Virus record (IMG/VR): IMGVR_UViG_3300031371_000002
Span: 2,910-66,909 of that record
Reading direction: 5' to 3' (one strand)
Source of the DNA: a virus
Length of the DNA stretch: 64,000 bases
The notes under the pieces were generated by a model. It worked only from the letters and a program-made list of their open reading frames with translations, ran no database searches and was not told the origin of the DNA. Position numbers and translations under genes: made by a program. This document shows, piece by piece, positions 1 to 64,000 of this stretch. How positions within the stretch are numbered: the first letter of the stretch is position 1; each line of letters opens with the position of its first letter.

Positions 1-197
1 CGTAGAAAAAACCCTACAATTAAGCTCGTCAAAGTGCTCTAAATACCCACTTTTTCAAAGGCACTTTCTGGAAAGATTTCGTTGAAATTTATTTGAAGCT
101 ATCACTGACTTCATTAAGGAAAAAGAAGAATTTAGGGGGGTAAAAACTTTACACATATAAGGGGAATCTTAATACCGATAAAAAGAGAAGGGAATAT

Positions 198-1586
198 ATG
201 CTAGATAATAACAACATAAATAGGGGAATATATAAAACTCTATTGAGATTAAATATTCATAACAATGTTAATGACTTATATGCTACATGTGTAGTTGTAA
301 ATACATTGTTAAATATGAAAGAACTGAGACTATGTAGAACTAAAAAGAAAGAGCTTTTAGGAAATATTACTTTCAATACTGGAGAGTATGGTTTATTCAG
401 AACAGTATTAATTCAACAAGATGATTTTGATAAGATGTTGGAGTTATGTAATTCAATTATAATTAATCCAATATATCTTCCAAGTTTAATGAATGCAATG
501 ATCCACGATAAAGAAACATTACATATCTCTAGGAAGCAGAAAGAAATAAAATTGATCAGGCTCAATGGTGAAGTATATGAAACAATTAAAGATTGTATAA
601 AGGAAACAGGAATGACAGATTATCAAATTAGGAAGAAGGCTGTAAAAGAGGTTATTGTTGGATTGATGTATAAGAATTCATATAAGCAGACTTTCCTAAG
701 CGGAAAAATTCCAGCAGCATGTGATTATAGAGATGACATTATTAAGAAGTTCTATGAAGATAATCTTGAAAACATTGATATCTGGTTGAAGATGTATGAG
801 ATGGATTCTTTTGGAAATATGCTTGTATACCAACATGGTATCGGAGCAAAAGATAAACAGATCACCTACAGCATGGCTGATTCTGGAAGACTCTTTATAA
901 AAGACAGCCCAAGTTTACAAGGAATGAAAAGCATCTTTAGAGAACTCTTTTTCCATGAATATTATGAGATTGATATTGACACATGTGCTCCGACTGTTCT
1001 TCTTCAAATGTCTGATGGTAAATATCCTACTATTGAAGATTATATCAAAAATAAGAATAAATACAGAGGAAGACTGATTGAACATTGTCTAACAAAAGCA
1101 CAGGCTAAGGAATTGCTAACATCATTATTCTTTGGTGCAAAACCACTTCAATATGGAAGTTCATTTAGGAAAGACAATCCAGAGATTGATGTTGATGATA
1201 TTGCAAGTGATGATCTTATCTTCAACTTGATGAATGAGACATTGGAACTTTTTAAAGAGCTTGGAGATAAATTCAAGAAAGAAGCTGTCAGAGATAAGAA
1301 GAGATGGAAGATTAGAAATAAAGCAGGATATTTAAAATCATTTGACAGATGGAATAAATCACAAGTTATTGCTCATATGTATCAAGGGGTTGAAAGACTT
1401 ATGTTAGATGTCATGAAAGATAGCAGTCAATCAGTTCTTCTCCTACATGATGCAGTTGTTTCTAAAAATTTACCAGACTTAGAAGATATTGTAAGGAAGA
1501 TTAAAGGAAAAACAGGATATGATGTTACTCTAAGCTGGAAAAAATACGATAAAGAAAACTTTTATAAGGAGTTGAAAGATGAATAG
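198..1586 (+). CDS. Family-A-polymerase-like palm protein (TV-Pol-like; possible primase/polymerase)
   Basis: Ordered PolA/T7-RNAP-like motifs: SGRLF..SLQ, motif A EIDIDTCAP, motif B AKELLTSLFFG, YQGVER, motif C LLHDAV; no exonuclease domain evident. Confidence 0.55.
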   Translation: MLDNNNINRGIYKTLLRLNIHNNVNDLYATCVVVNTLLNMKELRLCRTKKKELLGNITFNTGEYGLFRTVLIQQDDFDKMLELCNSIIINPIYLPSLMNAMIHDKETLHISRKQKEIKLIRLNGEVYETIKDCIKETGMTDYQIRKKAVKEVIVGLMYKNSYKQTFLSGKIPAACDYRDDIIKKFYEDNLENIDIWLKMYEMDSFGNMLVYQHGIGAKDKQITYSMADSGRLFIKDSPSLQGMKSIFRELFFHEYYEIDIDTCAPTVLLQMSDGKYPTIEDYIKNKNKYRGRLIEHCLTKAQAKELLTSLFFGAKPLQYGSSFRKDNPEIDVDDIASDDLIFNLMNETLELFKELGDKFKKEAVRDKKRWKIRNKAGYLKSFDRWNKSQVIAHMYQGVERLMLDVMKDSSQSVLLLHDAVVSKNLPDLEDIVRKIKGKTGYDVTLSWKKYDKENFYKELKDE

Positions 1587-1911
1587 TGAAATAACTTGCA
1601 GAGGTTCAATGAGACTAGGAACTGGTTGTGGAAAATGTAAAAAGTGTAAGTCAGAGCTTGCAACTATGGAAAATGCTTTACCGGAACAAGACCAACCACA
1701 AACACGAATATTCTCAACAAAGAAAGAGCTTGCAGAGGCTTTGATGCGCGGGGAGAAGTGGGAAGCTCCCGGATATAGTGGGCATTGTTTATTTGAAGAA
1801 GATTATGCTTTTCAATTTATTTATCCAGATGGAAAATCAACTACACTTGATTATGTATTTGAAAATGATGATTTATTTGATGGAAAAACACTATGGACAA
1901 AAGTAAAATGA
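1579..1911 (+). CDS. Hypothetical protein with N-terminal Cys cluster
   Basis: Overlaps the upstream stop; C-x8-CGKCKKC. Confidence 0.6.
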   Translation: MNSEITCRGSMRLGTGCGKCKKCKSELATMENALPEQDQPQTRIFSTKKELAEALMRGEKWEAPGYSGHCLFEEDYAFQFIYPDGKSTTLDYVFENDDLFDGKTLWTKVK

Positions 1912-2125
1912 AATCAAACATCAAAATAAAAACAACTCCTAAAGAGAAAGAAAAGATAGTAGATATTATTTTAAAAAATGGTTGGGATGATCTGACCTTA
2001 ACTGATGAGTATTATCTCTTTCTTTGGGGCAGTAAGGTTTTGACAGGAGTTCATTGTGAAGATAAGTTTGATAGCATAAAAGAATGTGAAGAAATCTCTT
2101 TTGAAGAGTTTTTAAAGGAATTGAA

Positions 2126-2503
2126 GTGAAAAAGATGAAAGCTATTGTAGATATAAAAACTATAGAGGTGGATAGAGAATACTTTTATAAGGAGACATTC
2201 AACGGAGCTTTTCCAATGAGAGTATCTATTGATAAGCATCCACATGAAACATATGAAGTAACTAGAGAGATAATTGAAGGTAAAAGGTATATACTCCCAA
2301 CTGGATACGAAGTGACTATTGGTGTAAGTGACGATGTTTTTAGATCATTGGAGATTCCTCTTGAGGCATTAAAATCTGATAGAGATATGTTGGAAGATTT
2401 CAGTAAGTCAAATTCGAGGCTGAGAAATGAGCTTAGTAGTTATAAAAATATGAAGTTTATGGACAGGTTGAAATTCTTGTTTACTGGAAAGTTTACGAAA
2501 TAA
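2126..2503 (+). CDS. Hypothetical phage protein
   Basis: ORF in a tightly packed + strand operon. Confidence 0.6.
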   Translation: MKKMKAIVDIKTIEVDREYFYKETFNGAFPMRVSIDKHPHETYEVTREIIEGKRYILPTGYEVTIGVSDDVFRSLEIPLEALKSDRDMLEDFSKSNSRLRNELSSYKNMKFMDRLKFLFTGKFTK

Positions 2504-2504
2504 A

Positions 2505-2595
2505 CATTTCTGAGCACTTTTATATGCCAGTAGTATGTTGGTATTCCCTAATAGGAGATCGTTGAAATAAAGTGCCCTCAGAGGCTTTTAAATGC
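2505..2595 (+). repeat. Dispersed ~90 bp element, copy A
   Basis: GGTATT at 2540, AGATCGTTG at 2556, upstream T-tract. Confidence 0.8.
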
Positions 2596-3083
2596 TATAT
2601 ATGAAATTGAAAAGGAAAAATATGTTTGATTGGATTAAGAAAATTGTTGATTGGTTTATAAGTGAACCAAATCTTAGGGCTGAGACTCCTAAGGTAGTAG
2701 TTGAAGAAGTTGTAAAGGAAAAGACAAAAGAAGAAATACTAATTGAAAATATTATTCAGAAGTATGATCAATGTAGAAACACTACTCTTTTGAAAAAGGT
2801 ATTTAAGATTAGAGGACATGGGAACTATTACTATATCTATAGAGGTTCCTATGTCTGCCTTAGTGAAAGTCTAATCTGTAGTAAGATACGTAGTAGTTAT
2901 GCTCTAAAAAAAGACTACGAATATGCAGAAACTTTCTACCAATATCTCTGTAAAGCAGTTGATAAGATCAATGCTCATGTTGAAAAGAAAGAGCTTAGAA
3001 GAAAAACAAAAGAAATGGAATGCATGCAAAAGTTCATTGGGGAAGCCTCTCTATACGATAATCCTCAAGCACTTCATATGTAA
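2592..3083 (+). CDS. Hypothetical protein (true start probably at MFDWIKK)
   Basis: AAGGA RBS precedes the internal ATG. Confidence 0.6.
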   Translation: MLYMKLKRKNMFDWIKKIVDWFISEPNLRAETPKVVVEEVVKEKTKEEILIENIIQKYDQCRNTTLLKKVFKIRGHGNYYYIYRGSYVCLSESLICSKIRSSYALKKDYEYAETFYQYLCKAVDKINAHVEKKELRRKTKEMECMQKFIGEASLYDNPQALHM

Positions 3084-3092
3084 AGGAATGGA

Positions 3093-3719
3093 ATGAAACT
3101 AGTATGCATATCGGACACTCATCAAAGGGAGCAATTTAATAATATTGATGTTCCAGATGGAGATGTTCTGATTCACTGTGGAGATTTCCATGGAAGTGGA
3201 GATTGGAGTATTAACCTTTATTATTTTATTGAATGGGTTAAAGAACTCCCCCATAAACATAAGATTTTAGTTCCGGGAAATCATGATTGGATATTTGAAA
3301 AAGAATATGATAGAGCAATGAAGATTGTTGACGGTTCTATGGAAGTGTTGCTTGATAGTGGAATAGAGATTGATGGAGTAAAGTTCTACGGAACACCTTC
3401 TCAGCCAATATTTTTCAATTGGGCTTTTAATCATTCTTCTATGAAACGTAAGCAACATTATGATATGATTCCACAAGATACGGATGTATTGATCACCCAT
3501 ACGCCGCTATATGGTTATTGTGATGAGGTTGATAGAGGACATGTTGGCTGTGAGTTGTTATTGAATAGGGTATTGCAAGTTTCTCCCAAGCTTCATATTT
3601 TTGGACATATTCACGAAGGATATGGAATTATGGAAAATGAAAATACTAAATTCATTAATTGTTCTATTTGTGACGGAGGATACAGTCCTTCAAATAAACC
3701 TATTGTATTGGAGTTGTAA
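3093..3719 (+). CDS. Calcineurin-like metallophosphoesterase
   Basis: Motifs ISDTH, HCGD, PGNHD, THTP, FGHIH. Confidence 0.92.
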   Translation: MKLVCISDTHQREQFNNIDVPDGDVLIHCGDFHGSGDWSINLYYFIEWVKELPHKHKILVPGNHDWIFEKEYDRAMKIVDGSMEVLLDSGIEIDGVKFYGTPSQPIFFNWAFNHSSMKRKQHYDMIPQDTDVLITHTPLYGYCDEVDRGHVGCELLLNRVLQVSPKLHIFGHIHEGYGIMENENTKFINCSICDGGYSPSNKPIVLEL

Positions 3720-4506
3720 AATGATCACATCAATAAGAGATACGAAAGAGTTCAGGAATATCGCAAAATTACATGCAAGTTTAGATAGGGTTTATGAAGA
3801 AGGTAAGTTAGTATGTTATAGTACAATAGACTCATTCAACTATGATGAGGAAACTGTTATCTTGAATGTGCATCCTTATAATGATAAATATGTGCTTGGA
3901 ATTGACCAGCTTCTACAATCTATTCAATCAGCAGGAATGCTTAAAGATTATTCCATTGATAGGACAACACATATCAGTAGAAATAATATTGAAAGATTAT
4001 TTTATAGAACAACAATTGCAGAGGAGATTTAAAAATGGAAAAACTGACAGAAGAGTTTATCGTAAAATGGTTGGACGATAATAAAGAAGTTTTAACAAGA
4101 CTACATGTTTCCGATGAGAAAAATAGATTGATGACTTTTGTAAAAGAGAATCATCCACATTGCACTTCATGTAAACATTATGATAACTGTCTCACTTTGA
4201 AGATATGCCATAATTATAATAAACTGACATATTGTTCAGCACATGAGGAGATTTAAATGACAGGTATTTTTGTAGCAATAATTATTTTCGTAATTTTTCT
4301 AAGCTTAGGATACTTTTGGTATGAATTTTATTCAACAAAAACAATCAATGAAGAAGATGAACATATTGAATATAACAATAGTGAGTTCAATCCAGAAATC
4401 TTTAAGGATATTAAACTATGACTAAGCTTATTATTTTAGGAGGCATATGTCTAATTTTGATGTTTGGAATATATGTAATAGCAGATTCTATTGATGAGCA
4501 CAGTTA

Positions 4507-4596
4507 AAAAATAAGAGCTTTTAACTCTCAGGAAGGGTAAGGTATTGGTTAAGGTGAGATCGTGGCGAGAAATCAATGCTAGAGGTCTTAAATGAG
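4507..4596 (+). repeat. Dispersed element, copy B
   Basis: GGTATT at 4541, AGATCGTGG at 4557. Confidence 0.75.
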
Positions 4597-4977
4597 AGGT
4601 TTTGAAAGGAAAGTAGATTAAATGATAACAGAAGAATTAGAAAAATACTTTAAAATGGTAGAGTTTATTATATTACAAGAAATGGAGCTATTTGGGTATT
4701 CCTCTTTTGAAGGAGCTGATAAGGAAATTACAAAAGAGCTTATAGCACGAAGATTTAAGGATTATGTAGAAGAATTAAACCAAAAATAAGGAGGTCTATA
4801 TGGTAGCATTTTAAAAATAACTGAGAAAATAAACAACAAAGGTAAAAATATGTATCTAGTCTGGCAAGATCAAGATTGGTCTGAAAAGTTATCGAAGGAT
4901 TTAATGTGAGAGTACCCGTAATTGGAAGTTGATGAAGGAGGTGACATTTGAAAGGATGGCCTGATCTATAAATAAAA

Positions 4978-5004
4978 GAGGAGATTAAGTTCTCCTCACT
5001 TTTT
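4978..5004. terminator. Likely bidirectional intrinsic terminator between convergent operons
   Basis: GAGGAGA-6-TCTCCTC hairpin with an A-tract on the left and a T-tract on the right. Confidence 0.7.
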
Positions 5005-5036
5005 CTTTGGGGGTTTCTTCTTAGGTTTGCAAGCCA

Positions 5037-5354
5037 TTAACTATCCTCTCTATTCTCTAACCAAATATAAAAATCATGCTCATTAAAATTATCATAGCTG
5101 TAGATATGATGAAACTTCTTATGGCATTCCTTACAAAGGGTTGCACCTTTAGCATCCATGCTTTTAGCAGTTTCATCTTTTGTGTAGCTATTTAGATGAT
5201 GAGCAACAAGACCTTTTCCACTTGGAGAAAACTTATCACAATAAGCACATGTATATGCATCTTGCATTAAGACTCGTTTTCTCCAAAATAGATATTCTTT
5301 GCTACGTCTTCCGTCCATAACCTCTTCATAAGTTCTTCTTTGCCGTATCTTCAT
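5037..5354 (-). CDS. Small HNH endonuclease
   Basis: CAYC ... AHH ... LCKECH Zn-HNH pattern. Confidence 0.85.
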   Translation of the reverse strand: MKIRQRRTYEEVMDGRRSKEYLFWRKRVLMQDAYTCAYCDKFSPSGKGLVAHHLNSYTKDETAKSMDAKGATLCKECHKKFHHIYSYDNFNEHDFYIWLENREDS

Positions 5355-5358
5355 TTTA

Positions 5359-6957
5359 TTATGGACCTGTTATTTCAAATTGTGACACCCAAGAACCTGA
5401 AACTCTTTTTTGTATTGTGAATGCCCCGGACAAAAGCAATATCCTCCAAGAACCGTCAACAGAAGAATTTCCTAAGCTCAGAGTTCCATCAGCTTGTATT
5501 GATAATGTTTCTGTTCCAGCATTATTGCTTATCACAAAGTTTTTATCTGTATTTGTCCCTGTACCACCTTGGATAGAGACGGCCTGACGGGTTGAATCTG
5601 TCACGATCTCAGGCTCAGAACTGTTTTGATATGCTTGTTGTAAACTTACCGTAGTAAGACCTACTCCCCCACTAGCAGATGATGTATCTCCAAACTTATT
5701 AGCTTTTATAAATCTAGCATCACTAGTATCCGACAAGTCGGTACAACTTCCTTTAACAACTATCCACCCTCTAAAGATAAGATTTTCTAGTACAGGATTT
5801 ATTTCAACTGGATCTACATCAAGACCATCTAAAGCCAGTGACTCATTATTATACTCGTATTGCCCTTCTTGGATATAAACTGTATTACTCCCTGAAGCAT
5901 AGTATATTCTCTTAATAGACCAATTTGACCCATTTACAGTATCAAGTGTGCCAGTACCATTATCCCATGTAGTAGGATCAATATCTGTTTGACCTCCTAC
6001 TGTAGTCCATCCTCCAGAGCCATTTCTATAGGTATAGATAAATGTCACAGGATCAATTTCAGGAGTATCTAAGTAGTTAGGATTCTTTGGGTCTGCTTTC
6101 AAATTAGAGGCAATACCAAACACCTGACCTGCACTCTTTTTAATAGTTAGGTCTGTGCCAGCAGGACTGAATATATTACCATAAGCTATCCTACCCACGG
6201 CTTGTCCAAATTCAGAAAGGGTAAACCCAATCCCTGAAAAGGTACTATTTGTGGAATTTGATACACTTATAATGGTTGTACCGCTTGGATGGACTAAGGC
6301 ACCTAATGCTAGGTAATCTCTTATGTCTTCCTGATCTACTGGAAAATAGCCTAATTGGACAATATCACCGTTTACATCAAAAGCGATATATGAAGATGGT
6401 TGGCTTCCGGCATATGTTGGAGTTAATCCAGTAGCCCCAGCAAATTCGTATTTTACATATACAGGATTCAAAGGGTCTGTATAGTTGTCCACCATGTAAA
6501 ATACACCGGAGCTGATATCAAACTTAGTTGTATCTGTATTTATACTTAATTGGCAACCAGTGACTATGATGTTATTGCCAATCAGTTTGACCCCTAGAGC
6601 TATCTGTCCGCTATCTGTCAGCAGAGTTCCATCTTCAGGAGGGACTTTTACAGCTCTTACCGTTGCTGTTGGGACTTCAGAAACATCTATCTGGAATTGT
6701 TTAGAATTGTCATCCACATTCTTGATTGCAAACTTATCGTCATAGAAGAAGTTTTGAGCATTTCCTAAGCGACTCCAAGTTGAACCATTGCTGTAATAAA
6801 GACCTGCTCTTTTTAAAGTTCCTAAAATCCATGTTCCAGTTTCTTGCAAAACCAACATAGTAATCCCGGCAGTTAAGGAGGCAGCCGGAAGATCAGCATA
6901 AGTATTAACTTCTGAATATAGGGAGGTTCCTGCTACCTTCATAAAAGAAATAGGCAT
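5359..6957 (-). CDS. Putative virion structural/fibre protein
   Basis: G/S/T-rich beta-type sequence in the late operon. Confidence 0.55.
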   Translation of the reverse strand: MPISFMKVAGTSLYSEVNTYADLPAASLTAGITMLVLQETGTWILGTLKRAGLYYSNGSTWSRLGNAQNFFYDDKFAIKNVDDNSKQFQIDVSEVPTATVRAVKVPPEDGTLLTDSGQIALGVKLIGNNIIVTGCQLSINTDTTKFDISSGVFYMVDNYTDPLNPVYVKYEFAGATGLTPTYAGSQPSSYIAFDVNGDIVQLGYFPVDQEDIRDYLALGALVHPSGTTIISVSNSTNSTFSGIGFTLSEFGQAVGRIAYGNIFSPAGTDLTIKKSAGQVFGIASNLKADPKNPNYLDTPEIDPVTFIYTYRNGSGGWTTVGGQTDIDPTTWDNGTGTLDTVNGSNWSIKRIYYASGSNTVYIQEGQYEYNNESLALDGLDVDPVEINPVLENLIFRGWIVVKGSCTDLSDTSDARFIKANKFGDTSSASGGVGLTTVSLQQAYQNSSEPEIVTDSTRQAVSIQGGTGTNTDKNFVISNNAGTETLSIQADGTLSLGNSSVDGSWRILLLSGAFTIQKRVSGSWVSQFEITGP

Positions 6958-7371
6958 TTAATCCTCCTTTTTAACAGAATAAGTTAAAGTCGCTGTCCCA
7001 CTTACTGTTTTGATGATAATCTCATTTGCTGTATTATCAGTATTATTGATTAGAAATAGTCCTGCTGGTCTGTATTCGGGAACTGTGGTTGTTGAATTGT
7101 ACCAAATCTTAGTTGGGCCATTACAATCACATTCAATCCACTCAAATGTATTACAAGTCAATGTGATTCCTGTTGTTGAATCAATTGTCTCTCTTCCTGA
7201 GCTTCCAATAAATTCTTCATATGGAGTATGACTGTCTAAATTAAGATTAGGGAAATTATAATAAGCTCTTGTTGTCTTAGTCTCTCCCGGCTTAATTATT
7301 GTCTTATTTGCACCAGTCTCATTATTAAGCATATAGGTTGTATTTGTTGAATTATTTGTGTATGTAGGCAT
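6958..7371 (-). CDS. Putative structural protein
   Basis: T/N-rich; GGAGG RBS; abuts the next gene. Confidence 0.5.
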   Translation of the reverse strand: MPTYTNNSTNTTYMLNNETGANKTIIKPGETKTTRAYYNFPNLNLDSHTPYEEFIGSSGRETIDSTTGITLTCNTFEWIECDCNGPTKIWYNSTTTVPEYRPAGLFLINNTDNTANEIIIKTVSGTATLTYSVKKED

Positions 7372-7383
7372 ACCTCCTCCTTA

Positions 7384-8022
7384 TTAGATGCACACAGGCA
7401 TTCTATTTTTAAAGCTCTCCAGTATTCGTTTGTACTGTTTCATATTTCTACCAGACCACCCTAAAAAGAACTTTCTATTATCAGCATTCTGATATGTGAT
7501 ATATGTTAGATACTCCTGAACTTCCAATAGGAATTGAAAGCAGAATTGTTTATCAGGTGTATTATTGGTAGCAGCTATTGTCATGGGTCCAATGATCTTA
7601 TCTACTTTTGTATCTGCACAAATCTGTTGATACTTAGCAGAAGTATTCTTCCCGCTCATAACACCTGTTGTGAAGATCAATAGACATTTCTCATATGAAT
7701 TAATCTTATCAAGATGCATAGGCATCCAGAAGAAAGTATAATAGAAGTCTCTAAGAGCATGTTGCAATTCTAAATCACCATTAAGAACTTTATCTAGCTC
7801 TTCTACACTAGCAGGAGCTATCTCATATGGAAGCCTAAGCTCTTCAAAATTCTCAAGATGCTTATAGACGATATTCCAACCTTCCCACTTTGGGAAATAT
7901 CTTTCAGCAACTCCTGCATAAGTCATTCCTCCACGATCTGCTTTATAATTAGCAAATCCTGCTTCATCACTTAATAGAACCTCAATAGCCATACAATAGT
8001 TAATATCTTTTTCCCACATCAT
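7384..8022 (-). CDS. Endolysin, glycoside hydrolase family 108 with peptidoglycan-binding C-terminus
   Basis: EAGFAN..DRGGMTYAGVA; VDKIIGPMTI; KFFLGW..R. Confidence 0.85.
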   Translation of the reverse strand: MMWEKDINYCMAIEVLLSDEAGFANYKADRGGMTYAGVAERYFPKWEGWNIVYKHLENFEELRLPYEIAPASVEELDKVLNGDLELQHALRDFYYTFFWMPMHLDKINSYEKCLLIFTTGVMSGKNTSAKYQQICADTKVDKIIGPMTIAATNNTPDKQFCFQFLLEVQEYLTYITYQNADNRKFFLGWSGRNMKQYKRILESFKNRMPVCI

Positions 8023-8651
8023 TTAAACCTTTTAAAAACATATGTTCCAATGTCTTCTCTTCCAATTTCCTCTTCCATACGATTCATCTCAACAAGCTCA
8101 AACCCCTTATCATACATCCAATTGATAAAACCTTCTTCTGTAAAATACCAACGATGTTCTGATGTCTTGAAATGTTTTGATTTGAGAAGATGATAACAGT
8201 TATCAAAAATAGGAATTGATACAAAAACATAATCTGTGATCTTGCTTAGAATATCATCTGGGTTTGGAAGATGTTCTAAAGAATCCCAAAATGTTGCACC
8301 TTGAATATCACATCCATCCCATAAGCTATCTATATTTTTTAGCCATTTAATCCCTACTGAATTGACATCTGTTCCAATAGCATTTCCATGAGTCTCAATG
8401 AATGTTCCTGCACCAATTCCTACATCAAGAACTGTTCCATCAAAGTGCTTCTTTACAAGATCAACCCTTGCCTTATTTAATGCGATTCCTATAGGAGTCT
8501 CAGCAAGCCTTTGGTAATTAGCAAAATACTTTTCATCATAGGGTTCATCAATATCCTTTACCGGATAATATCCAATTCCTTTTTTCGGCATCCACACCAA
8601 CCCGTCTTCTAGCCATTTATTTATTGTAGAATCTTTCATTCCGTTATCCAT
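8019..8651 (-). CDS. Class I SAM-dependent methyltransferase
   Basis: VLDVGIGAG motif I; FWDSLEHL; EHRWYF. Confidence 0.85.
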   Translation of the reverse strand: MDNGMKDSTINKWLEDGLVWMPKKGIGYYPVKDIDEPYDEKYFANYQRLAETPIGIALNKARVDLVKKHFDGTVLDVGIGAGTFIETHGNAIGTDVNSVGIKWLKNIDSLWDGCDIQGATFWDSLEHLPNPDDILSKITDYVFVSIPIFDNCYHLLKSKHFKTSEHRWYFTEEGFINWMYDKGFELVEMNRMEEEIGREDIGTYVFKRFK

Positions 8652-9505
8652 TTTAATTCCTCTTCAAATATGTTGTCAAAATTAGAAATTGTCTTATTAC
8701 AGTCATGTCTCATATCTACGCATTTGCAAAAATTATCAGGTTCGATCCATGATACTTTATTGCTTGCAGGGAGAAGATCATGTGTTATTTTTTCAGGAGC
8801 ATTATGTCCACCTATTCCACCTAAAATGCATATGAAAGGAGTCCCTAATGCCATTGTCATTGGAACCATAAACCCGACGGATGCAACAACTAATGAGGCA
8901 TTTGCCACAAGAGCAATAATCTCTTTGGCATTAAGTTCTCCATGGTGAAACTTTACATCAGCATATGGGTCTACTCCAGCCAGCCATTCTTTTCCTTCTT
9001 CTAAGTCTGCTATAGATACAACTGTATATCCATGCTCTTTTAGCAAGTTGGATGCTCTAGCCATATATTCAGAATGACAATTTCTTGCAGAATTAAACCA
9101 TTCTGTTCTAACAGTAGGAGGTCTTATGACGGCATACTTTCCTTGTACGGGGGATTTTGTAACTACAGGTAAATCCCAGCTATCAGGCATCACCCTAAAG
9201 TGACTATACATTGCTTCTGGGATTGACATAGTTCTCATTTCTTTATGGCCATATCTTATCTGTATTGTAGGCATATGAGGAGGAGGTACAAACCATCTAC
9301 TTTCCCCATGCTTAGAGATATTCTTTGACTGAGTTCTTAATCGCGTGCCACTTTTCACAGGATATACATTATTCAAATCTTCAAAAAACTCAGGCCAAGA
9401 TGTTTCTAGATATACTTTATCATGTTTTTTTGCTAAAGCCTTTATGAAAGGTCTTTGATAGATAGTATCCCCTAAGCCTTGCATCCCCCTTACAAGTATT
9501 GCCAT
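8636..9505 (-). CDS. GT-B glycosyltransferase, GT9 (heptosyltransferase)-like
   Basis: GLGDTI..RP N-terminus; ANASLVVASVGFMVPMTMALGTPFICILGG. Confidence 0.75.
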   Translation of the reverse strand: MAILVRGMQGLGDTIYQRPFIKALAKKHDKVYLETSWPEFFEDLNNVYPVKSGTRLRTQSKNISKHGESRWFVPPPHMPTIQIRYGHKEMRTMSIPEAMYSHFRVMPDSWDLPVVTKSPVQGKYAVIRPPTVRTEWFNSARNCHSEYMARASNLLKEHGYTVVSIADLEEGKEWLAGVDPYADVKFHHGELNAKEIIALVANASLVVASVGFMVPMTMALGTPFICILGGIGGHNAPEKITHDLLPASNKVSWIEPDNFCKCVDMRHDCNKTISNFDNIFEEELKWITE

Positions 9506-9517
9506 TTTTAAAACCTT

Positions 9518-9916
9518 TTATTTTAATTCACAATGATGTGAGCCTTGTTTAATATAGTGTTCTATAGCAACAAGTTTCTCATAAAATTTATCTTTACATT
9601 GTTCATGATTCTTACGTTCATGTTCAACAGTATCTTTGATAAAGTCCATTGTATTTTCTTGAACATCTGCAAGTCTGGATAGAGTATCTTTAAGCTCTCT
9701 AAGAAGACCCTCATGCTCTTTTCCTTGCACTTCTCTTCGTCTATCGGCATCTTTACGAGCCTCTTCAGAAGAATGCAATTGTTTATTTGATATATAGATG
9801 TACCACCCTAACCCGACAAAGATAGCGAAAAATAAAAGAACTATAACCGCACCTAAATCACCAGAACTGCTTAACTGACTGATAGCAGGGGATACATCTG
9901 GAAGTTCAGCTTGCAT
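9518..9916 (-). CDS. Putative holin-like single-TM protein
   Basis: One N-terminal TM helix plus coiled coil; lies upstream of the endolysin. Confidence 0.5.
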   Translation of the reverse strand: MQAELPDVSPAISQLSSSGDLGAVIVLLFFAIFVGLGWYIYISNKQLHSSEEARKDADRRREVQGKEHEGLLRELKDTLSRLADVQENTMDFIKDTVEHERKNHEQCKDKFYEKLVAIEHYIKQGSHHCELK

Positions 9917-9924
9917 AATTCCTC

Positions 9925-10242
9925 CTATTTAGCATAGTCTAAATATTTAGACAATGTTTCCTGAAGTTCTTTTGCTTGCTCTGTTTGAAGTTTATTCTTT
10001 GTGTCTTTTGCCAGAACATCAATTGCTTTAAGAGCTGTCTTTTCAAGAAGCTCAATCTTATCATTCTTTTCAGCAGCCTCGAGAAGCATATCATCAATAG
10101 TATTCTCACTATTCTTAACCTGCTTCTCAATCTCTTTCTTGATGATTCCTTCTTTAACTTTTTGTGTCAGGAAAAAGGCAATGATCTCAACCACTGCCTG
10201 TCCTATAATTTGTAGAAATGCCATACTAAATCCTTTAGGCAA
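9925..10242 (-). CDS. Hypothetical membrane-anchored protein (possibly lysis)
   Basis: Hydrophobic N-terminus and helical tail. Confidence 0.4.
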   Translation of the reverse strand: MPKGFSMAFLQIIGQAVVEIIAFFLTQKVKEGIIKKEIEKQVKNSENTIDDMLLEAAEKNDKIELLEKTALKAIDVLAKDTKNKLQTEQAKELQETLSKYLDYAK

Positions 10243-10552
10243 TTGTATTCATTAGATCAATAAGGGCTTCTTTTGTCCCACCTACATATGAAGATTTCTT
10301 GATTGTGTATCCATATTCAAGCGTTACAGCATTTGTAGAATCTACAACCTTGATAATCTCGATATCCCAATAATCAGACGATGCTGTATTCTCACTGTAA
10401 AGCATAAAAGCAATATCAGTTGCATTTGTATTTGCTCTTACTAGGTATTTACTTACCATCCACGCTTGCATAGCTGTTTGTGTTCCAGCAGCATATGCTG
10501 AAATTCCATACTGAGTTAAAACGTCAGCAAAATTTGTTGTTGTTACTTGCAT
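10235..10552 (-). CDS. Hypothetical structural protein
   Basis: ORF with RBS in the late operon. Confidence 0.5.
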   Translation of the reverse strand: MQVTTTNFADVLTQYGISAYAAGTQTAMQAWMVSKYLVRANTNATDIAFMLYSENTASSDYWDIEIIKVVDSTNAVTLEYGYTIKKSSYVGGTKEALIDLMNTIA

Positions 10553-10566
10553 TTATTTTCCTTTAT

Positions 10567-11100
10567 TTATATAAAAAATTGATTACGTTGACTAACGAAC
10601 CACAAAGCAAAAGTAGGGAACTCTGCTGCTGAGATAGGCATCTTTGTACCATTTTCAAAGTGGATAGTTGTATCAGTCAATCCTAATTCAAAGCCATTCT
10701 TGACTTGCACCATGCCGTCCCCATCATCTTTTGTAAACGACACCGTGTAGTCAACTCCGTTTAGTGTATATACTGAACCTGCAAGCATGGCTTCGTCCCT
10801 GGCGATGTTAGCTTGTGCATCCAGTGATGCTTGTGTATCAGCATCAATCTTTTCTATATCAGGCTGATAGACCCCATCAGCATCAGGAGTATCAAAATAA
10901 TGGCTATACCGTGTACCATCTGCTTGCATAGCGTATGTTTTTACATAAGGAAATCCATTATCATCAAAAGCCAAATCCTCATTTGGTGCTTTAGGCTCCC
11001 AAAAGGTTTTAACTCTTGGGTCTGTGCTTATGATTGTCTCATCTTCATTTCTAAAGATACCTGTTTGTTTTTGGTTTATTCTGTCATAGTAAAGTGTCAT
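10567..11100 (-). CDS. Tail fibre assembly-like protein (DUF4376-like C-terminus)
   Basis: Follows a fibre gene; ANIARDEAM..G..YTLNG pattern. Confidence 0.5.
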   Translation of the reverse strand: MTLYYDRINQKQTGIFRNEDETIISTDPRVKTFWEPKAPNEDLAFDDNGFPYVKTYAMQADGTRYSHYFDTPDADGVYQPDIEKIDADTQASLDAQANIARDEAMLAGSVYTLNGVDYTVSFTKDDGDGMVQVKNGFELGLTDTTIHFENGTKMPISAAEFPTFALWFVSQRNQFFI

Positions 11101-11909
11101 TTGTATTCCCCTTCAATTATAATATCAACTCCAGCAAGATCACCGGATACAAAAATTGAAGATTTTGAAGTATACCTAACAGATACAGAGCTTGTTGTTT
11201 TTGCAATTGTGAAGAATTCACAATCTGATATATCTGTCGCGGTTAGATTTCCGTCATCTGATACTATTGCATAGGATACTTTAAATGCAGCAGAAGAAAG
11301 CGTACAGGGTAGTGTTGCGTTATAAAACAATTGAGAACCAGCAAGATACGCCATTGTATACGCTGTGATTATTTTAACATTACCCTTGCTATCCTTAATA
11401 TATTTGCTTCCATCAGTACATTTTCCTATAATAGTTCCATCTGGGTAAATCCTTGCCCCTGTAGAACTAAAACCAGTATCAGGTGAAAGAAGTAACCCCT
11501 CGTCAACGTACTCTTGATACTCTGATACGTTAGTACCATCAGATTCAATAAATGTGATCGTATTTGCTGAAACAGTAACCGCAGTACCAACATCACCTAC
11601 AACACGCACATCAATATCCTGTGCTGTGTCATTCTGGATAAATTTACTTGAAAAAGCAACTGTATCCAGATATCCAGTTCGTGAAGTAGTAAGAACTACT
11701 CCACTATCAGTTAAAGTGACTTTCCCATATCTGTTTTGAGTGGAATCAAAAGTTACATTGGCATCGCTTGAAAAGTCATAAGTCAATGTCTGCCCCTCAA
11801 ATGTACCTTTTGTAAATATTGGTGCCCCCGTTCCAGCCCCATTTGTAATATAATTAATTTGGAGTTGATGATCTGATAGTCCAGAACTCCATATAATTCC
11901 TTTTGCCAT
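11097..11909 (-). CDS. Tail fibre / receptor-binding candidate
   Basis: Beta-rich; GSKYIKDSKG and terminal IIIEGEYK typical of fibre C-termini. Confidence 0.55.
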   Translation of the reverse strand: MAKGIIWSSGLSDHQLQINYITNGAGTGAPIFTKGTFEGQTLTYDFSSDANVTFDSTQNRYGKVTLTDSGVVLTTSRTGYLDTVAFSSKFIQNDTAQDIDVRVVGDVGTAVTVSANTITFIESDGTNVSEYQEYVDEGLLLSPDTGFSSTGARIYPDGTIIGKCTDGSKYIKDSKGNVKIITAYTMAYLAGSQLFYNATLPCTLSSAAFKVSYAIVSDDGNLTATDISDCEFFTIAKTTSSVSVRYTSKSSIFVSGDLAGVDIIIEGEYK

Positions 11910-12707
11910 TTATTCTCCTTGTATTTTTATGGGAACGTCATAAAAACGCCCCCTACTTTCTGTTCCCTGAACTAAATCGAGGAAACCGTATTTCACATAA
12001 TACTCTTCAGTTACATTATCACTAACATAACATAGGACGTTATTCCTATTAGCTCTTTGAGTTGTTCTCAATGCTTGGTATTCATCAAATGTACAGAACA
12101 TATTAAATGACATATCGTTACTGATATAGTTAGATGTGTATAGATTTGTACCGTTGATTGTTCTTTTTTGAAAACCAAAATCCTGTTGATCATCTTTTAG
12201 GGGATACTCAGCTTCACCATATTCTGTTAAAGTTCCACCAAATACCATTCCCAAATAAGATACTGTTGGGAAAGTAACTACTGCCGTGGCACCTGTTTGA
12301 TCTGAGAATGTAAATAGTTTTTGATCGGTAATGCTTACATCTCCGCTATCATAAACAGCTGCGCCGTCCAACATATAAATACTATAACCATCTGCTATAG
12401 CTAAACTATATGAATCAGAAACAGCTACCGAATTACCATAATAAGTATCTTCTGTAAGAGTTGTATCAGTAGAGATTGTTGTAGTAGAGCCTGACCCATC
12501 TGAAACTACAACTCTAGTTGTTGTTGCATCAGTATTTGCTATAAAAATACAGTTTCCATCAAAAGATACTGTGTAGTACCCATATCCTGAAGATTGCTCT
12601 GCTAGTTGTTTCTTATATTCTGTAATTGCATATGTAGGATTTGTAGTAAACCCACTAGATACATATGTTGCTGTATTAGACCATGCTATCTTTGTATTAC
12701 AAGACAT
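11910..12707 (-). CDS. Tail tip / distal tail-like protein
   Basis: Position after the tape measure gene; composition. Confidence 0.45.
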   Translation of the reverse strand: MSCNTKIAWSNTATYVSSGFTTNPTYAITEYKKQLAEQSSGYGYYTVSFDGNCIFIANTDATTTRVVVSDGSGSTTTISTDTTLTEDTYYGNSVAVSDSYSLAIADGYSIYMLDGAAVYDSGDVSITDQKLFTFSDQTGATAVVTFPTVSYLGMVFGGTLTEYGEAEYPLKDDQQDFGFQKRTINGTNLYTSNYISNDMSFNMFCTFDEYQALRTTQRANRNNVLCYVSDNVTEEYYVKYGFLDLVQGTESRGRFYDVPIKIQGE

Positions 12708-12718
12708 TTACTACCTCC

Positions 12719-13351
12719 TTATACATAGGTTATTGTTCCTAAGCCTGATAAAATTTCATCACCTTCCTTAGTTAATTTCTTTTCTGTCACAACAAAACTT
12801 CCTGTAGCATAATCACTTGAAAGAGTCACCTCTGTACCAATTTGAATATGTCTTACAGTTCCCAACTTGATGCTGATAGAATCCCTAAGATATAAAGTCT
12901 TCTTACGATTTAACATTGTAAGAACTTCACTATTTATATAGTTCTTAGGAGATATCTCATCAGTTGTTCCTGTTGAAAGTCCCGTATAAACATCCTCTGA
13001 TTGATTTGCTTGAGTCAGTTGATATATTTTATTATCATATGCTTCTGTATTCCATTTCGCTGATATCTTTGAAACGATATTATCAGGTGCTGATGACTCT
13101 AAACCATCTTCAAGAATCTCAAAGTCAGTAATCGTTTCAGATGTTGATCCAGTGAGTTTATCTACAAAGTAGAAAGTTGTTCCATCTAAATAGAAAAGGT
13201 GGTCTGTATATTCACATAGACCTATTAGATATTCTATTCCATATTGTTGACTTGCTGGATACTCTCTTACTGAGACATCTGTTGCATAGGTTGTATCATA
13301 GGAGTAACCAGAAAATACTTTTGTTATTACTTTATCTATTGTGTTGAACAC
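12719..13351 (-). CDS. Tail tip hub-like protein
   Basis: Position; start ambiguous (see findings). Confidence 0.45.
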   Translation of the reverse strand: MFNTIDKVITKVFSGYSYDTTYATDVSVREYPASQQYGIEYLIGLCEYTDHLFYLDGTTFYFVDKLTGSTSETITDFEILEDGLESSAPDNIVSKISAKWNTEAYDNKIYQLTQANQSEDVYTGLSTGTTDEISPKNYINSEVLTMLNRKKTLYLRDSISIKLGTVRHIQIGTEVTLSSDYATGSFVVTEKKLTKEGDEILSGLGTITYV

Positions 13352-13403
13352 ATTTAAATCCTTTTATGCTATATGCGGCCAATGATGCTATTGTGTTGCT
13401 CAT

Positions 13404-15470
13404 TTAGTTATCCAACTGCTTCCATGTTGTTCCATTATATCCATAGAAATGTCCGTCTGAAGTGTTAAAATATATTACCCCGTTGCCTGGATTAGATGGG
13501 GCTGAACTGGAGCCTATTAATTGTATGTCACCGCCTGTCCCACCTTGAAATACACCCCCTACTCCACCATTTGTACCATATGATCCACCTATTGCCCATA
13601 TCCCAGACGATCCACCGCTTGTGAATACACCTGTTGAGGCACTCTCTGATAATATACCGTATCCAGAACCAGATGAGATAGCCTCTACTGAATTACAAAA
13701 ATTAGACTCTGCCCTAATTGCAGCCCCTGATTTTATTGTACCACTTGTTTTAGTATGTTTTGCGAATATGCCAGTATTTGAAATACCAGCATCTACATAA
13801 ATAAATGACTCGTAAGATGTTGATGTTGTGCTATCCCCTATTTCTACTACAGGGACCCACCCATACGTACCACTACCAGAATCATATAAAAACTTATAAA
13901 AATATGTCTTACCATCTTGGGTAGGCGTAAAATCAAGCCTTGTTGATGCTGTAAGCCCTGTTGATGGTGCAGTTCCACCTACTATTGTTAGGCGGGTTGC
14001 AGTTGAGTTTGTACCGTTTGGTATCATTTGGATACCATTAGTTAATAGGGTTGACCCATCCCAACTTATATAGTGTTCAGCATCCCCACCAAAGTAAAAA
14101 TCCCCATCATTCTTAATATATACTGTCCAAGTCGATCCAGAATAATATCCTAGATAGTCCTGAGATATATTCAACCCAGTATCGGGAGCACCATATTCAA
14201 TAGAAGACCCTTTGATAACTTTCTTGACTTCCTCTATAATGATATCCCAAGCTTGACCATTCCATTTATATTGAATATCCGTAGAAGTGTCATACCAAAT
14301 ATCACCAAGAATAAGATCATAGTCATTAGGACTTGGTTCAGTGTCTTGATGGTATGTCGTTGTCTGGAGTTTTCTTGCTTTTCCTGTAATAATCTCTTCA
14401 ACAATAGTTGTTGTCCCGTCAATATACATAGATATATCGCCAACAGGTCTTTGATCTAATTGAAAAGTTCCATCAGCAAGCTTATTGAAAGTTACTTCTA
14501 CGCCATCATCAAACACTTTTTGTGGATCACCATACGCTGACCAATACAAATACTTTGTCTGATTCATCAATAAAGGTCTTGCAAAGAAACCCTGTGTTAA
14601 TGTATAATTTCCATTGATATCACATAATTCACCAAAAGCTATCGGGTAGACTCTCCCATCGGAAAACACCGTAGAAGAAGAGATCGCAGACCAAGGAGAT
14701 GTTGGAGGGGAAACACTATGACCCCCATCTGTTTTAGTATTCTGATAATATACACCACTTGAATACACAACTGCATTGGATAGATATTTTGAATAGTCAT
14801 AATCTATGCTGAGAACATCTCCATCATCTACATCTGTTGTATCACTTACTGTAATAACACCGGAAGCATAATCTAATGTAAAGTCAGTATCCTCAACTAA
14901 TGAAACAGACTTTGTTGTATTGGTAATGCTTACAGTTGTATCTATAATTGATTGATTATGTAGAGGAGCTAAGAAAGTAGAACCTAATGCAAAAGATACC
15001 CTAAGCTCTTCACCAGTGACACTTATTGCAGTATTATCTACAAAAGTACCTTGATACTCCCCACCATTGATAATAAGGTTTGGAGCAGGAGTTAGTAGGT
15101 TATAATTTTCATTGCGGAAATCTTCCGTCTTAAACTTCAACTCAAATGTAAATTGATTTTTATCTCTCAATATAGCAACACCTGTAAAGATGTCTGTAAC
15201 AGTTGTTAAGTCATAGTCAGTCCACTTGAGAGTAACATCCCACTCTATATATGATTGGATATCTTTTAAAGAATCCCCATTATCATTAGTCTTTCCTGTG
15301 ATTAAAGATACAGACCCAAGTTGAAGAGACGCAAAAGCACCTCCTCCCCATGAGATATCAGTTGTATCCAGTATCCAAGGATCATACCACTGACCATTGT
15401 ATGTGACACCGTTTGCTATATCTGTAACATAAAATGTTGTTCCACCTGCTGTTATTGACATTAATATCAT
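13404..15470 (-). CDS. Central tail tip/fibre protein, mosaic
   Basis: Directly after the tape measure gene; YPIAFG, GDIWYDT..QYKWNGQAW, Gly-rich C-terminus. Confidence 0.65.
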   Translation of the reverse strand: MILMSITAGGTTFYVTDIANGVTYNGQWYDPWILDTTDISWGGGAFASLQLGSVSLITGKTNDNGDSLKDIQSYIEWDVTLKWTDYDLTTVTDIFTGVAILRDKNQFTFELKFKTEDFRNENYNLLTPAPNLIINGGEYQGTFVDNTAISVTGEELRVSFALGSTFLAPLHNQSIIDTTVSITNTTKSVSLVEDTDFTLDYASGVITVSDTTDVDDGDVLSIDYDYSKYLSNAVVYSSGVYYQNTKTDGGHSVSPPTSPWSAISSSTVFSDGRVYPIAFGELCDINGNYTLTQGFFARPLLMNQTKYLYWSAYGDPQKVFDDGVEVTFNKLADGTFQLDQRPVGDISMYIDGTTTIVEEIITGKARKLQTTTYHQDTEPSPNDYDLILGDIWYDTSTDIQYKWNGQAWDIIIEEVKKVIKGSSIEYGAPDTGLNISQDYLGYYSGSTWTVYIKNDGDFYFGGDAEHYISWDGSTLLTNGIQMIPNGTNSTATRLTIVGGTAPSTGLTASTRLDFTPTQDGKTYFYKFLYDSGSGTYGWVPVVEIGDSTTSTSYESFIYVDAGISNTGIFAKHTKTSGTIKSGAAIRAESNFCNSVEAISSGSGYGILSESASTGVFTSGGSSGIWAIGGSYGTNGGVGGVFQGGTGGDIQLIGSSSAPSNPGNGVIYFNTSDGHFYGYNGTTWKQLDN

Positions 15471-18400
15471 GCCATAGCTCCTTCATACCTATTCAATGTT
15501 CTTTTTAAACCGCTTGATGTTAGAGGATTTTCTGCTGTTGTTTTTGTGTAAGATGCTGTTGCCGCATTAGTTGCTTCTATATTACTTAGCTTATCATTCA
15601 TTCTTCTATTCTCTTCCCTAAGCGCACGAATTTCAGCAATTAAAGCACCTGAACCATAGTCCATGTTGTTTGAAATAGGGAATACTGGCATTGTTCCACC
15701 GCCATTAGCATAGCCTTTTCTGATTCCTTCTAAAGAAGGGAATAGATATGACATGCTTTGTGGGACAACATATTCACCTTTATGGACTATTCCAGCAGGT
15801 TGATATTTATTACCCTCTCCCGTGTATCCACCAGATGCAAACATTCCATGATGATGGCTCTTTTTGGTGGGGGTTGAAAATGGTGTGGGAGTGGTCGTGG
15901 TATCAGGAATAGTAGCTACTAAGGCAGTTGTGTTAGCTGCAATTATTTCAAGTTGTGCTAACATCAGATCATCAATAGTCATTAACTGACCTTGAAACTG
16001 TTCAGTGGTATTTGCTATCATTTCTTGAATCTTAATTGCTTCAGGTGATGATTTAAGAACATCTAATGTGGTTTGACTATACTGACCTGCAATATCCATA
16101 TATCTACCAAAAGCTCTTTGTAAGGCAGATAAGTTTTCAGAAGTTTGATCACCTTGAAATGCAGATAATGCAGAACTTAAAGTAGCTTGCTCTTGTGAAA
16201 ATCTTCCTTGATAGTATTCTAACCCTTGTCCCGGCAATCCACGTTGACCACGAATCTGATCTATTAAGGATTGTGCTTGATCTACCATTCCTTTTAAGGA
16301 ATCTGAGAATGATTTTAGTTTATCAGCAGCATCTCCTGCTGAGTCTCCTACATCATACATTCCTTGCAGTAGGGTAGATACTGTATCCTCAGAACTTACT
16401 GCAACTGATAGTATTGCATCTGCTGTCTCTTGGGATATCCCTAAAGTATCAAGAAGCGCTTGATTTGCATCTTCTTCAGTCATTAACCCTTGTTCAATTA
16501 GGATATTATTTTTTGCTTGTACTTTCGCAACATCAGAAAGGAGACTTAAGAAACTTTCAGTAGAAGTAACATTTGCGTCCTGTAACGCTGTATTTTTTTG
16601 TATTGCTTGACCTAAGGCATCTGATGCAATTACAGCTTCATCCTCAGAACTTACAAAACCAGCAAGAGAATCAATTGACTGATTTCTCATATTTGCCAAT
16701 TCTACTTCCAAATCAGATAAAGTATTAATACTTGCTATATACTGACCTGCGTACCTACCCTTGTACCCAAATTCCTGTAATGCTTTATATAGTTCAGTCT
16801 GGGCTGCTGTTGCAGTCTGTGCATCATACCCTTGATAAAAGGATCTTAATTTTGTTCTACTCTTTGTGACCCCCGCTTCAGAAAATAAGGTATTTAACTC
16901 TTTCCTGACTGCTATGTCCTGTGATAGCTTTCCTATTTTTCTAACCTGCTCATATCCTGTTTGACCTCTAGCCTGTGCAAGCTGTGCATCGGTATTATTA
17001 TTTAGTGCATCAATTAGATTATTGAAAGCAGATCGTGTTTTTGCCTCTAAATCAAACTTTTCTTTTTGTCCACTAAGAGCCTGACCTGCTACCATAAGAC
17101 CAGCTCCAGTTGCTATAGCAGCATAAGGATTTGCAGCAAAAGAGGTTGCTACAACGGCACTTGTTCCAGCACTTATTAACCCAGAACCAATTGAAGTAGC
17201 ACCACTAGATACTGCTTTTTGAATATCTACAGAACCTGTTTTAATCGCTTCTATTATTACACTAGACAAGGTATTAGCTATTCCTTCTGATATGATTTTA
17301 CCCATATCGACTGAACCCCTAAGTAACGCTTGTACAAAATCTTTTTGTGACTTATCCAATGCCTGTACCATATCTGATAATCTAGCTGCTTCTGTTCCTG
17401 CTGTAGTGCCCTGTCTTGTAGCAGCTATATTTTTTAATGCAATAGTTGCTTGAGTTAATTTTCCACCCTTTACTAAAGAGCTGATATTAGAAAAGTCAAT
17501 CCCATCAATAGAATCACCAACTGATTTAATATACTTAGCCGTTTGTATCAGTTCATCATTCAAAGATGATCTTATTACATTTGCAAATTTATCATACTGA
17601 TCTGTATTCTTCTGACCTAAATCATACAAAGTATTTAGGTTAGATATCATCAATCCTATTGATTGTGCATCCTCTTTTGTAAACCTTTCAAAGAATGGTT
17701 GAGTGCCTGTAACTTCAGTAGGAGTGGTAGACTTTGTTAGTTTTTCTTTCTCAGCGTTTGCAACTGTAAGCTTCCCCTTTAGTCTATCTATTTGCTGTTC
17801 AAATAGTTTTATTGTTGCATCTTCACCTTTTGTAGTTCCACCCTCTTTCAGCTTTGCAATTTGGGTAGTATAGTAATCAATACTTTTTTGTAGCTTTTCA
17901 GTAGGAGTAGCTTCTAAGGTTTTGTAGAACGGCTCTGCCTGCTTTCTAACTTCTTTCAGAGCACTGGCAAACTCTTTTGCACTCACTGTGCTATCATCTA
18001 ACCAAGTCAACATCTTATTAGAAACATCTAGAATAGAATCACCTAAAGGGGTTAGAACATCTTTCGCCAAATCTCCAAGAACATTTTTGACACGTTCCCA
18101 AGTTTTAGCATACGTGTTTACCACCTTTGCTGAATCATCTAACGCACCCGCTGAATCTTTTATCTGATCAAGGCCACTTACTACCGATCCAATAGATGTC
18201 CGTAAGTTGGTTAGTGATTGTCCATATAATTTATCTACACTTTGAATGAGTTTATTAAAATCGTTATCACTTAATGCCTGTAACCTCCTACCGAAACTTA
18301 CTAATGCATCCTCACCTTCTTTACCGCCTTTATATAGTTTCTCTAAGAACGCAGCTTGAGATATTCCTAAACCACCAAATATAGCCTGACTATCCGCACT

Positions 18401-19678
18401 GTCTTCTCTTAATCCTGAGAATAAAGTACGAATTTGTGTACCAATTGTAGAGGCATTCAAACCAAGTCTACTAAAAGCAGAGGCCAAAGCACCAATTGTA
18501 TCTACCGTAGCCCCAACACTTTCTGCGGCTGTCAATGCGTAATTTGAAAAGGTAGCAATATCCTGAGTTGTCAACTTAGAACTATTTGCAACCCATGCAA
18601 GTTTATCTCCGAGCTGTTGAGCAGAGTATCCTGCTTTTCCAGCTCCATCTCCAAATACCGTAAAGAAGGTTACAATCGCACCAGCAGATGTCTCTACCGT
18701 ATCCCCTGTAAGCAAGGCCATCTTAACAACAACTTCGGTAGCATCAGCAAGATTCTCTGCTTCTACTCCTGCTCTAGCAAGTTCTAGAGCCGCCTGATTT
18801 AATCCTTCAACTGTACCACCTAATGATATACCAAGATCAACTATTTGCTGTTCTAGATTTCTAGCTGAATCTCTATTTAAATTAAGGACAGCATCCAATG
18901 TTGCGGCAGCCTTATCAAATTCTACTAAGAACTCAACACTATTTCTTAGAGCATTTGTAACAGCATACAATCCTCCAAAAGCAGCAGCATACATAGCAGC
19001 ACGTTTAGTGATTTCTACAAACCAAGCACCTCTATGGAGTTTCTCCAAAGCAACAGTATGATCATGAATCTTTTTAGAGCCATCATCAATATTGCTTTTA
19101 TATTTTTCAACTTTTTTGGAATATTGATCTAGGGTCATCTTTCCAGATTCATATTGCTTTGTAAGATTATCAACTTCCATAGCCAATTTATTTTGAGCTT
19201 TAGAATCTTCTCTAACTCTTGCAATATCTTTCTTTGCAAAGACACCTGCTGATTCTTTTCTAGCAGCCATCTTTTCTAGTTCTCTTGATTGACCTATCAA
19301 TTTATCCCGAAGCCTTATTGCTTCATTAATAGAGGAGGATTCTTTTTTTACAGTATTGGCATTTGCACTTATCTGGGTATTCAAACCTTTATAAGCAGAT
19401 TCAATGTTCTTTACATTAGCGGTATATTTAGCTAACGCCTGTCCTTGAAGATCGGTATTTCCTTTAGCATTTTTAACAGCTTGATTAAACACCTGAGTCT
19501 CATTTGTAAGAGCTTCAAGTTGTTTTTTAGTTGCCTGTGCTGATTTATCAAGACCCATTACAGAAGCTCTATTAGAAACCCTGATGATACTATCTTCAAG
19601 CTTTCCTACTTCTTTATTTATCTTATCAAGATTCTCTGCGGTAAATCTTATGTTATATAATTCTTGTGATTCTGCCAT
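15467..19678 (-). CDS. Tape measure protein
   Basis: 1403 aa helical A/S-rich; TP901-like core; FASGGYTG..AGIVHKGEYVVP. Confidence 0.92.
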   Translation of the reverse strand: MAESQELYNIRFTAENLDKINKEVGKLEDSIIRVSNRASVMGLDKSAQATKKQLEALTNETQVFNQAVKNAKGNTDLQGQALAKYTANVKNIESAYKGLNTQISANANTVKKESSSINEAIRLRDKLIGQSRELEKMAARKESAGVFAKKDIARVREDSKAQNKLAMEVDNLTKQYESGKMTLDQYSKKVEKYKSNIDDGSKKIHDHTVALEKLHRGAWFVEITKRAAMYAAAFGGLYAVTNALRNSVEFLVEFDKAAATLDAVLNLNRDSARNLEQQIVDLGISLGGTVEGLNQAALELARAGVEAENLADATEVVVKMALLTGDTVETSAGAIVTFFTVFGDGAGKAGYSAQQLGDKLAWVANSSKLTTQDIATFSNYALTAAESVGATVDTIGALASAFSRLGLNASTIGTQIRTLFSGLREDSADSQAIFGGLGISQAAFLEKLYKGGKEGEDALVSFGRRLQALSDNDFNKLIQSVDKLYGQSLTNLRTSIGSVVSGLDQIKDSAGALDDSAKVVNTYAKTWERVKNVLGDLAKDVLTPLGDSILDVSNKMLTWLDDSTVSAKEFASALKEVRKQAEPFYKTLEATPTEKLQKSIDYYTTQIAKLKEGGTTKGEDATIKLFEQQIDRLKGKLTVANAEKEKLTKSTTPTEVTGTQPFFERFTKEDAQSIGLMISNLNTLYDLGQKNTDQYDKFANVIRSSLNDELIQTAKYIKSVGDSIDGIDFSNISSLVKGGKLTQATIALKNIAATRQGTTAGTEAARLSDMVQALDKSQKDFVQALLRGSVDMGKIISEGIANTLSSVIIEAIKTGSVDIQKAVSSGATSIGSGLISAGTSAVVATSFAANPYAAIATGAGLMVAGQALSGQKEKFDLEAKTRSAFNNLIDALNNNTDAQLAQARGQTGYEQVRKIGKLSQDIAVRKELNTLFSEAGVTKSRTKLRSFYQGYDAQTATAAQTELYKALQEFGYKGRYAGQYIASINTLSDLEVELANMRNQSIDSLAGFVSSEDEAVIASDALGQAIQKNTALQDANVTSTESFLSLLSDVAKVQAKNNILIEQGLMTEEDANQALLDTLGISQETADAILSVAVSSEDTVSTLLQGMYDVGDSAGDAADKLKSFSDSLKGMVDQAQSLIDQIRGQRGLPGQGLEYYQGRFSQEQATLSSALSAFQGDQTSENLSALQRAFGRYMDIAGQYSQTTLDVLKSSPEAIKIQEMIANTTEQFQGQLMTIDDLMLAQLEIIAANTTALVATIPDTTTTPTPFSTPTKKSHHHGMFASGGYTGEGNKYQPAGIVHKGEYVVPQSMSYLFPSLEGIRKGYANGGGTMPVFPISNNMDYGSGALIAEIRALREENRRMNDKLSNIEATNAATASYTKTTAENPLTSSGLKRTLNRYEGAMA

Positions 19679-19742
19679 ATGTCCTCCTTATAGGTTTCCT
19701 TCAGACAATGCTTTCCCAAGCACTCTATGAAAGAGAAGGGGG

Positions 19743-20551
19743 TTATTTCCCCTTCTTTGGATTATCTAATAATTCTTTTTCGTATTTATTCAAAGCAGAT
19801 TGAACCATTGAAGTGCATTTTCCGAAGAAATCTGTTTGATCTCCCCATGCACCTTCTTCAGGTAAATGTCCTGCTTGATTGATTGAATGTGATTCCATTG
19901 CATCAGAGAACATATTCTTGATATCAATTCCTTCATGCTCATGTTTCATAAAGTAGGACATAGGACATTCGGTAATAACCTGATCTTTGATTCTAAGCTT
20001 AAATGCAGATTTCCCTTTTATTTCATGAATAGGGCAGTTCCATGCAAGTTTTTCACTATCATTACAAGTGGTACAGTTTTTCTTACGTTTTACTTTATCC
20101 TGATACCACTCATTGAAATAGATTATTAGAAGTTTCCCAAGTGTGCTTCTGCATCATCAGGGAATTTAGAAACATTAAGGATTACAGAACCAAACTCTGT
20201 GATTCCTTCATTTCCAATAAAGGTAAGCATATCATCATCAACACCAACTTTAGGATCATATTTGATCTCTTTGTCATTCTCATCAAAGATATTATCCCAA
20301 CCACAAATCTGACTCTTTACAACATCGACATTGACACTATTTTGACTGATTCTCATTGATTTGAATCCATCTTCATATGTGATAATGCTATCTTGAATCT
20401 TTGCAAGTTGTTTCTGTGATAGAGGTTTGAACTTAAAGGTTGGAGGATTTTGTACTTTCTCTTTTTCACCTTCTTCATTATCTTCAAAACGATCTTGAAT
20501 CAGTACATACTCATATTCATGTTTATAATTCCGTGTAAACTTTCGTGCCAT
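19743..20551 (-). CDS. Tail assembly chaperone pair (G at 20551-20126; GT via -1 frameshift to 19743)
   Basis: Slippery G GGA AAC at 20138-20132; the -1 frame is open into the 19961 ORF. Confidence 0.88.
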
Positions 20552-20576
20552 TATTTTTCCTTTTCTAATGTACTTA

Positions 20577-20607
20577 TGGGAGAGCTATTCTAAGCTCCCC
20601 AAAATTA
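20577..20607 (-). terminator. Hairpin after the tail tube gene
   Basis: GGGGAGCT..AGCTCTCC; shares TAAGCTCCCCAAAATTA (+ strand) with the post-capsid hairpin. Confidence 0.6.
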
Positions 20608-21897
20608 GGCTGCTTTAGTAGCCATATAGAATGCGTTGTTATTCGCATCCATAAATGCTTTGAATGTTGTATTTTGTACAATCACACCCGCATCATCTGT
20701 TCGACCAATTTGAGTGATACGAATATTAGGGAAGTAGACAATAATCTCATCACCATCAGTATTTGTCAGCTCAAAGTAAATCTCAGCAGCAGTATTGTTC
20801 TTGAATGTTGAAACAAGAGCTGTATCAGCAATCTCAAAGTCAAAAGAACCTTCAAGCATCTTCTCTGTAATAGTCTTACGGTAGATACCAGCAGATGTAA
20901 CAGAGTTAGAGTCTCTAAGGGTATTTGATGGATTGAATGCAAGATTTGTAACATCATAAGAAACATCATCAATCGTAAAGATTGCACGTTTACCTACAAA
21001 GCTGCCGCCTCCACAAGATTGACCGCTAAGAACATGTGGATCACCGTATGTCTCAGAAACAGTTGTAAAATTAATACCCTGAAGAGGAATATCAAATTTA
21101 ACAAGGTCAGCGGTATTCATGTTCATTGTGATACCTTCAGCCATTACACCGAAGAAGTCCTCACAAGCTCCTGCCTCTGAACCAAGATACTGTCTAGCAG
21201 CAAGAGATGTAATAGACTCTCCAACAACTGCAAAACGGTAAAGGTCATAAGCACCTGCACCTGTATTTTCTGTAATAGTACCTGTAGTTTTATTTACATC
21301 AGCACTGATTGCGGCATAATAACCAAGAGCATTCTTTACCATATCGTGATTCTGTAGCATTCCAACAGATGATCCCGGCTGAGTTGTCAGCATTTTAAGG
21401 TCAAATGTGATAGATGCAGAAGAAGTTTCCTGACCAGCAAGTGATGGACAAGTGATATACTGACCATTCGCTGTATTTGGTGTGATCTCTGCAATATTGG
21501 AATCGAAATATCCACCGACATCAAATAGAATTGAGTCAGCATCTTCAAAGATACCGTAGATGATTACAACATCTTCTGTACCAGCCTGAGCACCCCCAGA
21601 AAGGAATGTAACAGTTGTTTCAGTAGAAGTAGTTACAATTGTATAATCTGTACCATATGTCAGAAGAGTATCAGTAGAGTCAACACTACCAGAAGCAGTA
21701 CCAACATCTAGATATACTTTGACTGTTGCTTCACTGACAACACCTGTAGGATTAGTACCTGTGTGTGAATCAAGAACAACTGAATCAGTAGCGGATACCA
21801 AAGTATCTGTTTTGGTAAAGTCTCTAGCTGGACCCTCACCATATACGCTCTCCTGCTCAATTGCAATGACAGTGGTTTTTGATAGCAAAGCTGCCAT
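20605..21897 (-). CDS. Major tail tube protein
   Basis: IAIEQESVYG N-terminus; EIIVYFPNIRI; position before the chaperone. Confidence 0.8.
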   Translation of the reverse strand: MAALLSKTTVIAIEQESVYGEGPARDFTKTDTLVSATDSVVLDSHTGTNPTGVVSEATVKVYLDVGTASGSVDSTDTLLTYGTDYTIVTTSTETTVTFLSGGAQAGTEDVVIIYGIFEDADSILFDVGGYFDSNIAEITPNTANGQYITCPSLAGQETSSASITFDLKMLTTQPGSSVGMLQNHDMVKNALGYYAAISADVNKTTGTITENTGAGAYDLYRFAVVGESITSLAARQYLGSEAGACEDFFGVMAEGITMNMNTADLVKFDIPLQGINFTTVSETYGDPHVLSGQSCGGGSFVGKRAIFTIDDVSYDVTNLAFNPSNTLRDSNSVTSAGIYRKTITEKMLEGSFDFEIADTALVSTFKNNTAAEIYFELTNTDGDEIIVYFPNIRITQIGRTDDAGVIVQNTTFKAFMDANNNAFYMATKAA

Positions 21898-21910
21898 GTT
21901 TTTCCTTTAT

Positions 21911-22336
21911 TTAACAATTTTCATCACAGAGTCTATGTTTAAACTCAAATGTGATCTGCCCCTCTTTGTTGGGGAACCTTTCATTGAAATCCCATGTTGC
22001 TAATTTGATATCCCTATCTAATACATATCTCCATATACCTGTGTCTCTAAGCACTGCCCTCATGAGCATATCCTGAACATCTAGATACTCAAGTTCAGCT
22101 TCCATATTTAGGTTTATGCAAAGAGTTATAAGAAGTGTTGAGTCATACCCGGTAGTACCCGTTGTGGATTTACCATTGAAGTCAAATGTATTAGTATGGT
22201 TTACAATATAGCAAGATGGAAATACCTCCTCCTGATCTAGTGGGACTGTTTTATCAAAAGAAACTTTCTGAAAATAATCTTCAGCTTCTATGATCTTTTT
22301 TAAATCCTCTAGTATGAATCTAGTTTGGTATGCCAT
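21911..22336 (-). CDS. Tail terminator-like protein
   Basis: Position; FPSCYI motif. Confidence 0.6.
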   Translation of the reverse strand: MAYQTRFILEDLKKIIEAEDYFQKVSFDKTVPLDQEEVFPSCYIVNHTNTFDFNGKSTTGTTGYDSTLLITLCINLNMEAELEYLDVQDMLMRAVLRDTGIWRYVLDRDIKLATWDFNERFPNKEGQITFEFKHRLCDENC

Positions 22337-22337
22337 T

Positions 22338-22823
22338 TTATCTTCCTGTTATATTATTAAGACTCCGCTGTATGATAACCTCTAAGCTTTTGAAGGCATG
22401 AGTTCTATAGCCTTTTACAATAGTGTTCTTATCCAGATAATCAGAATAGTCAAAACCATTTTTTACTGCTGGACCTAATTGACCAATAATTTTAAAGTCA
22501 TATTGATACTTATCTTTTGTAAAGGTATACCTTCCTTTAGGCTTCAACAGTTTTAAAGACTCACGAAGAGTTCTAGTTCTCATAAAAGGGTATATAACTC
22601 CTCCTGCACTGTTTCTTCTTCCAGCGGAAGTATATTGAAGGCTAAGTCTTTTATAGACAGTATCATACCATTCTTTCTGAAGACTATTAATCAAGCTATT
22701 ACGAAGTCTTTTTGTAACCTTTATGAAAGCATCTCTTGTAAGAGCCCCTAACTTTTTAGTCAGTTTACCCAAGTTCAATAGCTCCCAACGGAGAATAATG
22801 TTCAAAGATACTTGTGATTTCAC
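22338..22823 (-). CDS. Neck/tail-completion protein (HK97 gp10-like); start uncertain
   Basis: Basic; PFMRTRTLRESL; position. Confidence 0.5.
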   Translation of the reverse strand: MKSQVSLNIILRWELLNLGKLTKKLGALTRDAFIKVTKRLRNSLINSLQKEWYDTVYKRLSLQYTSAGRRNSAGGVIYPFMRTRTLRESLKLLKPKGRYTFTKDKYQYDFKIIGQLGPAVKNGFDYSDYLDKNTIVKGYRTHAFKSLEVIIQRSLNNITGR

Positions 22824-23364
22824 GTGGTAACTTGAACGATCTATAGTTGGTTTTACTTCCTTCAGGAGATGTTATAGAAGATATCATATAGGTTTTAGCT
22901 TTTAGATTTTCATATCTCATTTGAGCAGAGGTATAAAAGGCCCATTTAAGATCAGGAGGAGGTTCTGTGTATTCTCTAAATGTTTTCGTAGGGAACAGTT
23001 CAGCAAGAGGAGTGTTAAATTCATTGAGGATAAGATAGTAGGTGTATTCGACAGTATAATCTGTGTCAGAGTTCATATTACCAGAAGTAACGAGAGTAAT
23101 AGTGCCATTGTCATAATCAACAGTATAATCACTACCCTCGGTATAATCTCCGATAGAAACACTGACCAGATTTTTGTAAGTAAGTGAGATTGCAGCATCG
23201 AAATCTCCATTGATAGTCTCTGAATATGATTCTATATCTTTAGTAATTGCAATCCCGTACTTTTCAAATAACTCTCTAATCAAACCTCTTAGAATAAACG
23301 CATACTCAGTTAAACTTGAATCATCTTTAATTCCTAACGAATATTGAAATTCAGTAAACTCCAT
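22765..23364 (-). CDS. Head-tail adaptor with inserted beta-sandwich
   Basis: PPDLKWA..; LPREITSIFEHY C-terminus; position. Confidence 0.65.
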   Translation of the reverse strand: MEFTEFQYSLGIKDDSSLTEYAFILRGLIRELFEKYGIAITKDIESYSETINGDFDAAISLTYKNLVSVSIGDYTEGSDYTVDYDNGTITLVTSGNMNSDTDYTVEYTYYLILNEFNTPLAELFPTKTFREYTEPPPDLKWAFYTSAQMRYENLKAKTYMISSITSPEGSKTNYRSFKLPREITSIFEHYSPLGAIELG

Positions 23365-23385
23365 AATTTCTCCTTAAAGGAGTTG

Positions 23386-23682
23386 TCAACTTTCTTCAGG
23401 CTTTTTAGAAGTCTTTCTAGTTGTTCTAGGTTTTCTAGTTGTTTTCTTTGGTTCAGACCGTTTAGCCTGAGATTTTGTTACTGGGGTCGTTTCCGCTTCT
23501 ACTTTAACTGGAACTTCTTTAGGGGGATTAAAGTCTACTTTCTCAAACTTCTTTGGGAATGTTTTAAGTAGGTACTCTCCATATTCATCTACAACAGTCT
23601 GCTCTACAAGGGTTTCATCATTAGATGAAAACTTATAGCCACCACTTGTAAATGATCCAGTTTCAATAAATCTAAGTGTCAT
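23386..23682 (-). CDS. Small head-associated protein
   Basis: Follows the capsid gene; K/T/P-rich tail. Confidence 0.5.
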   Translation of the reverse strand: MTLRFIETGSFTSGGYKFSSNDETLVEQTVVDEYGEYLLKTFPKKFEKVDFNPPKEVPVKVEAETTPVTKSQAKRSEPKKTTRKPRTTRKTSKKPEES

Positions 23683-23700
23683 ATATTATCCTTTTCTAAG

Positions 23701-23727
23701 AAGGAGAGCCTAAGCTCCCCAAAATTA
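23701..23727 (-). terminator. Hairpin after the capsid gene
   Basis: GGGGAGC-TTAG-GCTCTCC. Confidence 0.65.
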
Positions 23728-25020
23728 TACTGTACGAGTAAGGTTGATGTTGATACCGGCAATTGCATACTTGTGGGAAGTATCAACTGTACCAGCAGAA
23801 TCAGGTCGGTCATACTTACCATTGAAGCCGAATCGTGCAGAAGTGTACCATTCGATTGTCTGATTAGAAGGCTCACGCTTCATTTCAGTAATAATACTTC
23901 CAGATTTAGCGTAACTTATGAACATGGACTTGTTGAACATGATCATAGAACCAAGAGTATTTGCGCTACCAGATGTACCATCACCAACTGTACCATCAGC
24001 TTGTACCAGAGAAGGCATATAGCTGGAAATAACAACAGGGATTCCACCGATTGTATTAACAGCGCCCATTCCAGCAAGAGTAGAAGGCATACCAGATTTA
24101 GAAGCATCTGTATAGTCAGCCATCAGTCTGAGACGGTTGTAAAGGTTCTGAGTGACCATCAGGACAACATTACCTTGTGCAACTTGGTTAGCATCAAGAT
24201 ATTTACCACCAGCTTCTTGCATAGCAAGGATATAAGTGAACAGAGCAGCATCAGTCAGAGCAGCACCACCAAAGTCAACAGTATCTTTACTCAGTGCAAT
24301 TCTACGAAGACCTTTCCAAGACTTCTGAGTTGAAGTTGTACCAGAGAATGCATCCCCATAGTAGTCAACATCATCCATATGTGTTGCAGTGTTATCACCA
24401 CTGATGATGGCAAGCTCAGTACCAACAGCCATACCACGTCTAAGGTCAGCCATTTTCTCAGCAGCAACATCAATAAGACTGTCAGCAAGGGTTTCATAAG
24501 AAGCACCAGTTGTACCGAAAATCTTATCAAGCTCATATCTCATCAGAGTATAGCTAGAGTTACTTTGTGTACCAGTATCGCCTTCAGCAACACGATATAC
24601 TTTCAGCTTGTCGTTTTCAAGGATATCATGAACTCCACCCTCTTGAACTTCTTTATAGTTGATTAGTCTGGAGACATTTGTTTCTTCCCAGATATCACGC
24701 TCAACCATACCGGAGGTAGGTCCAGTTGCAAAAGTATCATCAAGAGCAGCATCAGTTGTAAGGCTTACCGCTTTCATACCTTTGATTTTTGCATCAATAG
24801 CATCACGGTCTGCACCAGTAAGCTCGTGACCTTTAGCAGCACGAAGCTGTTTCATCATACCAACAAGACCAAGTACTTCTCTCTCCTCTTTACTTGCAAA
24901 CTTAGGATTAAAATCTTTCTTATTCACTACAGGTTCCTTTGGAGCCTTTGTTTCAGGCATTTTTGCTTCTTTAGCTTTTTCGGCAACTTTCTGTGCCATT
25001 TCTTTGATTAGTTTACTCAT
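23725..25020 (-). CDS. Major capsid protein (HK97 fold)
   Basis: VAEG; ELAIISGD; TIGGIPVVISSYMP; follows the protease gene. Confidence 0.9.
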   Translation of the reverse strand: MSKLIKEMAQKVAEKAKEAKMPETKAPKEPVVNKKDFNPKFASKEEREVLGLVGMMKQLRAAKGHELTGADRDAIDAKIKGMKAVSLTTDAALDDTFATGPTSGMVERDIWEETNVSRLINYKEVQEGGVHDILENDKLKVYRVAEGDTGTQSNSSYTLMRYELDKIFGTTGASYETLADSLIDVAAEKMADLRRGMAVGTELAIISGDNTATHMDDVDYYGDAFSGTTSTQKSWKGLRRIALSKDTVDFGGAALTDAALFTYILAMQEAGGKYLDANQVAQGNVVLMVTQNLYNRLRLMADYTDASKSGMPSTLAGMGAVNTIGGIPVVISSYMPSLVQADGTVGDGTSGSANTLGSMIMFNKSMFISYAKSGSIITEMKREPSNQTIEWYTSARFGFNGKYDRPDSAGTVDTSHKYAIAGININLTRTV

Positions 25021-26720
25021 TCATTTTCTCCAATAATTTGATTAGCTTGTTCTTCTACTTGTGAATAAAATTCATCAAGCTTTTCTCTAAGTTTTTCAAC
25101 CTGATCTTCAATTGCTTCTAGCTCTTCTACTGAATCAATAGAATCAATTGAGAATGTACTTAGTTTTCCAATAAGTTCCTGAGCAGGATTTACTAGTTCA
25201 GGTTCCTTTTCTGGAACAACCTCTTCTTCTTTTTGAGCTTCCTGTTTAGGTTCCTCTTTTGTAGGGACTTCCTCTTTCGGCTTCTCCTCAGCAGGTTTTT
25301 CTACCTCAGCAGTAACTTCTTCCTTGCTGTCTGTTTCTTCGTTAGAAGCAGGTTCTTCAACAGGAGGAGTTTCAGGAACAACTTCTTCAGTTGGTTGCTC
25401 TTCATTCGTCTGTTCCGTTTCAATATCTTTTATTTTCATATTTTCCATTTCCTTAATTACCATCCGTTTATTTTTATAATCAATTTCGATATTGATTCCC
25501 TTTTTCAAATCCTCAAATTTAATAGGTTCGATATCAAAATCATCACGACTATGTTTTGCTAAATGATTATAAACACCTTTTCTCTCATCATCTGGCATGT
25601 CTGTTTGATAAAGACGTTGGATTGCTGCCTGAACACCTTTTAATACAACATCATGTCCATCAGATGCTTTGTGGTGAGCAAGTTTATATCCACCTTTAAT
25701 ATCTTCTTTACCTTCTTCAACATAGGCACACATGATTTTTAAATCATCTACAGTTGCAGCAGATACTTCAGCGGGTCCATCCCATTTTGTATCGGGATCA
25801 GCCTTACCTGTACCATTTTTATGTGCTCTACCATAAGTGATTACAGTCTTTTCATGGTTAGATGATTTAACACCTTTGTTTACTGAAGAAACTTGAACAT
25901 CAAACTCTTCCATGAGCTTTTCTTCAAGCATCCTAAAGGCTTCCATGACATTTGCTTTGACTTCATCACCCGATAAGGCTTCATTCCACATAACTTCAAA
26001 CCAGTTATCATCTACTGTTTCAAAGAAAATGTTAAAGTATCTCCGAAGCATGTCGTAACGATTCCATTTGTCATTTTCAGTTTCATCCCAAGTAAGACCC
26101 TTTGAGATAATATCTTTAAGTTTTTTCACTTCAACCTCTTCTTTAGTTTCTTTTTCCATCTGGCAACCACAATCAGGATTCATTTCTTTCAATGCTTTAA
26201 CTGAACAAGAAAGTCCTGTACAGGAATGATCTTTAACAAGTGCTTTTATGGTATCAAATGTAGCAAGCCTGTTGGACGGTACGGAGATAAGCGAGGTCTC
26301 ATAGATAGAGCCACGTGTCCATGTTAGGACATCCTCACCATTAACCTGTTTGAACTCATAGTCATAGGCTTGGAACCCGATAGAAACACTATCAATGATC
26401 CCTTTCTCAACAGCAAAAAATACTTGCTTATCCATTGCTTCAAAGACTTCTGCTTCAAACCAAATCCCGTCCGGGCGTTTTGTTAATTGTACTTTTCCAA
26501 CAGGTCGATTCATATCGTGATAGGCAAGCAGGACTTTTGCTTCAAGATCAAATCCTGAAAAGTCTACTATTTCACCATCTCTGTCTACATTTACTTCACC
26601 AGTAACAGGATCAGTAATTCTCGTTGCCCATCCTGCAATCTTGATTGTTCTATTTCCAATGTCACCAGAGGTAGAAATCTCTTTTACTTTAGAGTAACTT
26701 TTAAATTTTAATTCTTTCAT
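25017..26720 (-). CDS. HK97-type prohead protease fused to a middle domain and an acidic scaffold-like tail
   Basis: VDRDGE, LAYHD..PVG, SVSIGF, ETSLISVPSN. Confidence 0.88.
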   Translation of the reverse strand: MKELKFKSYSKVKEISTSGDIGNRTIKIAGWATRITDPVTGEVNVDRDGEIVDFSGFDLEAKVLLAYHDMNRPVGKVQLTKRPDGIWFEAEVFEAMDKQVFFAVEKGIIDSVSIGFQAYDYEFKQVNGEDVLTWTRGSIYETSLISVPSNRLATFDTIKALVKDHSCTGLSCSVKALKEMNPDCGCQMEKETKEEVEVKKLKDIISKGLTWDETENDKWNRYDMLRRYFNIFFETVDDNWFEVMWNEALSGDEVKANVMEAFRMLEEKLMEEFDVQVSSVNKGVKSSNHEKTVITYGRAHKNGTGKADPDTKWDGPAEVSAATVDDLKIMCAYVEEGKEDIKGGYKLAHHKASDGHDVVLKGVQAAIQRLYQTDMPDDERKGVYNHLAKHSRDDFDIEPIKFEDLKKGINIEIDYKNKRMVIKEMENMKIKDIETEQTNEEQPTEEVVPETPPVEEPASNEETDSKEEVTAEVEKPAEEKPKEEVPTKEEPKQEAQKEEEVVPEKEPELVNPAQELIGKLSTFSIDSIDSVEELEAIEDQVEKLREKLDEFYSQVEEQANQIIGENE

Positions 26721-26753
26721 TTCATCTCCTTACCTCCCATCTATTAATAGCCT

Positions 26754-26801
26754 TTTCCTGTAGTTTCGGATATCGTTAGATGTCCTAAGCTTTTCAAAAT
26801 T
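26754..26801 (+). repeat. 48 bp hairpin-plus-palindrome element (second copy at 57573-57620)
   Basis: 40/48 identical to 57573-57620 by manual alignment. Confidence 0.8.
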
Positions 26802-26809
26802 CCGTTTTG

Positions 26810-27739
26810 TTAGGCTGCTTTATTTCGATCTAGTAGGTAATCATATGCATTCCTAGCATACCAATCTTCTATTGTCTCTTCTCCATTTTGCACAGAAGAT
26901 GCCGTTTTAGCATTATATAGTAGACCAGAACCGGCAGAATAATCACAGCCTATATACTTCGCAATATCTTTCCAACCTAAAATAGATACTTTCTCAGTCA
27001 TCATTTTAATTTTCTTCATTTGACCGTTTTGAAAGTGATCCCCTAAATTACCTTTTAGTTCAATATAGAGATTAGCTTTGGGTAAGTAAAAATCAGGAGT
27101 ATATCTTATCCCTTTACCTAATTTAAAAGTTTTAGGTTCGTATTCAAAGGGAATTGCGAATTTATTTAAATAATTTGCAAATAAAACTTCATATGAAGAC
27201 CTACAATAAGTCTTTTCTTTAGTTACTGGATGCGAAAAGTACCATCTGTATTTAGAGAATTGTTTTTCTGGAGATATATTTGCTCCTAATTTACTAAACA
27301 TCTCTTTCTTAACACACCCACAACTCTTCGCCTTACCTCTTATAAAGTTATCACTAAGTGGATAATAAATTTCCCCACAGTGACATCTACATTTATATTT
27401 AGACTTTACGCCTGATTTGTTACTTTTAATAAATTCCAGCACTTCGACATTAAGAAATGTAGTGCCCACCAAAGCCTCATAATCATGTTTATTTCTATGA
27501 GACTTTGTAAGCTTTAATGTTTCCAAATTTCCCATAGCATGCAGACAACCGCAGCTTTTTGTTGCTCCCCCTTTAATATTCCCAGCACTAGCTATATGCT
27601 CTTTCCCACAGTCACACATACACCTAAATTTAGCTATAGTTTTATTATTTTTATTTTTAAGACGAATAACCTCTAGTACAGTAAGCATATGAAACTTCTC
27701 GCCAATATGTTTTTCAAGAATTTTAGGAGCATTCGGCAT
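26810..27739 (-). mobile_element. Free-standing homing-type endonuclease (two Cys-rich repeats plus PD-(D/E)XK nuclease)
   Basis: CMCDCG..KSCGC and CRCHCG..KSCGC; YTPDFYLP..YIELKG; sits between portal and protease. Confidence 0.75.
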
Positions 27740-27741
27740 AT

Positions 27742-29091
27742 TTAAGTCCTGCCCTGCATTCCCGGATCATTACTACTTCCTCCCGGACCACTAGGAATAT
27801 CTGTAGAAGAATTATCATTGGAAGTATTTGTTGAATTCTGTTCACTAAGAGCCTCATATGATACAGCCCCCTGACCACCAATCAAGTACTGGGGTAGGTA
27901 GTGTCTATCAAATTCTTCACCTTCTAATGGGTCAAGCCCAATTGAAATACGGCTCTCATTTACGGAAGCCCAGCCTAGGCGGAACCTGCCCTCAGCAATG
28001 GTCTGTCGCTCTTCCTCACTCTCATCAAAGATTCTAATAGATTCTCTATCAAACTTAAAGACGATGTTTTTCAGACCCATCACTTCTTGCATATAACGAG
28101 TAAAGTGAGCTTCTACTGCTGTGATTAATGGGCTGATATTTAACTCATAGCACATCCTAGCAGCAAGTCTCAATGATTTATCTTGGATTGATCTTAAATC
28201 CTTACCAAGCAATTCAGGCGGAATTCTAAAGGACTCCATGATAGAATTATTTATGAAAGTCATAAGTTCAATGATTTTTCCTGAATCAAGCCCATCGGAG
28301 GTTGCATTCAGATTCAACTTTTCATTATCCAATAGAAGAACTTTTGCTTCAGTCGCACTCAAATAGTTATTTAATGCCTCTGTGATCTTTGAACGACTTG
28401 TTTCACTCAACCACTCACCTGTAGCAGCAATAATAGATTTCTTTCCACCCTGAGAAGTATAATTCTGCGCCCAAGCTGTTGTAGAAAGTTCCATTTGAAT
28501 GATTCTATTAAGAGCAGTTATTTTAGGAATACCATAAAGAGGGTTTGTAACATCGTATGATCTTAGAAGGTAAATAATGTCTTCATACTTATACTCAAGC
28601 TCAGTCCCATCAGTTGTTCTATAAATAAACCTATCAATAGTAGATTGTCCAGAACCAGCTTCCAAAAACCACTTATTATTATCAATAACAAAGAAGTCAA
28701 CCATTCCTTTACGAGTTTTCTTTGAAGACTCTTCAGGAACAATTAAAGCTGCGTTATATCTGAATAAAGTGGAGAAAAGAGTTGTATTGAACTCTACATA
28801 AGATTGGTAGTCATTTGTGAACTCATCACTGAACTGTTTTGGAGTTTTTACTTTTGTCAGCTTTCCATCAGAACCTTTTCTAAAAAAGCTATGTCTTGCA
28901 GGAGATACAATATCTGTCAATGTTCTAATTGCTGTATCTAATCTCTCAATAGAGTTTTGATAGGTAGATAAGTTCTGAATAGCAGTTGGTTTTCCTGAAC
29001 CTTGGATATAAGAAGTTTCATCTCCTTTTCCAAAGGTAGGGTGTTTATTATGTTTAGGGGGAGATTGTTTGGATAAATTAAGAAATCCCAT
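27742..29091 (-). CDS. Portal protein (HK97-type)
   Basis: PLYGIP; SFRIPPELLG; SVNESRISIGLDPL. Confidence 0.9.
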   Translation of the reverse strand: MGFLNLSKQSPPKHNKHPTFGKGDETSYIQGSGKPTAIQNLSTYQNSIERLDTAIRTLTDIVSPARHSFFRKGSDGKLTKVKTPKQFSDEFTNDYQSYVEFNTTLFSTLFRYNAALIVPEESSKKTRKGMVDFFVIDNNKWFLEAGSGQSTIDRFIYRTTDGTELEYKYEDIIYLLRSYDVTNPLYGIPKITALNRIIQMELSTTAWAQNYTSQGGKKSIIAATGEWLSETSRSKITEALNNYLSATEAKVLLLDNEKLNLNATSDGLDSGKIIELMTFINNSIMESFRIPPELLGKDLRSIQDKSLRLAARMCYELNISPLITAVEAHFTRYMQEVMGLKNIVFKFDRESIRIFDESEEERQTIAEGRFRLGWASVNESRISIGLDPLEGEEFDRHYLPQYLIGGQGAVSYEALSEQNSTNTSNDNSSTDIPSGPGGSSNDPGMQGRT

Positions 29092-29093
29092 AT

Positions 29094-29372
29094 TTATCCT
29101 TTCAGATAGCCAAGTGCTTTGAGCTTTCTTTCTGCTGCTTCTATTCTATTACCCATTAGATTAGCTTTCTTTTCTTTAGGCATTTCCCTAAGCCCGAAAT
29201 TTTCAAGATAGAATAGGACACCCATTTCAAAGATTGTCAAATGGTTTTCTTTTACTTTACCTATTGAGTTAGTTTTTGAAGATGATTTAACAGGTTCTTC
29301 TTCAATAGGATATTCTTGAAATTCCTCTTTAGGCTCTTCAACCTTTTTTCTAGTGCTTCGTCTTACCGCCAT
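29094..29372 (-). CDS. Hypothetical protein
   Basis: ORF between terminase and portal. Confidence 0.55.
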   Translation of the reverse strand: MAVRRSTRKKVEEPKEEFQEYPIEEEPVKSSSKTNSIGKVKENHLTIFEMGVLFYLENFGLREMPKEKKANLMGNRIEAAERKLKALGYLKG

Positions 29373-29374
29373 TC

Positions 29375-29719
29375 TTAATCCTTCACTTCAAATTTATACG
29401 ATAGTGTTTCAGTCTGTGTCGAAGTATCATGATATGTAACTCTAATATCAATTCTTCCTTCTTCAGTTGAAGTCCAGTTATCGGGTTGTAGAATATATTT
29501 ATAGATAGGCTCAAGTGTTGAATCCATCTCTGTCCAATCTAAAACTTCAACAGGATCATTACGACCTTGCTGTGTATAAAACTTAAATTCTACCTTACTG
29601 ATCTCTTTCCGACTGATGACATCTGAACAAAATATCTTGATTAGATTCTTTTGATTATTCTGAAATGTCATAGAATCGGAAAGATATTTGATTTCCAATC
29701 TAATCTGGTCAAATGTCAT
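29375..29719 (-). CDS. Hypothetical beta-sandwich protein
   Basis: ORF between terminase and portal; alternating beta pattern. Confidence 0.5.
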   Translation of the reverse strand: MTFDQIRLEIKYLSDSMTFQNNQKNLIKIFCSDVISRKEISKVEFKFYTQQGRNDPVEVLDWTEMDSTLEPIYKYILQPDNWTSTEEGRIDIRVTYHDTSTQTETLSYKFEVKD

Positions 29720-29734
29720 TCTTTTCCTCTTTTC

Positions 29735-31168
29735 TTAAACCAATATTGGTTCTGATTTTTTAGTGAACCTCTTCATTGAAGCAACCCAGTAACGTAATGT
29801 TTCAGCTAGGTCATAGTGAAGATGTTCTGTATCCCGTTTCAATACGTTTGTTTTTACACCTTGTGATTCTTTATATTCAGCAGCCATTACTTGTTGTATT
29901 GTCTTTTGGCAGCTTTCATCTATATAAAGGTCTGGTTCACGTTCTCCTAAGCTTTCTACAAATTTACCTTCAAACCAAGCATTTACTGTGTCATACCCTT
30001 CCATTCTGGCATTGACAGCTCTTTGCATTGGAAAGTCCAAATTAGCAGCTTGCATTCTTCCTTGCTTTTCAGCAGGGTCAGAGAAACGTAATATATTTCC
30101 GTCAGGTATATCTAAAGACTTCTTCAACTCTTCTTCTGTTTTTTTCATCTGTTTGATAAAGTCTTCATTCAAAGTGTTGCTTGCAAAGAACTCTCTGAGG
30201 ATATACGCTTTATCTTTTCTACTATCATAAATACCAGTTACAGAAGCAGAGGCATCTGTTGAACCCCAGTCTGCTGAGGTAACTAGAAAGAAGTCATGTG
30301 GTCTTTCTTTGATCTCAGATAGATCAATTTTTATCACATTCTTCTCTTGAGAGAATCTTGGAAAAACACCAGTTGAATCAACAGCGAATTTACATAAGAA
30401 CTCCCGCTCAAACTGATCCGTAGGCATACTCTTTCTATAAGCTTCAATCATAGCTTCAGTCATAAAAGGAGAAGTGTAGGCATCATACTTAAACGATTTA
30501 TACCCTTCATCATTATGATACATACCTTTTAAGTGCCTCTTCCCTGCCGTTGTAGCTGTTGGTCTATTACGTGGAGTAGATGCACAAACAACTTTCATTA
30601 CAAGTAGTCCAGTATCATAGATTCCATAGTTGGCACCTGCTGGTTGAAGAACGTGTAATGATTCTGTAAAGAAGCGATCTTCAATAAGAAATGCTTCGTC
30701 GTAAATCAGTAATGAGAGTGCCTTACCTACAATACGATCTTCATATGTTGTCTCTGAAGCAATATAAAGATTTGATCCAGTTTCAGGTATGTGAATGTGG
30801 AGTTCAGAGATACTTGCTCTAAACTCTTTAATGTGCCCTTGCTGTTGAAGATGCTTCAAATATCTGTTTATAAAGTTGAAAAACTCTTTTGCAACAGAAA
30901 TAGATGTGCCCACAATACCAACATTTGAAAATGGGGTCAATAATTCGGCACAACCGATAACGGTAAGCATCCTCGTCTTTCCCCATCTTCGTGAGTTTAG
31001 GATGGACATGTACTGCCATTCTTCTCTCTTTTTACCCATAAACCAAGAAGCTATTTCTTTTTGACCATCATGTAATGGGTTATCAATAATATCAGCGACT
31101 TTTGGAATATCTATTGTTCCTGCATATTGTCTATATGCAAGCATTTCTTTTGATTGAAAATTATTCAC
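29735..31168 (-). CDS. terL: Terminase large subunit
   Basis: Walker A SRRWGKT, Walker B LLIYDEAF, ASTP, nuclease ADWG and DLAETLRY. Confidence 0.93.
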   Translation of the reverse strand: MNNFQSKEMLAYRQYAGTIDIPKVADIIDNPLHDGQKEIASWFMGKKREEWQYMSILNSRRWGKTRMLTVIGCAELLTPFSNVGIVGTSISVAKEFFNFINRYLKHLQQQGHIKEFRASISELHIHIPETGSNLYIASETTYEDRIVGKALSLLIYDEAFLIEDRFFTESLHVLQPAGANYGIYDTGLLVMKVVCASTPRNRPTATTAGKRHLKGMYHNDEGYKSFKYDAYTSPFMTEAMIEAYRKSMPTDQFEREFLCKFAVDSTGVFPRFSQEKNVIKIDLSEIKERPHDFFLVTSADWGSTDASASVTGIYDSRKDKAYILREFFASNTLNEDFIKQMKKTEEELKKSLDIPDGNILRFSDPAEKQGRMQAANLDFPMQRAVNARMEGYDTVNAWFEGKFVESLGEREPDLYIDESCQKTIQQVMAAEYKESQGVKTNVLKRDTEHLHYDLAETLRYWVASMKRFTKKSEPILV

Positions 31169-31177
31169 TGATATTTC

Positions 31178-31260
31178 CTTTTAAAACCATTTTAACCCTT
31201 TACCCTTATCAGACCCTTCCTAAGATTGAGATCGTTGAAAGAAATGAACGCTAGGCATCT
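31178..31260 (+). repeat. Dispersed element, copy C
   Basis: ACCCTT at 31213, AGATCGTTG at 31229. Confidence 0.65.
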
Positions 31261-31760
31261 TTATTGATGGATATGTTTGCCAAAAATGCTTGAAAACCTG
31301 CATTTCCGTCATTTCTTTCATCTTTATCCATTTTTCCAAGCTTTTCGTAGACTTCCATAGCAGAGTTGGTTCCAAATAGGTTAAATAGTATTTTTTCTAC
31401 TGATTCGCCCTTATCAAGTTTGTCTTTTAGAAGCTCTACATATTTCTCAACACCCTCTTCTAATATTCCCCCTAAGCGAGCTTTCATCATTTTGTGTTTT
31501 TCTTCAGAAAGTTCATTAAGGAGTTTTTTAGATTCAGGCTTTCTCATGATTGTATTTAACTTGGCTTTAGTGAGTCCATATTTTGATATGACTTCTTCTC
31601 TAGTCATTCTTGTGGACATATCACCAACAACAAGTCTTTCTACATCGGAAAGTGGATTTGAAGTTTGATCTTTAAAAGAAGCTAATTCATAAGAGTCTTC
31701 TAAAACTTCAACATCTTCTGAGGGTACAAGGTTTTGTAGTAATTTTTCCTTATCTGTCAT
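31251..31760 (-). CDS. Putative terminase small subunit
   Basis: First late gene, upstream of terL; HTH-like TREEVISKYGLT. Confidence 0.6.
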   Translation of the reverse strand: MTDKEKLLQNLVPSEDVEVLEDSYELASFKDQTSNPLSDVERLVVGDMSTRMTREEVISKYGLTKAKLNTIMRKPESKKLLNELSEEKHKMMKARLGGILEEGVEKYVELLKDKLDKGESVEKILFNLFGTNSAMEVYEKLGKMDKDERNDGNAGFQAFLANISINKDA

Positions 31761-31944
31761 TTGTACTCCTGTAGGGAATTATATGTCCCTCTATAATAAT
31801 AAGTGACACTTTGACCCATTTTTGCCTAATTAAGTTGAAATTTGTTAAGAAAAGATTAAGAAAGTGCTTATATTTAAGTTTAGTTTAAGAAAACTATGAT
31901 ATTTAAAGAAAATAGGGGTTTATTTAGGAATTTAATTGTAGGAG

Positions 31945-32035
31945 CCATTTTAAGACGTTTTATGGTGTCAGTGCTGTGTAGGTATTACTTAAGGGTAGAT
32001 CGTTGATTGTAGCTTATTCTAGATAGCTTAAAAGA
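31945..32035 (+). repeat. Dispersed element, copy D
   Basis: GGTATT at 31981, AGATCGTTGATTGTAG at 31997. Confidence 0.85.
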
Positions 32036-32186
32036 GGTATTATAATTTTAGGTTGGGTAGGGGGAAGTAATATCCGAACTAATTAAAGCAAGGATATTAC
32101 AGTTGAACCAAGTCCTGAAGAAATCTCGAATAAGTCTTCCCCAATTCTATTAACATTGAATTTTATATGTAGCTGTTTTCTTTCCA

Positions 32187-32807
32187 TTAAAATAAATCTT
32201 TTAAGCATACTTTCAACATATGTATCAATTTCAACAGATTAGCTTCTGTTGACTTAAAATATTCCAACTTTGTGTCTAATTTATCATATTTCCCTGAATA
32301 TTTAATGTAATAGTGAAGAAAATATTCAATAACCCATGCGTATTTTGAGTGATAAGACTTTATAATCTCTATCTCCTTAACTTCAGGGTAAGTTTTATCT
32401 AGAATAAACCCTCGTGATATAGTCTTCACTCTTTGTATTACATCTCTTGAAAATCCAACCTTATATAGTTGAGTAGAATCATCAAAGATAATTTTAATTA
32501 AGTAGACAAAACCTTCCCCACTTCTACACGCTATTTTATAGTCTGTATTATTGGCACCAGTATTCACTTGAAAGTACATATCTAAAAGAACTTTTTCAGC
32601 AATCTTCAGTTGATTAGAATTTAAATCAAGCTCACTTGTAAGTTTAAGCAGTGCCATTTCCCACTTCCTTAACTCAGTCCTAGGTGCAGCTAATCCTGTT
32701 AATTCGGTATAGTACTCTTTTAAATACGTTGAATATTTTTTCCAATTCTTTCCAGTAATCTTCTTAATTAATTCTTTTTCATTTTGCATATTAAATCCCC
32801 TTTTCAA
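32187..32807 (-). CDS. GIY-YIG / T5orf172-like domain protein
   Basis: GFVYLI..LYKVGFSRDVIQRV..IEYFLH..EYF. Confidence 0.75.
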   Translation of the reverse strand: MKRGFNMQNEKELIKKITGKNWKKYSTYLKEYYTELTGLAAPRTELRKWEMALLKLTSELDLNSNQLKIAEKVLLDMYFQVNTGANNTDYKIACRSGEGFVYLIKIIFDDSTQLYKVGFSRDVIQRVKTISRGFILDKTYPEVKEIEIIKSYHSKYAWVIEYFLHYYIKYSGKYDKLDTKLEYFKSTEANLLKLIHMLKVCLKDLF

Positions 32808-33090
32808 CCATAACTATACCATAAGTTATCTTAAATATATCTTACAAAATAATTTCCATAAAAAACGTCCAAGAGCAATTGTGGGTATTCCGCTTGTTAA
32901 AGCGGGAGGCTGCAATTGCGTAAATAGAATATACTATTAAAGTAGTTTTCAGTAGTTATCCTATATAATGCTGTTCATAGTAGTTATTTCTAAGCTTTGT
33001 ATTTTTAAATAGCTTATAAAATTAGTCTCTAATAGTGTTGCTGGGACAAGCCCAGCGAGTATAAATGAATTTACTTTTAAAAATACTTAT

Positions 33091-33125
33091 TATTTAAGTT
33101 TAGTTTAAGTTGAAATAAGTATAAT
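33091..33125 (+). promoter_or_regulatory. Campylobacterota-type sigma70 promoter
   Basis: TTTAAG..TTTAAG..TATAAT (33120-33125). Confidence 0.7.
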
Positions 33126-33296
33126 GGAGTTAGTTGGGTTTGAGTTAGATTTTAGAAGTAGATTTTTAAAAAGTTATTCTATTTTTATCAATAAAGGAAT
33201 CTTTTTTAAAAAAAACCTAAACAAACATAGTTGTGGGCAGGTTTTATTGAGGATTTGCTAAAAGAAAATATTTTCCAAAAGAAAAAGGAGAAATAA

Positions 33297-33851
33297 TTGA
33301 GTATTGGAAATTTATATATAGAGTCATCCGGTGGAGAGCTTAGGAAGATTGAACGAAAGAAAAAAGGCTCTGATATTTATGTTATGGGAGGGGGTATTAT
33401 AAATCTACCAGTAAGAACAAAATATGAGATGTACCTAAAGACTCCCGAATTTAGTGTTGGTAATTATTATAAATATTATTATTTATTGGTTAAACATCTA
33501 TTACCTAAGTCAACTATTTTAGGTAGGGCAACTAGGACAAAGCCAAAAATTCTAAGATATAAAGATATTTTATCAATATTGAACACTTCTAATAAGACTT
33601 GTAATAGTTTTTTAAAGGAGTGTTTTGAGAGGCAGTATTTACTTGATCTAAATCAAGGAGGATATTCAGTAAACCCCCTTTATTTTAGAAATGGGGTCAA
33701 AATAGGATATACTGATTTTATGATATGGGTAAACGTCTCAAAAGAATATAGAGATAGTTTAGGGGATGATCTTAAGTATGTTATGAATATTCTAGATGAA
33801 TATGGAGTAGCAGATTATTCAATTATTGAAAGATTCATGAAGGATAAATGA
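33297..33851 (+). CDS. Winged-HTH, RepL-like protein
   Basis: FLKEC..YL..GGYSVNPLYFRNG. Confidence 0.5.
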   Translation: MSIGNLYIESSGGELRKIERKKKGSDIYVMGGGIINLPVRTKYEMYLKTPEFSVGNYYKYYYLLVKHLLPKSTILGRATRTKPKILRYKDILSILNTSNKTCNSFLKECFERQYLLDLNQGGYSVNPLYFRNGVKIGYTDFMIWVNVSKEYRDSLGDDLKYVMNILDEYGVADYSIIERFMKDK

Positions 33852-33852
33852 T

Positions 33853-34269
33853 ATGTTTGGAGAATTTGGAATAGAAATACCTTTTGGCGAGAATCAACCT
33901 TTTGTTTATATTATTGATCCTCCTGATTTTAGTAAAAGTGCTTACTATGCTTACTTCTATGATCTTACGAGATGTATTATTCATGGAAGCACTATTATTG
34001 GTGAAGAAGTTGAAGGTAAAGTTAAATACTATGACCGTCACGATATTTGTGAAAAGCTTGATATTTCAAAATCTGCTTTCTATAGATTTATTAATGAATG
34101 TTATGAAAAAGAATTTGTAGTAAAAACTAAAGACGGTAAATATCGTGTAAATCCTTCTTCAGTAATGAGTGATGTGTTCCCAAATCAAAAAGAAATAGAA
34201 TTTTGGAGCAGTAGATTTCCAAAGTGCAAAAAATTCTTTGAAGAAGTTACCGAAGATACGTTTAAATGA
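33853..34269 (+). CDS. Winged-HTH, RepL-like paralog
   Basis: ICEKLDISKSAFYRFINEC..GKYRVNPS. Confidence 0.55.
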   Translation: MFGEFGIEIPFGENQPFVYIIDPPDFSKSAYYAYFYDLTRCIIHGSTIIGEEVEGKVKYYDRHDICEKLDISKSAFYRFINECYEKEFVVKTKDGKYRVNPSSVMSDVFPNQKEIEFWSSRFPKCKKFFEEVTEDTFK

Positions 34270-34525
34270 ATTTGGAAAATTTTTGCCAATTTATGTCAAA
34301 AAATGGGAATCTAGTGGGAAAATTAAGATAAAAAGGGGATAAAATGGAATTAGAAGTAGTAAAAATAATATTAGTAATATGGTTAATTATATCAATGGTC
34401 AGCTCAATGGTGGCAGATTCGTTAATTATTGGTTTTGGTGCAACTACCTTTGCATTTTCTATAGCATATGTAGCTCTATACTTTGGATTTATGTAAAATT
34501 TAAAAAGCTTAGAAAAATAGCTAAT

Positions 34526-34560
34526 ACTTAAGCTTATATTAAGCTAACTAAGTATATAAT
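34526..34560 (+). promoter_or_regulatory. Campylobacterota-type sigma70 promoter
   Basis: TTAAG twice, then TATAAT at 34555-34560. Confidence 0.7.
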
Positions 34561-34602
34561 ACAGTTAAGAAAGAAAAATAAGGAATTATCAGGTGCTAGA
34601 AA

Positions 34603-35163
34603 ATGATTGAACAATATATGAAGATTATGAAAGACAATGTTGCTAAAAGTATTTCACATAGATTTAGAATCCCCTATGATGAAGCTTATAGTGAAGGTCT
34701 TGTTGTTATTGCAGAAAATAAAGATAAATATGCTATGATTACAGATGAGGCTATTTTGAAGAAAAAGATGTGGGGCCATCTACGTTCTAATATATGTGTA
34801 AGAAGAACTATTGAGATTAAAGTTCCTACAGATGATGGACCTAAGCTCAAGAAAAAAAGAGTATGGTTTTATCCAGATTCCCATTATATTGATCCAACTG
34901 ATGTTGAAGATATTATTGATGATGAAGACGGAACAGAACTTCTTAAAAATATCTTCTTCAAACACATTGATGATTTTGGATTGGATGAGGAAGAGACTTT
35001 ATTTATTGATATGTGCTTTTCAGGGCTTGATCCAGAAGATGATTCTCATAGAGATCACTTTGAAGAAGCATTTCCTGATAAGAAAGTCAGTTATCTAAAG
35101 AAAGGTTATATGAATGCTCTTACCGAAAAAATTAAGGCAAACTCTCCTTTCATTAGAAGTTGA
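34603..35163 (+). CDS. Possible divergent sigma-factor-like regulator
   Basis: RFRIPYDEAYSEG resembles sigma region 2; weak. Confidence 0.3.
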   Translation: MIEQYMKIMKDNVAKSISHRFRIPYDEAYSEGLVVIAENKDKYAMITDEAILKKKMWGHLRSNICVRRTIEIKVPTDDGPKLKKKRVWFYPDSHYIDPTDVEDIIDDEDGTELLKNIFFKHIDDFGLDEEETLFIDMCFSGLDPEDDSHRDHFEEAFPDKKVSYLKKGYMNALTEKIKANSPFIRS

Positions 35164-35716
35164 TGAAGAGACAGGTGATTGGAAAGTTCCTTTTGGTGTT
35201 AAAGCTTTAGGGAGATCGTATAAACCAGAAGATATTGAATGGTTAAAACGTCACCATAGAGTTATTACCAGAGATTCTTTATTTCATTGGTGGAATGTAA
35301 GGACTAAAAGGAAATGGAGTTGGGATGGTTTTATGGATGTGATGGCTAGACATAGAGTTACTAAAGAGAAAGATAAAGGGAATATACCTCATTTGATGAT
35401 TTGTTTAAAGGATTTTATGTGAGAGTAAAAGTACATACAACAAGTTTTGGTGATGTTGAAGTAGAATTAATTCCTGAAGATGAATTTTATGATATGGTAG
35501 AAGCTGGAGATAACCCTTATCGTTGGAATGAGACTACTATTGGGTATATTAACATATACGCTTATAAAACAAGAATTGTAGGTACAGAAACTATGTATGA
35601 TGTATATGAACTAGGTAAAAGATCATTGAATGAAATTTGTAAACAGTTAAATGGAGAACTAATTCATTATTCCCAATCTCCAATTAAAATTTAAAAAGCT
35701 TAGGAAAGGATAACAA

Positions 35717-36256
35717 TTGACAATATTTACAGAATGGTTAAAAGAACAAGGTGCTTATGATGAGTATATGAAGTTTATAAATACTGGAGCAATAAGAGAG
35801 GCTGAAGCAATTGACTACATTGCTTCAGCCTTTACTTGGGGGAATTCTAGTAGTGGACATAACTTTTGGGAGACTCTAAACTACGAATGGCAAGATATCT
35901 GTCGAGCTACATCAATAGATGAGATAGTCTTTTCATCAGAAAAAAAGAAAGAAGGTACTTCTCTCAAAGGTAGCTATATTTTATCAAGAGAAGAGATAGA
36001 TGGAATCTTAGGAAATAAAGAGTCATCAGAGAATAATGGTGGATCAACAGACTATTATAAGTTTGATCCAGAATGGAAAGATTGTCAAGATATTATTGAA
36101 GATAGAAATATGAACTATGCTCAAGGTAATATTTTTAAATCAGCATTCACATTTAATATTGGAAGACATAGTGGTACAGATTATGAACGTGATCTGAATA
36201 AAATTATCTGGTTTGCCCAGAGAGAACTTGAAAGGATTAAAAATGACCATAACTAA
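35717..36256 (+). CDS. DUF3310 / T7 gp1.7-like domain protein
   Basis: GGSTDYY..MNYAQGNIFK..DLNKIIWFA. Confidence 0.65.
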   Translation: MTIFTEWLKEQGAYDEYMKFINTGAIREAEAIDYIASAFTWGNSSSGHNFWETLNYEWQDICRATSIDEIVFSSEKKKEGTSLKGSYILSREEIDGILGNKESSENNGGSTDYYKFDPEWKDCQDIIEDRNMNYAQGNIFKSAFTFNIGRHSGTDYERDLNKIIWFAQRELERIKNDHN

Positions 36257-37006
36257 ATTAAATAAAGCAACTATTCTATATGGGGAGCTTGAAGATGTTA
36301 AAATAAAATTGGAAGAGCTTGAAGCAATTGATATTGAATTAGGTATTTCATTTGAATACGATTATGATGAGGAAAAATATAGTCGATCAAGTTTCAAACT
36401 TTCTGGAAAAGAAGTGAAGGAGTACGTAGTAAAACACCTTATAGAATTTTACAAAGCAAAACGGGAATAATTAGCAAAATCATTTGATGAACTATAAATA
36501 AAAAGGATTAAAAATGCAAACAACAATTAACACACAAGATAGAACAACAAAGAAACAAGAGAAACTAGCAAGACGTATTATTCGTGATAATGATTTGTCT
36601 GATCTTAGAAGCTATTACGCAAAAGAAAAACATCTAAGTAGAAGTGGTAAAGAATATACTAACCTAGTAAAACGTGATAAAAATCATTGGATTGATCGTT
36701 CCATTATTGCTTTTAAAGAAGAAGGAAATAAGACAATTCTTTGGCCTGTTGGAGTTAAGTGATGGAATATTCAGAAAGATTTAAAAAGACAATTTTAAAT
36801 GGGCATGATCTCTATACCAAGTGTAGAGACTATCTAATAAATAAAGGGCTAGAAAATGTGATTTCATCAAGTACTGCCGATGCTTGGACTAAGACTTACG
36901 TATTCGATACTGGTGTAGTTTTCAGAGAACATGTTAATGCACTTGATCCAGTAGAAGATATTGTAAGTGTTGTTGAAAAAGTTCTATTACTAGATGAAAA
37001 TGGAAT

Positions 37007-37735
37007 GTGGGAGGATTGATGGAATATAAGAAACCAAAAGTAACCCTCCTTCACGCAACTCCTCTTTGGGTGTCTGAGGGGGCTGGAAGAGTTTGTTATA
37101 ATTCTTTTGATATGTCTGAAAATGAACAAATGAAATCATTTCCAGAAGTTGAAGAAGATATTGAATCAAGTGAACTTTTAGAGAAACTATCATGGGTTCA
37201 TTTTCATGAAAGTGTTCTTGAGCATACTTCTCTAAGCTTTTATATTCAGAATGTTAGCCGTGAGATTGTCATGGAGTGGAATCGGCACAGATTAGGAATG
37301 CCTACGAGTCAGAAATCGACCAGATACACTATTGAATGTCTGATTGATGATTGGATTGATTTGAATGCCAATTTCTTTTCACAAGATGCACATAATGCTT
37401 TTGAAAAAGTTGTAAAAGAAAATGTGGTACATGATGATTTTGAAATGATTCAGATTATTTCAGACTATCTATACAAAAGCCTTAAAAGATATCACGAAGA
37501 AGAACCTCTTGTAAAAGGTTTGACTGGAAGCAAAAAGAAGAAACAAAATGACCGTGTAAAAAGATGCTTGCCTGAGAGTTGGATGACAGAAGGTGTGTGG
37601 ACATTTAATCTGAGAGCTTTGAAGCATTTTATTTCGCTTAGGGAGTCAGGTGCAGCATATCCTTATATTAGAGAGCTTACACAGGAGATTATTAAAGCAA
37701 CTCCTGAAAAGTATCTCAGATTGGTAAAGAAATGA
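37007..37735 (+). CDS. thyX: Flavin-dependent thymidylate synthase
   Basis: HESVLEH; RHR..SQKSTRY; NLRALKHFISLR. Confidence 0.95.
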   Translation: MGGLMEYKKPKVTLLHATPLWVSEGAGRVCYNSFDMSENEQMKSFPEVEEDIESSELLEKLSWVHFHESVLEHTSLSFYIQNVSREIVMEWNRHRLGMPTSQKSTRYTIECLIDDWIDLNANFFSQDAHNAFEKVVKENVVHDDFEMIQIISDYLYKSLKRYHEEEPLVKGLTGSKKKKQNDRVKRCLPESWMTEGVWTFNLRALKHFISLRESGAAYPYIRELTQEIIKATPEKYLRLVKK

Positions 37736-38007
37736 GATATGTACTAAACTTTTTCTTCAACGGAGAGGAGTATTATCTTCCTATTGAAGACAGACATATT
37801 CTAGATGCTGAAGACCCGGAAGGAAAGCATAAAGTAATTGACGTTTGTGATCCTTTCATTGGTCTTGAAGCAGATAGAAGTGTAGCACAGATTAATAGAA
37901 CAATGAATTGGTTTATAGAAAATGAACTTGATATTTCATTGGCAGAAGATTTTTTAGAAAATGTATTAGATATTGACACAGAAATAACATATTAAGGAGA
38001 ATAGTAA

Positions 38008-40137
38008 GTGAGTATTCATGTAAAAAAGAAAAATGGCACATTTGAAGCCTTAGATATTAGTAAGATAAAGAAACAGACTATGAAATCTTGTGAAGGTCTT
38101 ACTAACGTAAGTGCTGATGAGCTAGAGCTGGATTCAAATATTCAATTTACGGATGGAATGTCAACAGAGGATATTCAAAAGACTCTGATTGATACAGCAG
38201 CATCTAAGATTGATATTGATAGACCTGATTGGTCTTTTGTAGCTGCAAGACTTTTTATGTATGATTTGTACAAGAGTATTTGTGCTCTTTATGGAAAGGA
38301 TTGTCAAGGAAATCCTTATGAAACTATTTCACTAAGGGAGTATATTCAATTTGGAGTTGATCAAGATAGATTTAGAAAAGAGCTTCTAGACTTTGACCTA
38401 GAAAACATCCAAGAGAGTATTAATCCTGAAAACGATAAACTATTCAACTACCTTGGAGCAGTGACTCTTGTAGATAAATATTTGATCAGAGCTAGAAACT
38501 CAGATTATACTTTTGAATTGCCCCAATATATGCTTATGGCAAATGCTATGTCTTTTGCTTTGGTTGAGAAAGATAAAGAATATTGGGCAAAGGAGTTTTA
38601 TCAGATTATGTCTGATCAAGAGTTCATTACGGGAACTCCATCAATCTCTAATGGAAGACTGAAAGACAAAAGCTGTTTCAGTTGTTTTGTTGGTACAACT
38701 CCAGATAGCCTTGATGGTATTTTTGATAGCTATAAAGAAATGGCTTTTATTAGTAAATTTGGAGGAGGCATCGGTTGGGATTGGTCTCGTATTCGTGCTG
38801 GAGGGGGCCCTATTGATGGGCATAAAGGGGCAGCAGGAGGTAAAGTTCCATTCTTGAGAATTGTTAATGATATTGCTCTTGCAGTAGATCAACTAGGTGT
38901 TAGAAAAGGAGCAATTAAAGTCTATATTGAATCTTGGGATTTAGAAGTCCTTGATTTTATTGATCTTAAAAAACAGTCTGGTGAGATTAGACGAAGAGCA
39001 CATGACTTATTTACTGCTGTATCATGTTCTGACCTATTTATGCAACGTGCAGAGAATGAGGAGATGTGGACATTATTTGATCCATATGATGTTGCTGACC
39101 TTTGCGAGACTTTTGGAGATGAGTTTGAATCTAAATATCTTGCATATGAAGAACTTGCCAATAAAGGTAAAATTAGAAGTACCAAAATCAATGCTAAGGA
39201 TTTGTGGAAAAAGATTATCCTGAGTTATTATGAAACAGGTTCTCCTGATCTGTTCTTTAAAGATCATACAAATAATGGTCATATGAATAAGCATCTTGGG
39301 ATTATTCGCTCAGGAAATCTATGCAGTGAGTACATGGCTCCTACCGATGAAGAGCATACAGCGGTATGTAACTTAGGCAGTATTAATCTAGCAAAAGTTA
39401 ATACTAGAAATGACCTTGCAAGAGTTGTTCCTATTGCGGTACGACTTCTTGATAATATTATTGATATTTCTGGCTACCCTTCAGAAAAAGCTAAAAGAAC
39501 ACAAATGGAAAGACGTTCTATTGGTTTGGGCATTATGGGTGAGGCTGAAATGATTGCAACTAAACTGATTAAGTTTGGAAGTGCTGAACATGAATCTATG
39601 ATTCACGAAGTGTATGGAGCACTTAGAGAAATTTCAGAAATAACTTCTATGTCTTTGGCAGATGAGAAGGGAACTTACCCAATGTGGGAAGGTTCTGAAT
39701 GGGGGAAACAAGGTAAGAAAATGCGAAATGCGTATCTTCTTTGTATCGCACCTACTAGCTCTATTTCTATTTTGTTTGGGACAACTCAATCTATTGAGCC
39801 TGTTTACAAGAGGAAATGGTTTGAAGAGAATCTAAGTGGATTGATTCCTGTAGTTGCTCCAAATATTAATGCTGAAAATTACCAGTATTATGAGAGTGTC
39901 TATGATGTGGATCAAATGAGAATGGTTGAGCTTACAGGTATTAGACAGAAATATATTGACATGGCAATTAGTCATAACATTTTCCTTGACCCTAAAACCG
40001 TTACAGGAAAACAGATTAATGATATTCTGATGTACTCTTGGAAGAAGGGTATGAAAAGCACTTACTATCTGAGAAGCAAGAGCTACGAAAAAGAAGAAGT
40101 CAACCAAGATAAAATCTTGTGTGAGGGCTGTCAATGA
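38008..40137 (+). CDS. nrdA: Ribonucleotide reductase class Ia alpha subunit with ATP cone
   Basis: SCF, GGGIG, NLCSE, CNLGS, APTSS, STYY, C-terminal CEGC. Confidence 0.97.
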   Translation: MSIHVKKKNGTFEALDISKIKKQTMKSCEGLTNVSADELELDSNIQFTDGMSTEDIQKTLIDTAASKIDIDRPDWSFVAARLFMYDLYKSICALYGKDCQGNPYETISLREYIQFGVDQDRFRKELLDFDLENIQESINPENDKLFNYLGAVTLVDKYLIRARNSDYTFELPQYMLMANAMSFALVEKDKEYWAKEFYQIMSDQEFITGTPSISNGRLKDKSCFSCFVGTTPDSLDGIFDSYKEMAFISKFGGGIGWDWSRIRAGGGPIDGHKGAAGGKVPFLRIVNDIALAVDQLGVRKGAIKVYIESWDLEVLDFIDLKKQSGEIRRRAHDLFTAVSCSDLFMQRAENEEMWTLFDPYDVADLCETFGDEFESKYLAYEELANKGKIRSTKINAKDLWKKIILSYYETGSPDLFFKDHTNNGHMNKHLGIIRSGNLCSEYMAPTDEEHTAVCNLGSINLAKVNTRNDLARVVPIAVRLLDNIIDISGYPSEKAKRTQMERRSIGLGIMGEAEMIATKLIKFGSAEHESMIHEVYGALREISEITSMSLADEKGTYPMWEGSEWGKQGKKMRNAYLLCIAPTSSISILFGTTQSIEPVYKRKWFEENLSGLIPVVAPNINAENYQYYESVYDVDQMRMVELTGIRQKYIDMAISHNIFLDPKTVTGKQINDILMYSWKKGMKSTYYLRSKSYEKEEVNQDKILCEGCQ

Positions 40138-41153
40138 ACCGTAAAAAAGTATATAATCCTGAATCAACCGAAAAGATTGATCAGGCAATGGTGTTTGGGG
40201 GGAGTCCCTCCGGCATCATTAATTCAACAAAGCCTACAAACAAAAAAGCTTTAGAACTTTATATTGGAATGCTGAATAATACTTGGTTTCCTGAAGAGGC
40301 AGATACTAGTCGGGATAAAGTCCCATATGCCAGTCTGTCAGAATATGAAAAGAGAATGTTTGACTTAGCTCTGGCTCAACTTATCTTTAATGATAGCGAG
40401 CAGACAAATAATCTTATGGATAATATCAATCCTTATGTTACTGATCCTATCTACAATGTATGTTTGGCTAGACAGGCATTTGAAGAAGGTCTGCATTCCT
40501 TCTCCTATGGGGTTATGGTAGAAGATTTATCCGTAAATACCGATGCTATTTATGAGATGTATAAAACTGATCCCGTACTTAGGGAGAAGAATGATGCTAT
40601 CGCTAATATGTATGCTGAACTTGCAGATGACCCCTCAGAGGAGGAGAAAGCACTAGCTCTTGTTGCAAATAATATACTTGAAGGAATTCCTTTCTTTGGG
40701 GGGTTTGCTGCTATCTGGTCACTTGGACATAAAATGCTTGGATCAGCAACGATGGTTAAGTTTATTGCAAGAGATGAAAATGGAACACACCTTCCTCTAT
40801 TTGGTATGATGTTTCAGGATAATCTGAAACAAAGACCTTATCTAAATACTGAGCAATTGAGGTCTAAAATTTACGATAAGGTAGATAAATTTGTAAATCT
40901 TGAGATTAAGTGGACAAAGTATATTACAGGTGGTAATATTTTAGGGTTCTCAGATAGCTCAATTGAGAGATATATTCAGTATCGTGGAGATGTTGTATTA
41001 GATAATCTAGGATATGAGAGGAGATATTTCCCCGAGTATAGTCCTCTGATTGACCTTGAAAAGAAATATATTGACTTTAATGCTCATAGAACCAACTTCT
41101 TTGAGGGGAATGTGACTAATTACTCAAAAGGTGGATTAGATATGAGTTTTTAA
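40134..41153 (+). CDS. nrdB: Ribonucleotide reductase beta subunit
   Basis: WFPEE; EGLHSFSY; LEGIPFFGGF; RDENGTH; TNFFE. Confidence 0.96.
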   Translation: MNRKKVYNPESTEKIDQAMVFGGSPSGIINSTKPTNKKALELYIGMLNNTWFPEEADTSRDKVPYASLSEYEKRMFDLALAQLIFNDSEQTNNLMDNINPYVTDPIYNVCLARQAFEEGLHSFSYGVMVEDLSVNTDAIYEMYKTDPVLREKNDAIANMYAELADDPSEEEKALALVANNILEGIPFFGGFAAIWSLGHKMLGSATMVKFIARDENGTHLPLFGMMFQDNLKQRPYLNTEQLRSKIYDKVDKFVNLEIKWTKYITGGNILGFSDSSIERYIQYRGDVVLDNLGYERRYFPEYSPLIDLEKKYIDFNAHRTNFFEGNVTNYSKGGLDMSF

Positions 41154-41182
41154 GTAAACTTTAAGCAAGTATGCTATATAAT
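41150..41182 (+). promoter_or_regulatory. sigma70 promoter for the sulfotransferase block
   Basis: TTAAG twice, then TATAAT at 41177-41182. Confidence 0.65.
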
Positions 41183-41202
41183 ACTATTACAAAAGGAGAA
41201 AT

Positions 41203-41892
41203 ATGAATAAACCTATTTTCTTTTTGCACATCACTAAAACAGGTGGGCAAACAATTGAGGAGCTTTTGAGGAGAAATTACTCTAAGGTTTTTCAATTTGG
41301 ACATGATGAAGATTATAAAAGTCTTCCTCAAGGACATGAGGTGTATATGGGTCAGACAGCACCCTATACGAGGGACTTGATTGAAGGGGATGTTTTCTCC
41401 TTTGCTTTTGTTCGTGATCCTGTTGAAAGGCTCGTTTCTTTTTATAACTATTATAAAGTTCATAAATTTAGACGAGTTAGATGGATTCATGCTGATGGAA
41501 CTCATGAAGAGTATCCAATTGATTCAAGTCTTCCTTTGATTGAGTTCTTTGAACAAGAGCCTATTAAGAAAGTTTGTTTCAATCGTATGGCGAGGGATTT
41601 TGGAGCTGAGGAACCCCTATTCGATTTATCCAACAGCAACTTATCCTATGATAAATACGATTACTTTATGTCTAAAATAGATTCCTATGATTTTATTGGT
41701 ATCTTTGAGGAGTTTGATGAAAGCCTTTCTAGACTTGGAAAAATCTTAGGGAAAGATTTTGAAAAGATACATGTAAACAGGGTTAAGAAAGAAAAAGAAG
41801 TTGTTACAGAGGCAGAATATGAATATCTAGAGTATTATACAGCATATGATGAAGCTATATATGAATACTGTCTGAAGAAGTTTCACAAATGA
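41203..41892 (+). CDS. Sulfotransferase (Sulfotransfer_2 family)
   Basis: 5'-PSB FLHITKTGG; 3'-PB FVRDPVERLVSFY; FIGIFE. Confidence 0.85.
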   Translation: MNKPIFFLHITKTGGQTIEELLRRNYSKVFQFGHDEDYKSLPQGHEVYMGQTAPYTRDLIEGDVFSFAFVRDPVERLVSFYNYYKVHKFRRVRWIHADGTHEEYPIDSSLPLIEFFEQEPIKKVCFNRMARDFGAEEPLFDLSNSNLSYDKYDYFMSKIDSYDFIGIFEEFDESLSRLGKILGKDFEKIHVNRVKKEKEVVTEAEYEYLEYYTAYDEAIYEYCLKKFHK

Positions 41893-42446
41893 AAGACTTG
41901 TGTGTAGTCATAGGTGGAGCACAATGTTGGGAACAGGACTTTGAGAACTTTCTTGAACTTGTTCCTGATAATGCGGCTTTTGATATTGCTGTGATAAATG
42001 ATCATATGGGAACATTTGATATGTTTCCTATTTCATGGATTTTCACATTGCATCCTGAAAAAATAGACAATTGGCTTTCAGCTAGAATTAAGCCAACATC
42101 TGCTAAAATTGTAACTATACAAAAGCCATCTAATGTAGAGTTATCTTCTGAGGTTTTTGAATATGTTCCCCATATTGGTTTATGCCAATCAGGTAGTTCA
42201 GGATTATATGCAGTTTGTAATCTATTGAATAGGTATGGATATAGAAAAGTTGTTGCTTGCGGTATTCCTATGACTTCTGAAAAGAATTATTTCAGAGATG
42301 AGAAGAAATGGCAACAATCTGATCTATATTATAAAGGTTGGAAAAAACCTGAGCTTAGGAAAATACTTCAACCAAGGTTCCGTAGTATGTCAGGATGGAC
42401 TAAAGGAAGATTTTTAGCACCTGATAGAGAATGGTTAATGAAATAA
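41889..42446 (+). CDS. DUF115/MptE/sialyltransferase-fold-like protein
   Basis: VVIGGA; IAVIND; GSSGLYAV; GYRKVVACGIPM. Confidence 0.55.
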   Translation: MKDLCVVIGGAQCWEQDFENFLELVPDNAAFDIAVINDHMGTFDMFPISWIFTLHPEKIDNWLSARIKPTSAKIVTIQKPSNVELSSEVFEYVPHIGLCQSGSSGLYAVCNLLNRYGYRKVVACGIPMTSEKNYFRDEKKWQQSDLYYKGWKKPELRKILQPRFRSMSGWTKGRFLAPDREWLMK

Positions 42447-42472
42447 ATTAAAAAAATAAAAGGAAAATATAA

Positions 42473-43453
42473 ATGAACGAAAAACAACAAGCACTGGTAA
42501 ATGAATATGTAGAGATGTTTGGCTTCTCAGAAGAGCAAGCTATTGAAATGCTTAAAGAAGAAGGTAAACTTGGCGGAGGAGACTCTAACGTATCTTTTAA
42601 ACCAAATCTTCCAGAACTGAAGTTCTTCAATGGTGCTCTTGCAAGCCCTATGACTAAGCATAATAAAGCAGCCAAAAAAGAAAAGATTAAATATACCTTT
42701 GAAGAAGACAATTTCTATCTTGGTGCTAAGACGGTAAAAGTTGGTGAGGGTGATGAGAAAAAGATTGACCCTAAGCAAACCGAGATTGGAATACAAGTTG
42801 GAGAAGAAGCTGAGATCATTGTATGTTCTCAAGGTTTCTATGCTGGATATTACAATCCAAAGAATCCAAGCATTGCTGTAACGACAAATATGGTTTCTCA
42901 ACTGTTCGATGCTAAGAAAGTCCGAGACTTTAAAACAGGAAAGACAATTGAAGAACTATATGAAACTGGTAAATATGGTGAGAAGTCTGCAACAGGCCAA
43001 GACAAGACTATCAAATGGAAACGTGTTGTGGGTCTTCTTGTTAAAACAGAAGATGGTTGGAAGAAAGCATTTACAGAAAAGAATATCGGTGCATTTGAAA
43101 CAGATAGTTTCCATAGCTTCCTAGAGGCAACTGGAGATATGCCATTCAAATATCTTGGTAAAACTAAAATGGTTGAGTGGGAAATTGGTAACTCATATAA
43201 AGTTGAGAAAGATCGTGCTCTGACTGATGATGAGTTTGCTGAAGTTCGTGATCTTGTTCTTGAAGTTAAACGAGAGATGCAAAATGTTATCAAAGAGCAA
43301 GCAGAGTTTGTGAATAACAAAAGCAATTCTACAGATGATGCTTCAGACGACACTTCTCCTAATAACCCTGTTGATGATGGCCTTGATCTAGATAAAGAGT
43401 TCGGAGGAAGTGACAATCCAGATGATATTTTTGGGCCAGATAAGGTAGACTAA
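42473..43453 (+). CDS. Putative ssDNA-binding / annealing protein
   Basis: 326 aa with an acidic disordered C-tail, in the replication arm. Confidence 0.5.
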   Translation: MNEKQQALVNEYVEMFGFSEEQAIEMLKEEGKLGGGDSNVSFKPNLPELKFFNGALASPMTKHNKAAKKEKIKYTFEEDNFYLGAKTVKVGEGDEKKIDPKQTEIGIQVGEEAEIIVCSQGFYAGYYNPKNPSIAVTTNMVSQLFDAKKVRDFKTGKTIEELYETGKYGEKSATGQDKTIKWKRVVGLLVKTEDGWKKAFTEKNIGAFETDSFHSFLEATGDMPFKYLGKTKMVEWEIGNSYKVEKDRALTDDEFAEVRDLVLEVKREMQNVIKEQAEFVNNKSNSTDDASDDTSPNNPVDDGLDLDKEFGGSDNPDDIFGPDKVD

Positions 43454-43651
43454 TGTATATTGATTTTACCTTGGTAAAGACTTTTCTTAAAGCATACTTT
43501 GGTACAGCATTTAGTATTTTGATGGCTTCCTTTTTGGGGGCCTTCTTTGCGTATGCCACTTCTTTTCTACTAGATGCTGATCAAGGTAAATGGATTGCAA
43601 TGTGGTCTATGGCTTTTGCTCTTATCGGATTTGTATTGAAAGAAGGTTCTA

Positions 43652-44092
43652 GTGAGTAAGAAACAAGTTTGGATGGATATTGCAGAAAGACTTGCAAAAG
43701 AATCTAAATGTGTTTCTCATTCTGTATCGTGTGTTATTGTGAAAGATAATCATATCCTTAGTACAGGGGTGAATGGAAGTCAATCAGGACACACTAATTG
43801 CTGTGATGTCTTTCCAGATTATAATAAAGAAACTGATAGGGAGGCTCATCACCGATGGAGCAATATTCATGAAGTTCATGCTGAGAAGAATGCCTTAAGA
43901 TGGGTTGATAGAAGTGAATCATCAGATTCTACTTGTTATGTGACTCTTGAACCCTGTTTGGCTTGTTTTAAAGATATGCTTGCAGCAGGTATTTCAGCGA
44001 TCTACTTCAAAGATTATTATGATAAAAATGAATACAGAGAAGAAATGTTAGCAGAAGCTAAAAAAGCTGGTGTTACTTTTGAAAGGTTTTGA
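43652..44092 (+). CDS. dCMP deaminase
   Basis: SKC..V..VIVKD..TGVNG; HAE; PCLAC. Confidence 0.92.
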   Translation: MSKKQVWMDIAERLAKESKCVSHSVSCVIVKDNHILSTGVNGSQSGHTNCCDVFPDYNKETDREAHHRWSNIHEVHAEKNALRWVDRSESSDSTCYVTLEPCLACFKDMLAAGISAIYFKDYYDKNEYREEMLAEAKKAGVTFERF

Positions 44093-44490
44093 TTATGGCA
44101 GAAGTATCAAGCATCACTAAAAGCATGTTAAGGTATTATTGGGGAACCCTTATCAAAGGTCTTCTTGAATCTAAATGTGATAAGTGCTTAGGAGAAGGTT
44201 GCCCTCAATGTCATGATACAGGAAGAATGAAGTTTAGATTTGATATTGATGGAGAGCACTATGAAGTTCCTCTTTGGGTGTTTGATTCTAAAGGAATTCA
44301 TGAGTTTCTAAAGAACATTTCAGAGAGATTTCCTAAGAAACACTCTGGAAAGCCCTTCTCAATGAGTCCAAATGGATCAGAGCCGCCTAATATGAGTGAT
44401 ATTTTGAACTATTTTGAAGAATTAGAGCTTTTAGCTCAATATAGCGGTATCTATTTGAATATTTCAGAGGATAAACGTGAGCAAAGTTAA
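44089..44490 (+). CDS. Zn-finger protein
   Basis: CDKCLGEGCPQCHDTG. Confidence 0.6.
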   Translation: MIMAEVSSITKSMLRYYWGTLIKGLLESKCDKCLGEGCPQCHDTGRMKFRFDIDGEHYEVPLWVFDSKGIHEFLKNISERFPKKHSGKPFSMSPNGSEPPNMSDILNYFEELELLAQYSGIYLNISEDKREQS

Positions 44491-44872
44491 AAATAAAGCA
44501 AATAAGCTTGAAAAGAACTTTTTTCATGTAGATAACCGTAAAAGTGACAAAAAGAACACTAAAACTAAGAAAAACAGGTCAGATGACGTTATTGACGAAG
44601 AATACCTTGATTATGTGCGTAATTTGACCTGTTGTGTGAAGAATTGCACAGGAAATGCTGTTCCACATCATCTTATAGGAAGGAATCTTGGTAGAAATGA
44701 TCATTTGGTGATTAATTTATGTGGTTTTCATCATAATTTAGGTGGAATTAATGAAGCTATTCACCAAATGGGAAAAGAATCTTGGCAAAAGAAGTTTAAA
44801 ATAGATATTCAAGAAGGGGCTATAAAACTATATGAAAGATATAAGAAGGAGGTAAGTAGTGCCAAACAATGA
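44477..44872 (+). CDS. DUF968/Ref-like HNH nuclease
   Basis: YLDYVRNLTCC..C..PHH..LCGFHH..IH. Confidence 0.75.
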   Translation: MSKVKNKANKLEKNFFHVDNRKSDKKNTKTKKNRSDDVIDEEYLDYVRNLTCCVKNCTGNAVPHHLIGRNLGRNDHLVINLCGFHHNLGGINEAIHQMGKESWQKKFKIDIQEGAIKLYERYKKEVSSAKQ

Positions 44873-45473
44873 AAATCACCCAAGAAAAAAGTTCATTACA
44901 GAACATTGGGAAGAGATGACTGATAAAGAGATGTATGAAGCAATGCTTGGAACAACTGCTGAAGCTCCTTCTGAAACTGCTGTAACAAGATATCGTCAAA
45001 GACTTGGGTTTTTAAGAGATAAAGAAATGATTTATAGAATGAGGGATAAGAAATGATTGTAGAATTTAACGGATGGCATATTGATCTATCAAAAGTATCT
45101 GCTGTAAGCCCAGTTCAAGCTAACTACTCTTTCAATATCCATGAATCAGTAGTTATTACATTGGAGTTTGCTTCACAAGAAGAAGCAGATACGGCTAGAT
45201 CACAGTTTATTACTTTATGGCAAAGACCAAATAGGATGACTCAATGATTATTCAATATCAAGACCCTTCCTTGGATATCCTAGAAGAAGGAGACATTGTT
45301 TATGATTTTTTAAATAAAAGGCAATTTACTATTTCAGGTAAAACTGCCCACTATGTTTCTCTAGAGGAAAGTAAATTTTGTAGACTTGCAACTGATAATA
45401 AATTGGTAGGATGTGTACTCATCAGAAAAGTAGATATTGATATTTAGTGAATTTTGGTGAAATTGATACAACC

Positions 45474-45507
45474 TTTAAGAAAAAATTAAGTTATAAAAGG
45501 ATATACT
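45474..45507 (+). promoter_or_regulatory. sigma70 promoter upstream of the structured RNA
   Basis: TTTAAG..TTAAG..TATACT (45502-45507). Confidence 0.6.
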
Positions 45508-45518
45508 TCTTATATAAC

Positions 45519-46115
45519 TTCTCGCACATCTGCACGCAGACCGCCGAAAGGCAACATATATGGCTGGGTGTATTAAGGATGCAAAATGCGGGACATATCG
45601 TATGAATATACAAAAAGCAACAATTCGCTACAGAATGGGTATTTCTAGAGTACTTAATGTTGTAACAAAGATTCATACCAGTACGCCTCTGGCTTGTTTA
45701 ATGTCAGAGGTCTACTTCCAATATCCTTCGGGACTACTCATATGAGGATATCGTGCCTAAGAGAATGAGCCAAAATCATTTCAGGTTTAAGCTGTTGTGC
45801 CTTTAAACAAGGTGTGGGTGGCTGGAAAGTCATAAGCCGTATCACCAAGACAGAGAGAAGAGCCTCACCTTCTCACATGAGGCGAAATTCCTTTTCATAA
45901 AATCCTATTGACGAATAGGTGCTCATTCCTCAGTATGCAGATAACGCTTAGGGAATGTTACACGGCTGGCCTCTCAATGTACGCTAGTCTTCTTTGAGTT
46001 GTGAAGTAGGATTACAGCACCTTCCTCCGGGAAACCCTTTATGGTTTAAAATGAGGCTACCCTACTTCCACTATCTATCCTCCTTGGTAGAATATAGGTG
46101 AGCTTTTATAGCTTT
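45519..46115 (+). ncRNA. Large structured non-coding RNA candidate (~600 nt)
   Basis: GC-enriched with no credible ORF; GAAA, UUCG and GGAA tetraloop hairpins; nested long-range helices. Confidence 0.75.
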
Positions 46116-46717
46116 GGTAAAGTTTGATTGATATGGTTGATTGGAGAATGTTTAGGGATAGGCATTCTCTTATGAGTTATATTTTAAAAGGAAAGATATG
46201 TTTGATAAAGATTTTGATTTTATGGACTATTTTAATAACTTCATTGATGGAGAACTTGATAAGCGTTATCAAGAAGCAAAACGTAAAAGTAACTTGACTT
46301 TATACAAAATGAAATCAGGTAGGTTTAAAATCATGGACTATTATAAGAATACTGTTTATGAATGTGATGATGTAGTTGTTGCAAAGAAGTATTTTATTAA
46401 GATTACTATTGGAGAATAGATGGAATTAGATTTCAAAAATGATTCATATTGTAAAATACTAATGTCTTTACTTATTATAGGTAAAATTGGACCAAATGAA
46501 TTTAGAGGTGATCTAGAAAAGTATGAGATATTTTTAAGAAGCTTAGGAAAATAATGAAAATAAAGATTCCACAAAATAGTGCTTATGATATATGTCTCTA
46601 TAATGAAACACTACAAGTCTATGTTGATCTATATATTGTTAAAGCAAAGATCAAGAGAAGAGAACTATTGTGGGGATTAGACCCTAAAGACATTTTAGAA
46701 TATTATATGGAGAACAA

Positions 46718-47209
46718 ATGAATAGAGAATACAAACTAACTTGGGATGTAAAGACAACTCCTTTTGCAAATGGAATCATTGAACAAGAAACAACTGATAT
46801 TTTCAATCAAACTATTAAAAAAGTTGTCAATACACAGGAAGAACAAATTAAACAAAGTCTTATCACTTTAGGTTGGCTTCCTCCAGAGTATATAAAGAAC
46901 GTGCAAGATAGAGTAATTAAGAATAAGGATATTATGGAAGATAAAACTGTGGACGGCTCTTATGTAGTCCCTTTTGACAACAGGTTTGCAGTTCTTCATA
47001 TTATTGAGGATGAAGCTAAAAAATTTAAAAGCTTAGGGAAAACTGCTAAACAGTATGATACTGAAATGAAAGATCATATTAAAGATATTCAAAATGAGTT
47101 GAAACCAAATACAGTTAATGAGTTTTACGGAATACGCTTAGAAGATTATACCAAAGAAGAACTTATTGTAATCATCAGTTGGATGGGAAAGAGAATGCGG
47201 CTTAAATGA
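46718..47209 (+). CDS. Hypothetical protein
   Basis: GGAG RBS, 163 aa ORF. Confidence 0.6.
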   Translation: MNREYKLTWDVKTTPFANGIIEQETTDIFNQTIKKVVNTQEEQIKQSLITLGWLPPEYIKNVQDRVIKNKDIMEDKTVDGSYVVPFDNRFAVLHIIEDEAKKFKSLGKTAKQYDTEMKDHIKDIQNELKPNTVNEFYGIRLEDYTKEELIVIISWMGKRMRLK

Positions 47210-47373
47210 AAAAAGTATATAAATCACTGATAACTTACTACGATAAAAAAGGTATTGCGGTATGCGAGTATTTTTACATCAAGATAACTTTCTTAGGGAT
47301 CACTATTCATGAGGACACCTATGAGTTGTTTGATGAAGATAGAGATCATGAGTCTATTAGAGTTCATGAAATA

Positions 47374-49923
47374 TAGTGAACATTTGAAGAGAGCTTAGGA
47401 GATTATCACAATGATACATACAGCTAAAGATGTAACATTACAAATTGCACAAGATACTAAAGTAACCATAAAGAATAGAAGTATCAAGAGTAAGGCTAGA
47501 AAGAAGAAAGTTATTAAACATGGTTATTTAAAGTTTAATGCTTCTAACTTCTCTATTGAGATTTGTAGTAAACATTTCTAGAAAAACTATACTATTTTTC
47601 TAGATTAAAAATGCTACATAGGTATCTTTATATCTAGTTTTATTGGATATAAGGGCTAAAAGAATACATACATATATTTTAAAGGAAAATAAATGAATAT
47701 AACTCTCATAAAAGATAATTTAGTTCTATATGGAGAAAGTGGGTATAGAGTTGTTCCAAAAGATAAGATTGTAGAATATGCGAAATCTGGAAAGATAACT
47801 TTTAAAGAAGCTCATGCTTTAAATCATTTTTTATGGAAGTTAAGTAATGATAAGTTTATGAGAGATATTGAAATGCTTAGTAATGGAACTTATAAAAAGG
47901 AGAATGAATGAAAGCATATATAACAGAAGTAGAAATATATGATGACGATACAGATAGTAAAATGTTGATAGCAAAACTACAATCGTTTGATGAAGAAGCA
48001 TTCGTATTGACGATTAATGAGAGGATTGTTACTGGAGATGAGCTTCGTGAGATTGCTGATTTGTTAGATTCTGATATTTTGAGAAAACCTTTGGGGGTGT
48101 AACTATGATCTGTACCGACCGTGTTATTTTGTTAGTTATATTTCTTGTACTTATTGGGTATATGTATTGGGTTTTTAGAAGATGGTGACTCCGAAGGAAG
48201 AATATTCTACTATAATTGGGTTATATAAATTTTATCTTGCTTAGGGAAATATTACAAAAAGGAATATCTATAATGGAAAAACAAGAGTTAACTAATAAGA
48301 ACGTAATACATATATTTATACAAACTGAAAAGGGCTGTGATCCTATGGAAGGTGAATACTCACTATCTATTGGTAATATGAAATATCCTTTAGATATCTC
48401 TTCTCCTGGTGGAGTAGATGATGTATCTTTGATAAAGGATGCAATAGAAAATGAATTTGATCTAAGCGGCCTCCCTGAAGAAGGATTAACAGAAGTTGTT
48501 CTGATTGAATCTGGAGAATGGGAAGATGTATTCTGGCATAAATACTATAATGTATTTAGATATGAGATTCAATATTCTAGTTGATAGTGAACATTTAGAT
48601 TGAGCTTAGGGGAAGATTATAAAAATAAGCATATAGGAGACAACATATGAAAGTAAAAGTAGGAGATATAATCCAAAATCCCTCTGTATCTGAAGATCAC
48701 CCTAATTACAGATCACTTGTAATTAAAACTGGAAACACTCTAACTTCAGAAGCTATTGGTATTTATTCAAAAAGAAAAGTTAAATATTATACATCAGACC
48801 TGAATGCAAATTTTAAAGTTGTAGGTAGAGGTCACGTTGAAATTATTGTAGATGGGTTATATAATAGTGAACATTTAGATTTAGCTTAGGAAAAGATTAA
48901 CATATAGTAGTATAGAAGGAGAAAGATATATGAAACTTAGTTTAAAACTCCGTCCGGTAGAGATAGAACACCTCCTAACACTATTAGAAGAGCGTAAGAG
49001 AGAGGGTAGCTACTATGGAAGACGTGAGCATTATTATAAAAGAACAGATAAGTTAATTAACTTACTAGAAGAACAGTTGAAGCTATCTGGTGTTAGATTT
49101 TCTGAAGCTTAGGGAAAGATTATAAATGACATATATAGAGAAGAAGAGTATTCCAATAGCAAATGATAATGATGTAATAGAGGCTACGCTATATGGAAAG
49201 AAAGTAGTAACAAAAGATACCTCAGATGATGGAACTTTTACATTAGTCTCATATCATTACAAAGATAATATATACATTGTAGATGAGTCTTTTAAACCTT
49301 TCTTTTTCAGAAAACTTTTTGTTAAGGTTAAGACAATGGTGAACACTTTAGTAAGTAAGATAAAATTTTCCTAAGCTTAGGATAATATTACAAAAAAAGG
49401 TATATATAAAGGTAATAGGTATGAAAGAAGAACATATATTTACTGAAGATACAGATGGGATAGACCATATCAATGCGTATTCTAAAGGTAAAACTGAGTT
49501 GGGTAGATTTCTAAGTAACTTTACTAAATGTAAGATAAAAACAGACGAGGGAATATTTAACAGTTTAGAGGGTTACTGGTATTGGCTTTTAACAGAAGAT
49601 GAATCTTTGAAGATACTGTATGGTTACAGAGCAAAACAGTTAGGAAAAAGTCTGGATAAAGTAAATGAAGATGTTGATAGAGATAAGTTTAAAAAAGCAA
49701 TAGATTATAAACTACTTACAAATAGAAGACTCCTTATTTCACAGGACTTATGGCTTGACCTTGAAGTGCCTATTACTCACTACTATTCTTACGGAGGAAA
49801 GCCTATAAGAACTAGACACTCTTGGATTATAGCTCATCTAGAGCTTCGTAGAAAATGGTTTGTTGCTAATAAGGGCAATAGTAAATACTTTTAATTTTTG
49901 TCGAGCTTAGGGAAAGACTATAA
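47374..49923 (+). repeat. Gene-junction repeat array (TAGTGAACATTTAGATTNAGCTTAGGNNAAGATTA and half copies)
   Basis: Copies at 47374, 48239, 48585, 48865, 49106, 49369, 49904; 48585 and 48865 match at 32/35. Confidence 0.8.
49421..49894 (+). CDS. NADAR-like protein (T4 gp30.3-related)
   Basis: GRFLSNF..GIFNSLEGYWYWL..YGYRAKQLG. Confidence 0.6.
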   Translation: MKEEHIFTEDTDGIDHINAYSKGKTELGRFLSNFTKCKIKTDEGIFNSLEGYWYWLLTEDESLKILYGYRAKQLGKSLDKVNEDVDRDKFKKAIDYKLLTNRRLLISQDLWLDLEVPITHYYSYGGKPIRTRHSWIIAHLELRRKWFVANKGNSKYF

Positions 49924-49935
49924 TAAAGGACACAT

Positions 49936-50216
49936 ATGATATATACAGATAAGAGAGAGAGTATGGAGAGATAGAATACTCAATAGAGGGTAGCACCATA
50001 TACATACACTCATTTACTACTTATGATACATACAGGAGACAAGGTTATGGCACTAAACTTTATATAGAGTTGATTAGTAAATACCTATCTGTAAATACTA
50101 GTTTTGTTGAAATATTTAAACATAATATTGAAGGGGCTTCTTTTTTTGAAAGTCTTGGTTTTGAGTATTGTGTACAGGATGACTCTGATCATATATTTAT
50201 GGTAGATACTTTTTAA
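49936..50216 (+). pseudogene. Frameshifted GNAT acetyltransferase
   Basis: RRQGYGTKL and N..A..FFESLGF lie in a frame that joins the ATG at 49936 if one AG of (AG)5 at 49952-49961 is removed. Confidence 0.8.
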
Positions 50217-50430
50217 TAGATGTAGGGTGAACATTATATCATATATGATGGTTTTTCTGAGAATTTTGCTTGAGTTGGTCTAGTAAAGAATATGGTGAAC
50301 ATTTAATTCATTGAAATTAGTATTTATTGTACCAACTCAAAAAAGCACTCTCTTAAATAACAATAACCCCCCCCATCCCTTTCAAATAAAACTAATCTAA
50401 ATAACAAGCTTCATATAAGACTATCTTAAC

Positions 50431-50445
50431 TGATAACTATTATCA
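50431..50445. promoter_or_regulatory. Fur/PerR-box-like 7-1-7 palindrome
   Basis: TGATAAC-T-ATTATCA. Confidence 0.55.
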
Positions 50446-50574
50446 ATAACTAACCCCGCCAAATTTACAAAAATAAAATCTAATCCCGCAATTAACCTTA
50501 CTATCAAAGCTTCACATAATAGATCAACACATAACTTATAAGTCAATAAAATCCTTTATAATAACTACTCCATT

Positions 50575-50665
50575 GTTACCTATTTACTCAAATCGTCTAT
50601 ATTAAACGATCTACCATAAAGTAATACCATTGTAAGCCTAATCATATAAAGTGCCTTAAATCAAG
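50575..50665 (-). repeat. Dispersed element, copy E (inverted)
   Basis: Minus-strand GGTATT at 50628, AGATCGTTT at 50612. Confidence 0.75.
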
Positions 50666-50850
50666 CGCTAGCTATGTTAAATAGCCGATATAACTATACG
50701 AAACAATATCAATAATAAAAAGCTTAGAAAACTACCCATTTAATAATACTTTAAGAAACATTACACTATACACACATATACATATTATATAGCCTCAACT
50801 AAATAAGATAATAATACTCTCATTCTGTAATAATTCTTTTTAAAAAACCC

Positions 50851-50878
50851 TTGACACATAATCTGAATGTGGTATACT
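50851..50878 (+). promoter_or_regulatory. Strong sigma70 early promoter
   Basis: TTGACA-16-TATACT with extended -10 TG and an upstream A/T tract. Confidence 0.8.
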
Positions 50879-50907
50879 AACTCTATAACTTGAATAAAGG
50901 ATAACAG

Positions 50908-51054
50908 ATGAAAGACTTTCTAATCAAAGAAACTTTAAAAGCATTACAGCAAGCAGAACAAACAAAAGCCTTTTTAAAAGACATTGAAAGAAAAACAAAA
51001 CATCTTTGCCCTGTTGAAAGAGAATTAAGAAAACTTAAAGCTTTAAATAGCTAG
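50908..51054 (+). CDS. Small basic early protein (48 aa, not in the ORF track)
   Basis: AAGGA RBS; MKDFLIKETLKALQQ...KLKALNS. Confidence 0.65.
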   Translation: MKDFLIKETLKALQQAEQTKAFLKDIERKTKHLCPVERELRKLKALNS

Positions 51055-51141
51055 ACTAATCGAATAACTTTTTAGGGGGCTTTATAGTAAGTCTCTTATA
51101 AAGGTTATCTTAACCTTACACTTCATCTAAAGGAACTTATC

Positions 51142-51843
51142 ATGGCTAACATGAAAGAAAACATCAAGAAGGCAGCAAGCAAGGCGGTAACTCTTCCAAT
51201 GACTAGAGGCAAAAGAAGTCCTCTCCAATATGTGGGCGGGTTAGCACTTAATCCAACACATAAGACTAAGAAAGTGTTTGACTATTCAAGCATTCAATCT
51301 GGTAAAGAGGTTGCTAAGGGTAAAATGATTAACCTTACTCTTAAAAAGGTTCTTAAAAGTGTTGACACTCTAAGCGAGGCAAAAATAGCCTTTAGAAATA
51401 TGATTGTAACAGAGTTTAAACTCAATAAAGACAAACTGGAAAGAACCCGTGTTATTACAGATAAGGTTAAAGAGATCAAAGCCCTTGAAAAGCACTACCA
51501 AAGAGAGCTTATGGAAGTATTGAACGGCTATAGCTTCCTTATTAAAAACTCTATCGTTATCACAGGGGATAACCTTGATCAATATCACAAATGGATTGAT
51601 CTTGTAAAGATGTCAAAAAGAGTTATTGGAGCTATCAAATACGGAGAGAAACACTCTCTTAAGATTAAGTCAACACGGTCAGCTTTGAAAAAAGCAGTCA
51701 AAGCGGGTTATCTGAACACTTATGATTATCTTGATAAAGTCAAAGAAGATTTTGCTATTGTAGCTAATCATAAGCAGGCTGTTAAACTGGAGCAGCTTAA
51801 AAATGTGTTCAATAATGAAAATAAAGTTGAAAAGGTAGCTTAA
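51142..51843 (+). CDS. Lys-rich early protein of unknown function
   Basis: AAGGA RBS; flanked on both sides by long hairpins. Confidence 0.75.
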   Translation: MANMKENIKKAASKAVTLPMTRGKRSPLQYVGGLALNPTHKTKKVFDYSSIQSGKEVAKGKMINLTLKKVLKSVDTLSEAKIAFRNMIVTEFKLNKDKLERTRVITDKVKEIKALEKHYQRELMEVLNGYSFLIKNSIVITGDNLDQYHKWIDLVKMSKRVIGAIKYGEKHSLKIKSTRSALKKAVKAGYLNTYDYLDKVKEDFAIVANHKQAVKLEQLKNVFNNENKVEKVA

Positions 51844-51848
51844 GTAGT

Positions 51849-52300
51849 TTACCCCATAGAGTAACTTTTTATTAAGATTCTATGGGGTTATACTTCCAAA
51901 GGGGTAAATAATATTATAGAGCTTCTTTATAGGGGTTCTTAGTGTTATTTGATTTTGAAATGTATTGTAATAAGTGTTAGAAACTATATAAGATACTCGC
52001 TTAGGGTATCCTCTTTATGGTATCACTTGAACGGCTTATGTGGTAGATAGTTAATGAAACTCCGCTTAGGGGAAGTAGTTAAAAGGAAACTTTATGAAAG
52101 GTTAGTAAAGTAGGACACGCTAAAAAGCATTACATAGAGAGTTATTTAACCTTATGTTCTTTTAAAATGATTGTTGTATAAAATGTTCATCATTAACCCG
52201 CTTAGGGTATGATACTTATAATAGTTTATATGATAGATATTGTCATTCCTGTTTAGTCTCTTTACATGATCGCTTAGGTTATGTTTATTATAGAGGCGTT
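51849..52300 (+). ncRNA. Multi-hairpin non-coding element with four C(GCUUA)G-capped stems
   Basis: CGCTTAGG at 51998, 52063, 52199 and 52271, each at the apex of a different stem. Confidence 0.7.
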
Positions 52301-52320
52301 ATTCTAAGGTAGATATAAAA

Positions 52321-52335
52321 TGATAATCGTTATCA
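52321..52335. promoter_or_regulatory. Fur/PerR-box-like 7-1-7 palindrome
   Basis: TGATAAT-C-GTTATCA. Confidence 0.55.
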
Positions 52336-52640
52336 ATAATAACCAACTTAGAATAAAACAGATTCCTATAAAATACAATTATAGGACACTCTCCAACCAT
52401 TAACACGGTAATAAGTTTCGATTAACGCTTATTTTATGGGGGAACTGGATTAAAGTTATTTCGGCATATTGCAGTCGATGAAGGGGATTAGAAGAAACTT
52501 CCCTATGCAATTGAGGTTATGTGTATCTATACCAAGAAAAGTAAATTAGATAAATTACAGCTTTATAGCTTTTTTGGGGCATTTTTCGGAATGTCCTATA
52601 AAGAGTTAATTCTCTTAAATTATGTTTAAAGGATATACAA

Positions 52641-52859
52641 ATGGCACTACTGGCAATTCTAAGATTTATTGGTACGGGTATGCTTTGGGTAACTGTGGTA
52701 ATGGTTATTCTTAAATTCATTGAGGTTTATGTTTTTCCATTTAAAGCACCTCTTCCATATGACTTTGGGGATATTGCTGCTATGGGTATTATTACAGCGG
52801 TTATTTATATCTTGGTGTTTATTCTTATTAAAATTCAGCTTATTAAAGAAATTTCCTAA
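52641..52859 (+). CDS. Two-TM membrane protein
   Basis: Two hydrophobic helices; the stop codon lies inside the TTTCCTAAGCTTAGGAAA palindrome. Confidence 0.65.
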   Translation: MALLAILRFIGTGMLWVTVVMVILKFIEVYVFPFKAPLPYDFGDIAAMGIITAVIYILVFILIKIQLIKEIS

Positions 52860-53127
52860 GCTTAGGAAAACACACATGGAAATATTATCATATGAAGTTA
52901 TTTCTATAATAACATTTGGTTTAGTAAGTTTAGCTTCAACATATAAATTGGCAGAATTAATCAATAAAGGATCAATCATGAATAACCTATGGAGAGTATA
53001 CTGTAACGGAGTATTAGTTAATGTGTTTATTAAATTTGAGAAAGCTCATAAATATGCTGACTCTATAAGAACACCTTTAAATCAAGTTAAACTTAAAAGG
53101 GGTTGTTAATATAAGCTCTCCCTAAGC

Positions 53128-53286
53128 TCAAGATTTTTTAGGGAGATTCTCTTTCATAAAAAGTTCTGTAACATAACCAAGCCAAAGGACATCAAACATA
53201 TCTTTGTTATTATTACGAAGATCATATAAAGTAGATTCTCCCTTATTAACTCTTTTGGCAAGCTCTCTAATGGTAGGTTTTTTCAT
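53128..53286 (-). CDS. Small HTH protein (52 aa, not in the ORF track)
   Basis: MKKPTIRELAKRVNKGESTLYDLR...; GAAGGA RBS; own promoter. Confidence 0.75.
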   Translation of the reverse strand: MKKPTIRELAKRVNKGESTLYDLRNNNKDMFDVLWLGYVTELFMKENLPKKS

Positions 53287-53330
53287 AGCAATTCCTTCTA
53301 TATTTTGTTGTTTATTTGGTATACCGGATA

Positions 53331-53365
53331 ATTATAGCAAGATATCTCTTAAAAATAACTTAATT
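53331..53365 (-). promoter_or_regulatory. Leftward sigma70 promoter for the HTH gene
   Basis: Minus-strand TTAAG..TTAAG..TGcTATAAT. Confidence 0.75.
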
Positions 53366-54117
53366 AAAAGAAATCTTTTCAAATAAATTCACAAAACAAG
53401 TGAATTTTGAGAGAAAATTTCAAAGGAAAAATCATGTATATGAGAACAAGTCTAATGGATAATATCAGAAGTAAACCTGCTTATGAAGCATGGCAACTAG
53501 GTGACTACGCTAGTAATAGCAAGGATTTCTCCACAAAAGACAATGCTCTATCAGAGCTACGACACTTGTGGAAGCAACTTCAGTCAGTCAATACAGTCGA
53601 AGAGTATGATAGAGTTTACAGTCGTATAGGTATACTATCTTCTTTAGTTATATAGGGTTGATTCTTTAATAAGATTACCCTAAGCTTGAGAAAATTTTGA
53701 GAGGTGAGAAATTTTGCAAAAGAGTTTCTTATAAAAAATATGCAGAATAGTGCATATTTTGAGTGATAATTAAGTCACGGTTAATTGATAGGGAGTATCA
53801 AAATGGCTAAAGTAATTACTTTTTATGCCTTATGTGAATGGGATGGTGGGGAAAGGCATATTCCTAGAAAATATATCTTCTCCAAAGAAGATGCGGAGAA
53901 GTGGGACAAGGAACAGGATTATAAGGGAACCATAACAAAACATGAGTATATAGTTTATGATGATCTGGAAGATTTGGAGAATAACTCTAAAAAGAAAATC
54001 AAAGAAAGAGCCTTAGAGAAACTTACAGATGAAGAGAAGATTGTATTGGGTCTTAAGTAATGTATATGTCTATAATAATTTCCCAAGCTTTGGAAAATTT
54101 GGAGAAAAGGATTAAAA

Positions 54118-54346
54118 ATGAGTAAAACTTAGAAAAGGTCTGGAAGTAATTGTTGATTATCAAGCTACTAACAGAGCTGATATTATAGAGGTTTATGAAA
54201 GTGAGTCAAATCTGGAAGGGTTTGATACTATTGCAGCTTTCAATGATTCTTATGTAGATTTAGAGTCAGGAGTTACTGTACAGTTAGAATACATCGCTGT
54301 ATGGGATGAAGATAATTCTGATTATACGGAAGAGTTTGAGGTTTAA
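54118..54346 (+). pseudogene. Frameshifted acidic protein
   Basis: ATG AGT AAA ACT TAG; removing one A gives a 75 aa ORF MSKLRKGLEV...EEFEV. Confidence 0.7.
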
Positions 54347-54949
54347 GATTATATTCTTATTATAGAGTATTAGGGAGGATTATTTGTGTATCTTTCCCTA
54401 AGCTTGAGAAAATTTAGGATTGCTTTAAAATTTTAGGGGAAGCTAAGTCCTGAATTTAACACTTTTAGAAAAAGGATTTAAAATGACAGTCAGTGGAACA
54501 TATGGAACAGGAACACCTTGTGATGTATTTGTATACGAAACAAGACAGGGTAATTGGTATTGTGTAGAAGGTTCAAAGAATGTAAATTGCACATTTGATG
54601 AAATTTCAGATGGAGTTGATGTTGAATGTCTTTATACTGTGGATGTTTTCACATGGAATAAAGATATTGATTCTTATGAAGAGCTTGTTGAAGCTGTGGA
54701 TTTTACTCTTAAAAAAGTATTGGCTAGTGAAGCAAAAATAGCCTTCAGAGATATTGGTTAAGTAATGAAACAAAACACAGTAGAAGCACTCTATAAAGAT
54801 TTCCTGAATATGAAAGAATCTGGGGAACTTTTTGGAATGACAATCAAAGAAGATGAGTTTGGAGAAAAGTTTATGCATGTTCCTAATGATGTATGGTATT
54901 ATTTAGATGATGACCAAAGAGATTCATTTGATAGTATTGTAGAAGAAGA

Positions 54950-55040
54950 GTTTTTAAGACGTTTTACACCTCTAGTGCTACCTAGGTATTCCTTAATAGG
55001 AGATCGTTGATTGTAGACGATTCTAGGTATGTTAAAAGGG
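54950..55040 (+). repeat. Dispersed element, copy F
   Basis: GGTATT at 54985, AGATCGTTGATTGTAG at 55001. Confidence 0.85.
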
Positions 55041-55144
55041 GTGTTTCATTCTAAGCTTGATAAAAATATTGAGCTTAGGTCTATAAATTAATGAGTCTCT
55101 AATAATTTTGGAGATTCACAGTTTATATACAAAAGGAAAAACAA

Positions 55145-55528
55145 ATGAGTTACCTTAGACAAATAATGAAAGATATTGCCATTGATAACATTGATGGTAT
55201 GGACAGAGATGAGGCAAGATATTATCTTGAAAATGAGGCTATTCCTGTTTCAGGTTCAGTCAGTGGGTTGATTTATTATGCCGACACAGAACCTTACGCA
55301 CAGGAATTTCATGATGAAATCATTGAGTTGATGGAAGAGATTTATGATAAGGAGATTCCATCAGAGCTCCTGACTCTGAATGCAATGACATGGTTTGCTT
55401 TTGAATATCTTCTATCAGGAATGGTTGATGAGATCATTGAAGAAGTTTACGGAGATGAAGAAGATTTGGAAGAAGAGGAAGAATGGGATACTTCTTGGGT
55501 AGATGAGCAGCTAGAAGGAAAAGCTTAG
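55145..55528 (+). CDS. Highly acidic protein, Ocr-like DNA-mimic candidate
   Basis: SGSVSGLIYYADT..FHDEI..WFAFE; D/E-rich tail. Confidence 0.5.
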   Translation: MSYLRQIMKDIAIDNIDGMDRDEARYYLENEAIPVSGSVSGLIYYADTEPYAQEFHDEIIELMEEIYDKEIPSELLTLNAMTWFAFEYLLSGMVDEIIEEVYGDEEDLEEEEEWDTSWVDEQLEGKA

Positions 55529-56868
55529 AGGAATACCCTAAGCTGAATATAGTTTAAAGGGATAAATTATGAGAAAACTATTTGAGAATATTCCAGATAA
55601 TCTTTCATCACATAAGATTTATATATGTGTTAAGAATGAGATAATCTATAAAATGTCTACTGCTGAAGCTGATAAAGATAAGTTCTTTCAGCTACATGAT
55701 TTAAGTAATTCATATCATTGGGATTCTCATTTTGAGATTGGAAGATTTCATAACATGAAGGAGTGTTTGGAAAGTGTTCCAGATGACTATCAGATATATG
55801 AATTTGATAATCTAAAAGAATTTTCTGATTGGCTTTATAAACGATTCAATAAAGATTTTCTAAACAAATGATTTTTAAAAGGACAGATTATGAATAGAGA
55901 TAATTTAGAAGAGTTCATTGAGGAACTTAGAGAAATTTGGGTAGGTTCTGGATACTCTATAAAGTCCCTATGCAGAAACTTAGAAAGTTCGGGGTTAGCT
56001 TCTGAGAAACCTTTTGAGGCCCAAATACCTAGAATCTTTTTTGGGAAAGTAGAGAATAAGTATATTGTTATTAATGTTACAATATCAGGATATGAACTAT
56101 TAGTACCATTACAACCTTAATCAAGGATAAATTATGATGTACCAATGGAAATCAGAATATTTGGAAGAATATGCACAAGGTTATATTATCGTTGAAGCAA
56201 ACTCTGTAGCAGGAGCTAGAATTAAAGCTTTGAAATTCTTTGATGAGTATGACAGAGAATCGTATTCGTGGAATTATGGAAGGGATCAGGATGAAGATGA
56301 TAAGAAAGAGATACTAGAAAGATATGAAACTTTCACTAGAGATATTTCAGATGAACCTAAAGTTTCAGAAGTTATATTTATTAGAGGAAGTGAATAGAAT
56401 ATTTACCTAAGCAAAACAAAAATAAAAGGATAACACATGAAAGAACTGATTAAAAAATACAAATTGTCTTACACTCTTGAAGATGTAAGCGCACCAAGTT
56501 GGTCTAAAGGTAATCATTTTCATTATATCATTGATGTTGATGGGGAAGAGTTTGATTATTGGACTTCTATTGCAGATTATGAAGATGGAAAAGATGAGCT
56601 ATCGGATAAAGACTTACTTCTAGCTTTTCGTGAAATTGTGGATGATGCACTTTATCCTACTCAATATGATCAAGACGAATTTCTTAGAAGTTTTGGGTTT
56701 GATGAAAGTTTGGAAAGTGTAAGACGGGGAGAAGAAGTATATAGAGGCTGTCAAGAAAGTGCAGATAAATTAAATCTAAGTGAGTCTGAACTTATTGATA
56801 TTCTTGATGAATTAGAAGAGAGAGATGTCTGTTAAATCTTAATAGAGAGATACAATAGGATATACTAT

Positions 56869-56988
56869 CCCCTATTAATGTGTTCATAGAATAACGCTTT
56901 AAAATCTTCTTTTTCATGGATAAACCCAGTCATAGCTTCATTTAAGTTTCGACGATTTTTATCCAGAAATAGAGGTTAGAATAACGGT
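56869..56988. repeat. 120 bp intergenic repeat, copy 1
   Basis: Homologous to 62541-62660. Confidence 0.85.
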
Positions 56989-57572
56989 CAAAATAAGTAG
57001 AAAAATATGTCAGAATATGAGTACTATAAAAAAGAATTTGGAAGAGTAGAGTTTGGAGAGTTTCCACCTTTGGTTAAAGTTATAGGAGAAGATGAATCAG
57101 AAACAAAATGGTTAAGTTTCAATATGGATTCAATTAAAGCCCTTCGTGAATTTCTGGATACTGTTGAAGAAAGGATTCAAAATGATTAGAGAAGGCGCTA
57201 TTAGAAAAATAGTACAACAAGAAGTGAAGGAAATACTGCAAGATATAGATGAATTTGGGTATAGTTCCTATTTAAACCATTTACTGGCAGGTAGATATAT
57301 AGAACATACAAACGAAGACCTAGAAGATGTTTATGAAATGTTCTTTGAAAGGTGTATCAAAATAGAAGAAAAGGATTCAAAATGATCAATGCAATAATTG
57401 ACAGAGCAAGAGAGCCTTATAGAGAGGCTAAATATTTGGTGAAGTTGTTTGGAAGAGTTGTATGCTCAGGAACTAAAGAGCAATGTGCTAACTATTGTAA
57501 AGATAGAAAAGTAACATTGGTTGTTATTCCTGAGTCTGGTGCATATGCTTGGAGAGAGCTTGATTAGGGCAG

Positions 57573-57620
57573 TTTCCTGTAATCTCGGATATCGTAAGGT
57601 ATCCTAAGCTTAGGAAAATT
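57573..57620 (+). repeat. 48 bp hairpin-plus-palindrome element
   Basis: 40/48 identical to 26754-26801. Confidence 0.8.
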
Positions 57621-58596
57621 TGGAGAAAGGATGATAGAATGGAAAGTAAAGAAACAGGACCCTTTGGATATATTAATATAGGAGGTAATATCTACAAATC
57701 TAAAGACTGCAAAGGGGATTATTACATACTCAATCCGAAAAGCGGCCGGTTTTATTTTTTTGGAGGGATAGTAGACCCAAAAGTTCTAAGAGATATGGCC
57801 GATGAACTTGAGGAATACAGGGAACAAGAAAGAATTAAAAAAGAAGAAAAACAAAAAATTCTGGATCGACTAACTCTAGAAGAGAAAATTATTCTGGGAA
57901 TTAGAGGGTAATTTTCTAAGCTTAGAAAAATTTGTAGAAAAGGATTAAAGATGGGAATGGAACAAAATAATGGGCATGTTAAATATGTTAATCATCCGGG
58001 AGTAGATGCTACGGATTGTCCCTTGAGGATAACAGTTACAACAAGAGTTTAAATTTCTCTTATCTTATATTGAAAAGGATAACCGATGAATCAAATCTAT
58101 AAAGAAGCAGTAGAAGAACAGCTTAAGCTAATTGATCAAGAAATTGAGCTTCTTATGAAAATTCGTGAGAAAGCTGTTCAATGTTTGGAAGAGGTTGAAG
58201 GTGACTCCGATAAGGATTTTGTATTGAAGAATAATTTTGGATTGCAAAAGAAAGGAGATTGATATGGGATGTCATACGTGGTACTATAAAAGAACAAAGA
58301 GTAAAATAATCCCATTTAATAAAAAGTATAAATGGAAAGCTTTATATAACAAGATTGGAAATAAGCTTTATATTGAGAATAACGACTACCATGATGGTAT
58401 CAGAGTAGCGGGGTATCCTGAAGATAAACTGTTTAGTTATAGAGATTTTTTAAGATTCATTCAAAAGAATGTCAGGAAACTGCAATACAGAGGTCAAACC
58501 AAAAGAGTTACAATTAAACAGAAAGTTGATATGAAAGAGTACTTTCAGAAATTTCCAGATAGTATGATTGATTTTGGTTAGAAGTTAAGAGATTAA

Positions 58597-58690
58597 AAAA
58601 TAAAAGCTTTAAATAGCTAACCTATACCTTACCATTCCTAAGCCATAGATCGTTGATTGTAGTGAATCCTCATGCGTTTATGAGGCATAT
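58597..58690 (+). repeat. Dispersed element, copy G
   Basis: ACCATT at 58631, AGATCGTTGATTGTAG at 58647. Confidence 0.8.
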
Positions 58691-58886
58691 ATGAATCAAG
58701 ATTTACTTGGCTTAGGGAAATATAAATTAAAGAGTTTCCTCTAAATTCAGGAAGTTCTGAGTTTATATTCAAGGAGAGTAGCATGAGGTTTAACCATATG
58801 GATTTCCAAATTGAAGTGATAAAACTTATCCGAAGATTAAAAGCAAAGAAAAGACTTAGAAGAATGAAAGAGAAAGGATATTTCAA

Positions 58887-59366
58887 ATGAGATACTTAAC
58901 CATATTGTTTCTATTCAGTTCATTGTTTGCAGAGTTTAAAGTTATTGGATATGGAATATCATACCATCCTGACAAATATTATATTCTTGAAACAAAATAT
59001 GTTAATCCATACACAGGAAGAGTTTCAAGAATAGAGAAAGAGAAGATGGAGCATAATTCAGATCATAAATTGATTGGCTTAGAATATGAATTTGGAGGTT
59101 ACTCTATTACAGGGGTATCTTATAAGAATAGTTTTTATAATATTACTAATGCTGTATATGTTTCTAAGCTTTGGAAAATTTCTGGCTTAGAGTATAAACT
59201 AAGTGTGGGACTTGCAACAGGATATGGCACAGCATATGAAACAAGAGACAGCATAAAACTTATGGGGATGCCTTCCATTCAGAAAAAGATTGGAAATTTT
59301 GAAGTAGAAGTTGGCATCTTAGGAACAGCATTATTTACAATGCTTAAATATAATTTTGGAGAATAA
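58887..59366 (+). CDS. Signal-peptide outer-membrane beta-barrel (PagP-like) candidate
   Basis: Cleavable signal; SYH, IGLEYE, YKNSF, GLATGY; C-terminal LKYNF. Confidence 0.55.
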   Translation: MRYLTILFLFSSLFAEFKVIGYGISYHPDKYYILETKYVNPYTGRVSRIEKEKMEHNSDHKLIGLEYEFGGYSITGVSYKNSFYNITNAVYVSKLWKISGLEYKLSVGLATGYGTAYETRDSIKLMGMPSIQKKIGNFEVEVGILGTALFTMLKYNFGE

Positions 59367-61111
59367 AATGACACATAAAGAAAAGTATACAAACTATAAA
59401 ATCCATGAAACTTTTGATGAAGGTATTATCTGGTTGACAAGAGGACTGTATTACAGAGCAATTAGAATTGATGGTGAAGAGAAAGTCTTCCATAACTATG
59501 CGAAAGCTTATACATTTTTGATGGGGGTTGATGAAAGCAAACTCTAAGAAGAAACTAGGTAGAATAAATCTATAAAGGAGAAACTATGTGTGAACAATTT
59601 GAAGTGAATGTTAGAGGACATATTCTTTGGGTAGAGCTTTGTGTGAGTTCTGTTGTTTGGGGAGATTCTGGAATTGGTCACTATCAATATGGAGATAGAA
59701 ATGAATATGATTCAAGACCTTTCATTGAAGAGTTTGATGGGGATATCTTTGTCTTCTCTGATCGTAAGAAGGAGTTTGTTAAAATTAGTGCTGGCTTAGA
59801 GAATGATTTGGTTGATATCATTTTAGAGAATGAAGATATCGTGGATAAAATGGAAAGAACATTTAAGGAGAGAGAAAGATGAATGAGAAAGAAAATAACC
59901 TAGATCCTAAAATTCTTGAAAATTTGATTTTAGAATTTATGAACGAGTGGGATAGGTGTGGTAAATATCCTGACACACCTGAGGAAATTAAAAGATTCAA
60001 TTGGATATACGATAAAATGTATCAATATATTTTTGTAGGAGATATTGAATGACTGAACAAGAAATATATGAGTTAATAGTAGATAGTATTAGTGCTACAT
60101 TATTTAACTCTGACCATGATAGAATTCGGGAAGTGGCTAAAGTTATTTATAAGGAATGTGATGAGAAAAATAAAAAGCTTAGGAGAGAGAATAATGAACT
60201 ATTATGAAAATAAAGAAATGGATGAATTTTTTGCAGAAGAAAGAGCAAAAAGGGAAAGGGACCCTGAATATAAAAGAGTTCAACTTGAAAAAGAAGGAAG
60301 TATAGAATGCCGGAAATGTGGCACTATTCAAAATATTAAAAACACTTTCTGTTTTAGATGTGGCAATAAACTAAATTAAAAAGCTTAGAGGAGAAAACAA
60401 ATGAAAGCATATATTAGAAGATTCTGTGATTATGGATACACAGTCAATACAGAAATTAAGACAATGGAAAAGTTTGCATGGATGATTGGTCAGATGCTTG
60501 GAATGGGAATTATGGAATACACACTCAATGGAATCAAATTTATTGAGAATGGGCAGGTGGATATTGACAAATGGAACAATAGAAAACAACTTTTGAATTT
60601 GGAGGATTGATTATGGAACATCCAATTGTATTTCAATCATATGAAGAAGTCGAAGAAGCAATTAAGGTTAAGGCTATTAGACCTTCAAACGGTATTAATA
60701 CCTTCAGTAGATACAAAGACGGAGAATATGCTTTCCCTGTGCTAGTATGGGTAGGGGGATGGGGACTTACACATCAGACAAATCAAGATGAAGCTTGGAA
60801 TGAGGAAGAGTACCTTATAGAATTGCAGCAATCTAAACTATGGAAAAATATTAGAGAAGAGTTTATTTCCACCCCAATCCAAATGACAATTGAAGAGCTT
60901 GAAAATGTATTAGGGCATAAAATTGAAATTATCAAGGAAACAAAATGACAGATGGATATGATACACAAGATGTTGAATATGAAATTAGGAAAGCACAACT
61001 AGAACCATTTATCCTAGATGTTAAAAAAGCATTGGACTATTTGGATGTTGCTTGCGAAGATGTTGGTCTTGATTATTATAATCTTGTACAGAGAATTGTT
61101 GAAGGAGAAGT

Positions 61112-61411
61112 TTGATGAATAAGCTAAGAGTTTGGTGGATTCCACAAGTGCCTATGAAAAGTTTCAATGTTGAAGTTGAAAGTGTTGAAGAAGGTATAAA
61201 AATTCTAGATACACTTTCATCATATGACATATTTCAAATTGATAATAATATCAAACCTGATTGTTGTAATGTAGGAGGACTTCAATTGTTTGATCCAGAA
61301 GATAAAGAGGATTCACCAGAAGGGTCATGGGTAGATTGGTATTATGAAGATGAGCTGAACTATTTTGATGATCCTGATGAATATCTAGAATGGAAAAGAG
61401 GAGAAGTTTGA
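61112..61411 (+). CDS. P22 gp17-like protein (superinfection-exclusion-associated family)
   Basis: LRVWWIPQVPMK.F.VEV..YD.FQ..N.IKPD..N.GGLQ..WVDW. Confidence 0.7.
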   Translation: MMNKLRVWWIPQVPMKSFNVEVESVEEGIKILDTLSSYDIFQIDNNIKPDCCNVGGLQLFDPEDKEDSPEGSWVDWYYEDELNYFDDPDEYLEWKRGEV

Positions 61412-62174
61412 TGGAACTCACAAAAGAAGAATTTATTAAGATGATGTATCAATATCATTTTAAACTATCAAATCCTGATGTGTGTTTGGAAGAAGATTAT
61501 CCTTCCTTTGAAGATATTGTAGAATTAATGTATAAGCATTTTCATGAAACCAATCAATAAACTCCTCATAAATGATGGGAACAGGATTGAGCTTAGAGGA
61601 AAGTTCTGGATGATTCCTACAAATAATGCAAGACAAGATAAAACTTGGGTTAAGGGTTTTAAGATTGTAGGAATCATTGATGATAAGAACTTTCTATTTC
61701 AACGTGTATGGGAACATTCTCCTAAGCTTTTGAAAGAAATCACCGATGAAAAGCTTAGGGAATATGTTGGAGAAATATACACAGATAAAACATGTTTTGA
61801 ATTGGAGTATTGATGACACTACTTAAAGTTCTACAAAGAATAGAAGATGAATTCTACCCAACAGAAATAACTATCCATTCACTATATTCCCCAAGAAAGA
61901 TTTACGGACATATCCTAATTTTGGAGGGAATCCTAACATTTGAAATCAATGAAGGAGACAACCCAGAAGAAATCATTTCAAGTCTTTATAAGAAACAAGG
62001 AGTTATGTCAAGCTTAGGGATATATATGATAGACAATGACCTAGAAGTATCTCACCTTGTAGAACATAAAGATGGATTCAGAATAGGAGAAGTCTTCATG
62101 GATTATGACTTCAATGTTTATCAATGGAGAAATGGGGAGAAGATTAAGATTGAAAGATAATTTTCTCTCACGCT

Positions 62175-62270
62175 TATTTTAAAGCATTTTATACCCTTAG
62201 TGCTACCTACCCATTAGTGACATGGAGATCGTGGCTTCTAGGGCATCAGAATGCTCGCAAATCGCTATAT
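62175..62270 (+). repeat. Dispersed element, copy H
   Basis: CCCATT at 62210, AGATCGTGG at 62226. Confidence 0.75.
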
Positions 62271-62540
62271 TTAATTTAAAAGGAGAATGTTATGGAAGAT
62301 TTGATCAAGGCTTTACAAATTTTAAGCAAATATACACAAGAAAAATACCCAACAGGTTGTGAACATGATGTGCTATATGTCATAGGAGTTAATATTGATG
62401 ATGTTTCAGAAGAAGATTTAGTTGAATTAGAGAATTTAAGTTTCAAATACGATGATGAAGAGGATAACTTTTATTCCTTTAGATTTGGATCATGTTAATT
62501 AGCTCTTAGAGAGTAGTCTCTTATTCACAGAGATACAGAC

Positions 62541-62660
62541 CCCCTATTAATGTGTAAAGAGAATAACGCTTTAAATTCTTTAAAAGCATTAACAAAGCTA
62601 AATATAGCCTCAAATAATTTTCGACGATTTTTATCCAGAAATCGAGGTTAGAATAACGGT
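62541..62660. repeat. 120 bp intergenic repeat, copy 2
   Basis: Homologous to 56869-56988. Confidence 0.85.
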
Positions 62661-62687
62661 AGTTTTAGGTGCTTTTTAGTTGTAAGT

Positions 62688-62720
62688 TTAAGCTGTTTTT
62701 AATTCAGCTTTTGGTATAAT
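62688..62720 (+). promoter_or_regulatory. sigma70 promoter
   Basis: TTAAG..TTAA..TGgTATAAT. Confidence 0.65.
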
Positions 62721-62911
62721 TTTGGAAAGGAGTTTCTTATGAAGTTGAGAATTTCAAATGGAGTATATATCATCGAAGAACAAGAGCTAGGTGAGACATT
62801 AATCCTATTATACTTTAGTTCAGATGAAATAGTAGTAAAAGGGATTTGGTATAAGGTAAAAACCAAGATGTTAAATTACGAAGATAAAATTGCTAAAATT
62901 ATTGTCTATCA

Positions 62912-63005
62912 AAAATAGAGACGTTTTATGTTTCAGGTAGGCTAGGGTATTACTTAGGTGGGGATCGTTGATTGTAGCGAATCCTCGTAACGCAAATCGC
63001 TATAT
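62912..63005 (+). repeat. Dispersed element, copy I
   Basis: GGTATT at 62946, GGATCGTTGATTGTAG at 62962. Confidence 0.85.
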
Positions 63006-63666
63006 ATGATTTTAAAAATAAGGAGCTTAGAAATGAATCAAGAAATGAAAGACACATTCAAAGAGATTGGAGAGCTGTTTCTTAAAATGGCAGACCAACT
63101 TGAGAAGTATGATGAGAAAGAAGTTGATGAAGATGGTTGGTTTGAATGGGAGGGTGGAGAACAGCCAGAAGAAACATATAACACCCCAATCCTTATTAAA
63201 TTTAGAGACAGAGTAACAAATGAAGATGGTTGGTCCCTAAAGGGAAGTGACTATACTTGGTCCCATGATGGGAGTAGTAGGGATATCATAGCATACAAAA
63301 TTGTAAAGGATAACAAATGATTCCAGTAAATTACATTCAAAAGAAAGACGAAGTTGCTCATAAGATTGCAGAGCTTAAAATGTGGATTGCAGATAAAGAA
63401 ACTGTTGAATATAAAAACTATATTGACAATGGTGGAAATGCAAGAAGTGCTAAAGATAAAGTCCTAAGCGAACTAAAATTTGAGAGTGAAGATTGGATGG
63501 CAAAAGAAGTTGAGCTGGAAGAACTGAAGAAGACATACACGACAATGAACTTTGTGTTGGAAACTCTTCAGAAGATGATCTCAACAATGAGTGCAGGATT
63601 TATGTCTATTGGTGAGTATAATATATGGGTTAATGATTATGAAGTATTTTTTGAAGGAGATGTGTG

Positions 63667-64000
63667 ATGAAAAAGATTAAGACACTATTTAAGAGAAACA
63701 ATGAAAACAGAAAGTTAGTAACAGAAGAGGTTGAAAAGGTATGTCAATGGGTTATCAATGGAGAAGGAGTTCCAACACGTAAATATGACGGTTCTTGTTG
63801 TAAGATTGATAAAGATGGCTATTGGAAACGAAGAGAAGTTAAAAAAGATAAACCAGCCCCAGAAGGATTTGTGCTAGAGCAGAAAGATGATATCACTGGA
63901 AAGCAATTCGGTTGGGTTAAAGTCGATAAGGATAATCCAGAAGATAAGTACTTTGTAGAAGCTTTTGATGAAGAACTTCCTTATGGAACATATGAGCTAT
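63667..64000 (+). CDS. RNA-ligase-like (DUF5565-type) protein, truncated by the window edge
   Basis: MKKIKTLF..WVINGEGVPTRKYDGSCC (KxDG ligase motif I). Confidence 0.65.
   Translation, partial: MKKIKTLFKRNNENRKLVTEEVEKVCQWVINGEGVPTRKYDGSCCKIDKDGYWKRREVKKDKPAPEGFVLEQKDDITGKQFGWVKVDKDNPEDKYFVEAFDEELPYGTYEL

What the first reader, a model, noticed from the sequence alone, without database searches (positions are those of the whole stretch)
45519..46115. ~600 nt ornate ncRNA candidate with its own promoter
Seen: a GC-enriched gap with no credible ORF, starting just after a TTAAG/TATACT promoter. Local hairpins: GCC-GAAA-GGC (45543), TCC-TTCG-GGA (45724), GTGGCT-GGAA-AGTCAT (45818), CCTCTGGC/GTCAGAGG (45686/45703), GCCTCA/TGAGGC (45862/45878) and CCTATT/AATAGG (45904). 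Nested long-range helices: CGTG/CACG (45752/45961), CCTAAG/CTTAGG (45756/45947), GAATGAGC/GCTCATTC (45763/45921) and GTATGAAT/ATTCATAC (45600/45671). Known: ROOL and GOLLD are large phage-associated RNAs of this size class. Inference: a divergent member or a new class. I could not match it by eye to tmRNA, RNase P or a group I intron.
Basis: partly seen in the sequence, partly recalled or inferred. Interest (0 to 1): 0.82.

Follow-up and report, generated by a model that had tools for sequence, protein, structure and literature searches.

The report
New large structured phage RNA
An uncultivated salt-marsh phage carries a roughly 480-base non-coding gene whose folded shape is preserved by matching base changes in a related phage, so it looks like a new kind of large structured phage RNA whose job is still unknown.

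Summary
Window 45448-46197 has no credible ORF and is GC-enriched. All 10 listed helices are present.

No Rfam 15 family matches. That includes ROOL, GOLLD, tmRNA, RNase P and the group I/II introns.

One metagenome scan found a syntenic relative phage, L008. Its genes are 73-87% identical at the DNA level. L008 carries the same element, which starts at a conserved promoter-like block and ends at a hairpin plus U-tract. In L008 two tRNA genes follow it.

A hand-curated structural alignment has 75 pairs: 11 changed on both sides and still paired, 6 changed on one side and still paired, 2 broken in one sequence. None of 20000 permutations reached this. The central domain folds the same way in both phages, with z -4.5 and -5.4 on the + strand only. 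Fifty unpaired bases of the 3' core are invariant.

The conserved unit is about 45514-45996, not up to 46115.

Verdict: a real, structured, + strand ncRNA of a new family. It resembles ROOL/GOLLD in kind but is not a member. Only two full-length copies are known, expression is untested and the function is inferred.

The parts
45474..45513 (+). Conserved promoter-like block: TTTAAG (45474-79), TTAAG (45486-90) and a -10-like TATACT (45502-07). An inverted repeat, AAGTTATA (45488-95) / TATAACTT (45513-20), brackets the -10.
   Evidence: Homology with L008 begins here although the upstream genes differ. 39 of 51 positions over 45474-45524 are identical. The L008 site was flagged as promoter-like with an extended -10 TG. 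The window site was not flagged. The inverted repeat changes on both arms in L008, AAGCTA/TAGCTT (by eye).
45514..45996 (+). Proposed RNA, about 480 nt. The 5' end is inferred as about 7 nt after TATACT. The 3' end is inferred after the hairpin plus U-tract.
   Evidence: These are the limits of homology with L008 and with the X3 fragment. There is no ORF and no Rfam match.
45520..45593 (+). Domain 1: a variable hairpin, 74 nt here and 40 nt in L008.
   Evidence: In L008 the closing helix reads UCUCGUU/GACGGGA, so 2 pairs changed on both sides and stayed paired. The interior is not alignable.
45600..45678 (+). Domain 2: P2 (GTATGAAT/ATTCATAC) encloses P2a (GCAACA/TGTTGT), which encloses two hairpins, P2b (ATTC/GAAT) and P2c (GTATTT/GAGTAC). 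The apical sequence TTTCTAGAG is invariant.
   Evidence: Independent MFE folds give the same architecture in the window and in L008. Of 24 pairs, 8 changed on both sides, 1 on one side and 0 are broken.
45680..45716 (+). P3 hairpin: CCTCTGGC/GTCAGAGG with a 9-nt loop and a 6-bp extension.
   Evidence: The stem is invariant, while 2 of 9 loop bases differ. The extension has 2 one-sided changes and 2 pairs broken in one sequence. A fragment in run X4 covers 45685-45751 with 6 differences.
45717..45751 (+). Variable linker domain: 35 nt here, 129 nt in L008.
   Evidence: Not alignable with L008.
45752..45783 (+). 5' strands of the 3' core: P4 CGTG, P5 CCTAAG and P6 GAATGAGC, then the invariant 13-nt CAAAATCATTTCA.
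   Evidence: 31 consecutive bases are identical in L008. The P4 partner changes give G-U pairs only.
45784..45898 (+). Variable insert inside the core multiloop: 115 nt here, 209 nt in L008.
   Evidence: Not alignable with L008. The loose end of the X3 fragment shows the GCCTCA/TGAGGC hairpin with 2 loop changes and a C-to-T change that keeps a G-U pair (by eye).
45899..45964 (+). 3' strands of the core: the P7 hairpin (CCTATT-GACG-AATAGG), P6 GCTCATTC, the invariant 18-nt CTCAGTATGCAGATAACG, P5 CTTAGG, the invariant GAATGTTA and P4 CACG.
   Evidence: Only 4 bases differ from L008, and all 4 keep pairing (P7 on both sides, P4 through wobble). 45897-45989 is 93 of 93 identical in a contig of run X3 from another study.
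45965..45996 (+). Terminal hairpin GCTGGC/GCTAGT with a 12-nt loop, followed by CTTCTTTG. It may be a weak intrinsic terminator or a processing site.
   Evidence: The stem is invariant, while 4 of 12 loop bases differ in L008. A U-rich tail follows in all three: the window, L008 and the X3 loose end. The terminator scans did not flag it, because they allow loops of at most 8.
45997..46136 (+). Not part of the conserved RNA. In L008 this place is taken by tRNA-Ile(UAU) and tRNA-Gln(UUG).
   Evidence: Fold z is +0.80. No tRNA was found by ARAGORN or Rfam.

Best explanation
Window 45514-45996 (+ strand) encodes a stable, highly structured non-coding RNA of a previously undescribed family. It belongs to an uncultivated tailed phage from salt-marsh or sediment samples.

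**Shown**
- The region is non-coding.
- It is conserved as a discrete unit in a second phage.
- Its helices are kept by compensatory and G-U-compatible changes that only make sense for the + strand RNA.
- It has a modular build: three expandable peripheral segments (D1, D4, D5var) hang on a core whose unpaired junction bases do not vary.

**Inferred**
- It is transcribed from its own TATACT promoter and ends at the hairpin plus U-tract.
- The invariant 3' core is the working site. It consists of stacked helices P4-P5-P6, the P7 hairpin and 50 invariant unpaired bases. It would bind a partner or another copy of the RNA.
- The variable hairpins would be scaffold.
- The most likely role is like that proposed for ROOL and GOLLD: an abundant trans-acting RNA made during infection that forms a compact, perhaps multimeric, particle linked to phage tRNA or translation. 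In L008 it sits directly upstream of two tRNA genes.
For: 1. Non-coding. No frame is open for more than 75 aa in 45448-46197. The only ORF of 40 aa or more inside the L008 copy is a 41-aa one on the opposite strand. Gaps against L008 include 3- and 4-nt and longer indels.
2. Discrete conserved unit. L008 is syntenic, with flanking genes 73-87% identical at the DNA level. Homology starts at the promoter-like block and stops after the hairpin plus U-tract, even though L008 has an extra 478-aa gene upstream and two tRNA genes downstream.
3. Structure, unbiased alignment. On the MAFFT alignment A2, 63 pairs are 98.4% paired, against 29-44% when partners are slid. Three pairs changed on both sides and 6 on one side.
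4. Structure, curated alignment. Of 75 pairs, 56 are unchanged, 11 changed on both sides and stayed paired, 6 changed on one side and stayed paired, and 2 are broken in one sequence. Permuting the substitutions gives a mean of 1.6 compensatory and 13.9 broken pairs. None of 20000 permutations reached the observed values.
5. Consensus fold. RNAalifold on the curated core gives SCI 0.94 and z -7.6 against column shuffles, 0 of 200.
6. Independent folds. Separate MFE folds of domain 2-3 give the same architecture in both phages (the z-scores are). z is -4.48 and -5.38 on the + strand, 0 of 200 shuffles each. On the - strand z is -1.08 and -2.35.
7. Strand. The P4 changes are three C-to-U changes opposite G, and several invariant G-U pairs exist.
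8. Core constraint. All 50 unpaired core bases are identical in the window and L008. 93 of 93 bases are identical in a contig of another study, whose flanks differ.
9. No known family matches.
10. The resemblance in kind to ROOL and GOLLD rests on passages read in 10.1101/2024.12.08.627333 and PMC5737381. Both are phage-borne and often near tRNA genes, and GOLLD has a conserved 3' part and a variable 5' part.
Against: - Only two full-length sequences exist, so covariation cannot be tested with R-scape-type statistics. The tool's own shuffle control on A2 has little power (69 of 500 shuffles reach the observed value).
- 8 of the 11 compensatory pairs depend on my hand re-alignment of P1, P2b and P2c. 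The covariance model built from the MAFFT alignment did not re-align them.
- The core helices P5 and P6 never vary, so they are unproven. A local alternative hairpin (AATGA...TCATT) is possible, and so are two alternative closing helices.
- The whole-region MFE z-score is only -1.52, and the 3' core alone gives -0.8.
- The promoter has no -35 at canonical spacing and was not flagged in the window.
- The terminal hairpin was not flagged as a terminator.
- The window copy has no tRNA gene nearby: 0 in 64 kb. The tRNA link rests on one genome.
- Function and multimerisation are pure inference.
Confidence: 0.7

Rival explanations
1. It is a long cis-acting leader or precursor segment of a polycistronic transcript, not a free-standing RNA. 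Depending on the genome it would be a 5' UTR or processing cassette for the downstream tRNA genes or for the small ORF at 46198. Its structure would serve processing, stability or regulation of what follows.
For: All neighbouring genes are on the same strand. In L008 two tRNA genes follow within about 75 nt. The terminal hairpin is a poor terminator and was not flagged. The promoter was not flagged in the window. The palindrome around the -10 could be an RNA hairpin of a read-through transcript.
Against: What lies downstream differs between the two phages: tRNAs in L008, and an unrelated 140-nt spacer followed by the conserved 73-aa ORF in the window. L008 has an additional 68-aa ORF between its tRNA genes and that shared ORF. 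The RNA is conserved all the same. Fifty invariant unpaired bases and about 480-650 nt are far more than known leaders need. Homology begins exactly at a promoter-like block.
Confidence: 0.15
2. It is an unrecognised catalytic or mobile RNA. Candidates are a very divergent self-splicing intron, an RNase-P-like tRNA-processing ribozyme or a self-cleaving ribozyme array.
For: The size, the invariant junctions and the variable peripheral stems are typical of ribozymes. It is adjacent to tRNA genes in L008. An HNH-like ORF lies about 650 nt upstream.
Against: No group I, group II, RNase P or small-ribozyme model matches, even at E<=10. No interrupted host gene or exon continuity is visible; the flanks are a promoter-like block and a spacer. 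The GGAAAGTC string that recalls RNase P (a recalled resemblance) lies in the variable insert and is absent from L008.
Confidence: 0.08
3. It is not an RNA gene. It would be a DNA-level element (regulatory region, origin or packaging site) or neutral spacer, and its conserved blocks would reflect recent recombination between mosaic phages.
For: Phage genomes are mosaic. The X3 fragment combines a window-like variable part with an L008-like 3' flank. A palindrome overlaps the -10 and could be an operator. There is no expression evidence.
Against: 11 compensatory and 6 wobble-compatible changes against 2 breaks, with 0 of 20000 permutations reaching this. The folding signal is strand-specific. 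G-U-only changes are meaningless for duplex DNA. Direct-repeat families in the 1-kb region are all two-copy families, of the kind the tool says are often chance matches, so no iteron-like array was seen.
Confidence: 0.07

Closest known systems
GOLLD RNA (Rfam RF02032)
   Same: [quoted passage not shown] Here the 3' core is nearly invariant and the 5' part and inserts vary. The L008 copy sits directly upstream of two tRNA genes.
   Different: The GOLLD covariance model finds nothing at E<=10 in the whole virus record; all 11 candidates were scored. It does not appear in cmscan either. This RNA is shorter, about 480-650 nt against often more than 800. No tRNA gene is near the window copy. Cage formation is untested.
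ROOL RNA (Rfam RF03087)
   Same: Similar size: ROOL averages 581 nt (PMC5737381 passages). It is carried by phages and prophages, often near tRNA genes, has an ornate multi-junction fold, and its function and protein partner are unknown.
   Different: The ROOL model finds nothing at E<=10 and nothing appears in cmscan. ROOL is described as having few highly conserved nucleotides. This RNA has 50 invariant unpaired bases, though across only two sequences. The habitat differs too: marsh and sediment rather than rumen and lactobacilli.
Candidate structured RNAs of IMG/VR (Fremin et al. 2023, PMC10690425)
   Same: The same source collection (IMG/VR) and the same kind of evidence: conserved intergenic regions with covariation.
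   Different: Those candidates are 29-151 nt long and had to match at least three IMG/VR regions (passages). This RNA is about 480 nt. Four DNA pattern scans of the IMG/VR contigs held here found no second copy. Three protein scans found no close relative of the phage: two found none and one found only a locus with 27% identity in RNR. I could not see the supplementary lists, so a short piece of it may be catalogued there.

Membership tests
ROOL (RF03087) | Match to the family covariance model (sequence plus secondary structure) | tested here: not met
   No match at gathering score in the window, at E<=10 in 45300-46300 or at E<=1 in L008 6900-8300. The direct family search of the virus record found 0 matches at E<=10. 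The tool's 14 control genomes also gave no ROOL hit, so that control is uninformative.
ROOL (RF03087) | Phage or prophage location, often near tRNA genes | tested here: inconclusive
   The phage location is met. tRNA genes adjoin the L008 copy, but there are none in the 64-kb window.
ROOL / GOLLD | Self-assembly into a multimeric RNA-only cage | not testable with these tools
   The feature is taken from passages of 10.1101/2024.12.08.627333. It needs cryo-EM or SEC-MALS of the transcript.
GOLLD (RF02032) | Match to the family covariance model | tested here: not met
   Searches found none. The direct family search found 0 matches at E<=10, with all 11 candidates scored.
GOLLD (RF02032) | Conserved 3' region with a variable 5' region; tRNA genes adjacent or inside | tested here: met
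   This is a resemblance only. The 3' core 45899-45964 differs from L008 at 4 bases, all of which keep pairing. D1, D4 and D5var are not alignable. tRNA genes lie downstream in L008.
Group I / group II introns | Match to the Rfam intron models; interruption of a host gene | tested here: not met
   No intron family matched at E<=10 or at gathering score. RF01998 (group-II-D1D4-1) gave 0 matches. The flanks are a promoter-like block and a spacer, not exon halves.
tmRNA / RNase P RNA / tRNA | Detection by ARAGORN or the Rfam models | tested here: not met
   ARAGORN found 0 genes in the window. Rfam found none.
Structured non-coding RNA gene (generic) | No conserved ORF; helices kept by compensatory change; a strand-specific folding signal | tested here: met
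   for ORFs. for covariation. for strand. The limit is two full-length sequences.
Structured non-coding RNA gene (generic) | A discrete transcript is made | not testable with these tools
   None of the 4 runs listed as holding the stretch is on record as RNA. This says nothing about expression.

The most novel reading that the evidence does not exclude
This is the founding member of a third class of large phage RNAs, functionally parallel to ROOL and GOLLD. Its invariant 3' core and its conserved palindromic apical loops would drive homo-oligomerisation into an RNA-only particle, or would form a catalytic site that acts on phage or host tRNAs during infection. The loops in question are the CTAG within TTTCTAGAG of P2c and the TTAA in the P3 loop. 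That would be an independent evolutionary invention of the 'ornate RNA next to tRNA genes' solution, in marine-sediment phages.
Probability: 0.2. Interest if true: 0.88.

Novelty: categorically new. Interest (0 to 1): 0.68.

Why it matters
Large bacterial and phage RNAs with complex conserved folds are very rare. Past examples turned out to be ribozymes or, as with ROOL, GOLLD and OLE, unprecedented RNA-only assemblies whose function is still open.

A further, unrelated class has the same genomic habits: phage-borne, next to tRNA genes in one genome, with a conserved 3' core and variable periphery. That would give an independent handle on what such RNAs do. At about 480 nt, with a compact invariant core, it is a tractable target for probing and cryo-EM.

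It also shows that such classes are still hidden in sparsely sampled sediment phages. No second copy was found by 4 DNA pattern scans of the IMG/VR contigs held here or by 2 of the genome contigs. The one blastn search of the GenBank phage collection with the region itself also found nothing.

Tried and rejected
**Known families**
- Rfam at gathering score on the whole window: 0 hits.
- Rfam at E<=10 on 45300-46300: six hits, all far below their thresholds (snoRNA, lncRNA pieces, DUF2815, Guanidine-III). I judged them chance.
- The L008 copy at E<=1: only its two tRNAs and a weak U3 hit.

**Search for more copies**
- blastn of 45450-46200 against the GenBank phage collection: no match.
- IMG/VR DNA pattern scans:
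  - An 18-mer of the core gave 5 loci. All are chance; one lies inside a coding region.
  - A 20-mer of P6/J6: 0 loci.
  - A gapped pattern of domain 2 gave 38 loci. None is related by blastn, nhmmer or model R1.
  - The P3 hairpin pattern: 0 loci.
- Genome contig scans: 0 and 0.
- Protein-guided scans of IMG/VR:
  - The 326-aa neighbour: none.
  - RNR: one locus at 27% identity, L002, without the RNA.
  - The 185-aa protein alignment A4: none.
- tblastn of the tape measure, the 185-aa protein and the 567-aa head protein against GenBank phages found only remote relatives.

**Expression**
- No RNA holder is listed among the 4 runs. This is no evidence either way.
- Parts of the region without cover in runs X2-X4 are not evidence either.

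**Model R1**
- Covariance model R1 of domain 2-3 found only the two known copies, plus weak reverse-strand echoes at E 0.013-0.6.
- It did not re-align P2b and P2c, so it gives no independent support for my hand alignment.

**Ideas considered and dropped**
- RNase P likeness of GGAAAGTC: it lies in the variable insert and is absent from L008.
- An 11-nt GAAA receptor (CCTAAG with TATGG, recalled motif): TATGG is present only in L008 at that place.
- A decayed tRNA in 45997-46136: no ARAGORN or Rfam signal, and z +0.80.
- A partner enzyme nearby: Pfam on 36 ORFs of the window and PHROGs on 10. These show RNR, ThyX, dCMP deaminase, a sulfotransferase, an HNH-like protein and a phosphoesterase. 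No RT, ligase, Cas or RNase was found.

**Tools and sources not available**
- Supplementary files of PMC10690425 were not seen. A short piece of this RNA could be listed there.
Full report
**Source and setting.** The window is bases 2910-66909 of a 66.9-kb IMG/VR virus record that is estimated 73% complete. It is a tailed phage. One arm carries a tape measure and a head protease/capsid gene. The + strand arm carries RNR large and small subunits, ThyX, dCMP deaminase, a sulfotransferase, an HNH-like protein and many small ORFs. It has no close relative among GenBank phages. The run that holds the whole stretch is a salt-marsh metagenome. Small shares occur in a second salt-marsh run, a marine-sediment run and a marsh run, each from a different study.

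**The observation.** Between the stop of a 67-aa ORF at 45447 and the ATG at 46198 no frame stays open for more than 75 aa. GC rises to 0.38-0.45 over 45500-46099, against 0.25-0.37 on either side. Energy alone does not make the case. The 611-nt stretch has z -1.52 on the + strand and +0.26 on the - strand, and 8-bp inverted repeats abound. No Rfam 15 family reaches its gathering score anywhere in the window. The sensitive scan of 45300-46300 lists only six chance-level hits. ARAGORN finds no tRNA or tmRNA.

**A second copy.**
- Laying contigs of the four runs showed that a 171-nt contig from the marine-sediment run X3 is 93 of 93 identical to 45897-45989, while its two ends differ.
- A 20-mer from that core, scanned over the metagenome contigs, found one locus, L008.
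- L008 is a syntenic relative phage. Flanking genes align at 73-87% DNA identity. Two neighbouring proteins are 68% and 88% identical.
- The region is present in L008 at about 7040-7691.
- Homology begins at a promoter-like block, 39 of 51 identical over 45474-45524, although L008 has an extra 478-aa SPFH-like gene just upstream.
- Homology ends after a hairpin and U-rich tail at 45996. Beyond that, L008 has tRNA-Ile(UAU) and tRNA-Gln(UUG). The window instead has an unrelated 140-nt spacer without excess structure, z +0.80.
- The conserved unit is therefore about 45514-45996, not 45519-46115.

**Pattern of conservation.** The alignment is a mosaic.
- Three segments differ in length and cannot be aligned: 74 nt here against 40 nt in L008 (whole D1 hairpin; its unalignable interior is 60 against 26 nt), 35 against 129, and 115 against 209.
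- Between them lie blocks of up to 47 identical bases.
- In the 3' core (45752-45783 plus 45899-45964), all 50 bases I assign as unpaired are identical in the two phages. The only four differences lie in helices and keep pairing.
- This is tighter than the most conserved neighbouring gene, which is 87% identical.
- In hairpins P3 and the terminal hairpin the stems are invariant, while 2 of 9 and 4 of 12 loop bases differ.

**Covariation.**
- On the unmodified MAFFT alignment A2, 63 pairs in nine helices are 98.4% paired, against 29-44% when partners are slid by 1-3 columns. Three pairs changed on both sides (in P2, P2a and P7) and six on one side.
- With two sequences the tool's shuffle control has little power: 69 of 500 shuffles reach the observed value.
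- MAFFT misplaces two small hairpins whose loops differ in length. Folded separately, both sequences give the same architecture for domain 2: P2 enclosing P2a, which encloses hairpins P2b and P2c.
- Aligning by that architecture adds three double changes in P2b, three in P2c and two in the helix that closes domain 1.
- Totals for the curated alignment: 75 pairs, of which 56 are unchanged, 11 changed on both sides and paired, 6 changed on one side and paired, and 2 broken in one sequence. Both breaks are in the outer extension of P3.
- Permuting the observed substitutions among paired columns gives a mean of 1.6 double changes and 13.9 broken pairs. None of 20000 permutations reached the observed values.
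- RNAalifold on the curated core recovers the same helices. SCI is 0.94 and z is -7.6 against 200 column shuffles.
- The hand alignment is a source of bias and I say so. Model R1, built from the MAFFT alignment, did not re-align those hairpins.

**Strand.**
- Domain 2-3 has z -4.48 (window) and -5.38 (L008) on the + strand, with 0 of 200 shuffles each. On the - strand z is -1.08 and -2.35.
- The three P4 changes are C-to-U opposite G. Several invariant G-U pairs occur in P1, P2a, P3 and the terminal hairpin. These would be A-C mismatches on the other strand.

**Further variants.**
- The X3 contig shows, upstream of its identical core, the GCCTCA/TGAGGC hairpin with two loop changes and a closing C-to-T that keeps a G-U pair.
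- Downstream, X3 has a U-tract followed by sequence that resembles the L008 flank rather than the window's (by eye).
- A 151-nt contig of run X4 covers 45685-45751 with 6 differences.
- So at least four sequence variants exist in samples of different studies, but only two are full length.

**Ends.**
- The -10-like TATACT is identical in both phages. The L008 site was flagged as TTTATA-16-TATACT with a TG extension. The window site lacks a -35 at usable spacing and was not flagged.
- An inverted repeat brackets the -10 and changes on both arms: AAGTTA/TAACTT becomes AAGCTA/TAGCTT. This could be an operator, or an RNA hairpin of a read-through transcript.
- The terminal hairpin has a 12-nt loop and G-U pairs and was not flagged as a terminator.
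- The ends are therefore inferred, not shown. No RNA run is listed for this DNA.

**What it is.** It is a structured + strand RNA with an invariant core and expandable periphery, as ribozymes and the large 'ornate' RNAs have.
- It is not a member of ROOL or GOLLD. Neither is among the cmscan matches at E<=10 for the region or at E<=1 for the L008 copy, and direct family searches of the virus record found none at E<=10.
- It is not a group I or II intron, RNase P RNA or tmRNA.
- It shares habits with ROOL and GOLLD as the literature describes them. Both are carried by phages and prophages, often near tRNA islands, with unknown function. GOLLD has a conserved 3' and a variable 5' region, and both form RNA-only cages. 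I read passages of 10.1101/2024.12.08.627333 and of PMC5737381.
- The large IMG/VR survey of candidate structured RNAs reports motifs of 29-151 nt that needed three or more regions (passages of PMC10690425). It would not have caught this RNA as a whole. I could not see its supplements.

**How it most likely works.**
- Shown: sequence and pairing constraints on a + strand RNA.
- Inferred: an independently transcribed, stable RNA whose stacked P4-P5-P6 helices, P7 hairpin and invariant junctions (13, 18 and 8 nt) form a binding or catalytic centre. D1, D4 and D5var would be tolerated expansions.
- The conserved apical TTTCTAGAG of P2c and the TTAA in the P3 loop are self-complementary and could mediate RNA-RNA contacts. 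This is speculation.
- The position next to tRNA genes in L008 points to a role tied to tRNA or translation during infection, but the window copy has no tRNA neighbour.
- I put 0.7 on 'real structured ncRNA of a new family' and much less on any specific function.

**Limits.**
- Four DNA pattern scans of the IMG/VR contigs, two of the genome contigs and three protein-guided scans found no further copy.
- P5 and P6 are invariant and so untested. Alternative closing helices exist: UAAC/GUUA and a longer 5'-3' helix.

Noticed in passing
window 45488-45520; L008 7036-7068: An inverted repeat brackets the -10-like TATACT and changes on both arms between the two phages (AAGTTA/TAACTT against AAGCTA/TAGCTT). 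It could be a repressor operator that co-evolves with its protein, or an RNA hairpin if transcription reads in from upstream.
   Followed up: partly
L008 7766-7856: The tRNA-Ile with anticodon UAU is 91 nt long, well above the usual length. tRNA-Gln(UUG) follows 2 nt later. The window has no tRNA gene at all in 64 kb.
   Followed up: no
window 45997-46136: This spacer replaces the tRNA pair of L008. It holds a GAAGTAGG/CCTACTTC stem and the anti-Shine-Dalgarno-like TATCCTCCT at about 46076-46084. The loose end of the run X3 contig has the same TATCCTCCT directly after the U-tract. Fold z is +0.80.
   Followed up: partly
L008 5582-7018: L008 has an extra 478-aa gene inserted between the 70-aa ORF and the RNA promoter block, absent from the window. 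It matches the SPFH/Band 7 domain (E 2e-5) and phrog_11908 (E 1e-49).
   Followed up: partly
window 41889-42446: This 185-aa protein without a Pfam family is 88% identical in L008, the best-conserved neighbour. Its only GenBank phage match is a hypothetical protein of a Paracoccus phage at 35% identity.
   Followed up: partly
window 41203-41892: A phage-encoded sulfotransferase-family protein (Sulfotransfer_2, E 2e-12) sits among the nucleotide-metabolism genes (RNR, ThyX, dCMP deaminase). It may point to a DNA or nucleotide modification.
   Followed up: no
window 45763-45783: The 5' strand of P6 (GAATGAGC) can also pair locally with the invariant TCATT seven bases downstream. That gives an alternative hairpin to the long-range P6. 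Both partners are invariant, so the two cannot be told apart.
   Followed up: no

Follow-up and report, generated by a model that had tools for sequence, protein, structure and literature searches.

The GCTTAG motif of this viral DNA, which a first, sequence-only reading had described as a palindrome with half-sites, belongs to an oriented composite unit of about 20 nt: an AT tract (AAATTTT), 4-5 nt, the core (A)GCTTAGG and then purines. The palindrome is only a special case, because what is repeated is oriented and composite. Most likely it serves as a transcription signal specific to the phage, and not as either of the two sites proposed earlier, a palindromic operator or a cassette recombination site. 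We suggest, more specifically and at rather less than even confidence, that a phage-specific system for middle/late transcription may recognise this unit, which has inverted copies in an early-like arm. The earlier interpretation is, overall, partly supported.

Abundance and architecture of the unit

In the window, that is the whole stretch of 64,000 nt that was analysed, GCTTAGG is present in 53 copies, both strands counted, where 4.78 are expected and the shuffle maximum is 13; the top two over-represented hexamers of a maximal-order Markov model are GCTTAG and CTAAGC. The element is specific, since one-mismatch variants of the core have counts near background. The 66.9-kb contig contains 57 copies, 31 of which lie in or touch the non-coding DNA (13.9% of the contig by our gene map), and the 6-mer core is present at 34 of its 123 gene junctions. 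The motif is non-random and concentrated at junctions, and the observation is stronger than had been claimed. The range of 47-62 kb given for it, where 19 of 42 junctions have the core, was too narrow: the structural arm holds 12 copies, all sense. The AT tract is found at -14 to -4 in 14 of the 31 intergenic copies (background 7.9%) and in 11 of the 26 coding copies (background 4.6%), an association with p about 1e-8.

When 18 units were folded, each in a window of 46 nt, energies of -12.5 or -14 kcal/mol came only from the two that are fused to the hairpins after the capsid and tail genes. The others gave 0 to -9.1 kcal/mol (z -1.7 to +1.4); at -9.1 the structure formed is an adjacent hairpin, and the core stays unpaired. 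The unit is a linear, mostly unstructured DNA signal.

CCTAAGCTTAGG starts at 49370, 52855 and 57603 (3 copies, none in 100 shuffles), while CTAAGCTTAG has 5 copies against 0.10 expected, the additional sites being 57916 and 4299. The perfect palindromes were thus found where the sequence-only reading had placed them, and so were all the near copies it listed near 34505, 35697, 53678, 54083, 54397, 55050, 55521, 60175 and 60381. Its statements that the motif provides the stop codon of the ORFs ending at 48889, 49112, 49374, 52859 and 55528, and that the core forms hairpin loops at 52 kb (4 hairpins) and after the capsid gene, also held. In the following features, L055 is a relative with about 80% DNA identity, our only comparator, which overlaps in the structural arm.

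52852-52869, no strand: 18-nt perfect palindrome TTTCCTAAGCTTAGGAAA, as in the printed sequence; TAA stop of ORF 52641-52859, next ATG at 52876.
57912-57935, no strand: near-perfect palindrome TTTTCTAAGCTTAGAAAA; a start at 57951 lies 30 nt downstream.
57602-57623, minus: palindromic core with the AT tract on the minus-strand side; a plus-strand gene starts at 57639, 30 nt downstream.
4295-4312, no strand: palindromic copy TCTAAGCTTAGG, close to the convergence point of two arms.
51992-52284, plus: four hairpins, loop GCUUA closed by C-G (cores 51999, 52064, 52200, 52272), within 800 nt of non-coding DNA that follow the accessory arm's first operon.
23695-23729, minus: unit fused to the hairpin (23715) after the capsid gene, GGGGAGC-UUAG-GCUCUCC, -12.5 kcal/mol; kept in L055, there with a T run behind.
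20573-20609, minus: unit fused to the hairpin (20595) after a 430-aa structural gene, -14 kcal/mol; the stem of the L055 counterpart is an inverted AGCTTAG pair.

Orientation, position and conservation

All 17 full units of the structural and nucleotide-metabolism arms are in sense orientation (8:0 and 9:0), whereas in the small accessory-gene arm antisense units prevail 13:7, with 5 of the 13 inside coding sequence (Fisher p = 2e-5 for the contrast). A start codon lies within 100 nt downstream of 12 of the 17 units of the first two arms; random placement gave a mean of 2.8 and none of 20000 trials reached 12. The core is always upstream of the ribosome-binding site or itself forms it. Comparison of intergenic and coding DNA confirmed the enrichment at junctions, but the copies are not restricted to them: relative to synonymous-codon shuffles, genes contain GCTTAGG in sense 20 times against 0.98 expected, and in antisense 6 times against 1.3. 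The sense copies are split over two reading frames (11 and 9), and therefore no peptide motif accounts for them. Some in-gene copies are more than 1 kb from the next start codon.

12738-12758, minus: full unit in the last 25 nt of ORF 12719-13351; next start 30 nt downstream.
26784-26804, minus: full unit, sense; the head-gene pair 25017-26720 / 23725-25020 begins 63 nt downstream.
29187-29207, minus: full unit within a 92-aa ORF; portal gene start 95 nt downstream.
32989-33009, minus: GCTTAGA copy within the divergent non-coding region, where the minus-strand (structural) arm has its head; kept in L055.
32790-33296, no strand: divergent non-coding region, where unit orientation flips from minus to plus strand.
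34493-34513, plus: full unit, sense, GCTTAGA variant; first unit of the plus arm, behind its first three genes.
35684-35704, plus: full unit, sense; start 35717 lies 12 nt downstream.
46527-46547, plus: full unit in the 3' end of ORF 46420-46554; next start 6 nt downstream.
47373-49925, plus: array of seven single small genes, each followed by sense GCTTAGG (cores 47393, 48239, 48604, 48884, 49107, 49375, 49905) and purine-rich, TTATAA-like sequence; a local GTGAACATTT element precedes several copies.
49093-49113, plus: full unit, sense, AT tract and AAGCTTAGG; TAG is the stop of ORF 48930-49112, next ATG 12 nt past the core.
49361-49385, plus: full unit enclosing the perfect palindrome CCTAAGCTTAGG; TAA stop of ORF 49126-49374.
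50217-50907, no strand: G-poor non-coding region, where unit orientation flips back; at its end (50851-50878) a canonical promoter TTGACA-N16-TATACT reads into the accessory arm.
53679-53699, minus: full unit, antisense to the flanking plus-strand genes.
54076-54120, plus: reference copy of a 45-nt repeat family (variant core CCCAAGCTTTGG, GAAAATTT, ribosome-binding site, ATG), common to 54076, 57597 and 57909 despite unrelated genes; the ORF that follows stops after 4 codons.
54397-54417, minus: full unit, antisense, 93% complementary over 27 nt to the sense unit 49094-49120.

Of the 10 GCTTAG sites in sense, 7 persist in L055 (p = 0.013, the value for any 6-mer being 0.31), among them 4 of 4 intergenic ones. 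The unit at 26784-26804 is conserved there, and in that at 29187-29207 the core is kept although the flanks differ, including one amino-acid change. The sites upstream of the terminase and tape-measure genes are perfect in L055 and have one mismatch in the window. In L054, a distant syntenic relative, there are no motif copies in 21 kb, as expected if site and factor co-evolve.

A probable transcription signal and its alternatives

As a transcription signal, the unit could correspond to a T7-type single-block promoter whose start is the G that follows GCTTA, or to a box for a phage-encoded activator or sigma-like factor redirecting the host polymerase; transcription would then start at or near the unit. 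The inverted copies, which follow nearly every small gene of the early-like arm, might drive antisense RNA into the gene or bind the factor unproductively, and either role would help switch off that arm. There is a precedent in PAK_P3, for which phage antisense programmes have been reported (PMC4933390). The two hairpin-fused copies after the capsid and tail genes may act as terminator-plus-restart points. About 100 ORFs of the incomplete 66.9-kb contig were scanned, with no match to a sigma factor, RNA polymerase, clear regulator, or recombinase or integrase, the last in agreement with the first reading, which had seen no recombinase. A possible candidate for the factor gene is the 138-aa ORF 33853-34269, next to the switch region: its helix-turn-helix hits, which are sub-threshold, include DUF1492, a domain that we take to be sigma-region-4-like.

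Several observations count against this reading. By inspection no -10 hexamer lies at a fixed distance from the core (offsets 1, 4, 7 and 10 nt), and sigma-70-type matches are not enriched (102 against 94.8 expected). The antisense orientation of 13 of the 20 full units in the accessory arm requires the putative antisense or occlusion role, and the 20-fold in-gene excess is, to our knowledge, larger than known phage promoters show. Finally, a description of orientation that ignores genes fits equally well: minus from 50.25 kb round to 33 kb, plus over 33-50.25 kb.

The last point would suit a polar signal of DNA metabolism set by replication or DNA ends and not by genes, such as a Chi-like site that protects from a host exonuclease, a signal for lagging-strand priming or a polar barrier. 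We consider this unlikely, though it is the strongest of the alternatives. The 7-mer is 17:1 minus from the contig start to 33 kb and 15:3 plus over 33-50.25 kb; before 4.4 kb it stays minus-polarised (1:5) over plus-strand genes; the switches coincide with the two largest non-coding regions (32.8-33.3 and 50.2-50.9 kb); and copies are scattered within genes at about 1 per 1.2 kb. An E. coli-type Chi would be expected to look like this if DNA ends were at ~50.5 kb or an origin at ~33 kb. However, the ratio is 11:10 over 50.25-64 kb, and the concentration of units (12 of 17) within 100 nt ahead of start codons does not fit such a signal. Chi and KOPS sites are 5-8 nt long and have no flanking requirement, unlike a unit with an AT tract at fixed distance in 25 of 57 copies.

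Slightly less probable is a dyad-symmetric operator for a dimeric phage regulator, with the four clustered cores of the 52-kb hairpins (51999-52272) as a binding cluster or RNA decoy. Perfect or near-perfect palindromes of 12-24 bp at 49370, 52855, 57603, about 57915 and about 4298 agree with it, as do the roughly symmetric site profile (T runs and TAAG on either side) and the sub-threshold helix-turn-helix matches of the minus-strand 52-aa ORF 53128-53286 and of ORF 33853-34269. Yet symmetric copies are a handful of 57, and the strict orientation of an asymmetric unit, together with a 20-fold gene excess in sense only, is unexpected for a symmetric site, so that the operator proposed by the first reading fits poorly. 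On inspection, moreover, no overlap was seen between the accessory-arm sites and recognisable promoters for the genes downstream of them.

We judge improbable a recombination site delimiting single-gene cassettes, whether site-specific (integron-like) or a substrate of homologous shuffling (PeSL-like). The flanking small genes are unrelated (1 paralogous pair in 124 ORFs), yet their spacers share 27-45 nt at 71-93% identity, and the units within one arm are all direct repeats. Among the indels of the structural arm, one starts exactly in the motif: a 27-nt segment that is missing in L055 begins at AAGCTT/AGGA (26790), and the segment is found again next to the 57.6-kb copy, oriented in the same way relative to the motif. 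The two gene-sized indels end tens of bases off a unit or at a different repeat. A difference of ~770 nt at the HNH gene ends ~60 nt outside a unit. The 200-aa ORF 32187-32789, absent in L055, has a motif copy on one side and a second-family repeat copy on the other, a position which would suit a cassette. Against such a site are also the lack of an integrase or recombinase among the ORFs scanned, the size of the units (20-26 nt, mostly non-folding, unlike attC-like sites) and the lack of alternative junctions in the contigs of the source run. Copies inside conserved structural genes (terminase, tail genes) cannot be cassette borders.

Least probable by our estimate is an RNA-level element, a processing or protein-binding site in sense transcripts, to which the sense bias of two arms, the location in 5' leaders and the GCUUA of the four hairpin loops would conform, since most accessory-arm units are on the antisense strand, there is no common structure, selection would act against a cleavage site within genes instead of enriching it 20-fold, and the register of the core differs between loops (GCUUA at 52 kb, UUAG after the capsid gene).

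Comparison with known systems

Promoters of the T7/T3/SP6 group are single-block promoters for phage single-subunit RNA polymerases, in roughly 10-17 copies in T7-like phages. Like them, the unit extends over ~17 nt ahead of the putative start, is AT-rich in its distal and specific in its proximal part, and has a purine-rich G start (..CTTA/GGRAA), copies within upstream genes and lineage-bound specificity. It differs in its far greater number of copies, the antisense copies in the early arm and the lack of such a polymerase gene in the incomplete contig. The T4 middle (MotA box) and late (gp55) and the SPO1 gp28 and gp33-34 promoters are phage-specific short boxes setting the temporal class; our unit would likewise be a short box in place of host promoter elements, and it has the GCTT core of the MotA box, but it has no fixed spacing to a -10 element, and no AsiA-, MotA- or gp55-like protein was detected. 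With Chi and KOPS it shares over-representation of a short oligomer in coding and non-coding DNA and strand switching at defined points, but it is composite, concentrated upstream of starts, and loses its polarity at 50-64 kb. Integron attC sites are 57-141 nt long and folded, with an adjacent integrase; neither such sites nor such an integrase were found here, although the position after single promoterless genes, the imperfect palindromes and the TTAGG in common with the GTTRRRY core are similar.

In the PeSLs (promoter-early stem-loops) of T4-type phages, a strong sigma-70-like promoter is joined to a stem-loop that acts as terminator (Arbiol et al. 2010, PMC2839356; Comeau et al. 2014, PMC4122927). 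By comparison, our units have no sigma-70 hexamer pair, mostly do not fold, occur also in and between structural genes and in coding sequence, and are inverted in the accessory arm. They are like PeSLs in being small conserved regulatory repeats between unrelated, mostly ORFan genes of a plastic region, with an identity between copies that can support shuffling (PMC2839356; PMC4122927). Because nearly identical stretches of ~20-45 nt are repeated between genes that are unrelated, the copies of the unit probably also lend themselves to homologous exchange. This would be a by-product rather than their main function, and these repeats may promote a PeSL-like shuffling.

The phage contig, its arms and its relatives

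The window covers bases 2910-66909 of one contig of 66.9 kb. Its DNA is low in G+C (29-39%), and tRNA and Rfam scans of it returned neither tRNA genes nor Rfam matches. The minus strand from 5 to 32.8 kb carries a tailed-phage module (terminase, portal, head proteins and a 1403-aa tape measure), and the plus-strand genes, which start at 33 kb, include ThyX, both ribonucleotide reductase subunits, a sulfotransferase and a dCMP deaminase, followed downstream by dozens of small ORFs without a family match. Three arms are distinguished:

4.4-33 kb, minus-strand genes: structural arm (R1)
33-50.25 kb, plus-strand genes: nucleotide metabolism and small genes (R2)
50.25-64 kb together with the contig start up to window 4.4 kb, plus-strand genes: small accessory genes (R3)

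A canonical TTGACA-N16-TATACT promoter at 50851 stands at the head of R3. The 66.9-kb contig has no terminal overlap, and its last ORF (window 63667-64000, plus strand) is truncated: the N-terminal 110 aa give a weak RNA-ligase match (RLIG1, E = 0.011) and contain a KYDG motif, as read from the translation. Since the contig breaks off inside this RNA-ligase-like gene, the genome is incomplete and part of it is missing. Further features of the arms are:

41203-41892, plus strand: sulfotransferase-family ORF
50217-50907: G-poor stretch of 690 nt with no ORF and a negative local GC skew, holding two AAGCTTCA(T/C)ATAA repeats and ending in the region's best sigma-70-type promoter
54119-54346, plus strand: a good repeat, a ribosome-binding site and an ATG, yet a stop after 4 codons, with the open frame continuing downstream
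56869-56988 and 62541-62660: duplicate 120-nt non-coding segment, 81% identical, in accessory-arm spacers
58887-59366, plus strand: outer-membrane PagP-like ORF (PHROG 3600, E = 1e-15)

The stretch at 50217-50907 may be a genome end, an origin or a leader, and the one at 54119-54346 is possibly a decayed gene. In the Atlas, the PagP-like ORF matched virus and outer-membrane clusters only, and it hints at a Gram-negative host; a 233-aa early ORF had no usable match there.

Close relatives were found neither in the phage collection, which the DNA of 47374-62020 did not match, nor in IMG/VR by portal and terminase peptide scans; against the phage collection the portal protein gave a single match at 23% identity. 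Pattern searches of IMG/VR returned 53 loci for ATTTTCNNAAGCTTAGG and 72 for GATCGTTGATTGTAG, every one of them a single match and with no enrichment of the core, and the only loci resembling the contig were L054 and, through a weak 140-nt match, L098. L054 is a distant syntenic contig whose terminase is 30% identical. Metagenome contigs supplied the close relative L055, with a terminase 93% identical and DNA about 80% identical, and a further terminase relative (82% identity) lies on a 79-kb contig. The comparison with L055 covers 12.8 kb of its 31.4-kb contig, in the structural arm, so that it concerns R1 genes only. A host-directed scan of genome contigs gave one 6-kb MAG contig and no host inference. 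Of the sequencing runs listed, one matched, the probable source, and no RNA run was among them; its contigs showed no alternative junctions or useful variants.

An oriented composite unit and its conservation

The palindromes, near copies, stop-codon overlaps and hairpin loops described in the sequence-only reading are all present, and its proposed count against a Markov background bears it out: relative to a maximal-order Markov model, no hexamers are more over-represented than GCTTAG and CTAAGC. The window contains 53 copies of GCTTAGG where 4.78 would be expected (maximum 13 among 100 shuffles), and one-mismatch variants are near background, indicating that the core is sharply defined. The enrichment claimed at gene junctions also stands, with the 6-mer core at 19 of 42 junctions between 47.4 and 62 kb and at 34 of 123 contig-wide. 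By our own simple gene map, 31 of the 57 contig copies of GCTTAGG lie in, or touch, the non-coding 13.9% of the contig.

Alignment of all copies on the strand reading GCTTAG gave the profile AAtTtTa.taAGCTTAGGaaAa, with an AT tract 4-5 nt 5' of the core and purines 3' of it. One of the words AATTT, ATTTT or AAATT is found at -14 to -4 in 14 of 31 intergenic copies (background 7.9%) and in 11 of 26 coding copies (background 4.6%), with p ~1e-8 for each class, and the information content of the element is about 24 bits. The repeated unit is thus not the palindrome that had been proposed, it is an asymmetric composite; only about 5 of the 57 copies are palindromic, and the perfect palindromes at 49370, 52855 and 57603, like the near ones at 57915 and 4298, are two units overlapping back to back. 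A literature search for the 8-mer together with "phage" returned nothing beyond unrelated primer matches.

Concerning the copies within genes, sense GCTTAGG occurs 20 times on coding strands against 0.98 expected (maximum 5 in 300 synonymous-codon shuffles), and its reverse complement 6 times against 1.3 expected in such shuffles. Of the 20 sense copies, 11 lie in one reading frame and 9 in another. A peptide or codon-usage cause is ruled out by the synonymous-codon shuffles and by the use of two frames: the coding copies are selected at the DNA level.

In L055, 7 of 10 sense GCTTAG sites are kept, compared with a rate of 0.31 for any 6-mer (p = 0.013), over 8.8 kb aligned at 80.5% identity; by class, 4 of 4 intergenic and 3 of 6 coding sites are retained. 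Upstream of the terminase and tape-measure genes the sites of L055 are perfect, those of the window one mismatch away. L055 also retains the AT tracts, and the stem of its hairpin after the tail gene consists of two inverted AGCTTAG. The sense bias is seen there too (10 sense, 2 antisense). Within 21 kb L054 contains neither GCTTAGG nor any comparable repeat, and the signal is therefore specific to the lineage of this phage.

Orientation, folding and possible exchange of spacers

We defined a full unit as the AT tract plus GCTTAG[GA] and counted its orientation relative to the genes of each arm.

Full units by arm
R1: 8 sense, 0 antisense
R2: 9 sense, 0 antisense
R3: 7 sense, 13 antisense

The difference between R1 plus R2 (17:0) and R3 (7:13) is significant (Fisher p = 2e-5), and several of the seven sense units of R3 belong to a palindrome or inverted pair as its other face. 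Because five antisense R3 units lie within coding sequence, copying of spacers does not by itself account for the inversion. Described without reference to genes, the plus strand carries the units between 33 and 50.25 kb and the minus strand carries them from 50.25 kb round to 33 kb; they point away from the 33-kb control region and converge on the 50.5-kb non-coding region, and the switches coincide with the two largest non-coding regions of the contig. The bare 7-mer is mixed in 50.25-64 kb (11:10). This polarity is unusual and unexplained.

In R1 and R2, 12 of the 17 full units lie at most 100 nt upstream of the next start codon (random mean 2.8; none of 20000 trials reached 12). The core is always 5' of the ribosome-binding site or forms it, and in six cases the start lies 6-12 nt beyond. 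The inverted units of R3 are found 0-40 nt past a stop codon and 15-35 nt ahead of the next start; three R3 copies have an identical 30-nt spacing because they share a 45-nt block (repeat family D1).

When 18 units were folded as 46-nt RNA, two proved to belong to strong hairpins:

after the capsid gene: -12.5 kcal/mol
after the 430-aa structural gene: -14 kcal/mol

The others fold at 0 to -9.1 kcal/mol (z -1.7 to +1.4), most of them being no more structured than shuffles and several less, and the perfect palindromes at about -5 to -6 kcal/mol. A reading as RNA hairpin, terminator or attC site is rejected by the folding for most copies. The 800 nt of non-coding sequence at 51.85-52.64 kb do fold better than shuffles (z = -3.2), with four C-G-closed GCUUA pentaloops, and these four copies are without an AT tract.

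Stretches of 27-45 nt recur between spacers with 71-93% identity, in part inverted across arms (direct and inverted repeat families D1, D5, D11, I5 and I15). The ORFs that flank the units are unrelated, with one paralogous pair among 124 ORFs, and this near-absence of paralogy rules out gene duplication as the origin of the repeated spacers. It is plausible that near-identical spacers between unrelated small genes are sites of modular exchange. The sequence-only reading had suggested, as one of two options, a recombination site at which gene gain and loss would break; the breakpoints compared are those of the structural arm shared with L055. At 26790, 27 nt from the junction AAGCTT|AGGA onwards are present in the window and absent from L055. 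This indel begins inside the motif, and its segment recurs after the 57.6-kb copy (repeat family D8). The two gene-sized differences, an excess of about 770 nt in the window and a replacement of 920 nt versus 331 nt, adjoin units or a second repeat family and have no break inside the motif. As had been noted, no recombinase or integrase was detected among the ORFs scanned. The two genes concerned are:

26810-27739, minus strand: HNH-endonuclease gene between portal and head genes, in the 770-nt excess
32187-32789, minus strand: 200-aa ORF upstream of a small-terminase-like gene, in the replacement

Both are absent from L055 and so look like mobile insertions.

The second repeat family, about 40-65 nt long, reads ..CTACAATCAACGATCTCC..TTAAG.AATACC.. 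on the minus strand, with ACGATC invariant, and occurs in both orientations in the larger spacers. In two copies CTTAGG replaces TTAAG, and kinship to the main motif is therefore possible. A local element, (A/G)GTGAACATTT, stands at or just past the stop codons of successive small genes at 47.3-50.3 kb; at up to 2 mismatches it is unenriched over the whole window (25 copies against 25.5 expected), its 7 best copies clustering in that interval.

2507-2571, 4541-4580, 31948-32055, 54952-55059, 58631-58670, 62177-62241, 62946-62985: second repeat family
50597-50628: second repeat family, inverted copy
~31190-31230: second repeat family, copy upstream of the terminase gene
47375, 47567, 48586, 48866, 49338, 50226, 50294, plus strand, and 52181, minus strand: (A/G)GTGAACATTT element

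Interpretation and comparison with known systems

The unit is a real, selected and oriented repeat of regulatory type. It is asymmetric, co-oriented with genes in two arms, near starts, unstructured, conserved and lineage-specific, and for these reasons a promoter-type recognition element fits best. The most probable reading is a phage-specific transcription signal whose copies also supply the homology for exchange like that of PeSL, the promoter-early stem-loop of T4-type phages. It would be recognised by a phage-specific transcription system, either as a promoter like those of single-subunit phage polymerases, which its layout resembles, or, equally possible, as a box for an activator or a sigma-like factor. 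The hairpin-fused copies after capsid and tail genes would then be terminator-plus-restart points, and the inverted R3 units can be accounted for only by a putative antisense or occlusion role.

Against the promoter reading stand, above all, the inverted R3 units; further weak points are that no factor gene was found, that no -10 is fixed in position and that the excess deep within genes is 20-fold. Aligned sites have no -10 hexamer at a fixed offset from the core, and by eye they gave no consistent fit to sigma-70, sigma-54, SPO1-type or -35/-10 spacings. Sigma-70-type matches in 44.5-64 kb number 102 against 94.8 expected, none systematically coincident with units. Pfam and PHROG scans of about 100 ORFs of the incomplete contig revealed no RNA polymerase gene. 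The first three genes of R2 are without an upstream unit, and two of them, at 33297-33851 and 33853-34269, form the only paralogous ORF pair of the contig (33% identity over 81 aa), adjoining the divergent control region. The 184-aa ORF at 33297 had no homologue but itself in a set of 5.8 billion proteins; the 138-aa ORF at 33853-34269 gave helix-turn-helix matches below threshold only, and its structure model (pLDDT 41) is too poor for use. These two ORFs, and one more small gene, are:

33297-33851, plus strand: 184-aa ORF, paralogue of the next
33853-34269, plus strand: 138-aa ORF
53128-53286, minus strand: sole convincing minus-strand gene of the accessory arm, 52 aa, with sub-threshold helix-turn-helix matches, followed by a hairpin containing GCTTAGG

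A position-based DNA signal is compatible with the same data. We consider it unlikely that the unit is a polar signal acting across the whole genome, with position rather than gene orientation setting its direction. In one version, at least 13 starts facing inward may make up a late antisense programme dedicated to silencing the whole early arm, one gene after another; in the other, the unit may be an architecture sequence oriented by replication or by DNA ends, and Chi-, priming- or barrier-like. To our knowledge no composite sequence of that kind has been described for a phage. The position-based reading is rated lower because of the AT-tract requirement, the clustering before starts and the mixed polarity in 50-64 kb. 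At least one test speaks against each of the remaining readings: symmetric operator, attC-like site and RNA element.

In uncultured phages whose proteins lack recognisable relatives, gene regulation is approached mainly through repeated intergenic signals. Here a roughly 20-nt oriented unit splits a novel phage genome into three domains, maps probable transcription units and predicts a phage-specific factor. Should the inverted accessory-arm copies really start or block transcription, early genes would be shut off one by one in an unusually systematic way; if polarity follows replication or DNA ends, the unit would be a new kind of viral architecture sequence.

Among known systems, Chi-like sites are recognised by host RecBCD or AddAB and are enriched and skewed in the host genome. 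Antisense programmes of phages have a precedent in PAK_P3, with opposite timing (PMC4933390). Integron attC sites are folded imperfect palindromes of 57-141 nt with a GTTRRRY core and an adjacent IntI integrase, whereas the units are 20-26 nt long and mostly unfolded, with the core GCTTAGG and no integrase found. A dyad-symmetric operator has two-fold symmetry and works in either orientation, while the units are asymmetric and strictly biased.

In promoters of single-subunit phage polymerases, a distal AT-rich stretch precedes a specific proximal one and a G-purine start. The profile resembles the layout of the T7 type, a contiguous block spanning roughly -17 to +6, AT-rich at its distal end and with initiation at a G, the counterpart being the G-purine after ..CTTA as a putative start. 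T7-type systems carry a cognate polymerase gene, and none was detected in this contig, which lacks part of the genome. T7-type promoters are co-oriented with the genes they serve; the units show 17:0 sense in two arms and 7:13 in the accessory arm. A further trait of PeSL is that indel breakpoints between close relatives lie in the repeats and that mini-circles form; against L055, one 27-nt indel begins in the motif and two gene-sized differences stop close to units, outside them. As for their structure, the sources on PeSL (PMC2839356, PMC4122927) describe a strong sigma-70-like promoter in the repeat, which the units do not have, and a transcription-terminating stem-loop, which most of them lack; they also place the repeats between unrelated non-essential genes of a plastic region, and this arrangement is found here as well.
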